NCBI GenBank assembly: GCA_034421495.1
Contig: DAOUKI010000025.1
Coordinates: 1 to 35,077, forward strand
DNA: 35,077 nucleotides
From: Dehalococcoidia bacterium
GTDB lineage: Bacteria; Chloroflexota; Dehalococcoidia; Lucifugimonadales; QGNO01
Reading direction: 5' to 3'
The position numbers and the translations under genes are program-made. The notes under the pieces are model-generated. The model saw nothing but the letters and a program-made list of their open reading frames with translations. It did no database searches and was not told where the DNA came from. Positions 1-35,077 of this stretch are shown piece by piece; position 1 is the first letter of the stretch, and each line of letters begins with the position of its first letter.

Positions 1-704
1 GAGTACTCGCCTTCGGGGACAAGTTCCAGCATCTTGCGACGCACGAAGTTGCCCGTCTCTTCCTGGAAATCGCGGAATGCGGCCAGCATGGTCTCCCTGC
101 CAAAGCGATGGAACATCTCCTGGATGCGGCGCTCTGCCAGGCTGGCAGCGGACATCAGTGCTTGCGTGTCCCCTTCCAGGAGGTCCGGGTAACGGGAGTT
201 CCGTAGAATGATGCGGTAGGCCTCTTCGTTCAGCCTGCCCTGGTCAACGATTTTGATGGGCGGCACCAGCGTGCCGTCGTGGAATATCTCGGTATTGGCG
301 GGGCCGATGCTGCCGGGGCGGCTCCCTCCCAGGTCCCAGAAATGGGCCCAGGAGTAGCAGAACGCTGCCAGCTCTCCGTCCATGAAGACCGGGGTTATGA
401 AGACCATGTCCGGCGTGTGCGATATTGCCCCGTCCGAGATATAGGGATCGTTGTACCAGTAGAGGTCGCCCGGTTTCATGCTCTCCAGCGGGTAGTACTC
501 CCATACGCAGTCGATGAGATCGGAGCCCTGGTCCGTGCCGTAGACCGATTTGCCCCGGCTATCGCAAAAGCTGATCAGGTAGTCCTTCTTCTCCCGGATG
601 AAGGCCGACATGGACGTGCGTTCGATGAGGATCTCGCACTCTTGCCGAGCCGCCTTCAACGAGCCCCTGATAAGCTCACGAGTTATGGAATCAACCGTTT
701 TCAT
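1..704 (-). CDS. hyuB: Hydantoinase B/oxoprolinase family protein (HyuB-like); C-terminus runs off the window
   Basis: Absent from the ORF track because it is open at the window edge. The reverse complement from ATG 704..702 reads MKTVDSITRELIRGSLKAARQECEILIERTSMSAF..., a typical HyuB N-terminus. It starts 7 nt after the stop of the upstream HyuA-like gene (711). Confidence 0.8.
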   Translation of the reverse strand, partial: MKTVDSITRELIRGSLKAARQECEILIERTSMSAFIREKKDYLISFCDSRGKSVYGTDQGSDLIDCVWEYYPLESMKPGDLYWYNDPYISDGAISHTPDMVFITPVFMDGELAAFCYSWAHFWDLGGSRPGSIGPANTEIFHDGTLVPPIKIVDQGRLNEEAYRIILRNSRYPDLLEGDTQALMSAASLAERRIQEMFHRFGRETMLAAFRDFQEETGNFVRRKMLELVPEGEY

Positions 705-710
705 ACGCTA

Positions 711-2771
711 TCAACCCGGTGCAGCTTGGAGTATACAGTTGCCGTATTCATCTATCCTTCCCTGCCAGCCGGGGTTTATCACCACGGTGGAATCCACGCC
801 CTCCAGGATGGCAGGGCCTTGTACTACGGAGTCCGGTGAGAGCATCTCCCTTCTGAAGATATCGCAGAGCACCGGAGCGCCTTCCTCCTGGAAGAAGACC
901 GGCCTCTGCTCCTTGACCGCTTCTTTCACCGGAACTGGCTTGCCCGTGAGCCGGGGCATCGGCGCAGCCCCAAGCGCACCTAACGCGGACACCCGGAGCG
1001 TAACTACCTCCGCTGGCTGGTCCAAAGAGAACCCGAATAGCTGCTTGTGCCTGCGGTGAAATTCGTCCAGCAAACCTTCCATGGACTTTTCATCAACGGA
1101 GCCGCCCTTGAGGTCGGTGGCCACTTCAAATCCCTGGTGGGTGTAGCGCATGTCCGCGGAGCGCAGCAGGGAGCGGCCCTTTTGTGGCACGCCTTCCTGG
1201 CTCAGCCAGTAGAGGGCCTCCTCTTCTAGATCCCTGTACACCTTCTCCATTGCTTCCAGGTCATAGTCGGGCGGCTTTTGGATGAAGGTGCGGGCGTAGT
1301 CGTTCTTGAAGTCGGCCACCAGCAGTCCGTAGGCGGAAGAAACGCCTGGGTTCCTTGGCGCCACGACGTTGGGAATGCCCAGCAGCTGCGCCACACCGAT
1401 GGCGTGCATTGGACCGGCTCCACCGAACGCTACCAGGGTGAACTCCCTGGGGTCATAGCCCCGCTCCACGCTTACGTTGCGAATGGCGCCCATCATGGAG
1501 TTGTTCACTATCATGGTGATTCCGCTGGCCGCTTCTTCCAGGCCCAGGCCCAGCGGTGCGGCTATCATCTCCTCAAGGGCGTCTTTCGCCGCGTCGAGGT
1601 CCAGGGCCACCGCGCCGCCTGCAATGCTGGTGTTTATACGCCCAAGCGCCAGGTTGGCATCGGTCACTGTGGGCTCGGTGCCTCCCAGGCCGTAGCAAAC
1701 CGGCCCCGGATTGGCCCCGGCGCTGTGCGGGCCCAGCGATAGGTTCCCCGATTGTGTCAGCCAGGCGATGCTGCCCCCGCCCGCCCCTATGGTTGCTATA
1801 TCCACCATCGGCAGGTGCATTGGCCAGTCGCCCAGCTTCCCTTCCGTAGTCGACGTGACATTGCAGTCGGATATGAGGGACACGTCGGTACTGGTGCCCC
1901 CCATATCCAGGGAGATGACGTCTTTGAAGCCGGTCATCTGTCCAATGTGTCGTGCCGCCATCACCCCTGCAGCTGGGCCGGAAAGTGCCGTATACACCGG
2001 CTGGCGTACGGCCGTTTCTACCCCTATGACGCCGCCGCTCGACTTCATGATGAGCAATGGAGCGTCTATCCCCCGCTCCTTCAATCCGCCTTCCAGTTTA
2101 TTGACGTAGTAGCTGACCTGCGGCATGACGTAAGCGTTCAGAACCGTGGTCATCGTGCGTTCGTACTCTCTGAATACGGGAAGCACCTCTGAGGACAGGG
2201 ATACGTGGGCTTGGGGGTGGCCCGCCATGACCAGATCCCTTGCCCGGCGTTCGTTGGCGCTATCCGCATAAGAATGGACGAACGAAACGGCTATGGAGTC
2301 TATGCCGGCCTCGGCAAAGTGCCGCGCCGACCTCAGCACCGCCTCCTCGTCCAGGGGAACAACGGTCTCTCCCGTGAACTCTATGCGCTCCGCCACTTCG
2401 AATATGCGCTCAGGAGGTACCGGACGCTCCGGCTTGACCCAGACGTGATTGCTGACCAGGCGGGGCATCCCCTGCCTGCCTATCTCCAATACGTACTTGA
2501 ACCCCTCGGAAACAATTAGGCCAACGGTGGTGCCCTTGCCTTCCAGGATGGCATTGGTGGCTATAGTGGTACCGTGGAAGATACGGCGCAGGTTAGCGCC
2601 ATGAATCCCCGATTCGTCCAACACCTTGCGCAGACCGTCCATGAATCCCAGGGAAGGGTCGCTGGGCGTGGAGGGCGCCTTCACCAGATGGAAATCGCCC
2701 GTATCCAAGTTGGACAGCACAACGTCGGTGAATGTGCCGCCTACGTCTATGGCGAGCGCGTAGTTTGCCAA
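711..2771 (-). CDS. hyuA: Hydantoinase A/oxoprolinase family protein (HyuA-like)
   Basis: Track ORF 711..2897. It carries the N-terminal ASKHA motif AIDVGGTFTDVV and a second DMGGTSTDV motif. The long ORF starts at a GTG (2897) and adds about 42 non-family residues. TTG at 2771..2769 is preceded by GGGAGGTG and gives (M)ANYALAIDVGGTFTD, so it is preferred. The start remains uncertain. Confidence 0.85.
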   Translation of the reverse strand: MANYALAIDVGGTFTDVVLSNLDTGDFHLVKAPSTPSDPSLGFMDGLRKVLDESGIHGANLRRIFHGTTIATNAILEGKGTTVGLIVSEGFKYVLEIGRQGMPRLVSNHVWVKPERPVPPERIFEVAERIEFTGETVVPLDEEAVLRSARHFAEAGIDSIAVSFVHSYADSANERRARDLVMAGHPQAHVSLSSEVLPVFREYERTMTTVLNAYVMPQVSYYVNKLEGGLKERGIDAPLLIMKSSGGVIGVETAVRQPVYTALSGPAAGVMAARHIGQMTGFKDVISLDMGGTSTDVSLISDCNVTSTTEGKLGDWPMHLPMVDIATIGAGGGSIAWLTQSGNLSLGPHSAGANPGPVCYGLGGTEPTVTDANLALGRINTSIAGGAVALDLDAAKDALEEMIAAPLGLGLEEAASGITMIVNNSMMGAIRNVSVERGYDPREFTLVAFGGAGPMHAIGVAQLLGIPNVVAPRNPGVSSAYGLLVADFKNDYARTFIQKPPDYDLEAMEKVYRDLEEEALYWLSQEGVPQKGRSLLRSADMRYTHQGFEVATDLKGGSVDEKSMEGLLDEFHRRHKQLFGFSLDQPAEVVTLRVSALGALGAAPMPRLTGKPVPVKEAVKEQRPVFFQEEGAPVLCDIFRREMLSPDSVVQGPAILEGVDSTVVINPGWQGRIDEYGNCILQAAPG

Positions 2772-2975
2772 ACGGACGCACCTCCCGGAAACCTTTGCAC
2801 TTGATGTGGGCAGCCCCCGCAAAACCTCGTCCCCCTTGACGGGGTAAGATTGAAGCCTGCCCCGTACTCGATACGGGGATGGGGGTGAACCATGCACTTT
2901 GTACCTGATGGTAACCTATCAGTAAAGTGGCGACGTGATACGCTGAGTCCACTAATGTGCGACAATGTACCTCCA

Positions 2976-3797
2976 ATGGAAAAGAAATACCTTGCTCTGG
3001 ACATAGGTGGAGTCTCGACCAAGGCTGGTCTTGTCACCAGCGAAGGCGAGGTTTTGGGCAGCTATGCCGTGGACAGCCACCGCGGCGGCACGCGGGAGCA
3101 GGTGCTGCGGGACATAGCCGGAGCGTTGGCGCCGTTTCGGGGCGAAGACCTGGCCGGTATGGGCGTGGGTTTCCCCGCTTACGGCGACTTCAAGAACGGC
3201 GTGCTGCTCACCCTGAACACCCCGTTCCCCAGCCTGCACCGCTTTCCTCTGGGGTTCCTCCTTGAGAATGAGATAGGCGTACCGACGCGCATTACCACGG
3301 ACGCCAACCTGTTTGCCCTGGGAGTCATGCGATTCGGCGAGGGACAAACGTACAAGGACTTTGTTGCTGTGTCGCTTGGTTCGGGAACGGGCGTGGGCGT
3401 TGTGCAGAACGGCCGCCTTGTAGAGGGGATGCTCGGCCCGCATCCGGTGATCGTCGAGTTCTACAACGAATGGGGCGGCACCGAGTCGCACGACGGGTTA
3501 AGTTTCCCCGTCCTGTACGGAGCGGACGGCGAGACGCTTTACCGGAAAGTTGAAGACGGCGACGAGATAGCGCTCAGAGCCTTCGAGCGTATAGGTCAAT
3601 CTCTGGTGCCCACACTGAACTGGCTGCACGCCGGTCTCATGATGGACACGTTCATTCTGGGAGGCGGCGTGACCAACGGCTACGACTACTTCTATCCCGT
3701 GCTGGAATCAGAGCTGGACTCCGATGAGGTGAAGGTGTTCAAGACTGGGCTTGAAAACGCTTCGCTGCTCGGCGCGGTGCCATTGCTGGAGGAGTAG
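2976..3797 (+). CDS. ROK-like/ASKHA sugar-kinase-fold protein
   Basis: Track ORF 2892..3797. The internal ATG at 2976 gives MEKKYLALDIGGVSTKAGLV, a phosphate-1 motif of ROK/glucokinase-type ATPases; DANLFALG comes later. I could not see the ROK Cys-rich zinc motif, so subfamily and function are uncertain. It is divergent from hyuA. Confidence 0.55.
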   Translation: MEKKYLALDIGGVSTKAGLVTSEGEVLGSYAVDSHRGGTREQVLRDIAGALAPFRGEDLAGMGVGFPAYGDFKNGVLLTLNTPFPSLHRFPLGFLLENEIGVPTRITTDANLFALGVMRFGEGQTYKDFVAVSLGSGTGVGVVQNGRLVEGMLGPHPVIVEFYNEWGGTESHDGLSFPVLYGADGETLYRKVEDGDEIALRAFERIGQSLVPTLNWLHAGLMMDTFILGGGVTNGYDYFYPVLESELDSDEVKVFKTGLENASLLGAVPLLEE

Positions 3798-3993
3798 CTT
3801 AACGTCAAGAGGAACGTGTAGGTAGTACCCTTCCTATCCACCCGCCGTTGCGAGCGCAGCGAAGCAATCTGGCAGCGGGGGGCCTGCAGTCAAACACAAT
3901 CCTCACCCCCTGACACCCGCCCCTTCCTCACTATGATTCCCTTGTTATACAATTCGCAGTCCAATAATCAGATGAAAGCGTAGGTACTAGCTG

Positions 3994-4809
3994 ATGAAAA
4001 TAGAGTCATATACACAGGGCATGACCTGTTGGACAGACCTGGGTTCCACCGACCAGGAAGCCTCTAAGGCCTTCTACTCCGAGCTGTTTGGCTGGACATA
4101 CCAGGATTTCCCCATGGATGAGAGTGGTGAGCTAACCTACTCCATGGCCGTCAAGGACGGTTCATTCGTGGCCGGTATCTACACCCAGGCGCCGGAGCAG
4201 AAGGAGGCAGGCATTCCGCCCCATTGGGACGTGCATATCGCCGTGGACAACGTGGACGAGGTCGCTGGCAGAGTGGAAAGCAACGGCGGCTCGGTTCTGG
4301 TTCCTCCGTTTGATGTGTTCGACTTGGGAAGAACGTCCATCATCAGCGACCCCAGCGGCGGCGCGGTGTTTCTCTGGCAGGGTAAGGATCACAAGGGAGC
4401 CGGTGTGCAGAACGAACACGGCGCCATAGGCTGGACCGAGCTGCTGTCTACTGACCCGCAAGCCGCCATCCCGTTCTTCACCTCTCTGCTGGGAGTCGAG
4501 TCCGAAACCGCCGTCATGTCTGACGGCAACGAGTACACGGTATACTTGCGAGATGGAATTCCCCTAGCAGGCACCATGGCCTTCCCGGAAGCAATCCGCG
4601 GCATGGGCATACCCTCCCATTGGAGCGTCTACTTCCACGTGGACGACGTGGACGCCAGCTTTGCCAAGGCCACTTCTCTCGGCGCCGTGGCGCACCTGGC
4701 GTCGATGGACATAGCTGATGTGGGCCGGATAGCCTTTGTCGGAGAGCCGCAAGGCGTGGGCTTTGGTCTCATTACCCCCTCAGGCGATTGGAGCGCCGCC
4801 GGCGTATAA
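3994..4809 (+). CDS. Two-domain VOC (glyoxalase/bleomycin-resistance fold) family protein
   Basis: 271 aa with two tandem halves. Each starts with a W(T/C)(D/E)L..D...A..FY..L(F/L)GW-type motif (CWTDLGSTDQEASKAFYSELFGW; GWTELLSTDPQAAIPFFTSLLG). Confidence 0.8.
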   Translation: MKIESYTQGMTCWTDLGSTDQEASKAFYSELFGWTYQDFPMDESGELTYSMAVKDGSFVAGIYTQAPEQKEAGIPPHWDVHIAVDNVDEVAGRVESNGGSVLVPPFDVFDLGRTSIISDPSGGAVFLWQGKDHKGAGVQNEHGAIGWTELLSTDPQAAIPFFTSLLGVESETAVMSDGNEYTVYLRDGIPLAGTMAFPEAIRGMGIPSHWSVYFHVDDVDASFAKATSLGAVAHLASMDIADVGRIAFVGEPQGVGFGLITPSGDWSAAGV

Positions 4810-4821
4810 GGGACGCGGCGG

Positions 4822-7005
4822 CTACTGCACCGGCTGTGGCTCCGCGGCTACTTCCGCCCCGTGAACCAGTGGCAGGCTGATTATCATAGTGGTGTACTCT
4901 CCCGGCTCCGACTCTACTCGGATAGAGCCTCCGTGGCCGCGCACAATGTCGTTGCACATCGAAAGTCCCAGGCCGGTGCCCTTGTCGGTGGGCTTGGTGG
5001 TAAAGAACGGGTTGAATATCTTGTCAACGGCATCCGGAGGGATGCCGGTGCCGTTGTCCCTGATGTGTATCTCCGCCGTCTCCTCGCCTCGCTTAGTCGA
5101 CAGACGCAGGGTGGGGAAATACGGCTTGCCGTCGTCGGACTTCTCACCTGACTCCTCAATGCCCATGCGTTTCTCATGGGTGGCATAACAGGCATTGCTA
5201 ACCATGTTGAGGAACACCCTGCCCATGTCCTGGGAAATCACTTCCAACTCTCCCATATCGGGATCCAGTTCCTGCTCTATGGTTAGGTTGAAGTCGGGAT
5301 TGGTGGCGCGAGCGCTGTGGTAAGCCAGCCGGGCGTGCTCTTCCAGCAGGTTGTTGATATCCGTGGCCTGCCGGTCTCCTGAACCGCGGCCCATCCTGAG
5401 CATGTCTTGCACAATACGGTTGGCCCGTTCGCCGTGATGGGAGATGCGCCCCAGATTCTCCGAGATATCCTTGGAGATATCCTCTATCAGTTCCTTCTGC
5501 TCATCCGGTAGGCTTACCTCTTTCTCCTCCAATATCTCTTTCAGCTCATCTATGAGCTCTATAGACAACTCTGAGAAGTTCTTCACGAAGTTCAGCGGGT
5601 TCCGTATCTCGTGGGCCACTCCCGCCGTCAGCTCACCCAGGGCGGCCAGCTTTTCCCTCATCACAATCTGGTCCTGGGCTTTCTGTAGTTCACCTAAGAC
5701 CGATTCCAACTGCTCGTTCTTTCCCTGAAGTTCCTCTGCCAGCTTCTCTACCAGGTTTAGACGCTGTACCTCCAGGGCGTGGCGTCGGAATACCTCTAGA
5801 GCGGCGGCCATCTCCGCCACCTCGTCTTGTCCTCCTATCTCTACCTGCGCCTCCAGGTCCCCGCCGGCCATGCGCCGCATCCAGTCCGACAGCGCCTTGA
5901 GCCGCCGCAGCAGCCACCGGCCCACAAAGAACCACGCTATGAGGACACCGCCACCGATGCTGACGCCGGTAATTCCCAGTAGAATCGAGCGTCCGGTCAA
6001 AATCGCCTGGGAAGAGGCGGCGATTGCCTCATCGGCGCTGAGCTGAGCCGTACTCACCAGATCATTGATGCCGCCCACAAGATCTACGGCTATTGCGTCG
6101 TTACTGTCAAGCAACTCCTCCTGGCGCCCCGTGAGCCTCAGCTCCTGCTCGATTATGTCAAAGCCGCTTTCCTCCCCTGTTCCCATGGCAAAGAGCTCAT
6201 CGAATATCGGGGACACCTCTCCATATAGGGGCGAGTCCTCTATTGAGGCCAGGTTTCCCGTCATGCGGCTGACCGCGGCCTCGAACCGTTCCCGGAGCGG
6301 CTCCACCTGCGAGGCATCGCTCAGCGTGAAGGAGTTGGCCAGCAGTTCGGTGGCAATGTTGGCATTGCCCTGCAGTTCCGATAGGTTACGGTACCGTGTA
6401 AGCTCCAACTCCGATAAATACTCGGAACGAGGCGCCGGCGGCTCCCCCAGCACCCGGTATCCGGTTGCTATGTAGAAGAACTGGTCGTCTATGGCGGGCC
6501 CTACCACGTCGTCCATCCGGCTCCGCAGGGTAGCCAGCTCCTCGCCCAACGTCTGTCGCCTATCACGCAATCTGAAGAGCTGCGAACGTTCCGCTCGTAT
6601 GGTATTGATGTTCATGGAGAGACTGTCGGCTTGGGAGCGCACCCTTTGGAAGCTGGCCTCCTCCCTGTATGGGCCCTCAAGTATGTCCAATTGATCCTCA
6701 AACAGGACAAAGGCCTCAAGGATGCCGTCGGACACCCGTGCGAACTCGGCGGGAGTGGAGGCGGTGGTCAGCTGCGGAGCCGCTGACACAAGGGCGCTGC
6801 TGTACTGGGCCGCGCCAAAGGCCGCCGACACCTCTGGCAGAGTCCCTTCGTTGACCCTGTTCTGGGCGGTTCCCACCTGATTGAAGAAGAACCAGCTTAC
6901 TAAGCTGGCGGCTACGGTCAGTATAACGGCTCCCCAGATGGCAGCATAAAGCTGCGTGGAAAGTCGAAAGCGTAGAGCCAAAAGCTGTTGAAGCAAACCT
7001 GTCAC
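4822..7005 (-). CDS. Sensor histidine kinase (2 TM helices, extracytoplasmic domain, HAMP, HisKA, HATPase_c)
   Basis: H-box AHEIRNPLNF, N-box NMVSNACYAT, G1 DNGTGIP, G2 GTGLGLS. N-terminal TM segment AAIWGAVILTVAASLVSWFF, second TM segment LLGITGVSIGGGVLIAWFFVG, followed by a HAMP-like segment. The start overlaps the upstream gene's stop (7002..7005). Confidence 0.9.
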   Translation of the reverse strand: MTGLLQQLLALRFRLSTQLYAAIWGAVILTVAASLVSWFFFNQVGTAQNRVNEGTLPEVSAAFGAAQYSSALVSAAPQLTTASTPAEFARVSDGILEAFVLFEDQLDILEGPYREEASFQRVRSQADSLSMNINTIRAERSQLFRLRDRRQTLGEELATLRSRMDDVVGPAIDDQFFYIATGYRVLGEPPAPRSEYLSELELTRYRNLSELQGNANIATELLANSFTLSDASQVEPLRERFEAAVSRMTGNLASIEDSPLYGEVSPIFDELFAMGTGEESGFDIIEQELRLTGRQEELLDSNDAIAVDLVGGINDLVSTAQLSADEAIAASSQAILTGRSILLGITGVSIGGGVLIAWFFVGRWLLRRLKALSDWMRRMAGGDLEAQVEIGGQDEVAEMAAALEVFRRHALEVQRLNLVEKLAEELQGKNEQLESVLGELQKAQDQIVMREKLAALGELTAGVAHEIRNPLNFVKNFSELSIELIDELKEILEEKEVSLPDEQKELIEDISKDISENLGRISHHGERANRIVQDMLRMGRGSGDRQATDINNLLEEHARLAYHSARATNPDFNLTIEQELDPDMGELEVISQDMGRVFLNMVSNACYATHEKRMGIEESGEKSDDGKPYFPTLRLSTKRGEETAEIHIRDNGTGIPPDAVDKIFNPFFTTKPTDKGTGLGLSMCNDIVRGHGGSIRVESEPGEYTTMIISLPLVHGAEVAAEPQPVQ

Positions 7006-8276
7006 GGCGTGGCTCTCTCCAGTCTGTCAATGGAGTGGTACTCTCCGTCGCTGCCGATGACCGTCAGAAACACCTTGTCCGACCCTTGGTTGTCCGTCTC
7101 GCCGTATTCCAGGATAAAGCCATCCAGGTCAATGGGACCGGAGCCGCGTATGTTATCCAGGAAGCACTTGCGGTTCACTTCTTGGCCGCAGGACTCTACG
7201 CCGGCTATTGCCAAACGTCCGGCCATATACCCTTCCAGAGAGACGAAGCCGGGCTCCGCCGTTGGGTCGTAGTCTCGCAGGGCTTGATGATAGGACGCGA
7301 CGATTGGTGTGGAGTCGTCCTGGGGAAACGGCACCACCTGGGTGACGTATACGCCGGTGCCCGTGGTTCCCAGTTCCTGGGCCAGGGCGTTGCTTCCCAC
7401 AAAGGAGATGTTTACGAACACCGGGTCGAACTCCAACTGGCGCGCCCATGAGATAAGGGCCGACACCGGCCTATAGGCGCCTATGATTATCACCGCCTCA
7501 GGGGAGCCGTTCATCAGGTCCAGCAGTCCCGTCTTGACCGCCGTTGTGTTTCGGGGATACCTGCCCACAGATACGGGTTTCATGCCTCTACGTTCCAGAG
7601 CGGTCCATGCTCCACGGTAGCCGGCCTGTCCGTATGAGTCGTCCTGGTACATCACGGCTATGCGAGTGATGCCCAAGTCCTCCGTTAGACGCGCCACCAT
7701 CTCTTCCGTTTCCTGGTTGTAGGAGGATCGCAGGTTGATGATGTTCTCCCACTCAGGGTCTCTTAGAAAGGCGGCGCCGGTGAAGGGGGTCAGGTACGGG
7801 ACCTCTGCCTCCGCCGCCACCGGCGTGGCTGAGCGGGACGTCGGTGTACCCACCGCGCCGATGAGGGCAAAAACCTGCTCCTCCTCTATCAGGCGGGTCG
7901 TGTTGGCTATGGCTGCTTCCGGTTCGTAGGCGTCGTCGAACGATACAAGCTCCAACCGCCTGCCGTGGACGCCGCCAGCGTTGTTGGCCTCGTGGAAGGC
8001 TGCCTCTATCCCCAGCCGCATGTTTGTGCCCAGCGCTTGAGCAGGACCGCTGAATGCCGCAGACTGGCCGAAGAGCACCCTCTGATCGGAGACCCCTTGC
8101 GCCACGTCTGGCGCTTCTCGGGTTACTACAGGCGTGTTGTCTTCGGGCACGACTACGGTAGGGGTGTTTTCATCTCCTTGGCAAGATATGCTCAAGGAAG
8201 CAACTATCAGGAGGGCTGCGGCGCCCAGCGCCGTCAGCGGTAAGGGGAGCCCCATGACACCTCGTCTGGACATCAC
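7002..8276 (-). CDS. Type-1 periplasmic binding-fold protein (Leu/Ile/Val-binding-like substrate-binding protein), probable lipoprotein
   Basis: 424 aa. Signal peptide plus a lipobox-like SLSISC. FGQSAAFSGPAQALG...G(I)EAAF...NAGGVHGR.LELV..DD is typical of LivJ/amide-receptor family proteins. A 4-nt overlap on each side ties it to the kinase operon. Confidence 0.8.
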   Translation of the reverse strand: MMSRRGVMGLPLPLTALGAAALLIVASLSISCQGDENTPTVVVPEDNTPVVTREAPDVAQGVSDQRVLFGQSAAFSGPAQALGTNMRLGIEAAFHEANNAGGVHGRRLELVSFDDAYEPEAAIANTTRLIEEEQVFALIGAVGTPTSRSATPVAAEAEVPYLTPFTGAAFLRDPEWENIINLRSSYNQETEEMVARLTEDLGITRIAVMYQDDSYGQAGYRGAWTALERRGMKPVSVGRYPRNTTAVKTGLLDLMNGSPEAVIIIGAYRPVSALISWARQLEFDPVFVNISFVGSNALAQELGTTGTGVYVTQVVPFPQDDSTPIVASYHQALRDYDPTAEPGFVSLEGYMAGRLAIAGVESCGQEVNRKCFLDNIRGSGPIDLDGFILEYGETDNQGSDKVFLTVIGSDGEYHSIDRLERATP

Positions 8277-8692
8277 TCATCCCTGTGCTTGACCAACGTC
8301 AAGTGGTTTCTGTCCCCCTCCCGCCGGTAATATAGCTCGTCCATCAGCGTGCGAACCAGGTGAACTCCAAGGCCCCCTATGGAACGGTCTTCCAGTTCCT
8401 GAGTCACGTCGGGAACTGGCCCTTCCGTCAGGGGATTGAAGGGCTTGCCCGCGTCTGAGATGTTAATGGTGAGAGCGTCCTTCTTGGAGGTCAGGCAAAC
8501 TATAATCTCCTGGTCGTCGGATGTCTCCCCGTAATTCATGATATTTATGCCCAGCTCTTCCAGCACAAGGTTCACCTGGAAGATTAGGCTGGGAGGCCAC
8601 TCCTCCTGCTCGCCCAGGGACTCCACTGCTTCGTAGAGACGCTTCAATTCCTCCACTCTGGGGGCTAGGTTCAGAGATATCGTCGCGCTCAA
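8273..8692 (-). CDS. RsbW/SpoIIAB-like anti-sigma regulatory factor (HATPase_c_2 Ser/Thr kinase fold)
   Basis: 139 aa. The pattern LVLEEL..NIMNYG...I.V.L......L.I.ISD.G..F.P...GGLGVHLVRTLMDEL.Y.R.GD.N.L.L.K matches partner-switching kinases. Confidence 0.75.
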   Translation of the reverse strand: MSATISLNLAPRVEELKRLYEAVESLGEQEEWPPSLIFQVNLVLEELGINIMNYGETSDDQEIIVCLTSKKDALTINISDAGKPFNPLTEGPVPDVTQELEDRSIGGLGVHLVRTLMDELYYRREGDRNHLTLVKHRDE

Positions 8693-9931
8693 TCAGATAC
8701 CCTCGTTTCGGTGAAGGATCAGGCAGGTGATATCGTCCGACTGGGAGGCGTCTCCCGCGAACTCTCTGACCGCGCCGAAAACGTCTTGGGCCACATCCTT
8801 GGGGTCCATGGGCGGGCCGTTCTCAAATATCCCTGTCAACCGCTTCATGCCGAACTGCTCGCCATCAATGTTCATAGCCTCCGTAACGCCGTCGGTGTAG
8901 AGAACCAGCGTATCGTTGGGGGAAAGAGTCACGGAGTTCTGCTCGTACTCAAGGCCCGGCACCACACCCAGGGCTATGCCGCCCGTGGCCGGAATGGAGA
9001 CGGAAGATCCGTCGGGGCTGACGAGGAGCGGACTGTCGTGCCCTCCGTTGGCGTAGGTCAGCGTTCCGGTGGACGGATCGTAAACGGCGTAGAGCAACGT
9101 CACAAACATGCCCGCCTCATTGCGCTCCTGCAATAGGTCGTTGACGATGCCAAGCGCCTGGCCCGGATCGCCGGTGCCAATGGCGGCTCCCTTCAGCAGG
9201 GTGCGGCAGGACATCATGAAGAGGGCGGCGGGCACACCCTTGTCGGAAACGTCTGCTATGGCCAGGCCAATGCGGCCGTCCTCTAGGCGTATGATGTCAA
9301 AGAAGTCTCCGCCCACGTCCCGCGCCGGGTCCATGTGGCCATAGATTCCCATACGTGCAGTGGAGGGAAATTCCGTGGGCAGGATGGATTGCTGCATCTG
9401 GTTAGCCACGTCAAGCTCGTTTTGAAGCGCCACCAACCTGTCCCGCGCGTTTACGGCGTCCCGCCACTCGGCAAGGTGGCGCAGAGTCCGGTCTATGGTC
9501 ACACGCAGGTCGTCAAAGTCCAGCGGCTTGGTGATAAAGTCGAAGGCGCCCCGGTTCATGGCCGTCCGGATGTTCTTCATGTCCCCATAGGCGGAGATGA
9601 TTACCGCCCGCAGGTTGGGGTCCACCGATGGCATCTGCTCCAGCAGAGTGAGCCCGTCCATCTTAGGCATGTTGATATCGGACAGCACCATATCTATGGT
9701 GTCGTCCTCGCCCAAGATCTCCAGGGCCTCCACTCCGTTATGGGCAAAGACGAACTCGTACTGGCCCGAACGTATGCTGCGGCGCATGCGCTGTAGGATG
9801 AGCGTTTCCAGGTCTGGCTCGTCGTCCACCACCAGGATCTTGTACAGTCTATCCAATGGCTCTATGACAATGCCTTCTTTCTGTTCCGTGCTAACTTCCA
9901 TTGGGACTTGTCCATCTCCCCGGCTGGACAA
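8693..9931 (-). CDS. Response-regulator receiver fused to a PP2C/SpoIIE-type phosphatase (RsbU-like)
   Basis: REC motifs ILVVDDEPD and SDINMPKMDGL...KP. The C-terminal SpoIIE domain has GGDFFD, ADVSDKG and YTDGVTEA. An alternative start is the ATG at MEVSTEQ. Confidence 0.9.
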   Translation of the reverse strand: MSSRGDGQVPMEVSTEQKEGIVIEPLDRLYKILVVDDEPDLETLILQRMRRSIRSGQYEFVFAHNGVEALEILGEDDTIDMVLSDINMPKMDGLTLLEQMPSVDPNLRAVIISAYGDMKNIRTAMNRGAFDFITKPLDFDDLRVTIDRTLRHLAEWRDAVNARDRLVALQNELDVANQMQQSILPTEFPSTARMGIYGHMDPARDVGGDFFDIIRLEDGRIGLAIADVSDKGVPAALFMMSCRTLLKGAAIGTGDPGQALGIVNDLLQERNEAGMFVTLLYAVYDPSTGTLTYANGGHDSPLLVSPDGSSVSIPATGGIALGVVPGLEYEQNSVTLSPNDTLVLYTDGVTEAMNIDGEQFGMKRLTGIFENGPPMDPKDVAQDVFGAVREFAGDASQSDDITCLILHRNEGI

Positions 9932-10114
9932 GCTCCTACAACGGGTGCTCTTTGCCAGCCTACAATGAGTATCGTTAGAACTTTACGGAAGGGATTTTAG
10001 CAGAGAAGGCATGGCTGATTCAATATGCATGCCTGACTCGCCTGCAGTGTGGGCATACTCTTGCGCCGCTTGCGTTGCCTGCAGTGAGCTTCTCACAACC
10101 TATGACACTACCCC

Positions 10115-10885
10115 CTAGCGGATGTCGAAGACCGTCTGGACGTACATCGACAACTGCAGCTCTCCCCCGCTGATGGAAGTGCTTGGCGCAGCCGCCATCT
10201 GCAAGGCCTCATTCCTGGTCACGGGAGCTCCGCTGCTCTCCGTGACGAACGTCAGAGGCCCCAACTCCACGCCGGCGAGGGTTGCCAGATGCTCCGCCTT
10301 GGCCCTGGCGTCTTGGAAGGCGGCCTCTCTGAGGGCGTCCATGTGCGGCTTGGGGTCCTCTACCGTGAACCGGATGCCGTCGATCCTCGTGGCGTTGCCG
10401 CCGGCGTTGGCCACGTCGTCTATGATGGGGCCCACGTTATCTATGTCCCGGATCTTCACCGTTGCAGAGTTGCTGACCGTATAGCCAACCAGGCTCCTGC
10501 TGTTGTTTTGGTAGTCGTACTGAGGCCAGATATTGAAGGCCCGGGTCTGGATATCCCTATCCTCCAGGCCATGGGCCTTGACTGCGGCGATTACGGCGTC
10601 CATCGCCTGCGCGGCCTCTTCCCTCGCCTGCGAAACGTTCTCCGCCATGGTCTCAACGCCAATGTTGAGCAGCGCCAGGTCGGGCACGAGGTCTATGGAA
10701 CCCTCGCCCGAAACAGAAATGCCGGACTGTCCCAGAATCCCTCCGGAAAGTGCGCTGGTGGCCTGGGAAGCGCCCGTCTCGGATTGCGGCGCATCACCAT
10801 TGTCGTCGGCGCATGCCGCAATCAGGAGCATGACGGCGGCCAGTCCGGCTATTATAGAGATTATTTTGAGCTTGTTCATGTTCAC
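10115..10885 (-). CDS. SIMPL (DUF541) domain lipoprotein
   Basis: Signal peptide with lipobox LLIAAC. The SIMPL-like pattern is ISVSGEGSIDLVPDLALLNIGVET...A...A.....V.....G....DIQT....I.P.Y. Confidence 0.75.
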   Translation of the reverse strand: MNMNKLKIISIIAGLAAVMLLIAACADDNGDAPQSETGASQATSALSGGILGQSGISVSGEGSIDLVPDLALLNIGVETMAENVSQAREEAAQAMDAVIAAVKAHGLEDRDIQTRAFNIWPQYDYQNNSRSLVGYTVSNSATVKIRDIDNVGPIIDDVANAGGNATRIDGIRFTVEDPKPHMDALREAAFQDARAKAEHLATLAGVELGPLTFVTESSGAPVTRNEALQMAAAPSTSISGGELQLSMYVQTVFDIR

Positions 10886-11129
10886 GTCCTTCTTTACAGT
10901 GGCTTAGCTCTAGGTGCTGAACGCCCTCTACTATAATAAACGTAGAATCGAACTGAATGGTTCCATTGACCCAGGTGGCGGCGCAAGATTGCAGGTCGGA
11001 GTCAGTGGCAGGGCTTGACCGAGTATTTACCCCTACCCTATCCATTGCACGAAGCGAAGCCTACCTCCCATTGAAACGGCCTCTCAGATGACTGTATCAT
11101 TCTAGTCATACCGCAACTAGGAGAAGCAC

Positions 11130-11729
11130 GTGATCAATCTTGCCAACTATCAGGAATTGGTCGTCCGGCAGACCAAAGAGATGCTGGAGGTTTTCACCGA
11201 GTTCGAGACGGCCAACCGCTACAGAATCCTGACGCCGGAGGGCGATGAAGCCATGTTCGCCTATGAGGAGTCCGGGATGCTGTCTCGCCAGTTCATGGGT
11301 ACCCACCGACCGCTCAACCTGCACGTGGTGGACAAGGATCAACAACCTGTCCTAAACGCCAACAGAAACTTCTTCTGGTTCTTCTCGCACCTGAACGTGC
11401 AGGACGGATCGGGGAAACCGTTGGGGTCGCTGCACAGGAAGTTCGGCATACTGCATCGCAAGTTTGCCCTGCTGGACTCCGACGGACGGCAGATAGCGGG
11501 ACTCAACGGAAGCGTGTTCCGCCGCTATACCTTCACCTTGAACAACGCCCAGGGCCGGGAGATGGGGCGCATCGTCAAGCAGTGGGGTGGCATCCTCCGG
11601 GAAGGCTTCACCGACGCCGACACCTTCAGCGTCCAGTTCAGCGACGATGAACGGAGCCAGGAGATTAGGCTCCTGCTCTTAGCATCGGCCTTTGCCATTG
11701 ACATGGACTTCTTCGAGAAGAAGGGATAG
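11130..11729 (+). CDS. Phospholipid scramblase-family (tubby-like fold) protein
   Basis: GTG start 6 nt after AGGAG. LVVRQTKEMLEVFTEFETANRYRI....G.....A.E.......RQF.G..RP, plus the C-terminal I.K.W.G...E.FTDAD.F.V.F and D.DFFE, are characteristic of bacterial scramblase homologues. Confidence 0.75.
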   Translation: MINLANYQELVVRQTKEMLEVFTEFETANRYRILTPEGDEAMFAYEESGMLSRQFMGTHRPLNLHVVDKDQQPVLNANRNFFWFFSHLNVQDGSGKPLGSLHRKFGILHRKFALLDSDGRQIAGLNGSVFRRYTFTLNNAQGREMGRIVKQWGGILREGFTDADTFSVQFSDDERSQEIRLLLLASAFAIDMDFFEKKG

Positions 11730-11797
11730 CCGCGCGGGCTAGGATGGCCCCGATAGCACAGGGCTTTTGGCGTCAACCAGTTCTCGTTTGGTAACCG

Positions 11798-14700
11798 TTA
11801 CAATCTCCTGCGCCTTATGACGGCAACGGTGGCCCCGGTTAGCACGCTGGCGCACACCACGAGCACGATGACCCAAACCCGGGCTGGAGTGCCTTTGCTG
11901 TTCCCCGGTACGGCCTTGACCGTGGGCGGCGACGGCGTCGCCGGGGGAGCATCAGTCGAAGCGGGTGTGGGAGCCGCCGGTTGCGGCGATGGTGTCGCTG
12001 TGGATGTAGGTTGAAGCGTGGGTGTAGGCGTTGGCTGCGGTGGAGGTATTGGTGTGAGCGTCAGCGACCAAGTTGTCTTTGGAGGCGGAATTGGCGTCGG
12101 CGTCGTTTCAGGCGTCTGGCCGTACCCAATTGCGGGCGGCAAGATCGGCGTTACCCCACCTCTGTCGTCTGTCCCAATAGTCACAACGGGCTCCACCACC
12201 GTTATGTAGAACCTCAGCGATGCGCTGTCGCCGTCGGAGTCGGTAACGGTGTAGGTGAAACGGGTGCGCTCCAGTGTCTCTGTCGGGATGCCGGTGATGG
12301 CGCGAGATGGGGCATCGAATCGAAGGCCGTCGGGCAGGACAGGCGAAAGGTTGTATCTGAGGACGCCGTCACCTCCCCTGCCGCTGGGCAACGGCGACGT
12401 TTCCACGCGTTGCCCCACGGTGAAGATCATGTCCTCGACCACGGCGGAATCAAAGACCGGCGTGCGATTGGGTGCGGCTGTTTGAATGACCAAAGGAGTC
12501 GGTGGCGGGTTGTCGACGGGTGTTATGAGCAGTGACACCTTTGCCTCTACCAGAACGCGCACATCGTCCGCGGTGGTGGTGTTGGAGGCGTCGGTCACCA
12601 CCAGGGCAAACCTGATGACCACGTCTTCGGCCAGACCATCCGGCGCGATGAAGGTTGGCGCGACTGTATCCGCACCACTCAAGACAACATCGGGTCCTGC
12701 AATCTGTGTCCAGGAATAGGCCAGCGCAAGTCCCTCGGGATCGGAGCTGCCGGAGCCGTCAAGGGTTGCCGCCTCTCCTTCACCGACGGTCTGATCGGGC
12801 CCGGCATTGGCCGTGGGCAGATCGTTGACCTCTGTGACGGTCAGCGTGAAGGTGGCGGAGGCCGTTTCCGTACTATCTGTGGCAGTGATACGAATGGTGA
12901 GCGTGTCCGGCGTGTCGGCCTCTCTGGGCGTGCCGCTGAAGATTAGAGCGCGGGTGTCGACCGTGAAGTTGAGCCACCCAGGAAGAGGACTCCCGTCGCT
13001 CAGGGTAGCCCTGTGAGTGAGCGCGTCGCCGTCCGGGTCGTCGAAAGCCAGTGCCTGGTAGAAGAAGAAGCGGTCTTCGGTGGCCGTCTGGGGCTGGAAG
13101 GTGGGTGCTGCGGGAGAACGGTTCGCTGGTAGGACGACAGACAGCTGAAAGGTGGCACTTCTACTGTACAAATTGTCGGAGACGGAGACCATGATCTCAT
13201 GTGTGGCCAAGTCCGCCTCCAGAGGCGTGCCGCTGAAGGTTCGGGTGTTCTTATCGAACCGCAGCCAGCGCGGCAAAGGGTTATTTCCTCTGCCCTGAAA
13301 TGCGTCGTAGGTGAGCGTGCTGCCCTCGGGATCGGACGCCTCCGGCACAGTGTAGCTGAAGAGGTCGCCGGTAAACGCGGTCTGGTCTGTCAGAGATGGC
13401 GCTGCAGGCGGGTCGTTGACCTCTTTGACCGTGAGTGTGAACGTTGCGGACGCCGATTCCGGCGGTGTGCCGTCATCCGTGGCGGTGACGCGTATGGAGT
13501 GCGTGTCCGGCGTGTCCTGTTCCAAAGGCGTCCCACTGAAGGTGCGGGTGGCTGCGTCGAAGCCGAGCCACCCAGGGAGTGCGCTGCCGTCGGAGAGCGT
13601 TGCTCCGTAGGTGATGACGTCGTCCTCTGGATCGGTAACGGCGTCGAAGGCGTAGCTGAACGACTCATCCTCCGTGGCCGTCTTGTCCGACAGAGATGGC
13701 GCTGCGGGCGGGTCGTTCACCGGCGTTACGGTGATGACGACTGTCCCAGTGTCCGTAGCCGAGCCGTCGCTGACGGTGTAGGTGAAGCCACCCGAACTGG
13801 TCTCCAAGCCGTTGTGGGTATAGGTGACCGTCGCCCCGTCCTCTGAGAGAACAACCGAGCCGCTAACCGCGTCGCTCACGACAGTGATGGTGAGTGTATC
13901 GTCATTGGGGTCTGAGTCATTGGCTAGCAGCGCTGAGACAGCGATGTTCACGGCTTCGCCTTCGGCGACCGTAGCGGTGTCGTTGCCAGCGATGGGCGCA
14001 TCGTTGCGTTCGTTCACCGTCAGTATGAATGTGGCGGATGCAGATGCTGGTGGCGTGCCATTGTCCGTGGCGGTTACTCGTATGGTGAGGGTGGCTGGCG
14101 CGTCAGCCTCGCCTGGAGTGCCGCTGAAGGCGCGAGTGGCCGCGTCGAAGCTGAGCCACGCAGGGAGTACGGTGCCATCGGAGAGCGTTACTCCATAGGT
14201 GATGGAGTCGCCCTCCGGGTCGGCAACGGCGTCGAAAGTGTAGCTGAACGATTGATCCTCTGTAGCTGCTTGGCCTGCCAGCGATGGCGTCGCAGGCGGG
14301 TCGTTGATCTCTTGGACCGTGAGCGTGAAAGTGGCCTTGGTTGACGCCGCTGGCGTACCGTTGTCCGTGGCGGTGATGCGTATGGTCAGGGAGCTCGGCG
14401 TGTCGGATTCCAGGGGTGTTCCGCTGATAATGCGAGTGCTAGGGGTGAAGCTTAGCCAGCCGGGAAGTGCGCTGTTGTCGTCGAGCGCGGCGACGTAGGT
14501 GACGGTGTCACCATCAGGGTCGATGAAGGCAGGCACCGTGTAGCTAAAGGATTTGTCCTCTGTGGCGGTCTGGTCTGTCAGCGTGGGTGCTGTCGGTGCC
14601 CGGTTGGGCGGCAGCACAACCTTCAATGTGAAGGAGGCCCTGGAAGACTTGGCCGAATCGTCCGACACCTCGACCACGATTGTGTGCGTGGCAACGTGTG

Positions 14701-17488
14701 TCCGGCGAGGCGTGCCGCTGAATGTGCGTGTGGCAGCATCAAAGGTGAGCCAGCTCGGTAGAGGGTTCCTGGCCTGCCCCAGTGCCGCGTTGTAGGTGAG
14801 CGATTCGTCGTCCGGGTCGATTACCTCCGGCACCTGATAGGTGAACGACTGGCCCGCAGTGGCCGTCTGGTCCGCCAGGGACGGCGTACCGGGTGAGTCG
14901 TTGACTGGGGTAACGGTGATGTTGACCGTAGCAGTGCTAGTAGCTGAGCCGTCGCTGGCGGTGTAGGAGAAGCTGCCCTTTGTTGTCTCTGAGCCGTCGT
15001 GAGTGTATGTGACCGTGGCCTTGTCCTCGGATAGAGATACGGAACCGTTGACCGCGCTGCTTACACTGGCGACGGACAGGGTACTGCCTTCTGCGTCAGA
15101 GTCGTTGGATAGTAGAGTTGAGACGTTGATGGTCAGGGTACCACCCTCAGCCACGGAAGCGGTGTCGTTGCCTGCTACGGGCGGGTCGTTCACCGCCGTA
15201 ACAGTGATGTTGACCGTAGCCGTGCTAGTAGCTGAGCCGTCGCTGACGGTGTAGGAGAAGCTGCCCTTTGTTGTCTCCGAACCGTCGTGAATGTATGTGA
15301 CGGTGCCCATATCCTCGGATAGAGATACGGAACCGTTGACCGCGCTGCCTACGCTGGTGATGGAGAGAGTAGCGCCTTCTGCGTCAGAGTCGTTGGATAG
15401 TAGAGTTGAGGTGTTAATGGTCAATGTACCGCCCTCTGTCGTAGAAGCGGTGTCGTTGCTGGCTATGGGCGCGTCGTTGGCAGAGGCAACGGTAATGGAT
15501 ACCGTAGCCGTGTCGGTAGCCGAGCCGTCGCTGACGGTGTAGGTGAAGCTGCCGGAGGTTGTCTCCGAACCGTCGTGAGTGTATGTGACGGTGCCCATAT
15601 CCTCGGACAATGACACGGAACCGTTGACCGCGCTGCCTACACTGGTGACGGAGAGTGTAGCCCCTTCTGGGTCAGAGTCGTTGGATAGCAGAGTTGAGGC
15701 GTTGATGTTCAGCGTACCGCCCTCTGTCACGGAAGCGGTGTCATTGCTGGCTGTAGGCGGGTCGTTGACCTCCTCTACTGTCAAGGTGAACGTGGCGGAG
15801 CTGGAAAGAGTCCCGTCGCTGGCGGTGATGCGGATGGTGAGGCTGGCCGGGGTGTCGGCCTCCTTTGGTGTACCGCTGAGGATACGAGTGTCGGAGTTGA
15901 AGCTTAGCCAGCCCGGCAGGGCGCTGTCGTTGGATTGTGCAGCGGCGTAAGTGAGCGTGTCCTCATCCGGGTCGGTGAAGGCAGGCACGGTGTAGCTGAA
16001 GGATACGTCCTCTGTGGCGGTCTGGTCCGTCAGCGTGGGAGCCGTTGGAGCCCTGTTTGGAGGCTCAACGGTTACCTCCAGCGTGAAGTCGGCGTAGCTT
16101 TCAAGCGACCCATCGGACACGCTGACGCGAATCTCCATTTCGCCGATATGGGCATTCCGCGGTTTGAGGGTAAAGGTTCTGGTGTCGGAGTCGAACTTGA
16201 TCCATCTCGGCAGCGGGTTGGAAGCCCCCAGAAACGCTTGGTAGGTGAGCGTGTCCCCGTCTGGGTCTGTGACCTCCGGCACGGTGTAGGTAAAGGTTCC
16301 GCCTGCGTAGGCAGTCTGGTCGGTCACTTGGGGCTTGGGCGGGCGCTGGTTGGATTCGGGTACCGATATGGTGAATGTGGCGGAGTTGGAGAGGGTTCCG
16401 TCGCTGGCGGTGATTCTTATGGTCAGAGTGGCCGGGGTGTCGGCGTCGCTTGGAGTGCCGCTCAGGGTGCGAGTGCCGGAGTTGAAGCTTAGCCAGCCAG
16501 GCAGCGCGCCGCCACCGTCCAACGTAGCGGTGTAGGTCACCGAGTCACCCTCAGGGTCTACGAAGGAGGGCACCTGGTAGCTGAAAGCCTGGCCCTCGGT
16601 GGCTGTTTGCGCCGGGATTGAGGGCAGCGTCGGCGGGTCGTTGACCTCCTCTACTGTCAAGGTGAACGTGGCGGAGTCGGAAAGAGTCCCGTCGCTGGCG
16701 GTGACGCGTATAGTGAGGGTCGCCGGAGTGTCGGCCTCATCCGGCGTGCCGCTGAGGATACGAGTATCTGCGTCAAAGCTTAGCCAGCTTGGCAAGACGC
16801 TGTCGTCATCAAGCGCGGCGGTGTAGGTGATCGCGTCCCCGTCCGGGTCTGTAAAGGCGGGCACGGTGTAGCTGAAGGATACGTCCTCTGTAGCGGTCTG
16901 GTCCGTCAGTGTGGGCGCTGTTGGAGCCCTGTTTGGTGGCTCTGTCGTCACCTCCAGCGTGAAGTCGGCGTAGCTTTCAAGCGACCCATCGGACACGCTG
17001 ACGCGAATCTCCATTTCGCCGATATGGGCATTCCGTGGTTTGAAGGTGAAGGTACGCGTGTCGGAGTCGAACCTGATCCATCTCGGCAGCGGGTTGGAAG
17101 CCCCCAGAAACGCTTGGTAGGTGAGCGTGTCCCCGTCCGGGTCTGTGACCTCCGGCACGGTGTAGGTAAAGGTACCGCCTGCGTAGGTAGTTTGGTCGGT
17201 CACTTCTGGCTTAGGTGGGCGCTGGTTGGCGGCGGGAGCTGGCAAGATGGAGCCATTGACCACGGGGTTCATGCTCAAATCGTGGGCTACCCCGTATACG
17301 GGCGTGGTATTGGGGATTCTCAGATAGGAGACCCCAATGAATAGTACCGTAAGCAAGAGCAAAGACACGGCCCGGTGGGGCGTAGTCAATGGATTCCCTC
17401 CGTTTGAAGCCCGGTCTTGTTCCCTGTAAATGCGCTGCATCCATTTCAGGTTGGCGCCGGTAGAAGGACACAACGCCACCCCTCTCAT
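11798..17488 (-). CDS. Giant repeat-rich cell-surface protein (1,896 aa): N-terminal TM/signal anchor, ~12 dystroglycan-type cadherin-like (CADG/putative-Ig) domains, 4 bacterial cadherin/VCBS-like ~96-aa repeats, PKD-like domain, Pro/Thr-rich stalk, C-terminal TM helix + RRRRL
   Basis: CADG signature: F.Y.VP.F.DPDGD.LTY.A.L.....LP.WL.F...TR..SGTP...D......I.V.A.D. VCBS/cadherin-like repeats: ND.P.A.NDTA...EGGTL.IN.S.LLSNDSD.EG..LS..SV...VNGSVSLSED...VTYTHDGSET. PKD-like: ANAGPDQTVGEGEAATLDGSGSSDPEG..L.YSWTQ. An alternative start is M17 (17440). Confidence 0.9.
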   Translation of the reverse strand: MRGVALCPSTGANLKWMQRIYREQDRASNGGNPLTTPHRAVSLLLLTVLFIGVSYLRIPNTTPVYGVAHDLSMNPVVNGSILPAPAANQRPPKPEVTDQTTYAGGTFTYTVPEVTDPDGDTLTYQAFLGASNPLPRWIRFDSDTRTFTFKPRNAHIGEMEIRVSVSDGSLESYADFTLEVTTEPPNRAPTAPTLTDQTATEDVSFSYTVPAFTDPDGDAITYTAALDDDSVLPSWLSFDADTRILSGTPDEADTPATLTIRVTASDGTLSDSATFTLTVEEVNDPPTLPSIPAQTATEGQAFSYQVPSFVDPEGDSVTYTATLDGGGALPGWLSFNSGTRTLSGTPSDADTPATLTIRITASDGTLSNSATFTISVPESNQRPPKPQVTDQTAYAGGTFTYTVPEVTDPDGDTLTYQAFLGASNPLPRWIKFDSDTRTFTLKPRNAHIGEMEIRVSVSDGSLESYADFTLEVTVEPPNRAPTAPTLTDQTATEDVSFSYTVPAFTDPDEDTLTYAAAQSNDSALPGWLSFNSDTRILSGTPKEADTPASLTIRITASDGTLSSSATFTLTVEEVNDPPTASNDTASVTEGGTLNINASTLLSNDSDPEGATLSVTSVGSAVNGSVSLSEDMGTVTYTHDGSETTSGSFTYTVSDGSATDTATVSITVASANDAPIASNDTASTTEGGTLTINTSTLLSNDSDAEGATLSITSVGSAVNGSVSLSEDMGTVTYIHDGSETTKGSFSYTVSDGSATSTATVNITVTAVNDPPVAGNDTASVAEGGTLTINVSTLLSNDSDAEGSTLSVASVSSAVNGSVSLSEDKATVTYTHDGSETTKGSFSYTASDGSATSTATVNITVTPVNDSPGTPSLADQTATAGQSFTYQVPEVIDPDDESLTYNAALGQARNPLPSWLTFDAATRTFSGTPRRTHVATHTIVVEVSDDSAKSSRASFTLKVVLPPNRAPTAPTLTDQTATEDKSFSYTVPAFIDPDGDTVTYVAALDDNSALPGWLSFTPSTRIISGTPLESDTPSSLTIRITATDNGTPAASTKATFTLTVQEINDPPATPSLAGQAATEDQSFSYTFDAVADPEGDSITYGVTLSDGTVLPAWLSFDAATRAFSGTPGEADAPATLTIRVTATDNGTPPASASATFILTVNERNDAPIAGNDTATVAEGEAVNIAVSALLANDSDPNDDTLTITVVSDAVSGSVVLSEDGATVTYTHNGLETSSGGFTYTVSDGSATDTGTVVITVTPVNDPPAAPSLSDKTATEDESFSYAFDAVTDPEDDVITYGATLSDGSALPGWLGFDAATRTFSGTPLEQDTPDTHSIRVTATDDGTPPESASATFTLTVKEVNDPPAAPSLTDQTAFTGDLFSYTVPEASDPEGSTLTYDAFQGRGNNPLPRWLRFDKNTRTFSGTPLEADLATHEIMVSVSDNLYSRSATFQLSVVLPANRSPAAPTFQPQTATEDRFFFYQALAFDDPDGDALTHRATLSDGSPLPGWLNFTVDTRALIFSGTPREADTPDTLTIRITATDSTETASATFTLTVTEVNDLPTANAGPDQTVGEGEAATLDGSGSSDPEGLALAYSWTQIAGPDVVLSGADTVAPTFIAPDGLAEDVVIRFALVVTDASNTTTADDVRVLVEAKVSLLITPVDNPPPTPLVIQTAAPNRTPVFDSAVVEDMIFTVGQRVETSPLPSGRGGDGVLRYNLSPVLPDGLRFDAPSRAITGIPTETLERTRFTYTVTDSDGDSASLRFYITVVEPVVTIGTDDRGGVTPILPPAIGYGQTPETTPTPIPPPKTTWSLTLTPIPPPQPTPTPTLQPTSTATPSPQPAAPTPASTDAPPATPSPPTVKAVPGNSKGTPARVWVIVLVVCASVLTGATVAVIRRRRL
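14893..15760 (-). repeat. Three tandem 288-bp coding repeats (cadherin/VCBS-like domains) inside the giant gene
   Basis: GTGTAGGAGAAGCTGCC recurs at 14961 and 15249, and a variant at 15537, giving a period of exactly 288 bp. The plus-strand shadow ORFs 15003, 15291 and 15579 all begin MYVTV. Boundaries are approximate. Confidence 0.85.
15771..17230 (-). repeat. Segmental duplication with 876-bp period (three-CADG-domain unit, ~1.7 copies) inside the giant gene
   Basis: 16081-16140 is repeated almost identically at 16957-17016. 15771-15930 is repeated at 16647-16806. Both offsets are 876 bp (292 codons). At protein level NQRPPKP.VTDQT.YAGGTFTYTVPEVTDPDGDTLTYQAFLGASNPLPRWI.FDSDTRTF occurs twice. 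Confidence 0.85.
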
Positions 17489-17645
17489 TTCCGGGCAAGC
17501 TCGTACGGAAATTTATCATATCCATGTAACTCTTACGTTACTTATAGGCCTTTTAACTGTGACTTATTGTAACTTTTTCGACTAGTTAGCGTAATTTCCT
17601 CTGTCCGTGTTGAAACCGAGTCTGGGGTTAACACACTTCACCGAC

Positions 17646-17674
17646 TTGACAGCCCCCAAGAAAAACGTTACTCT
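17646..17674 (+). promoter_or_regulatory. Candidate sigma-70-type promoter for the 17751 small gene
   Basis: TTGACA (17646-17651), a 17-nt spacer, then TACTCT (17669-17674), within an AT-rich divergent intergenic region. Pattern match only. Confidence 0.35.
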
Positions 17675-17750
17675 GCCACACTTGAGACTAGGTATCATCG
17701 TAGCGCAAGTTGGTGAGCTAGAGCTTGAATATCGATGAACGAGGTGAAAC

Positions 17751-17945
17751 ATGGAGTTCTATAACGTGAAGACCAGGCAAAAAGTGGATATACCGGAGAG
17801 CGGTCTCAGGAAACGTACCGTGGTGCAGAAGAACGGCAAGCATACCTATACCGTTACCGGGGAAGAAAGCGGCACCAAACTGGTTAGATTTGTTAGTAAA
17901 CAACAGTACGATGCCTTGCAAGTGCCTGAGGTTGAGGGCTCCTGA
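17751..17945 (+). CDS. Small (64 aa) basic hypothetical protein
   Basis: GAGGTG lies 4 nt upstream of the ATG. The sequence MEFYNVKTRQKVDIPESGLRKRTVVQKNGKHTYTVTGEESGTKLVRFVS looks like a small beta-rich protein. I cannot name a family with confidence. Confidence 0.6.
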   Translation: MEFYNVKTRQKVDIPESGLRKRTVVQKNGKHTYTVTGEESGTKLVRFVSKQQYDALQVPEVEGS

Positions 17946-17954
17946 GGAGACGCT

Positions 17955-18548
17955 ATGTGGTGGTTCAAACAAGCGGTACTCCGTCCGACTTTCCCTGATG
18001 TCCAGGCGATGCACCCATGGTTTCTGGACTACGAGCAGTTGGAGCCAGGTGTCAGGGAGTTGGTGTGGACATTAAACCAGACCGATATCGTAGAAACCCT
18101 CTCCTCCTGTGAAGGTCACCCGGAGTTGCCATACTGGTGGGAGGACACTGGTGGAACGGCTTACGTCCTGTGCTTGGTGACCAATCCCAGCCGGTGGGCC
18201 CAGGTCCTGCATCAGTTACGGCAGCTGGCCCAGGACTGGAACGATGTCCAGTTGATAGTACAAGATGAACAGGGTGAACAAGGTGAACAGGAGCAGTGGC
18301 TGGGGTTTCAAGTCAGCCATGCCCAACCGGAATCTGCCCGCAACGCCCTAGACCAAGCCATTAGCCAGGCTAACGAGTTGATTAAAGAGTACTTGGATCA
18401 TGATGTCGTTGCTATAACCTCAGCCCGACGTGGACAGGAGGGCCATGCCCAAAATGGTCCTCACGGCTTGTTGGAGGATGAAGGCAAAGCTAGGGGAAAG
18501 GCCAACAGATCTACGGAGGTATCCTTCGCTGAATTGTCGGATACCTAG
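17955..18548 (+). CDS. Hypothetical protein (197 aa) with an acidic Q/E-rich low-complexity insert
   Basis: Starts 9 nt after the previous stop. Contains QDEQGEQGEQEQ. No motif recognised. An internal start at MHPWFLDYEQ is possible. Confidence 0.5.
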   Translation: MWWFKQAVLRPTFPDVQAMHPWFLDYEQLEPGVRELVWTLNQTDIVETLSSCEGHPELPYWWEDTGGTAYVLCLVTNPSRWAQVLHQLRQLAQDWNDVQLIVQDEQGEQGEQEQWLGFQVSHAQPESARNALDQAISQANELIKEYLDHDVVAITSARRGQEGHAQNGPHGLLEDEGKARGKANRSTEVSFAELSDT

Positions 18549-18707
18549 GAACGGCAAAGAAGCGGAAAGAAACTGAGCAGGCGCTAAGCCTATGCTCTCG
18601 GATGTAGACAAGTCCCCAACCATGCGGGCTGGACTACGCCCGTATGCACGTCCAAAACCCCCCTAACGTGAAGGCTCCAGATTTTGCCCAGTCATGGCCG
18701 GCCGATT

Positions 18708-18766
18708 TTGACAATAGACAGAACCATCTTTGAGCTTTGGCTAGGCGGGTTGTGAGCCTCGGGACC
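18708..18766. repeat. Copy 1 of an imperfect direct repeat flanking the ArsR-VOC cassette
   Basis: TTGACAATAGACAGAACCATCTTTGAGCTTTGG...GAGCCTCGGGACC compared with copy 2, TTGACGGTAGACAGAACCGTCTTCGAGCTTTGG...GAGCCTGGGAGCC. Confidence 0.6.
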
Positions 18767-18905
18767 ACCACCATGACCGAAAGTCCGAGCCTCTCTTCAG
18801 GTGTGCCAACGTGTCCTGTACCGCAAACTTTTGGTTGGGAGTTCGCTTCACCCACTCCTTCAAATGGCTAGGGATGTGGTTCCTGCCAGCCTGGGGAATT
18901 GCCTC

Positions 18906-18953
18906 TTGACATGCAATCCTATGGTTGCGTATAGTCTGTGTGAATGCACACAG
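18906..18953 (+). promoter_or_regulatory. Candidate promoter plus palindromic operator of the ArsR-family gene
   Basis: TTGACA (18906-11), an 18-nt spacer, TATAGT (18930-35). It is immediately followed by the inverted repeat CTGTGTG-aatg-CACACAG (18936-18953), which contains the ATG (18944). Confidence 0.45.
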
Positions 18954-19216
18954 ACCTAGTCTTCAGGGCACTCGCGGACCCAATACGAAGGTTGATGCTG
19001 GACGAGCTCTCTGAGCGCAACGAGCAGACGCTCTACGAGCTCACAGCGCGCCTGATAATGCGCCATGAAGTCGCCATCTCCCGACAGGCCCTGGCCAAGC
19101 ACATTGATCTCCTGGAAAAAGCAGGGCTCGTAAGCTCAGAGAAGCGTGGCAAATATCGGATGCTTGTCTTCAACGATGAACCCCTCAGGGCTGTCATGGA
19201 TCGATGGCTCAAGTGA
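18944..19216 (+). CDS. ArsR/SmtB-family winged-helix transcriptional regulator
   Basis: FRALADPIRRLMLDEL.....T..EL......S....S.HI..L..AGLV......G fits the ArsR HTH pattern. Confidence 0.85.
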   Translation: MHTDLVFRALADPIRRLMLDELSERNEQTLYELTARLIMRHEVAISRQALAKHIDLLEKAGLVSSEKRGKYRMLVFNDEPLRAVMDRWLK

Positions 19217-19244
19217 CACTATGAGAAGAAAAAGGAGGCCGGAA

Positions 19245-19628
19245 ATGCGCATTACGCTCACCAGTGTTTTCGTAAGTGACCAGGATGAAGCTCGAAGGTT
19301 CTACACGGAGACCCTCGGCTTTGTGAAGAAGCACGACGTCCCCGTTGGGGAATTCAAATGGCTTACCGTAGTCTCGCCCGATGACCCGGATGGGACCGAG
19401 CTTCTGCTCGAACCAAATGAAAACCCGGTAGCACAAGAATTTCAGAAAGGGATATTTGACCAAGGCATCCCAGCGGCATCCTTTGGCGTTACGGACATCC
19501 ACGCAGAGTATGAGAAACTGAAGTCACTGGGTGTAGCTTTTACGATGGGGCCGACGGAAATGGCCAACGTCACTATTGCGGTCTTTGACGACACCTGCGG
19601 CAACCTGATCCAAATGATGCAGACGTAA
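19245..19628 (+). CDS. Single-domain VOC (glyoxalase-fold) family protein
   Basis: Track ORF 19146..19628. The ATG at 19245 lies 6 nt after AAAGGAGG and gives MRITLTSVFVSDQDEARRFYTETLGF, a typical VOC N-terminus. Confidence 0.85.
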   Translation: MRITLTSVFVSDQDEARRFYTETLGFVKKHDVPVGEFKWLTVVSPDDPDGTELLLEPNENPVAQEFQKGIFDQGIPAASFGVTDIHAEYEKLKSLGVAFTMGPTEMANVTIAVFDDTCGNLIQMMQT

Positions 19629-19701
19629 CTACAATCGACCAGACTGCCCTGTTTGGGACGCGGGTGCAGTCTAGCCCGTCCAGGCACCTGGTGGGCCTAA
19701 G

Positions 19702-19752
19702 TTGACGGTAGACAGAACCGTCTTCGAGCTTTGGATCGGGAGCCTGGGAGCC
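19702..19752. repeat. Copy 2 of the imperfect direct repeat (see 18708)
   Basis: See copy 1. It lies between the VOC stop and the 3' end of the island's last gene. Confidence 0.6.
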
Positions 19753-19782
19753 GATACTCGTAGTGCGGGACGCCTCGACGCA

Positions 19783-22089
19783 CTATAGACCTATGGAATT
19801 CTGCTCGTCCAAGTAAAGGATGTCGCAGCGAACCTCTAGTCGCTTTCGTTCATCAGCTCTTGGCACGAACATATCAGCAATCTCATCTGGGATCGGAATG
19901 AAGGTGCGATTCTTGGTGAGTATGGTCGATGTGGTCCTTGGACCTCGCCCGGACGGAGCTTCGACGAGTCCAGGACAAAGGATGTCGTAATACAAACCAA
20001 AGCGTCTGGAGTGGTGTTGAAATACAAAGATCACCTTCCGCCCACCCCAGACAATCTCTGTTGAGTGCGGCTGAAGAAAGAAATCTCCTTTTTCGCGCTG
20101 AACTCTGTCGCTTATCGAGAGAAAGCACCTGTATCCGTTTACTGGCTGCTCACTTGTGAGAAATCTCGCGCTCGTCTCCTCTTCCCGTCGGTCTATCCCT
20201 GGTCTGGCTTCAAAAGGATCGGGAATGCTCTCCTCTTCAGGCTCGTCTCCAATCTCTTTAACGACCGAAGAAAGCAGTTCCGTACCTGCATTGCTCACTT
20301 CAACATAAGATCGATCCGTGTCGGTCAGTCTCCTCGTAGCTTCGACGACCGTAAGCCGTCCAGCGTGCAGTTCCTCAAGAATCCCCTCTAGGTCAGCCCT
20401 ATCTTCAAGGTCGTACTCAAACCATTCTCGGTTTGAGCGAAGATGACGCAAGAAGGCTTCGGCTCCTTCCCGTGTGCTACTAGGCACGAGCTTAGAGACA
20501 CGCGGGAACACGGTTGATCTAACAAAGTCCTTGACAAAGGGACTGAACGCATTGAAGTCGTCGGTATAAAGAGCCAGCAACGGTGCAATACTACCCGAAG
20601 TTGGGTCAAGGTAGATCACAACCGGGGTGTTTGTACTAGTGACGAGAAGCGCAAGTCCACCGGTTATCGATCCAAATCTGATGTCAACGGGAAGGAAATA
20701 GTCCTCTTCCAGTATTCGGGTCAACCTAGTAGCAAGTGCCGTATGACCAAAATTCAAACTAGACGCAGGGATCTCTTCCTTCACCTTGGGCGTGACATCT
20801 ACTTCTGTTACCCCGTGTATCCTCAAATAGCCGAGCTCGCAGTCACGTCTAGGGGTCCGCCGAGACAGTACGACGAGCGGTTCATCTTCACTCGCATACG
20901 TTTGGACCACAGACTCATCACGACCTCCGTAATACCTCAACCCGCTACGTCCAACAATTGACGATAGTGCTTGCGGTTCACCACCAGGTCGAGGTGTAAC
21001 TTCAAGATGACCACAAAGCGAGAATTGGTTTGTGGCAACTATCCATTGAAGGAAGCCATCGTTTGAGAAAGACTCGGGATGTTCGGCGGCGATTGGCGAA
21101 ACCAGATTGTCCAGAGCGGAGATGATTCGTTGCAACAACTGACTTGATGCAGCGTCCAGGGCTTCACGGCCAGCTGTGGGTTGTAAGAAAGGGAGATCTA
21201 TCACGCCACCCCAGCGGTATCCAGACTGTGCTGCAACGTTGGCAAGGCCGAAGCCAGACCGTAATGTACGAATCATATTATGACCCTGCACTAATACGAT
21301 CGCCCCCGGCCTCCCGAGCCCTGTCTCAGACTTGAGGCCCTCAAGGATTATCCGAAGCTCTCCAGAAGCCATGCCATGTAGTTCCAGATTGCCGGACAGG
21401 ATATCGGCCAACGAGATGTCTGTCCTGTGCTCGTACCACGTATGCCTTTCGGATGGCAACGCATCCCTATGTTTGGCACCGCTGATCTTCTCGGTATTGA
21501 AGAAAACGGGTATGTCTACAAACTCCACGAATTCCCGAAGATATGTACGTGCGTCCTGAACAGACAACCCATGTCCCGGCGTAAGGTGAGCTCGTACGGT
21601 AGTCCCCGGTGCGCCGGTCTGTTCAGCTGGTGTTACGGATATACTCGGAGTGTCCGTCGATAACTCAGACTTCAAGACTGATGACAAGGTTCGTTCACCT
21701 GTAATTGCGGACTCACTTTCAACGGAGAGTTCGTCGGCGACACCGAAGTTGGCCATCGCTCCGATTCCAAACGTGCCTACCACACCAGCCGCCCGAGCGG
21801 CATCGCTATTCTTGCCACTCTTCCCCGCGTACCAAAAGTTTGCCTCAATCTCCTCTGCCGTCATACCAATTCCATTGTCGGTGACAACGACCTCTTCGCC
21901 ATTGACGGTCACATGGATTTCGGGTTCAAACTGGTGGCCCTCCGCTTGTCTCATCCGTACTGCGTCGAAAGCGTTTTGCGTGTTCTCCCTGAGTAGCGCG
22001 AGTGGAGATTGATAAATCTGATCGGCAAGCAACTCAAGTATTCGTGAGAACTCGACTTTGAACGCTATTCTCTTCTCAGTTGAAGTCAT
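19783..22089 (-). CDS. GHKL (HSP90/MORC-like, HATPase_c_3-type) ATPase with a ~600-aa uncharacterised C-terminal region
   Basis: Bergerat-fold motifs in the first ~115 aa: LLRENTQNAFDA (motif I, E..N..DA), VTDNGIGM (motif II, DxGxG), GTFGIGAMA (motif III). The start ATG overlaps the upstream stop (ATGA at 22089-22086). Confidence 0.8.
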   Translation of the reverse strand: MTSTEKRIAFKVEFSRILELLADQIYQSPLALLRENTQNAFDAVRMRQAEGHQFEPEIHVTVNGEEVVVTDNGIGMTAEEIEANFWYAGKSGKNSDAARAAGVVGTFGIGAMANFGVADELSVESESAITGERTLSSVLKSELSTDTPSISVTPAEQTGAPGTTVRAHLTPGHGLSVQDARTYLREFVEFVDIPVFFNTEKISGAKHRDALPSERHTWYEHRTDISLADILSGNLELHGMASGELRIILEGLKSETGLGRPGAIVLVQGHNMIRTLRSGFGLANVAAQSGYRWGGVIDLPFLQPTAGREALDAASSQLLQRIISALDNLVSPIAAEHPESFSNDGFLQWIVATNQFSLCGHLEVTPRPGGEPQALSSIVGRSGLRYYGGRDESVVQTYASEDEPLVVLSRRTPRRDCELGYLRIHGVTEVDVTPKVKEEIPASSLNFGHTALATRLTRILEEDYFLPVDIRFGSITGGLALLVTSTNTPVVIYLDPTSGSIAPLLALYTDDFNAFSPFVKDFVRSTVFPRVSKLVPSSTREGAEAFLRHLRSNREWFEYDLEDRADLEGILEELHAGRLTVVEATRRLTDTDRSYVEVSNAGTELLSSVVKEIGDEPEEESIPDPFEARPGIDRREEETSARFLTSEQPVNGYRCFLSISDRVQREKGDFFLQPHSTEIVWGGRKVIFVFQHHSRRFGLYYDILCPGLVEAPSGRGPRTTSTILTKNRTFIPIPDEIADMFVPRADERKRLEVRCDILYLDEQNSIGL

Positions 22090-23507
22090 GAGATCACCTT
22101 TCTGGCAGCGATGACCGCAGTGAGCTCCCTAAATATAGATGGGTCAATCAATGCCGACATAGTCTGGAGGCGCATTGAGGCTTCAGTGAATCGACGACAC
22201 TCAAGCAGAAGAGAAATGACTTTGACAGCCTCGTCTTGACTCTGAGGCGGGTCCAAGAGCCTGAGCAACTCTTCATGTCGCCCTAGGCCCTCTAGGGCCT
22301 TAATCTGGATCTGCCGTTTAACGTGTAGGTGGTCAGAGCCGCTTGATGGAAGAAGGTCCAATGCCTCCTTATGCCTGCCAAGCGTTACTGCCGTCATGGC
22401 ATCATCAAGCCTCTGTGTCACAGTGGGTCCTTTAGGACGTGCCGGAGAGTGATGAAGAGGCAAAGTGATGAATGTGTTACCCCCGAAGTCATCTCGATGC
22501 GAGCCGGTAAACACACCTGCGGGCGACATCGCTCTTACGTGAGTAGTAACTGTCTCGCTGTCTGGATTAATCTCTACAATGTTGAATTGTCGACGCTCTC
22601 CCATAGGAAGCTCCCTATCCCCTACTGCAAACGAACCTGCACCAATCACAGCCATTGACGTCAGGTTGGGGAGACGCAGTTCGAACGGTGCTGCGCCGGC
22701 GTAGTGGTGATGTCCGTGCAGACCTAGGCTGAATCCGAAATCAATTAGCCTGTGGACAATACGCACGTCCATGTAGTCATGTGCACGTGGCCCACCTAGA
22801 ACCCCATGGTGCCACGCTGCAATGGCAACTGGGGCCTGCGAATCCTGAAGTAGTTCCCGAGCCGTGGCTAGTGCCTTAGAGTCGATCTCTCCGACATGGC
22901 AGAAGCAGTCGTTCCCATGCCAAGAGGCGAAGCCCACGACAATTAACCCAAGCGACGGATATTCAATCCGAACAATATCGTTATCCTGCAACAATGGACT
23001 TGAGTCTAGACTAGCATAGAAATCTGCTTGAAATCGCCTGAAGTGTTCAAAGCGAGATTCATACGCATCCCTGTCAACAATCTCGTAGGCTTTCTGCTCC
23101 TTCCAGTTCCAGCGAATAGTGGAGTTGGCCTCAAATGCCTTGACGTCTATGCCGTCAGGACAGGTCTCTAGTGGATTCATCGCTTGTAGAGCGCGACTCC
23201 AGTGGACATCGTGGTTCCCAGGGACAATGATGACCCGCGATAGGTCCGAGTCAACTATCTCATCTGTCAATTGCTGTAGAAAGGTTCCGACCTCGGCATA
23301 TTGGCTGGCGATCTCGGAGTCAGGGTTTGGATGATTCACACTCGTACCCTGGATAAGGTCGCCGGTCACGACTATCACTTCGGGATACGGAATGCACTCC
23401 TTCTCCCATCGCTTAGTATCGCTGAGAATCGCAGATAGGAGCTCATCATTGTCGAGACGTGGCGTTGACGTCCGATGTAGGTCTGAGATGTGAAGCAAGG
23501 TAGGCAC
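22086..23507 (-). CDS. Calcineurin-like metallophosphoesterase with a C-terminal TPR-like helical tail
   Basis: MPE motifs in order: HISDLH, VTGDLIQG, VPGNHDV, AAWHH, LHGHHH. Track ORF 22086..23606 starts at a TTG and overlaps the upstream gene by 95 nt. GTG at 23507 is in frame, lies 4 nt after the upstream TGA and behind AGGTGA, and gives (M)PTLLHISDLH, so it is preferred. Confidence 0.85.
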   Translation of the reverse strand: MPTLLHISDLHRTSTPRLDNDELLSAILSDTKRWEKECIPYPEVIVVTGDLIQGTSVNHPNPDSEIASQYAEVGTFLQQLTDEIVDSDLSRVIIVPGNHDVHWSRALQAMNPLETCPDGIDVKAFEANSTIRWNWKEQKAYEIVDRDAYESRFEHFRRFQADFYASLDSSPLLQDNDIVRIEYPSLGLIVVGFASWHGNDCFCHVGEIDSKALATARELLQDSQAPVAIAAWHHGVLGGPRAHDYMDVRIVHRLIDFGFSLGLHGHHHYAGAAPFELRLPNLTSMAVIGAGSFAVGDRELPMGERRQFNIVEINPDSETVTTHVRAMSPAGVFTGSHRDDFGGNTFITLPLHHSPARPKGPTVTQRLDDAMTAVTLGRHKEALDLLPSSGSDHLHVKRQIQIKALEGLGRHEELLRLLDPPQSQDEAVKVISLLLECRRFTEASMRLQTMSALIDPSIFRELTAVIAARKVIS

Positions 23508-23511
23508 GGGA

Positions 23512-24147
23512 TCACCTAAGACTGAATCTCGACAGCATACGCTGATAGGTATCCTTAGTATCCAACAGGCTATTCGATTCCTGACGCTTGAGTTCCCATA
23601 GCTCAATGCCTACTGCCTCTGACCCCATCTCCATCAAATTCTCGTTAGCGGGGCTGTCCAGCGTCAGCAGCGACTTGCCAGAAGCGGCGAGCTTGCGAGC
23701 GAAGGCCTCCGTCTTGCTCCTAGGCGCGGCGTGGGCGATGAAGACTCGGCCTGCCAGTGAAGCCACTAGGTCGTTGCGCTGAGCAGCGTGCTCCGCCGTG
23801 GGCCTTCGAACCGTGGCCGGGAAGGGCGAAAGGACCAGCAAGCGACCGTCGTCTAGGGCGGGGCGCCAGTCGCGTGGGATGCGCATGTTGTCGATGCCGC
23901 GAGCCGGGCAGACGACCACAGGTTGCTTGCCACGCAGCAGGAGGCGTAGACACTCCCTCTCCATCGGTGTTTGGAAGCCGCCGATGACTGGGACGCCGGC
24001 ATCGCGCATGGCCCTGGCAAGGTCGTAGGTTTTCAGTATAAGGTCGCCCGGGCAGCGATTAGAGCAGAACAGGGCCGTTAGCGGCTCGTCGAGCAGGCTG
24101 AGATTACCCTTCGACTTGCCTTTCAGTAGAAGTTCCACGTTCACCAT
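23512..24147 (-). CDS. Soluble DprA/Smf-like SLOG-superfamily Rossmann protein (putative nucleotide sensor/processor)
   Basis: Colinear with the DprA core. VPVIGGFQTPMERECLRLLL aligns with GG..GID..AH..AL. LSPFP.....P....AAQRNDLVASLAGRVFIAHAAPRSKTEAFARKLAASGKSLLTL aligns with SE.P.G..P....F..RNR.IA.LS...VV.EA...SG...TA..A...G. I saw no TM segment. Confidence 0.7.
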   Translation of the reverse strand: MVNVELLLKGKSKGNLSLLDEPLTALFCSNRCPGDLILKTYDLARAMRDAGVPVIGGFQTPMERECLRLLLRGKQPVVVCPARGIDNMRIPRDWRPALDDGRLLVLSPFPATVRRPTAEHAAQRNDLVASLAGRVFIAHAAPRSKTEAFARKLAASGKSLLTLDSPANENLMEMGSEAVGIELWELKRQESNSLLDTKDTYQRMLSRFSLR

Positions 24148-24163
24148 GCGGCACCCATCCGCC

Positions 24164-25003
24164 TTAGTCTCCTATGCAGAACAGGTCGTTGAACGCTGCC
24201 CTGGTCTTGCAGGAGTTGACCTTGCCCCTAATCTGTCCAAGCTGAGCTGAGACTCCTTTACGGAGTTTGGAGCCTGCAGGTCCTAAATACTCGTCTACAT
24301 ATGTCGACTGCCCCGTGGGATCAGGGATTGGACTCATTACCGCTTTCATCGAGTATGTGAGGAAGTGCAAGAGCATGGACCTCGAGTCCAATTCGCCTTT
24401 ATAGCCCTTGAAGGCTCCGACTGCCAGAGATTCCATGTGGTATCCCTTGATTTTTCTGCCCTCGTGGGTAATGAAGCAGTCCGCGAGGGCCTTAGCAAAC
24501 TTGATTATAGGTACGACTCTCCCACCCCTTGAGTTGTTCACTTTGGCAAGCCTGTCAAGAAAGCGCTCAGGCTGTACGATGTTACTCCACTGGGTGCTGC
24601 CGGGATCGGCGATACGGAAGCCGTTGGTCGTCCGTATCGCTGGCAGTATCTGGATTTCGGATTTATCCGCGTAGCCGACCGTTACTGCCAGTTTGCCTTT
24701 GCTAACGGGATTCTTGGGGAGCCGCCGTTGGATCGTGTCGGCCACGTACGCTATAACCTTCGAGGGAGGTTTATTCTTGAGTGACGACTGGTTCACTATC
24801 AAGAGTACGTCGACATCACTGAGGCCTGTCACGTAAGTGCTCTTCTGGACGGAGCCGCCGAACTTTGTCTGCACCACATGATCGTCTTCGTGGCTGAGCA
24901 TGCTGCACAGACCATTAAGATGTCTCGCAACAGCTTTCCCACTTCGGCGTTTGTACTGCACGAGCAAGTTCTCGCAGTACCTATTGAAATTGTCCTTTGG
25001 CAC
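24164..25003 (-). CDS. SMODS/CD-NTase-like Pol-beta-fold nucleotidyltransferase
   Basis: GTG start 3 nt after the PIN gene's TAA and behind GGAGG. It carries the hG[GS]x9-13Dh[DE]h motif FGGSVQKSTYVTGLSDVDVLLIV. Downstream it has the layout usual in minimal CD-NTases: ...VTVGY....EIQILPA..., then W....P..F...L...N...GG...P.IKF.K. Confidence 0.7.
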   Translation of the reverse strand: MPKDNFNRYCENLLVQYKRRSGKAVARHLNGLCSMLSHEDDHVVQTKFGGSVQKSTYVTGLSDVDVLLIVNQSSLKNKPPSKVIAYVADTIQRRLPKNPVSKGKLAVTVGYADKSEIQILPAIRTTNGFRIADPGSTQWSNIVQPERFLDRLAKVNNSRGGRVVPIIKFAKALADCFITHEGRKIKGYHMESLAVGAFKGYKGELDSRSMLLHFLTYSMKAVMSPIPDPTGQSTYVDEYLGPAGSKLRKGVSAQLGQIRGKVNSCKTRAAFNDLFCIGD

Positions 25004-25006
25004 GGG

Positions 25007-25456
25007 TTACGCCTCCGCCTCGACCAGATCGTCCAAGACGACGACGGGTAAGCCGTCGACACGGCGAAAGTCGGTGTCGTTACTGATGAAGAGCGTGCAG
25101 CCGGCGCTAAGGGCTGTGGCCGCGTGCAGGGCGTCGGACGTCGCCAACCCCGTCTCGGCACGGATTCGGGCGGCGTCTTCCCAAATCGCCAACGTAGCGG
25201 GGACGAGTTGCGTCTCTGCGGCGGCGAAGATGGACCGAAACAGCATCTCAAGGCGAGCGTTGCCTTCTCGCAGGGGTTTGATCAGCGTTTCCAATACAAC
25301 GAGTTCGCTGCTAGCGATAGTGAACCGGCCCGCTCTGGCTTCTTGCCACATTGGGGCCAGCAATTCTCGATACGGCTCAATACGCTCAACGCTGTAGATG
25401 ATCGCATTGGCGTCGATGTAGACTGAACCACCAGTGGGCAGCGTCAACGACCCCAT
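25007..25456 (-). CDS. vapC: PIN-domain toxin (VapC-like)
   Basis: VYIDANAIIY (first acidic residue), SELVVLE, SDALHAATA and ISNDTDF are typical PIN motifs. It overlaps the upstream antitoxin gene by 13 nt. Confidence 0.85.
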   Translation of the reverse strand: MGSLTLPTGGSVYIDANAIIYSVERIEPYRELLAPMWQEARAGRFTIASSELVVLETLIKPLREGNARLEMLFRSIFAAAETQLVPATLAIWEDAARIRAETGLATSDALHAATALSAGCTLFISNDTDFRRVDGLPVVVLDDLVEAEA

Positions 25457-25677
25457 GCTTCCTTCTCCTCCGCCAGATACGCCTTTACTTCTGCGGCTGT
25501 CTTGAAGACCAAGTGCCCCGGCGCCTCGGCCAGAATGTCAACGACTGACCGCCTCGCCACAGCAGAGACGGGACTCACCACCACGTCCACGTTCTCACCC
25601 TCGGTCAACTCCTGATCGACGATCTCTATCTTGCCGCCGGGTTGTACCGTCGTCCGTATGTGCAACGCCTTTTGCAT
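25444..25677 (-). CDS. VapB-like antitoxin (77 aa, AbrB/SpoVT-like N-terminal half)
   Basis: Position and overlap with the PIN gene. GAGGAGG lies upstream. The N-terminus MQKALHIRTTVQPGGKIEIVDQELTEGENVDVVV resembles swapped-hairpin antitoxins. Its first 25 codons are the source of the recurrent leader module. Confidence 0.7.
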   Translation of the reverse strand: MQKALHIRTTVQPGGKIEIVDQELTEGENVDVVVSPVSAVARRSVVDILAEAPGHLVFKTAAEVKAYLAEEKEAWGR

Positions 25678-25679
25678 AG

Positions 25680-26933
25680 TTAGCGCCTCCTCTTTGGTGT
25701 AGCGACATACTCCCTGCCGTCGTCAGATTGGATTATGATGGACATATCTATCCCTCCCAGTGGCGACAGTAAGTCCTTCGGTACCTTACTGACTTCTGAC
25801 TGGACTTGAGACGTCTGAATATCTGCGAACCTCCCAAAGTGAACAAGTGCGGAATTAGGCTTGTAGTCCAGAAGCAAGTGAGTAATTCTCACAAGGGAAA
25901 TAGCTGTAAGGCAGATCGGGGTATCCAAGCCAATATCCGAGGGTCCATTTTGGGATTCTCCTCGCAAAGTCAGAGGGTCATTCAACATCCCAAACACATT
26001 GTTGTGGACGTAGGAATGACTCAGCGTGTATATGTCTAGATGCGAGTATCCACCATCCCGCTTGTTCTTTTCGACATGCCCAACTTGCCGCGCTCTGCTC
26101 GGAACATCTAAAGAAGCCTTCGGGTTGTCGGGGGGAGCAGTCCAGCCATCGTGATGTTTTAGATTCCATCCGCTGTACTTGCGTTTCAGTTCAATTAGGG
26201 CTTCATGCGCGAGGAGGTTATTGACATAGAAATAATTGGCTATACTCCAGTCGTTGTACCGTTCGGCCCGAGAGGGCACTTGTGTAGTATCTCTGGCGAT
26301 GTATGCCATGTTTACTTCGATTTCAAACAGCGATCGCCACAATATGATGGCGGATTGAATGTGGCCGCTCCTGCATTGGCTGACTATCACTCGGGCTAAT
26401 GTGCATGCTTGACCGAATAACATGCGGAGTGTGGGGCCTACTTCGCACTTATCTTGTCGGTAGTGTTGCGCCGTGGCCGCCCAGCAGTTAAAGCCATTTG
26501 CAACAAGCTTGTCCAGCCACGTCAGAGATTCGCCCCATTCTCCCTTGATCGCCTTTTCGACTAGCTTCTGTTCCTTGTTAAGCGCCTTGAGTAACGGAGT
26601 TTCTTCACCGGCCCGAAACAGCTCCTGAGTTGCTTCTCTCACCTCCGCTCGTTTTTCCAGTATTCCGATAGCCTGAGAATGAGTGCAAGTAATGGGAGTT
26701 CGATGCTTCATGTGGCGGTGACAATGCTGTAAGCCGGTAGATTCGTCTACAACGCTGGCCTTGCGAGAGCACATCACCCAGGCTCCATTCTTGGGATCAA
26801 ACATGGAGATTCGCCTCACCATACTATCGCAGTTACGTTCTCCATGCTTCCTCTCGAAATTCCAATCCGGGTAGTACATCCCAAATGCTAGAGGGACGAT
26901 TGTCGACGGTTTCGGTTTCCGGAAAATCTTCAT
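25680..26933 (-). CDS. Hypothetical protein (417 aa); Cys/His-rich N-terminal part, helical C-terminal part
   Basis: Long ORF, 2 nt from the next gene and 11 nt after the previous one. CSRK...LQHCHRHMKH...CTH may bind a metal. ILWRSLFEIEVNMAYIARD reminds me of DUF5677-type helical domains; this is from weak memory and unverified. Confidence 0.6.
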   Translation of the reverse strand: MKIFRKPKPSTIVPLAFGMYYPDWNFERKHGERNCDSMVRRISMFDPKNGAWVMCSRKASVVDESTGLQHCHRHMKHRTPITCTHSQAIGILEKRAEVREATQELFRAGEETPLLKALNKEQKLVEKAIKGEWGESLTWLDKLVANGFNCWAATAQHYRQDKCEVGPTLRMLFGQACTLARVIVSQCRSGHIQSAIILWRSLFEIEVNMAYIARDTTQVPSRAERYNDWSIANYFYVNNLLAHEALIELKRKYSGWNLKHHDGWTAPPDNPKASLDVPSRARQVGHVEKNKRDGGYSHLDIYTLSHSYVHNNVFGMLNDPLTLRGESQNGPSDIGLDTPICLTAISLVRITHLLLDYKPNSALVHFGRFADIQTSQVQSEVSKVPKDLLSPLGGIDMSIIIQSDDGREYVATPKRRR

Positions 26934-26944
26934 CGCTACATCAC

Positions 26945-27598
26945 TTACGCTGCCCGGAACTCCTTATCAAACACAAGTTCGTCGTATTTGGTAGTGATTC
27001 CGGAGTCCTTCAATATTCGAGAGCCAAGGGTTCGGCATATCAGATAGACAGCGAGAGAGTCCGCTATTGAAAACATGTGCCCCTCTGCGTAGGTATCTTC
27101 GATAGTGTGCTTTGATTTGTTATACACCGCTTTGGTTAGCTCCCATAGGGTTTCTACCAGATCAGCGTCAAGAGACCGGGCCTTACCGCGTTTCAGTATC
27201 ATGCCGATGGAAAGAGGACCGTCAATCTGGAGTTGCCCCTTAAGGCTGTTCTCCACATGGAGGCAGGACATGGTCACAATACTTCGGGTAAGCCATTCGA
27301 GGGAGAGATGTTGAAGGTAGCTACTCACGTACTGGATAGGCCTAAAGATAGGTCGGTCCTGTATGCTATAGACGGCTGCCAGTCCGCCACCACTAGTTCT
27401 CTCATTGATGTTGTGTTGCCCCAACCCAGGTATCGTCTTATCTATAAGGGTCAAATCCCGGAGTGCGGAATCTCCATCATCTACGGCAACGGCGCCAATC
27501 CGAAGAACTTCGGAGTGATAGGATGAGAGACCAGCCGCCTGAAGTATCTGATAGATCTCAGGCCGTAAGCCATTGGAGTGATTGCTGTCGTTATACAT
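26945..27598 (-). CDS. Hypothetical protein (217 aa)
   Basis: Long ORF preceded by a degenerate leader module that supplies GGGAGGG/GAGTAGGA as a ribosome-binding site. No confident motif recognised. Confidence 0.6.
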   Translation of the reverse strand: MYNDSNHSNGLRPEIYQILQAAGLSSYHSEVLRIGAVAVDDGDSALRDLTLIDKTIPGLGQHNINERTSGGGLAAVYSIQDRPIFRPIQYVSSYLQHLSLEWLTRSIVTMSCLHVENSLKGQLQIDGPLSIGMILKRGKARSLDADLVETLWELTKAVYNKSKHTIEDTYAEGHMFSIADSLAVYLICRTLGSRILKDSGITTKYDELVFDKEFRAA

Positions 27599-27674
27599 TC
27601 CTACTCAGCCCCTGGCCCTCCCGCTGCTTGATCTCGTAGCTTATAAAGTCCCCCGCCTTGCCGCCCTACCACCG
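27599..27674 (-). repeat. Degenerate partial copy (R4) of the antitoxin-derived leader module
   Basis: On the coding strand, GACTTTATAAGCTACGAGATCAAGCAGCGGGAGGGC...CTGAGTAGGA-ATG compares with R3, GACTTCATCATCAACTACGACATCAAGTATCGCATGGGTCGGGAGGGCTGAGTAGGAG. There is no ATG; the 5' part is missing and the hicB stop abuts it. Confidence 0.55.
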
Positions 27675-27878
27675 CTATACGCTAATGAGTTCGTACGACT
27701 GCGGCTCGGGAACGGGTAAGCCGTCTTCCTCAAGGGCCTCGACATAGAGGCGTATGGCCTCTCGAATAAGCTCGCACACCTCTTCCCTGGTATTCGCGGC
27801 GGCCACGCATCCGGGCAAGTCCGGCACGTGGGCGCCATAGCTGGTTGCCCCCTTCTCTATCACCACGGCGTATCTCAT
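27675..27878 (-). CDS. hicB: HicB-family antitoxin
   Basis: MRYAVVIEKGATSYGAHVPDLPGCVAAANTREEVCELIREAI..Y.E is the classic HicB/UPF0150 N-terminal domain. The ATG at 27878 lies behind GAAGGAG; the track ORF extends to 27926. Confidence 0.85.
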   Translation of the reverse strand: MRYAVVIEKGATSYGAHVPDLPGCVAAANTREEVCELIREAIRLYVEALEEDGLPVPEPQSYELISV

Positions 27879-27880
27879 AA

Positions 27881-28078
27881 TCAACTCCTTCTTTGTAAAC
27901 CAGCCTGCTTCAGGACATTGTTCCACGTTCCCTGGGGCATATCAACGCCCGGATGTCCTGCAATAACGACTATCCCCTGCTTGGCCGGGTGCTTGTACAC
28001 GCGGTGACTGCCCCGAGTCCGCACCAGGCGCCAGCCGTCCCGTTCTACCATGCGAATGGCGTCCCTAACCTTTGGCAC
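27881..28078 (-). CDS. hicA: HicA-family mRNA interferase toxin
   Basis: The sequence (V->M)PKVRDAIRMVERDGWRLVRTRGSHRVYKHP...VVIAGH.G.D.P.GT....KQAGL has the HicA/YcfA signature G.SH...(H). GTG start. hicA precedes hicB, as is usual. Confidence 0.85.
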   Translation of the reverse strand: MPKVRDAIRMVERDGWRLVRTRGSHRVYKHPAKQGIVVIAGHPGVDMPQGTWNNVLKQAGLQRRS

Positions 28079-28114
28079 AGCCCATTTCCAATGATATTCC
28101 TTCCGTTGTGGTCA

Positions 28115-29191
28115 TCATCGCCAGTCTCCCCATTCCGAGGAATGCAAAGGAAACATTTGTGGGAATCGGTTCCACGAATCATAATCTGGATCTCTATAGT
28201 GCTCCTCGTCCTCTAAGACCTTGACAAAGCGCACGGCATCGCGAGCTAAGCTCAAGAGATTGTAGTTCGCTGGATTCGGCAAAGCGTCGCCCCCGTCCTT
28301 CATCCTGATCCGATACTCATCCCAAGTCTTCCTCTCGGAATTTATGTGTCCCTCCATTTCCCAGATGGCCCGTGTCAGTCCCCCTAGCTCCATGAGTGAT
28401 GGACCAGTGATTCGGATAGCTTGGGTGCATTGATCGGCCAGTTCCTCGAACTTATTAAAAACCCACCGCAGGGAGTCGTATGAATCTATACCTTTCAAGA
28501 ACGCCTCGCGTTCTAGGGGCCTGTGTTTTGTTAGCCTCATAATCAAGTCGCGAGACTCTCTGTAGTCCCGTGGGCGGTCCCGGGAGTCGTGACTACCCTG
28601 CCTCCCTGGGTGGTCGAACCATTGCTGTGCAGTTACCGTCACAGCATGCATAGCCGTATTTCGAAGTCTTCGAATAAACCACTCAAGGAGCTTGGGTGTC
28701 TGGGCGCGCGCCATGTCTGCAATCTCATCTGGCGAAGCACGTCGCGTTGAGCTTCCATCCCTGACATAGACGGCGTTGACGTCCACTTTGCCGTACTTGC
28801 TGACCGCGTAGACAGGACGTGGTTGAAGTGGGATGCATAGCACACCGATCTCCTTGTCTTCAGTCTCAAACGGCGAGTAGCTAAACTCGGCTGATCTGTT
28901 GGTCTTGGAATTGACAAATTGGTGCAGGTTGGCGTCGTCTAGGTGGTCCGCAACTCCAACGACATTACTGCGCCCACCCTGTACCTCTTCTACGCCGATC
29001 AAGATATACGCAGTGCGATAACGTTGAGTATTGACAAAGGCGAGTATGTCTTTTAGCAACTTACTCTTGTCTGTATCGCTTGTATTGTTGAAGCGGTACT
29101 GCTCTCTCTTGAAGTCAAGAGTAGGCCCTTCTTCCATATTCAGGAGAGCCTCCAACATCTCGCTATTGAAGGGTGGGCCTTGCATGGTCAT
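28115..29191 (-). CDS. AlbA_2 (Schlafen-like, 'divergent AAA') domain protein with an uncharacterised C-terminal half
   Basis: N-terminal pattern: E.LL..EEGPTLDFKRE........K..LLKDILAFVNT......YILIGVEE.....VVGV. The C-terminal ~180 aa carries no motif I recognise. Confidence 0.7.
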   Translation of the reverse strand: MTMQGPPFNSEMLEALLNMEEGPTLDFKREQYRFNNTSDTDKSKLLKDILAFVNTQRYRTAYILIGVEEVQGGRSNVVGVADHLDDANLHQFVNSKTNRSAEFSYSPFETEDKEIGVLCIPLQPRPVYAVSKYGKVDVNAVYVRDGSSTRRASPDEIADMARAQTPKLLEWFIRRLRNTAMHAVTVTAQQWFDHPGRQGSHDSRDRPRDYRESRDLIMRLTKHRPLEREAFLKGIDSYDSLRWVFNKFEELADQCTQAIRITGPSLMELGGLTRAIWEMEGHINSERKTWDEYRIRMKDGGDALPNPANYNLLSLARDAVRFVKVLEDEEHYRDPDYDSWNRFPQMFPLHSSEWGDWR

Positions 29192-29203
29192 AATCCGTCT
29201 GCT

Positions 29204-29325
29204 CTACCCTTCCCGACCCATGCGATACTTGCTGTCATAGTTGATGGTGAAGTCCAACTCTGGGCTGACAAGCTCACCTTGCACCGGGCTGAACTGTAGT
29301 CCTCACATGCAACGCTTTTTTGCAT
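29204..29325 (-). repeat. Leader module copy R1 (indel-scarred)
   Basis: Starts ATGCAAAAAAGCGTTGCATGTGAGGACTACAGTTCAGCCCGG, which with one A removed reads MQKALHVRTTVQPG. The tail frame reads VSPELDFTINYDSKYRMGREG-TAG. In the actual ATG frame a 45-codon ORF (29188..29325) ends in an ATGA overlap with the AlbA_2 start. GGGAGA lies upstream. Confidence 0.8.
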
Positions 29326-29336
29326 AAATGTCTCCC

Positions 29337-29917
29337 TTATGGAGTTGCTGGATCAGACCAGTCCCTCTCAAACGGATTACAGAGTTCCGTAAAAGTTTCG
29401 GGGTCAATCGTTGGAAACAGCGTCTCAAGAATGCTTCCGGTTGCGTTGTCCAGAGCCCCACAAGCTTCTCTGATCCGTCGGCCTGCTGTCAAAGGATCAG
29501 GGGGCAATCTTGAAACAAGTTCTAGAGCGCGACGATATGAAGCCATGCCGATACGCTGAGGTTCTAGTCCGTAACGCTGTGCCGCATAGCGCGAAAAGGC
29601 GGCCGCCATTCCCTCCGCCAACCAATTCCCAGTCCCTGGTCTGGGGTTCAATAAATGCACTGTCTCATGGGCTAATTCATAGACGGTTGTTGGCCAGTAC
29701 CTTCGGCGTTCCGACTCAATTCTGCGAACGCCCCATCTAGATTTGGTGTGTTGCGAATGTACGGACCATCGTCTGCAAAAACTGGTTGGTAAATGGTCTT
29801 AGAGGCGTCCCGTGGTCCAAGAATGTCCTCAGCAAGCTTCAACAGGTGCACCTGCATCGACCATAGCCCACTGGGGTCTTCCCTTGGCGACGGAGTCGCC
29901 TGCAGGGTTAGCTCCAT
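29337..29917 (-). pseudogene. HExxH metallopeptidase-like gene split by a frameshift (track ORFs 29672..29917 and 29337..29660)
   Basis: The HExxH motif (YELAHETVHLL) is encoded at 29655-29669. It straddles the artificial GTG 'start' of the 107-aa ORF, whose frame stays open upstream of that GTG. The 81-aa ORF ends at 29672 in a different frame. A 1-nt indel around 29672-29710 would join them. Confidence 0.55.
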
Positions 29918-29920
29918 AGC

Positions 29921-30042
29921 CTACCCCTCCCGCCCCATGCGATACTTGATGTCGTAGTTGATGGTGAATCCAACTCCGGGCTGGAAACCTCTATCCTGCC
30001 GCCTGGTTGAACAGTCGTCCTAACGTGCAGCGCCTTTTCCAT
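29921..30042 (-). repeat. Leader module copy R2 (1-nt deletion)
   Basis: MEKALHVRTTVQPGGRIEVSSPELD, then a 1-nt deletion (TTGGA-TTC). The ancestral tail frame reads (F)TINYDIKYRMGREG-TAG and ends 3 nt before the downstream ATG. The actual 44-aa ORF is 29908..30042. Confidence 0.8.
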
Positions 30043-30131
30043 TCTTCTAGTCCCCCTTTACAGGATGAGTTCCCTACGGCTCCTGCAATGCGTCGGAAGG
30101 CTCTTCGGGGCTCTTCCAATCGCCAATTGAT

Positions 30132-30881
30132 TCATGTGATGCTGGCATCATCCCATACGACTTCAGCGGCCAGATACTCGCGTAGTACCATCCTTACTAG
30201 GATTCCGCCTGATGCTTGAGCGACGGCGTATCGGTAGACCTCGTCTTGAACATCCTGCCAGCTATCAAAGTAGACTTCCTGGGAACCTGCTGGCCGGTGG
30301 ACGATGAAAGCCCTCTGCATCATTCTGCTGCCCACTTCCGGCCAACCTGAGCCATGCGGAACATTCTCAAACTGATCAATCTGTCGAGCTGTCATCACCT
30401 GAATTGGGCGGACTGACACATGAGAAGGCCACGCAAACATAGGTTCACCCATTTCGTAGAGAACGTGCCCGCGGGCGTTCTTCACGATGACCCGCTGTAT
30501 ACGGTCGAGTTCAGGTTCCCACAAGACTTCGACATCGCCCCACAGGTTTCCTTGAACCGTTCGGGACCGGTCAATCCGGTTGCCCAATCGGGGGCTATGG
30601 GTCAATATGCCGGAGGCCACAGGAAATCTGACCGGGTCTGGTCTTGTGGAGCCACTGAGCACCGAGCCGAGAAAGGCGATCAGGTACTCCTCATCCGATG
30701 AAAAGCTGGCGTTACATTGTCGGCACACTTGCACTACGGGCAGGTTCTCAGGGTAAGGAGGGTTCAAGAGACCCCGAGTCGGCACGTGATCCCGATTGGA
30801 ATCATCAGGTCTCAGCCCGCTCCCACAATGGATGCAGAAGCCCTTGTTTCTACTATCGCTGTAGTCGGTCAGTTGGTCCAT
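30132..30881 (-). CDS. HNH endonuclease-family protein (HNH_5-like) with an uncharacterised C-terminal domain
   Basis: CIHCGSGL.....NRDHVPTRGL........LPVVQVCRQCNASFSSDEEY matches the CxxC...DH...N...CxxCN beta-beta-alpha-metal finger arrangement. Confidence 0.75.
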   Translation of the reverse strand: MDQLTDYSDSRNKGFCIHCGSGLRPDDSNRDHVPTRGLLNPPYPENLPVVQVCRQCNASFSSDEEYLIAFLGSVLSGSTRPDPVRFPVASGILTHSPRLGNRIDRSRTVQGNLWGDVEVLWEPELDRIQRVIVKNARGHVLYEMGEPMFAWPSHVSVRPIQVMTARQIDQFENVPHGSGWPEVGSRMMQRAFIVHRPAGSQEVYFDSWQDVQDEVYRYAVAQASGGILVRMVLREYLAAEVVWDDASIT

Positions 30882-30897
30882 ATGCGTAGTCTCCTAC

Positions 30898-31020
30898 TCA
30901 GCCCTCCCGACCCATGCGATACTTGATGTCGTAGTTGATGATGAAGTCCAACTCCGGGCTGGCAACCTCCACCCTGCCGCCGGGCAGTACCGTCGTCCTT
31001 ACGTGCAGTGCCTTTTGCAT
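30898..31020 (-). CDS. Intact 40-aa leader ORF (module copy R3): MQKALHVRTTVLPGGRVEVASPELDFIINYDIKYRMGREG
   Basis: GAGGAGGA lies 7 nt upstream of the ATG. This is the only copy with one uninterrupted frame. Its TGA is followed by GTAGGAG and, 16 nt later, the HNH gene's ATG. Translation has not been shown. Confidence 0.4.
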   Translation of the reverse strand: MQKALHVRTTVLPGGRVEVASPELDFIINYDIKYRMGREG

Positions 31021-31065
31021 GTCACCGTCCTCCTCGTCTACAAGTTAACCGTCACGTATCTCACG

Positions 31066-32268
31066 TCAAGTCCTTCCTCTCCGAGGATATGTGAACTCCT
31101 GCTGCCACGATACATATGGAGAATACGGCTTTTTCCTCACCGAACCATCGACTTGGTGATCTGCAACCGTGAACCAAAAGTCTTCTCGTATCGGAGATGC
31201 ATAATGCTTTGCAAGGACAACTTCCAGTATGGCTCGCTTGTCTTCGTCAGATGTACGGCTGCCAAAAATAATTCCTTTCAGTGCCTCAATTGGATACTGT
31301 ACTGTATGGGTAGATGGATTTCCTTCGAACTGACCGTCAAAAAAGTTAGACATCGCGAACATACGAACTTCTTGTTCGATTTCCCAATGCTTCTGTTTGG
31401 TGAGAAGACTGCTTACACTCATCCGTCTGCGCTCTTCAAACACAGCATTCCTATCAATCTTGTCTTCTGGAAGAAATGGACACAGATCACTGATGTCTCC
31501 ATTCTCATCAGTGAACAGTCTTCTGTACTCGGCTGTGGTAAGTTTAGGTAGATTGGAAAAGAACTCTATCTCACGCTTTACGCCCTCGTACTCTACATCC
31601 TTCAGTTCCACTCCAAAAGTGTGTTCTGGCGCTTGTATTTTCATTAGGGAGTCTCTATCGAATACCAAACATACACCTGTATTGTTGTCGGCATATGTCG
31701 TCCACAAAAACGGGTTGGTGAAGTCCTTTGTGAAGCAAGCAACACCCCATTCGGATAGGAGCATCTTTCCCATTGCCCTAACAAACTCTGCTGGAAAATC
31801 ACTATACGGCTGAGTCACCGGGTCCAATAGAGTGCGGACATGTCCAGGAGTTACTTTGCGAAGTGCGTCCTGAAAGGCATAGTTGGAAACAGGTTGCTCA
31901 CCCTGAACAAGACCCTTAACTATTTCAACTCTGCTATCCTCAAATATCTTCGATAGACGATCTGATTCCGATTCTATCAAGAGTGTATCTATTGAACCTT
32001 CCCTCAATATATTATAACCCGGCAAGCAGACTTGCCTCATGGTTGTCGAAAATACAAGCGCCCTCCAGTAGTAGTGAATTAGATTTGACCAAAGAGTTTC
32101 ATCGCCCTGCCAAACTACATTGACCATATCTTCAGCTACGTCGTTCAGTTGATCTGGACGAGCAAGATATATGGTCTGGCGGTACAGTTCCTTGTGATCG
32201 CCGACCAAAGCTTCAACCGATCTGAACCGGTATATCTCACTGGAGTCTGGTTTAGAACTAAAGAACAC
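31066..32268 (-). CDS. DUF2971-family protein
   Basis: Family hallmarks as I remember them: IYLARPDQLNDVAED (usually ..fNDP.E), GVACFTKDFTNPFLWTTYADNNTGVCLVFD (..CFS....lMWshYa..h.G.cl.F), LTKQKHWEIEQEVRMF (K...W..E.E.R). Confidence 0.7.
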   Translation of the reverse strand: MFFSSKPDSSEIYRFRSVEALVGDHKELYRQTIYLARPDQLNDVAEDMVNVVWQGDETLWSNLIHYYWRALVFSTTMRQVCLPGYNILREGSIDTLLIESESDRLSKIFEDSRVEIVKGLVQGEQPVSNYAFQDALRKVTPGHVRTLLDPVTQPYSDFPAEFVRAMGKMLLSEWGVACFTKDFTNPFLWTTYADNNTGVCLVFDRDSLMKIQAPEHTFGVELKDVEYEGVKREIEFFSNLPKLTTAEYRRLFTDENGDISDLCPFLPEDKIDRNAVFEERRRMSVSSLLTKQKHWEIEQEVRMFAMSNFFDGQFEGNPSTHTVQYPIEALKGIIFGSRTSDEDKRAILEVVLAKHYASPIREDFWFTVADHQVDGSVRKKPYSPYVSWQQEFTYPRRGRT

Positions 32269-32794
32269 TTCAGACCTTGCTTAACCAGATTGGATGTGTA
32301 CTATCGCCCGCAACCAGTGGCCTACAAGCGGTGATTCGGAAGCTGACGAGGGCCAAGCTTCTCTCAATACTCCCATTACTTGGTTCCCTAGCGCTGGTCG
32401 CAGCTATTGTATTCAGTGGGTCGGACAGCCAGGTGTTCGTTCCATCTACGCCTAGCCTGGACTCTGCGGGTGAGGCTGCGGACTCAGGAGAGAGTTCTCT
32501 AGCCGATACACATAGTGCCAGAGACGTCAGCGGCTTCAACATCTTCTCGCCGGTGCGGGGAGGGGCCGCCTTCGACCTTCCGGAAACCTTGAGTGTGGAA
32601 GCCGTCCTGGAGAAGGGGCTGAACGAGTTGGAACTGTCCCCGACCCACGTCGCCTTCCGCGGGACGGCTGCTGCGGACTCCGTCCGCTGCGAGTGGCGCG
32701 GTATCGCTAGGACTCTGGAGCCATCGGTTGCGACCAGACCGAGGGTGTTCCCAACTCCTGGTGGCATATATACCGTTCCATCCGACATTTCTAG

Positions 32795-33457
32795 AAGGAG
32801 CGTTATACCAAGACTCTGTTCGAGGCCGCCGTTGGAGCGGGCGTCGGCAGGATCGTCCACTTCTCCGTGACGAACCCCTCAAACGGGTACGACCTGCCGT
32901 ACTTCAGGGGCAAGGCGCAGGTCGAGGAGATGCTGAAGGGCCTCGGCGTCACGTATGCCGTCATAAGGCCAACCTTGGTCTACGGCAATGGCGACCTGCT
33001 GCTCAACAACATGGCCTGGGCGTTGCGCCGCTTTCCGGTCTTTCCCGTCTACGGCAGCGGAGACTACCCGGTCCAGCCCGTCTACGCCGAAGACGTCGCG
33101 GCACAGGCCGTGGAGGCCGGGTCCCAGAGTGAGAACATCGTCGCCGACGCAGCGGGGCCGGAGACCTTCTCCTTTGAAGAGTTGCTTCGCCTGCTGGCCT
33201 CCGCGATGGGCATTCGTGCACGGCTGGTGCACACGCCCCCTCGGGTGGGCCTCGCCCTGACCCAACTGGTTGGCCTGCTCAGGGGGGACCTCGCGCTCAC
33301 ACGAGACGAGGTTGTCGGGCTCATGGCCGGGCTGCTGATTTCCGAGGCCACGCCGACCGGCACGACCAAGCTGAGCAACTGGCTCGGAGAGAACGCCGAC
33401 GGCCTGGGGAGGAGATACGTCTCCGAGTTGCGGCGCAACTTTCGCTTGAGATGGTAA
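32795..33457 (+). pseudogene. 5'-truncated NAD(P)H-binding NmrA/NDUFA9-like SDR gene (Rossmann GxxGxxG part missing)
   Basis: The frame is open from the TAG at 32792. It reads ...TKTLFEAAVGAGVGRIVHFSVTNPS....PYFRGKAQVEEML...GV.YAVIRPTLVYGNGD...N......R.FPVFPVYGSGDYPVQPVY.EDVA. This corresponds to the middle and C-terminal part of such proteins. There is no ATG and no N-terminal dinucleotide-binding motif upstream. Confidence 0.65.
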
Positions 33458-33571
33458 GGACGCAGCATCGAGAATAAGGCCACGGTTGAAGGATGTGTCC
33501 TAGCACCAGAAGATTGACCTATCCCGGCCCCGCGGCTACTAGATATACGCTGCTCGAATTTTTCGCCCCCG

Positions 33572-34015
33572 TGCTTACGTCTTCCGACTGGTATATTCTA
33601 TGCCCAGGGGGTCAAGGCCAACGTCCTGTTCTTCGACCGGAAGCCAGCCAGTGAGACCCATTGGACGCGTGACCTGTGGATCTACGACCTGCGCACGAAC
33701 CGGCACTTCACCCTCAAAACCAACCCCCTGACCCGCGCCGACCTGGACGACTTCGTAGCCTGCTACAACCCAGAAGCTCGCCACGAGCGCCAGGCCACCG
33801 AACGCTTTCGCAGGTTCAGCTACGAGGACCTAATGAAGCGGGACAAGGTGAATCTCGACATCTTCTGGCTGCGTGACGAGAGCATGGAGGACTCGGCCAA
33901 CCTGCCGCCGCCGGATCAGATTGCCGAGGAAATCGTCGAAGACCTCCGAGCCGCCTTGGAACAGCTGGAGGAGATTGCCGGGGACCTATCGCCGGAGACG
34001 ACATCCGCACCGTAG
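33572..34015 (+). pseudogene. hsdM: 5'-truncated fragment (C-terminal ~147 codons) of a type I restriction-modification methyltransferase gene
   Basis: Reads (C)LRLPTGIFYAQGVKANVLFFDRKPASE...W.YDLRTN.HFTLKTNPLTRADLDDFVACYNPE.RHER..TERFR.FSYE.L..RDKVNLDIFWL.DES.ED..NLP.P, the conserved HsdM C-terminus. An in-frame TGA at 33515 and unrelated sequence lie upstream. No catalytic NPPF region and no hsdS/hsdR are present in the window. Confidence 0.85.
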
Positions 34016-34238
34016 CTAGGCATTGTGGCCGACTGACTGCGCATTCCGCGCGTGTTCTGGGCTGAGCGCTCACCCGAACATCAAGAGTATCGCGGGCTTG
34101 AGCTCCCACTCGCGGTTCCTAGAGTTTATTGGTTCGTAGGCCGTAAGCCTTGTTCCAAGGAACAGTGACTGTTGCGTAGCCCCTGCTACGGTTCCTCGTC
34201 GTAACCTCATTCCGCTACCACAAAACTGCCCTCTGCAC

Positions 34239-34256
34239 AATGCCTTGCAAGGCATT
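34239..34256. promoter_or_regulatory. Perfect 18-bp palindrome AATGCCTTGCAAGGCATT, possible operator
   Basis: Verified base by base. It sits about 60 nt upstream of the HTH ORF at 34318. A second hyphenated repeat, TGTTCC-aa-GGAACA, is at 34151-34164. The function is an inference. Confidence 0.4.
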
Positions 34257-34317
34257 ACATGCGAGCAATTTCTCGTTCACAATTAGATGTTGGGCCATTG
34301 CCGATTGGAGCAGTTGA

Positions 34318-34602
34318 TTGGTAGTCACGGAGCAAAGAACACGACCGTTGAACGGCGCCACGCAGGCCGGACCGCGCCTTGAGAGAGCGGTCTGGGAGTA
34401 CGTGCGCGCGTACTCGGCGCTGCACGGACGGCGCGAGACAGCCGAGCATCTCGGCGTGTCCCGCCACACCCTGTGGCGTTTCCTCGAACGGGGTCAGATG
34501 GGGCACGCCGTGCCATCCGCCGTCCTTAACTCCGTCGGCAACAGCGCCCGGGCGATTGGGGAAGCCACCTTCGAGCTCATCATCGACCTGGAGGGCCTGT
34601 GA
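34318..34602 (+). CDS. Helix-turn-helix protein (94 codons, TTG start uncertain)
   Basis: RETAEHLGVSRHTLWRFLERG is a canonical HTH. It ends at TGA 34600-34602 and is in frame with the next ORF. Confidence 0.45.
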   Translation: MVVTEQRTRPLNGATQAGPRLERAVWEYVRAYSALHGRRETAEHLGVSRHTLWRFLERGQMGHAVPSAVLNSVGNSARAIGEATFELIIDLEGL

Positions 34603-35077
34603 CCGGACCCTGCGCTGCGCTCCCTGCGCCAGGGGCTTGAACAGGCGCTCCTGCTGCTGTGCGCCACGCCCCTGGCCACCGTGGAGGACCTGTCCCGCTT
34701 CGGGCATGTCCCAGCCTCCACGCTCCGAGACCAGTTGAAGAAGCTGGTCGAGCGGGGCTTGGTGGACTCCGTGCCCCACCACTTGAGCGTCCTGGGGACT
34801 CGCCCTCAGCGCCGGTACTTTCCCACGGAGAAGGGCGTCATCGCCGGAGGCATGGCGACCAAAGGCGAGAAGCATATGCTACGGTCATACCCGGTTTCGA
34901 AGCAGTGGTTCCGGCTGCTGGCCGAGCGACTGGATGCCGTGGCTGTGCTCCACCGAGTCGCCGCCATGGTCGCCGACGCCGACCCGCACGACGACCCGGT
35001 GCGGGTTGACCACTACCGCAACGGCCCCTACGACATGCTGATCACCCTGTCCGGGGGCCGCTCCATCGGCCTGATCC
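34603..35077 (+). CDS. Winged-helix (MarR/replication-relaxation-like) protein, open to the window end; no convincing own start codon
   Basis: Absent from the track because it has no stop. Reads PDPALRSLRQGLEQALLLLCATPLATVEDLSRFGHVPASTLRDQLKKLVERGLVDSV......G.RPQRRYFPTEKG. It is in the same frame as 34318..34602. Confidence 0.45.

Follow-up and report, generated by a model that had tools for sequence, protein, structure and literature searches.

A putatively mosaic defence island in a Dehalococcoidia bacterium carries a widespread candidate pair of metallophosphoesterase and HSP90-like ATPase

We asked whether four nearly fused genes on a 35,077-nucleotide stretch of DNA from a Dehalococcoidia bacterium (contig DAOUKI010000025.1, positions 1 to 35,077, called the window here) form one nucleotide-signalling defence system or are separate modules that have come to lie side by side. 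The first-pass annotation, made from the sequence alone, had proposed that the product of a nucleotidyltransferase (NTase) is sensed or processed by a SLOG protein that in turn controls a metallophosphoesterase (MPE) and a GHKL ATPase. Our analysis favours, with a probability of roughly 0.65, reading the region as a mosaic part of a defence island that a Dehalococcoidia-type genome acquired horizontally, in which the MPE and an HSP90-paralogue ATPase constitute an autonomous candidate system. The sequence comparisons indicate that the four genes are probably separately travelling defence modules.

The genes lie in a lower-GC island (17500..33000; GC 0.45-0.56 versus 0.58-0.63 in the flanks by composition profile) that also contains a DUF5677 gene (25680-26933, by Pfam), an SLFN_AlbA_2 / PDC-S50-like gene (28115-29191) and a DUF2971 / PDC-S31-like gene (31066-32268), while nucleotide comparison identifies segments 26947-27601 and 29990-30950 as backbone common to related islands. 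The block sits within a defence island. On the minus strand, a gene for a vapB-like antitoxin (25444..25677, 77 aa) opens the vapB-vapC-[NTase]-dprA-like backbone and overlaps vapC (25007..25456, 149 aa), which codes for a PIN-domain toxin (Pfam PIN 4e-21). The vapC TAA stop (25007-25009) is followed by 'ccc' and then by the GTG, at 25003, of the gene for a CD-NTase, a CBASS-type oligonucleotide cyclase (24164..25003, minus strand, 279 aa). The TAA stop of the latter (24164-24166) is separated by a 16-nt gap from the ATG at 24147 of a gene coding for a soluble DprA-like Rossmann protein of the SLOG superfamily (23512..24147, minus strand, 211 aa), whose TGA stop (23512-23514) is followed by 'tccc' and by the GTG at 23507 of the MPE gene (22086..23507, minus strand, 473 aa). 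The MPE gene leads the MPE-HSP90 pair, and its stop shares an ATGA (22086-22089) with the start of the gene for the HSP90-paralogue GHKL ATPase (19783..22089, minus strand, 768 aa). The early description of four co-directional, almost fused genes, spaced by 16 nt and 4 nt and then overlapping at ATGA, with the first gene 3 nt past the vapC stop, is accurate, and all four are intact minus-strand open reading frames. The motifs listed for the four proteins are all present and the domain calls were right (Pfam SMODS 1e-9, DNA_processg_A 1e-7, Metallophos 5e-13 and HATPase_c_3 2e-7). No internal promoter or terminator is detectable within the four-gene block, dN/dS values of 0.06-0.26 indicate purifying selection on each of the four, and PADLOC models return no named system for the locus, as had been anticipated.

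The NTase, with the motif G49GS-x11-D63VD65 and a dN/dS of 0.16-0.24, passes the NCBIfam model CBASS_cyclase_b (216 bits, cut-off 200), matches the PADLOC CBASS cyclase model PDLC00790 (5e-91) and aligns to residues 42-298 of type IV CdnD (PDB 9ntn, 7e-48), where D63/D65 fall on the catalytic DVD motif (D94/D96 in paper numbering; Wassarman et al. 2025, 10.1101/2025.04.06.647259). Its assignment as a signalling CD-NTase is thereby upheld, and it is an ordinary, intact CBASS-type cyclase closest to type IV CdnD. A 41%-identical relative, in L016, is part of a textbook type IV operon (QueC-like, TGT-like, cyclase, 2TM, OGG-like). However, the window NTase does not have the ~30-aa N-terminal extension that is deazaguanylated in type IV CBASS, and the locus has no Cap9/Cap10. 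A classical CBASS effector and Cap2/Cap3 had been described as absent, and indeed no recognised Cap effector, Cap2/3 or HORMA/TRIP13 is found at the locus, where the sole constant gene downstream of the NTase codes for the effector-less DprA-like protein.

The DprA-like protein scores above the Pfam cut-off for DNA_processg_A (31.6 versus 29.6 bits), in support of the SLOG/DprA-type call, and it matches PADLOC PsyrA at 5e-13; its relatives, 76-91% identical, fall into >120 clusters. Hydrophobicity is too low for a TM-like stretch in any of the four proteins (maximum Kyte-Doolittle 19-mer <=1.46), which confirms the SLOG protein as one without a TM segment. Located beside a nucleotide synthetase, it has a DprA/SLOG Rossmann core similar to those of ThsA (SIR2-SLOG), Cap17 TPALS and the PsyrA antitoxin. 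Unlike these sensors it has no fused effector, and its core (aa ~13-175, nt 23623-24109), which is nearly identical across all loci, is conserved equally in loci that lack the NTase. Cap17 TPALS (PF18178, 3e-37), the genuine sensor domain of CBASS, is encoded by a separate gene seen only in L002. Changes in the C-terminal tail (aa 176-211, nt 23512-23622) track the downstream cargo, and the form found here is present only in alleles with MPE-GHKL downstream. That the DprA-like protein is the receptor for the NTase product is a tentative proposal, to which we give somewhat less than even odds; an MPE-specific tail would also fit an adaptor role.

Among 15 DprA-like loci, vapB-like copies (57-83% identical, with no Pfam match for the antitoxin) lie upstream of dprA-like in every case, although L002 retains only a 39-aa fragment, and vapC (65-91% identical) is present in 14. 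The NTase gene is immediately upstream of dprA-like in nine of these loci, at a spacing of ~9-16 nt in most, and is missing from the other six, where homology drops out exactly between window positions 24109 and 25026. Judged from these breakpoints, the NTase is a dispensable cassette of ~0.9 kb inserted between vapC and dprA-like. Its nearest relative is the NTase of L018 (88% identical), a locus without MPE-GHKL. When seven DprA-like clusters were sampled regardless of GHKL, vapBC was upstream in all seven, the NTase was present in five and a complete MPE-GHKL in one; other cargo included Dsr2 (PADLOC 3e-162), a Vsr-Dcm methylase with a GHKL-type REase, and a TM protein. The vapBC-NTase-dprA-like arrangement without MPE-GHKL is followed by Dsr2 or a small TM protein, the equivalent position behind the NTase-less backbone is taken by a type II RM system, and the 4-nt spacing after dprA-like recurs with other cargo in L029 and L022. 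We interpret vapB-vapC-[CD-NTase]-dprA-like as a probable lineage-specific backbone of Dehalococcoidia islands. The 3' end of dprA-like is probably a recombination hotspot, and the autonomous cassettes found behind it (Dsr2, type II RM, the small TM protein, MPE-HSP90) are interchangeable. Defence hotspots and embedded defence cassettes, such as the Hma-embedded candidates of Payne et al. 2024 (10.1101/2024.01.29.577857), likewise combine conserved flanks with exchangeable defence cargo, the anchor in the window being the dprA-like 3' end; Payne et al. make no mention of MPE-HSP90, in the main text or in the supplements.

The MPE and GHKL genes are adjacent in 20/20 related loci from at least seven phyla, including plasmids and prophage edges, a count that represents fewer independent events than loci because many of the elements are close Dehalococcoidia relatives of one another and L004, L019 and L020 almost duplicate each other. 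The set includes 13 GTDB genomes (Chloroflexota, Latescibacterota, Actinomycetota, Alphaproteobacteria, Binatia and Acidobacteriota), three metagenome contigs, two IMG/VR contigs, Pseudomonas aeruginosa IncP-2 megaplasmids and a Rhizobium plasmid. Adjacency is kept down to 28-36% identity, mostly with the 4-nt overlap, which is also retained by the IMG/VR pairs (33-36% identity for GHKL, 28-32% for MPE). Nucleotide homology of the cassette with other phyla is sharply bounded, by the MPE start codon (23507) on one side and the GHKL stop (19783) on the other. Neighbours include a type IIG RM, a type III-like enzyme, a BsuBI/PstI RM, HEC-01 and an ABC three-component system, and in L006 and L010 the pair is embedded in Hma systems. 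It is disrupted by IS elements in L011 and L013 and truncated in L028, as is typical of defence cargo. Strict co-conservation and translational coupling across all 20 loci make it most probable that the two genes form a functional pair. Neither protein has an above-cut-off or full-length match among PADLOC-DB v2 and NCBIfam 20.0 models, and RefSeq labels the plasmid homologues only 'metallophosphoesterase' and 'ATP-binding protein'.

The MPE contains five motifs (D9xH11, G49D50, G97NHD100, W232HH and G265HHH268) that are invariant across 37 sequences. Its start was correctly placed at the short GTG form, because nucleotide homology with other phyla begins exactly at 23507; a 506-aa form with a TTG start is an ORF-caller artefact. 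A catalytic domain (aa 1-~350) is followed by a tail of TPR-like helical repeats (aa ~360-473, nt 22089-22430), the latter as first suggested and now backed by an AF2 model (pLDDT 83.5) and TPR/PPR Foldseek matches. Foldseek places the B. subtilis YydB model first (3e-14), then Rv0805 (1.5e-9), SMPDL3A (5e-9) and Mre11 (2.6e-5). From these models the MPE resembles cyclic-nucleotide/nucleotide phosphodiesterases more closely than Mre11, which weakens the analogy once drawn to Mre11/Rad50; Mre11-Rad50 / SbcCD likewise has a calcineurin-fold phosphoesterase encoded beside an ATPase, but of the ABC/SMC type and not the GHKL/HSP90 type. YydB, which also partners with a second protein in Bacillus subtilis YydB-YydD (integrative model PDB 9a6c), is the top full-length structural match (530 columns), yet with a TM of only 0.49, a large rmsd and no match at the sequence level. 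The NCBIfam model DS9_1 for an anti-phage phosphoesterase (DS-9A) matches across the whole phosphoesterase domain (5.6e-11; 42 bits, cut-off 420), and the DS-8 model matches weakly. The DS-8 and DS-9 metallophosphatases are required for defence experimentally (DefensePredictor, PMC13092281), and the related PUA-Cal-HAD system, with its 'Calcineurin-CE' effector, depletes dNTPs (10.64898/2026.01.15.699771). The window MPE shares SMPDL3A-like structural neighbours with these enzymes and, like them, is found in defence islands with a second enzyme or an NTPase as its partner. In contrast to them it scores far under the family cut-offs, and in place of a PUA sensor, a HAD partner or a NACHT domain it has the TPR-like tail at its C-terminus and, as partner, an HSP90 paralogue encoded by a separate gene.

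The GHKL protein carries the Bergerat motifs E35xxxN39xxDA, D71NGIG and G105TFGIG, and motifs of both pair members are invariant across 35-37 homologues. Its ATPase domain (aa 1-~230, nt 21400-22089) is followed by an HSP90-like middle region to ~aa 535 and a highly conserved C-terminal region (aa ~640-760). It matches the NCBIfam HSP90 family PRK14083 under the cut-off (2e-28), the N-domains of PDB HSP90/TRAP1 entries (3e-13) and, by Foldseek, full-length TRAP1/HtpG/HSP90 (2e-20) along about 640-700 aligned columns, with low confidence in the last ~230 residues of the structure model. The family defined by aa 230-768 comprises 277 clusters at 50% identity, whose complete members are all about 770 aa. 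The structure model indicates that the protein is a full-length HSP90 paralogue; the 'MORC-like' label is not supported, and the MORC-nuclease analogy is weak. It shares Bergerat motifs and N-terminal/middle architecture with HtpG and TRAP1 but scores far too low for the HtpG equivalog models (99 and 70 bits against cut-offs of 455 and 371), has a distinct conserved C-terminal region and has no MEEVD-type tail.

Are the four genes nevertheless one system, in which the DprA-like protein binds or processes the NTase signal and switches on an MPE and GHKL complex? Their tight co-directional packing, the identical gene order in L001, L002 and partly L028, the known role of SLOG domains as nucleotide sensors (ThsA, Cap17 TPALS), the DprA-like tail confined to MPE-linked alleles and the phosphodiesterase-like MPE fold would all agree with this, but we regard it as distinctly unlikely. 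The NTase is within the MPE-GHKL operon in only 2/20 loci, the close Dehalococcoidia relatives L001 and L002 (the latter with an added TPALS gene), which alone repeat the full four-gene order, and in 14 of the 20 neither the NTase nor the DprA-like gene is adjacent. The vapBC-dprA-like-MPE-GHKL order occurs without the NTase in L004 and L019-21, and other cargo fills the slot elsewhere. Synonymous divergence between the window and L001 is 0.14 for GHKL, 0.21 for MPE, 0.55 for DprA-like and 1.07 for the NTase, an ~8-fold gap in dS between GHKL and NTase for the same pair of loci, and the breakpoints between modules lie on start and stop codons. Of the pairings first proposed, that of MPE with GHKL stands and the NTase gene does recur next to the SLOG gene, while the unity of all four is not supported. 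With their tight packing, purifying selection and conservation in L001 and L002, the four genes could still share a transcript and have gained cross-talk in this lineage.

A modular CBASS-like arrangement, in which the NTase generator and DprA-like receptor form a pair coupled through the variable tail to a downstream effector, with MPE-HSP90 recruited here and autonomous elsewhere, is also unlikely. It would explain the frequent NTase-dprA-like adjacency, the effector-like genes (TM protein, SIR2, MPE) downstream when the NTase is present and the tail that follows the cargo, and SIR2-SLOG fusion as in ThsA is an established architecture (PADLOC STALD matches). However, the SIR2 cargo is a full-length Dsr2, which is known to work alone, RM fills the same slot, the DprA-like core is no less conserved without the NTase, L002 has its dedicated TPALS sensor directly after the NTase, and L005 and L014 carry the NTase alone. 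Highly improbable is a non-immune role for the pair as a stress or proteostasis accessory on mobile elements, with a chaperone paralogue and a TPR-phosphatase co-factor as in eukaryotic HSP90-PP5. The HSP90 fold over most of the protein, its intact ATPase motifs and a TPR-like tail that recalls HSP90-docking PP5 (PDB 8gae is among the Foldseek matches) speak for it. Against it, the pair is patchily distributed and horizontally transferred across phyla at 68-97% identity, has consistent RM, Hma, HEC-01 and ABC-3C neighbours at prophage and plasmid sites rather than a housekeeping context, is frequently disrupted by IS elements, and has an MPE in the phosphodiesterase-like branch, outside the PPP protein-phosphatase branch.

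We thus return to MPE-HSP90 as an autonomous two-gene candidate defence cassette, presumably nucleotide-targeting, that would move between phyla as a unit. The HSP90 paralogue may be the sensor or switch, a clamp powered by ATP that detects a cue of infection and fills the role of the STAND or NACHT NTPases of other systems, with the MPE docking onto it through the TPR-like tail. Once activated, the MPE might hydrolyse free nucleotides or derivatives (dNTP/dNDP, NAD+, cyclic nucleotides), leading to growth arrest or abortive infection; we infer this substrate by analogy because the DS-9A / Calcineurin-CE match is far under the cut-off. Nicastro, Burroughs, Iyer and Aravind (NAR, 2023) reportedly predicted HSP90- and HSP70-related modules coupled to nucleotide-targeting effectors, and such systems are not known to have been validated experimentally. 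If so, MPE-HSP90 would presumably belong with them, its effector being of the Calcineurin-CE type and its HSP90-related module replacing the STAND NTPase. The chief interest of the locus is this widespread pair of an MPE and an HSP90-like ATPase as a candidate defence module.

The four minus-strand genes that the first-pass annotation had described as nearly fused are present as it reported, both in the ORF calls and in a direct reading of the sequence; all of the motifs it listed are found in the encoded proteins, none of which has a TM-like segment. These genes code for a nucleotidyltransferase (NTase, 24164-25003), a DprA-like protein (23512-24147), a metallophosphoesterase of 473 aa (MPE, 22086-23507) and a GHKL ATPase of 768 aa (19783-22089). 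As read from the sequence, 3 nt separate the vapC stop from the NTase GTG (25003), 16 nt lie between the NTase stop and the dprA-like ATG (24147), 4 nt lie between the dprA-like TGA and the MPE GTG (23507), and an ATGA at 22086-22089 overlaps the MPE stop with the GHKL ATG. A longer TTG start for the MPE (23606) was rejected; homology in other phyla starts at 23507. Values of dN/dS range from 0.06 to 0.26 across the four genes, indicating purifying selection on all of them. A scan of 19000-28500 for promoters and terminators returned counts equal to shuffle expectation and is uninformative on transcription units.

Nucleotide homology divides this region into modules with sharp edges, specifically vapBC (25026-25691), an NTase cassette (about 24157-25016), a DprA-like core (23623-24109) and an MPE-GHKL module (19783-23507) that in other phyla runs exactly from stop codon to start codon. 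The DprA-like tail (23512-23622) is confined to MPE-linked alleles, and related loci without the NTase skip from 24109 directly to 25026. No recombination or attC-like motif is conserved at the junctions between dprA-like and its downstream cargo beyond the stop codon context. When the window is compared with the related locus L001, dS is 0.14 for the GHKL gene, 0.21 for the MPE, 0.55 for the DprA-like gene and 1.07 for the NTase, and the window NTase is nearest (88%) to that of L018, a locus without MPE-GHKL. The four genes therefore do not have a single common history; furthermore, MPE-GHKL is found independently of the NTase. The first-pass model of one signalling system, in which the NTase acts through the SLOG-type DprA-like protein on the MPE and GHKL proteins, gives way to independently moving cassettes, and sequence comparison suggests that the four-gene arrangement is a juxtaposition. 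The locus also corresponds to no named system, as had been anticipated, with the PADLOC v2 models recognising the cyclase alone in the window. Close packing and a plausible domain logic do not suffice for calling a multi-gene system.

We defined the MPE-GHKL pair as an MPE of ~474 aa with a helical tail followed by an HSP90 paralogue of ~770 aa, usually with a 4-nt overlap and in defence or mobile contexts. This layout is found in the window (19783-23507) and in 20 of 20 related loci. When each GTDB species was represented by one genome, a GHKL scan gave 13 loci at 68-97% identity from Dehalococcoidia, Caldilineaceae, other Chloroflexota, Latescibacterota, Acidimicrobiia, Alphaproteobacteria, Binatia and Acidobacteriota, and the MPE lies immediately upstream of GHKL in all 13; in L011 the MPE is split by an IS-like insertion, and in L013 a transposase-like ORF lies between the two genes. 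Two IMG/VR contigs keep the pair and its 4-nt overlap at only 33-36% and 28-32% identity, with a serine recombinase beside one and Mu Gam-like genes near the other. The pair is also found on a Rhizobium plasmid and on P. aeruginosa IncP-2 megaplasmids, there next to an ABC three-component system, and RefSeq labels these plasmid homologues only as 'metallophosphoesterase' and 'ATP-binding protein'. Restriction systems (type IIG, type III-like and BsuBI/PstI) and HEC-01 are among its neighbours elsewhere. In L006 (3289-15433) the pair sits inside an Hma system with HmaA upstream and HmaB downstream, and in L010 (5311-18592) the order is HmaB, a 93-aa ORF, MPE-GHKL, a second HmaB and HmaC. Among the 20 GHKL loci, an NTase is in the operon in L001 and L002 only, and a DprA-like gene is present in only six. 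The MPE and the HSP90 paralogue, both with intact active sites, are an obligate, translationally coupled pair that has spread horizontally and resides among defence genes.

Several individual copies can be added to this survey. An intact pair (IST90_RS02510/RS02515) is carried by pPUV-9 (L030, NZ_MT732187.1 420627-424396), with an ABC three-component system and an MvaT-family gene nearby, and likewise by two further IncP-2 megaplasmids. The L007 locus repeats the layout of the pair within an Hma system and has a HEC-01A gene in addition.

The MPE begins directly with motif I (D9xH11), and its motifs, like those of the GHKL protein, are invariant in 35-37 homologues. Its predicted structure is confident (pLDDT 83.5). 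The top Foldseek neighbour is the B. subtilis YydB model (3e-14), followed by the cyclic-nucleotide phosphodiesterases Rv0805 and Lmo2642, SMPDL3A and purple acid phosphatases at about 1e-9 to 1e-8, and the last ~110 residues have TPR/PPR-type structural matches. A PDB sequence search with the MPE gave no useful matches. The first-pass analogy with Mre11/Rad50 was rejected on this fold evidence: Mre11 matches at 2.6e-5 or worse, behind the phosphodiesterases and phosphatases, and the partner of the MPE is a GHKL ATPase, unlike the ABC/SMC partner in Mre11-Rad50/SbcCD. The NCBIfam model DS9_1_antiphage aligns (profile 194-483) with the whole catalytic domain, but weakly, at 41.9 bits (E 5.6e-11) against a cut-off of 420. 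Unlike DS-9 and PUA-Cal-HAD, the MPE has no N-terminal PUA-like sensor, and its partner is an HSP90-like ATPase and not a HAD phosphatase.

The GHKL protein is, by sequence and predicted fold, a paralogue of HSP90 and not a MORC protein. Its best sequence matches are HSP90 N-domains, and its best fold matches are full-length TRAP1, HtpG and HSP90 (2e-20 over 640-700 columns). The best 50 Foldseek matches and all PDB sequence matches listed are HSP90-family proteins, so that the MORC-like reading was likewise set aside. Like HSP90/HtpG chaperones it has the Bergerat motifs, invariant among homologues, and the N-terminal plus middle-domain fold, but it scores far under the HtpG equivalogs (PRK14083, 99 bits vs 455; HtpG, 70 bits vs 371), with only the first ~200-230 residues aligning. 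Residues 230-768 form a family of their own with 277 clusters at 50% identity, and complete members are all about 770 aa. The C-terminal ~230 residues have a low-confidence AF2 model, and a PDB sequence search with these 230 aa gave no useful matches. Within this region, aa ~640-768 (window 19786-20170) are extremely conserved (FFLQPHST..VWGG.K..F.F.HHS..FGLYYD..C, with invariant His, Cys and Asp) and may have a sensory role or form a second catalytic domain.

Regarding the NTase, curated models identify it as a CBASS cyclase: it exceeds the NCBIfam CBASS_cyclase_b cut-off of 200 with 216.4 bits, and the PADLOC cyclase model matches at 5e-91. Its active site is G49GS-x11-D63VD65, and D63/D65 align with the catalytic DVD of its sole solved relative, the type IV CBASS CdnD (9ntn, 7e-48; D94/D96 in the numbering of that paper). 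The alignment begins at CdnD residue 42, the first ~30 CdnD residues being missing from the NTase. A 41% identical relative in L016 is in a canonical type IV operon; unlike type IV CBASS, the window has neither Cap9 (QueC-like) nor Cap10 (TGT-like), nor the extended CD-NTase N-terminus, and the operon neighbours of the NTase are vapBC and dprA-like. Also unlike CBASS in general, there is no adjacent Cap effector joining a nucleotide sensor to a killing domain, and the sole PADLOC CBASS effector match in the window, that of the MPE to PDLC00736, is not significant (0.0034). The NTase is a CBASS-type cyclase that looks functional but has no recognisable effector. A metagenome scan with the NTase gave three loci only (an orphan NTase, a truncated contig and a type IV CBASS), a number too small for statistics. 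Solitary NTases with 67-68% identity and no evident partner gene occur in two Caldilineaceae-type contigs (L005:19840-20694 and L014:2553-3410), where purifying selection persists (dN/dS 0.21 vs the window).

The 211-aa DprA-like protein consists solely of a DprA-type Rossmann domain (Pfam, 31.6 bits; its PsyrA match is weak). Its homologues are a very tight family of >120 clusters at 76-91% identity; a viral-contig scan returned no matches and a PDB sequence search no useful ones. In seven DprA-like clusters sampled regardless of GHKL, many DprA-like loci being closely related Dehalococcoidia elements and some near-duplicates, vapB-vapC is directly upstream of dprA-like in all seven. Five of the seven carry the NTase in the interval between vapC and dprA-like, with the GS motif deleted in frame in the L017 copy; the other two show a clean absence of it. 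The cargo behind dprA-like is a 128-141-aa membrane-anchored protein in L017 and L018, full-length Dsr2 (PADLOC 3e-162) in L026, L027 and L029, a Vsr-Dcm methylase with a GHKL-type restriction enzyme in L022 and L023, MPE-GHKL in L019-21 and a truncated MPE in L028, and the DprA-like tail has a different version for each cargo type. Since Dsr2 and RM systems are autonomous, this slot is a cassette hotspot.

The conserved 128-141-aa protein (L017:7628-8053, L018:7666-8052), which occurs where larger cargo is absent, starts with a TM or signal anchor and ends in a beta-rich domain, and Pfam and PADLOC searches with it gave no match. Decay is also seen in relatives: the GS-motif deletion lies in L017:6211-6984, dprA-like is frameshifted in L015:5325-5821, and in L028:5647-6525 the MPE is cut to 292 aa and GHKL is gone. 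Other genes in and beside the island were also observed. A DUF5677 protein of 417 aa (25680-26933) lies between orf217 and vapB; its gene looks like another inserted cassette because orf217 directly precedes vapB in L019, L020 and L029. A HicA/HicB-like toxin-antitoxin pair identified by eye (27675-28078), a Schlafen AlbA_2 protein similar to PADLOC candidate PDC-S50 (28115-29191) and a DUF2971 protein similar to PDC-S31 (31066-32268) are further defence-type genes within the same low-GC island. Just outside it, at 11798-17488, strong positive GC skew (0.12-0.20) accompanies a gene for a repetitive protein of 1896 aa that probably lies at the cell surface; the protein contains many tandem domains of ~100 aa and has its TM anchor at the C-terminus.

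Two narrower forms of coupling among these genes can be considered. The recurrence of the NTase just before the SLOG gene makes a synthetase-receptor pair plausible, and we rate this pairing at slightly below even odds; against it, the DprA-like gene is equally conserved where the NTase is absent, and L002 has a dedicated TPALS sensor gene after its NTase. This L002 gene (L002:7077-7919, 280 aa, between the NTase and DprA-like genes) codes for a Cap17-like TPALS/SLOG sensor domain (PF18178, 3e-37; PADLOC CBASS effector PDLC00759, 3e-46) without a PNP effector domain and with a short hydrophobic or amphipathic helix at its end. The product could represent either a minimal CBASS effector or a sensor with no effector. 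In the Hailong system the NTase partner is a membrane effector with a SLOG-like domain, whereas the DprA-like protein here is soluble, its maximum KD(19) of 0.68 indicating no TM segment. Coupling of the NTase or DprA-like protein to MPE-HSP90 is unlikely. It is similarly improbable that in this lineage the two are wired to the pair such that the SLOG tail (aa 176-211) would dock on the MPE TPR tail or on the HSP90 paralogue and a CBASS-type signal would gate an HSP90-controlled nucleotide phosphodiesterase. If this were true, then more broadly a stand-alone SLOG adaptor would link one synthetase to swappable effector cassettes (Dsr2, TM protein, MPE-HSP90).

We instead infer that MPE-HSP90 is an autonomous candidate defence cassette. 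In this cassette the HSP90-type ATPase would act as a sensor or switch and the MPE as the effector, brought in via its TPR-like tail. By analogy, the effector would probably hydrolyse free nucleotides or molecules derived from nucleotides, a proposal based on the phosphodiesterase-like fold of the MPE together with its distant relation to DS-8/DS-9 and its relation to PUA-Cal-HAD. Defence by the DS-8 and DS-9 metallophosphatases needs their catalytic residues (PMC13092281), and the Calcineurin-CE domain of PUA-Cal-HAD converts dADP to dAMP, with NAD+ cleavage possible in vitro (10.64898/2026.01.15.699771). Neither the MPE nor the GHKL protein scores above the cut-off of any NCBIfam 20.0 model, and the pair is absent from the PADLOC v2 models. 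Nicastro et al. in 2023 (NAR) reportedly predicted HSP90-related modules coupled to Calcineurin-CE-type nucleotide-targeting effectors, and on this basis we place the pair in a computationally predicted kind of system. In the literature searched there was no description or experimental study of the pair, and neither Payne et al. 2024 (10.1101/2024.01.29.577857) nor its supplements refer to it.

The vapBC-[NTase]-dprA-like backbone, where the NTase is optional, marks a Dehalococcoidia defence-cassette hotspot that could be mined for further cargo. MPE-HSP90 itself, two genes in a compact module, is conserved across phyla, and its P. aeruginosa IncP-2 homologues, such as that of pPUV-9, offer a convenient experimental entry in a tractable host. 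If it does act in defence, the sensing or switching of a prokaryotic immune effector would fall to an HSP90-type ATPase. Such an arrangement would be a new counterpart of STAND/NACHT sensors and would echo both the part that HSP90 plays in the NLR immunity of eukaryotes and its partnership with the TPR phosphatase PP5.

Follow-up and report, generated by a model that had tools for sequence, protein, structure and literature searches.

The stretch of DNA analysed here (the window, 35,077 nucleotides of a Dehalococcoidia bacterium contig, DAOUKI010000025.1:1-35077) raises the question of what a module of about 120 bp is that recurs in front of several unrelated genes. The repeat claimed in the original prediction is real: three copies of about 122 nt (R1 to R3) and one degenerate copy (R4) were identified, with a different gene behind each. 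Searches with a methyltransferase (MTase) 3′-end profile recovered all four, with E-values of 9e-18 (R1), 2e-15 (R2), 2e-14 (R3) and 0.013 (R4), and a degenerate pattern of the module's head (V) followed by its tail (T) gave two matches in the window versus none in 100 shuffles. Pairwise divergence among the copies in the window is 10-25%. The features of the array are as follows, from its upstream to its downstream end.

31066-32268, minus strand: DUF2971 protein, first cassette, no tail stub upstream
30898-31020, minus strand: R1, V/T module (MTase 3′-end profile, 58.9 bits)
30132-30881, minus strand: 249-aa protein after R1, weak HNH_5-like match (E = 0.007)
29921-30042, minus strand: R2, V/T module (MTase 3′-end profile, 51.2 bits)
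29337-29917, minus strand: HExxH (HETVH) protein after R2, frameshifted here
29204-29325, minus strand: R3, V/T module (MTase 3′-end profile, 48.1 bits)
28115-29191, minus strand: Schlafen/AlbA_2 protein after R3 (domain search)
27675-28078, minus strand: toxin-antitoxin pair of hicA (27881-28078) and hicB (27675-27926) (domain search)
27599-27702, minus strand: R4, degenerate tail stub, with the degenerate tail at 27599-27674 (MTase 3′-end profile and L003 alignment)
26945-27598, minus strand: 217-aa protein after R4, no family; the L003 orthologue also lies behind an R4-type stub
25680-26933, minus strand: DUF5677 protein, missing from the L003 arrangement
25444-25677, minus strand: resident 77-aa PIN-associated antitoxin, VDQEL type, full-length relative of the head
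25007-25456, minus strand: PIN toxin, partner of the resident antitoxin (the pair spans 25007-25677)
24164-25003, minus strand: SMODS/CBASS-type cyclase (domain search)
23512-24147, minus strand: DprA-like gene; in relatives, the conserved gene that borders the cargo slot downstream

R1 is an intact ORF of 40 codons, with its head at about 30949-31020, a Shine-Dalgarno sequence reaching 31035, and its tail at 30898-30955. It is the one copy that keeps a single frame, as had been proposed, and the 1-nt indel proposed for R2 was found as a deletion at the junction; R3 instead carries two indels, one of +1 within an A-run and one that removes 2 nt. R4 follows immediately on the hicB stop codon, and its conserved block runs to 27702, inside the 3′ end of hicB. 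This block shares 84% identity with L003:7910-8655, in which the stub can still be read as TFVSYKIKHRMGQEG-stop, and R4 is an old, degenerate tail stub. Regarding the genes behind the copies, AlbA_2 was confirmed and no family was found for the 217-aa protein, both as originally described. The expected HExxH peptidase does have the HETVH motif, in a gene that is frameshifted here and intact in L002 and L003 (192-193 aa), and the HNH nuclease assignment is weak, its HNH_5 match falling under the Pfam cut-off.

The two halves of the module have different origins. The tail reads (EL)DFIINYDIKYRMGREG-stop, which is the exact C-terminus of a family of type IIG restriction-methyltransferases of about 1100 aa that occurs in many phyla, and it comprises the final 16-18 codons of the enzyme gene plus the stop codon. 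Matches in the peptide search terminate in ...IDRVLAEHYGFTEEELDFIINYDIKYRMGREG, as does the L001 gene at 4107-7472, which matches PADLOC REase_MTase_IIG from end to end (1269 bits). In R1 to R3, homology to the enzyme gene starts at GGAGTTGGAC, according to the MTase 3′-end profile. The tail, being the C-terminus of this enzyme, is thus not the novel peptide it was taken for. Differences between the tails, at four third-position and two second-position sites, had been regarded as a hint of past protein-level selection, and synonymous sites of the tail vary freely when compared across phyla. This apparent signal is accounted for by the tail's origin as an enzyme gene's 3′ end and needs no selection acting on the module. 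Beyond the stubs, the MTase 3′-end profile search found no remnants of the enzyme or helicase genes in the window.

The derivation from an antitoxin gene that had been suggested for the whole module applies to its head only. Sequence comparison matched the 24 codons of the head to the 5′ end of the 77-aa PIN-associated antitoxin gene, as originally observed; the nearer source, however, is a paralogous 'SPEL'-type antitoxin with the motif SPELEAGQTVDVVV rather than the resident vapB-like gene. Full-length SPEL-type antitoxins are encoded in L005, L002 and L068.

The genomic setting is best seen in related loci, where an HKD-Snf2 helicase gene is followed by the enzyme gene, with the DprA-like gene normally farther downstream. 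Of 34 loci, 18 have the DprA-like gene directly behind the enzyme gene; in the other 16 it lies 0.6-3.4 kb away. In related Dehalococcoidia-like genomes the slot between these two genes holds variable defence and toxin-antitoxin cargo, and in this lineage it is typically closed by antitoxin-PIN genes. The enzyme gene is present upstream of the array in L001, L019, L010, L030, L013 and L064 and absent in the window, which contains the downstream flank (the DprA-like gene), whereas relatives have both flanks. Because the enzyme gene is absent here, the slot architecture of this contig is inferred from its relatives.

Tail stubs are common and not restricted to this lineage. A single genome scan across many phyla yielded 54 orphan tail stubs versus 66 full-length enzyme genes, and 17 more stubs were degenerate. 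The stubs vary widely in length, from 0 to 236 nt, and the boundaries cluster in part at 0-1 nt and about 50-60 nt, which we attribute to probable microhomology and the ends of local alignments. The genes after the stubs are diverse (Bro-N, RhuM, DUF3800, AlbA_2, DUF4258, Mrr_cat and others), and the combination of tail and DUF4258 occurs with two different stub lengths. In the cyanobacterial locus L019 the enzyme gene is followed by three 122-nt stubs between MNT-HEPN and HicAB cassettes.

The complete module itself is rare. A sequence search bore out the expectation that it recurs beyond this contig and precedes variable genes: the 40-aa type was also found in L126 and L127, L001 and L002 carry a 49-aa type that is fused at another point, and the cargo differed every time; the JGI metagenome scan gave no match. 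L126 offers a direct view of the join. Its positions 1-785 are collinear with L068 (an Mrr_cat gene and the start of a full-length antitoxin gene) at 82% identity, and this homology ends exactly at the junction of head and tail, while positions 722-1344 are collinear with R2 and the HExxH gene of the window (85% over 623 bp). At the junction, GGAGTTGGA is common to both halves and codes for SPEL in the head and for EELD in the tail; for the 49-aa type, sequence comparison identified no microhomology. Three different upstream junctions precede the tail-HExxH combination, namely that of the window and L126, that of L002 and that of L003.

We consider it probable that the module is a chimeric scar of two gene ends, created by unequal microhomology-mediated recombination and later serving as a passive patch of homology. 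The head consists of the Shine-Dalgarno sequence, start codon and first 24 codons of a SPELEAGQTVDVVV-type PIN-associated antitoxin gene. An unequal exchange between two copies of the locus, mediated by the shared GGAGTTGGA, would have joined '...cargoA-V' from one to 'T-cargoB...' from the other, giving cargoA-V|T-cargoB. The resulting patches of about 120 bp, together with flanking tail and head sequences, could then act as portable homology by which ordinary homologous recombination adds, swaps or deletes cassettes. Recombination between such patches would lead to arrays with one junction type before unrelated cargo. The window would since have lost its enzyme and helicase genes and the array would be decaying, with frameshifts in the modules and the HExxH gene. 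The sequences show where both halves come from, at which point they join, that the module recurs elsewhere and how the slot is built. As neither an intermediate of recombination nor a polymorphic population was seen, the mechanism and the sequence of events are inferred from end-products. The earlier suggestion of a junction for recombinational cassette exchange in a defence island fits this evidence in spirit. The module would accordingly mark the joints between defence genes that accumulated in a single insertion slot.

A scar of this kind might also affect translation. The end of the tail (GGGAGGGG, the stop codon, often as TGATG) may, as a side effect, offer the next gene a ribosome-binding and termination-reinitiation context, which suggests a possible coupling role for the module. 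A stronger version, close to the leader peptide originally proposed, is that the module is selected as a short leader ORF. Ribosomes recruited by the Shine-Dalgarno sequence and start codon from the antitoxin gene would terminate at the stop codon of the tail, beside or overlapping the start codon of the cargo, and promoterless cargo would be expressed through translational coupling. This would be compatible with the scar origin, as it concerns only the persistence of the scar. Apart from the GGGAGGGG-plus-stop ending, the spacing is suggestive, with the next gene starting at an overlapping TGATG or at most 25 nt away for 40 of 55 full-length genes and 32 of 48 orphan stubs. The frame is open in five of seven known modules and both fusion types are in-frame, which could hint at selection on translation. 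Even the frameshifted ORFs of R2 and R3 were found to terminate on or just past the start codon of the cargo, as originally noted. However, frameshifts affect two of the window's three copies, a stop-free run of 20 codons is not unusual in GC-rich DNA, and stubs of the R4 type and in L003 decay by deletion. The ribosome-binding site proposed for the cargo at the G-rich end is well placed for R2 only, with GGGAGGGG 7 nt ahead of the start codon of the HExxH gene. The R1 cargo has its own AGGAGA nearer to the start codon, the tail of R3 ends at least 17 nt from the AlbA_2 start codon, and for the R4 cargo a Shine-Dalgarno-like GTAGGA adjoining the start codon comes after the stub stop. A selected leader fits some copies only, and we regard it as unlikely.

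Even less probable, in our view, is that the tail stubs (here within the modules) are working parts of a cassette-capture platform that needs no recombinase, in which the DprA-like protein, a relative of RecA loaders, may promote capture and the mini-ORF is kept for translational coupling. If true, conserved gene ends would act as homology arms for collecting and shuffling defence genes in an integron-like manner, and this platform would be attached to a widespread system of type IIG enzyme, helicase and DprA-like protein.

The match of the head to an antitoxin N-terminus and the intact ORFs of 40 and 49 aa in five assemblies might point to a peptide with a mini-antitoxin or regulatory function, able to neutralise or control toxic downstream cargo, as was also proposed. 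The resident gene at 25444-25677 has what is expected of a type II antitoxin, being full-length and directly upstream of its PIN toxin; the module retains 24 of 77 residues, about a third, lacks the antitoxin's C-terminal half and is followed by genes unrelated to each other and to PIN. Moreover, its tail derives from an unrelated enzyme, the peptide has no match in Pfam, NCBIfam or PDB, and two of three local copies are broken, which makes this function very unlikely. Just as doubtful is a site-specific recombination site (attC, attI or another recombinase target) that captures cassettes. Repeats of about 120 bp in one orientation between short, unrelated genes on the same strand do resemble a cassette array, but neither strand of R1 to R3 shows a hairpin or imperfect palindrome (folding z-scores of -1.42 to +0.58), inverted repeats are absent inside the modules, and no integrase or recombinase domain was detected in the ORFs scanned across the 35-kb contig. 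The scattered stub boundaries and the freely varying synonymous positions of the tail also argue against a recombinase target. Assembly artefacts (chimeric or collapsed repeats) are practically negligible as an explanation: indels occur in the homopolymer run of R3 and in the HExxH gene, and related contigs seem, by their names, to come from low-coverage long-read assemblies, but the copies diverge by 10-25% and the identical junction occurs in independent assemblies of other samples.

Two further candidates were rejected. A structured RNA leader or riboswitch found no Rfam match at the gathering threshold and no excess stability when both strands were folded with DNA parameters. For a MITE or IS-derived repeat, there are no inverted repeats in or around the modules, and both halves trace to host genes.

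The scar interpretation can be compared with several known systems. Integron arrays have repeats of 60-140 bp between unrelated, co-oriented cassettes, most of them without promoters and with an abundance of toxin-antitoxin and defence genes; attC repeats fold on one strand into an imperfect hairpin (R''-L''/L'-R'), and attC clusters without an integrase also occur. Our locus shares with them the short co-oriented cassettes separated by a repeat, but its repeats are stubs of coding sequence in which synonymous sites vary freely, the modules form no attC-like hairpin, and no integrase was found within the 35-kb contig. In the tandem accretion of islands at tRNA or tmRNA att sites, where the crossover site is fixed and an integrase is present, repeated gene 3′ ends border successively acquired segments. 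In our locus, copies of a gene 3′ end likewise border acquired segments, but stub lengths vary and the contig contains no integrase.

The closest analogues appear to be the orphan arrays of Rhs, CDI and T6SS loci together with 'embedded' defence genes. The latter are described inside Hma, BREX, DISARM and type I RM systems (Payne et al. 2024, bioRxiv 10.1101/2024.01.29.577857) and, as far as the part of that account drawn on here goes, resemble the loci of the relatives, which have both flanks, in having variable defence and toxin-antitoxin cargo in the same orientation between the conserved genes of one system; stubs and a route of embedding are not among the features described in that part. 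The host system here consists of the type IIG enzyme, the HKD-Snf2 helicase and the DprA-like gene, and since the helicase matches HmaA only weakly, membership in Hma is not established. Orphan arrays that keep gene-end stubs, formed by sequential or C-terminal displacement, have been described for Rhs, CDI and T6SS loci (PMC5361080). In the T6SS effector-immunity arrays of Vibrio cholerae, displaced 3′ ends of effector genes can shift back into the array, and an origin by homology-anchored and illegitimate recombination, with exchange by homologous recombination, has been proposed (Kirchberger et al. 2017, PMC5361080). Unlike in these arrays, the stub of our locus stems from the very 3′ end of a restriction-methyltransferase gene. 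In this lineage it is also joined in an in-frame chimeric mini-ORF to a 5′ stub of the antitoxin gene that forms the downstream flank, the cargo consists of independent genes rather than alternative C-terminal toxin domains with matching immunity genes, and the contig lacks the main gene. As in Rhs, CdiA and T6SS orphan arrays, no dedicated recombinase is involved and a fragment of the conserved segment is kept ahead of horizontally shared, variable cargo; in relatives, the conserved main gene also stands upstream of a series of variable cassettes. With such stub-retaining orphan arrays and embedded defence genes already described, the claim that no element of this kind was known is overstated, and the module is better seen as a useful footprint than as a novel type of genetic element.

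Our direct-repeat search and alignment recovered the repeated module of ~120 bp that had originally been predicted in front of unrelated genes. It is present in three copies of ~122 nt, each composed of a head (V) and a tail (T), and in one degenerate copy:

R1, 30898-31020, minus strand: module copy of ~122 nt
R2, 29921-30042, minus strand: module copy of ~122 nt
R3, 29204-29325, minus strand: module copy of ~122 nt
R4, 27599-27674, minus strand: degenerate copy, tail only

A degenerate head-to-tail pattern matched twice in the window and not at all in 100 shuffles. The ORF of R1 is unbroken with 40 codons (MQKALHVRTTVLPGGRVEVASPELDFIINYDIKYRMGREG), R2 carries a 1-nt deletion at the junction, and R3 carries a +1 insertion in an A-run together with a 2-nt deletion. 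With regard to the four predicted cargo genes, the AlbA_2 protein, the HExxH protein (HETVH) and the 217-aa protein without family stood, while the HNH nuclease is represented by a weak HNH_5-like match. The HExxH gene (29337-29917, minus strand) is interrupted by the loss of 1 nt at about position 29670, and its orthologues in two compared loci (L002, L003) are unbroken with 192-193 aa; the split reflects either decay or a sequencing error, and the indels in R2 and R3 could likewise be sequencing errors. The array, which is on the minus strand throughout, begins with a DUF2971 gene (31066-32268), ends with an antitoxin-like gene of 77 aa and its PIN partner (25007-25677), and lies in a region of ~15 kb with 52% GC in surrounding DNA of 60% GC. 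The window comprises the entire contig. Scanned for promoters and terminators, the array showed no enrichment over shuffles.

Several other features were seen in and around the array. In the window hicA (27881-28078, minus strand) precedes hicB (27675-27926, minus strand), with an overlap of the listed ORFs of 46 nt, and the order in L001 and L002 is the opposite, hicB then hicA. A gene at the margin of the low-GC island (11798-17488, minus strand) encodes a 1896-aa protein with He_PIG, Big_9 and cadherin-like repeats. On the opposite strand, about 1.5 kb upstream of where the array begins, a 60-codon ORF (33833-34015, plus strand) matches the C-terminal region of HsdM, the type I methyltransferase of EcoKI (residues 462-508 of 529, E = 7e-4). 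It looks like a further orphan stub, putatively the 3′ end of a restriction-system gene, and the body of an hsdM gene was not noticed beside it.

The origin of T became apparent from protein searches with the 40-aa peptide, which returned two classes of matches, namely the same chimeric peptide elsewhere and numerous short ORFs that end in IDRVLAEHYGFTEEELDFIINYDIKYRMGREG. The syntenic locus L001 contains a gene of 1121 aa that terminates in exactly this sequence, matches the PADLOC model REase_MTase_IIG from end to end (1269 bits) and is preceded by an HKD-Snf2 helicase gene. Because this gene ends in the T sequence and R1-R3 are homologous to its 3′ end, starting at GGAGTTGGAC, T is the last 16-18 codons and the stop of a type IIG enzyme gene. 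Searches of the window with tblastn and nhmmer gave no other remnants of the enzyme or helicase besides the stubs, as we call orphan T copies. A genome-wide scan with the back-translated motif NYDIKYRMG found at least 120 loci from many phyla. Among the matches listed, 66 terminate long ORFs of about 1100 aa and 54 are orphan stubs by our own classification (fewer than 100 in-frame codons upstream). Codon tables for 120 loci among these matches showed all synonymous codons in use at each position of T, which rules out a role as DNA-level site and indicates that T is conserved at the protein level, as inherited from the enzyme gene. The third-position differences between the tails, previously taken as a sign of selection on the module, are explained by this inheritance without any such selection. 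A search for T in viral contigs was uninformative, with only eight loci in which full-length genes and stubs are mixed. In three stubs (L010:1489, L056:6512 and L098:1341) the sequence EELDFIPSxxLRxG is directly joined to NYDIKYRMG, which suggests a tandem fusion of two versions of the C-terminal tail.

The head was predicted to derive from the resident vapB-like gene. We found a closer source in paralogous SPEL-type antitoxins: V carries (V/I)(A/S)SPEL and matches full-length 77-aa SPELEAGQTVDVVV-type antitoxins in L005, L002 and L068 better than the resident gene, which reads VDQELTEGENVDVVV. Neither the 77-aa antitoxin nor the chimeric peptides had significant matches in Pfam, NCBIfam or PDB. 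V and T have GGAGTTGGA in common, read as CCG GAG TTG GAG in the antitoxin gene and as GAG GAG TTG GAC in the enzyme gene. The chimera is, on alignment evidence, most clearly displayed by L126, where positions 1-785 (an Mrr_cat gene and V) are collinear with L068 at 82% and positions 722-1344 are collinear with R2 and the HExxH gene of the window at 85%. L068 contains the same Mrr_cat gene followed by a full-length antitoxin gene, and its homology to L126 ends at the junction of V and T. A second type of fusion with 49 aa occurs in L001 and L002, in which V comprises 36 codons and T begins at NYD; no microhomology was identified at this junction.

T and its cargo are found behind different upstream junctions. 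T joined to the HExxH gene belongs to a 40-aa module in the window and L126, to a 49-aa module in L002 and to a stub in decay in L003, and T with DUF4258 occurs with two differing stub lengths (L002, L008). R4 is an older T stub. The R4-type stub in L003 still reads TFVSYKIKHRMGQEG followed by a stop and co-occurs, as in the window, with a gene of 217/223 aa. Two candidate junctions were rejected: P0007 (L004) is a frameshifted antitoxin gene with its C-terminal part in another frame, and P0006 (L003), a truncated antitoxin copy whose match is limited to the first ~33 residues, is probably a remnant of that kind too. The joined module was found in five assemblies and is rare; a gapped degenerate pattern that recovers R1, R2, L001, L002 and L127 had no matches in JGI metagenomes.

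The other loci also define the slot into which cargo is placed. In roughly 75 of the sampled loci a DprA-like gene lies downstream of the enzyme gene, and it is the commonest gene immediately 3′ of the full-length enzyme gene (14/44 among the matches listed). In 34 loci with this gene downstream of a full-length enzyme gene, it adjoins the enzyme gene in 18 and is separated from it by 0.6-3.4 kb in the remaining 16. Together with the HKD-Snf2 helicase, which is upstream in L001 and matches HmaA and DrmD weakly (PADLOC), the two may form a three-gene system. Genes after stubs encode Bro-N, RhuM, DUF3800, AlbA_2, DUF4258, Mrr_cat, deaminase, STAND and HicB, a diverse set of typical defence and toxin-antitoxin cargo. 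The array in the window occupies the slot between enzyme and DprA-like gene, and the enzyme and helicase genes are gone. L005 also begins with bare stubs adjoining housekeeping genes. L019:1600-4100 (Cyanobacteria bacterium UBA999) has a full-length enzyme gene and, behind it, three stubs of 122 nt that repeat the 3′ end of this gene. MNT-HEPN, MNT-HEPN and HicAB cassettes are set apart by these stubs, and next come an MNT fragment and housekeeping-type genes, which we take by sequence to resemble rimP and nusA. This is the architecture of the window without the antitoxin head.

The DprA-like gene of the window (23512-24147, minus strand) is a DNA_processg_A, PsyrA-like gene of the kind that is the usual downstream partner of the enzyme family across phyla. 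In the stretch 22086-25003 (minus strand) it stands between a CBASS-type SMODS cyclase (303 bits to a PADLOC cyclase model) and a calcineurin-like phosphoesterase. A Cap17-like gene follows the cyclase in L002, and no clear CBASS effector was identified in the window. In two Leptospiraceae loci (L013:75-336, L064:6045-6337) the last 20-45 codons of the enzyme gene recur with an identical tail 236-267 nt after the full-length gene, forming a very short unit from stub to stub in which no cargo is obvious.

The proposal that the module acts as a mini-antitoxin appears unlikely from its composition, because V accounts for one third of the antitoxin, T is of foreign origin and two of the three local copies are broken. 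The results also speak against an RNA element and against a site for site-specific recombination, attC-like or other, since modules fold no better than shuffled sequences on either strand (z-scores -1.4 to +0.6), contain no internal inverted repeats, have no Rfam match at gathering threshold and lie on a 35-kb contig in which no integrase or recombinase was found, and since decayed stubs coexist with intact ones and stub boundaries are scattered 0-236 nt upstream of NYD. This scatter rules out a single crossover point, with weak clustering remaining. The integron/attC reading fails on the unstructured strands and the lack of an integrase, and a known RNA family on the Rfam result.

Reasoning from end-products alone, we propose that two copies of the locus underwent an unequal exchange, guided by a 9-nt microhomology, which would join V, 3′ of one cargo, to T, 5′ of another, with cargo A-V-T-cargo B as product. 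Modules and flanking T and V would later offer homology for ordinary recombination by which cassettes are added, swapped or deleted. R1 and R2 have an identical run of 30 nt in common, the modules of the window have the same junction throughout, and all three downstream stubs of L019 carry the same substitutions; such derived features within an array would fit homologous recombination or duplication as the means of spread. The match to the enzyme 3′-end profile weakens along the array (R1 58.9, R2 51.2, R3 48.1 and R4 9.8 bits), which would agree with an entry of newer cassettes on the side of the enzyme gene, four points being no proof. T ends in GGGAGGGG and a stop, often as TGATG, and in most loci the next start codon is at most 25 nt away, so the stub also carries a ribosome-binding and coupling context, which may putatively keep the modules open.

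The stubs are a physical footprint of 'embedded' defence genes accumulating inside a restriction system, with each joint marked by a stub, and their variable lengths point to illegitimate and homologous recombination and not to a dedicated recombinase. The conserved C-terminal motif NYDIKYRMG, in full-length genes or in stubs, marks in many phyla a slot in which defence and toxin-antitoxin genes abound. It could help to find new defence genes ('guilt by stub') and to establish the order of acquisitions within an array. Short ORFs like the 40-aa peptide should be annotated with caution, as they are chimeric pseudogene remnants.

The nearest described process is the sequential or C-terminal displacement that leads to orphan arrays in Rhs, CDI and V. 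cholerae T6SS loci. For T6SS, homology-facilitated illegitimate recombination has been proposed, as opposed to plain homologous replacement (PMC5361080). The setting matches that of 'embedded' defence genes, as described in sections of a preprint that leave the significance and origin of embedding open (bioRxiv 10.1101/2024.01.29.577857). The module is therefore not a new class of element. It differs from known displacement and embedding in the host system, in the stub, which here is the outermost 3′ part of the gene for a restriction enzyme and not a toxin domain, and in the chimeric mini-ORF made of two stubs.
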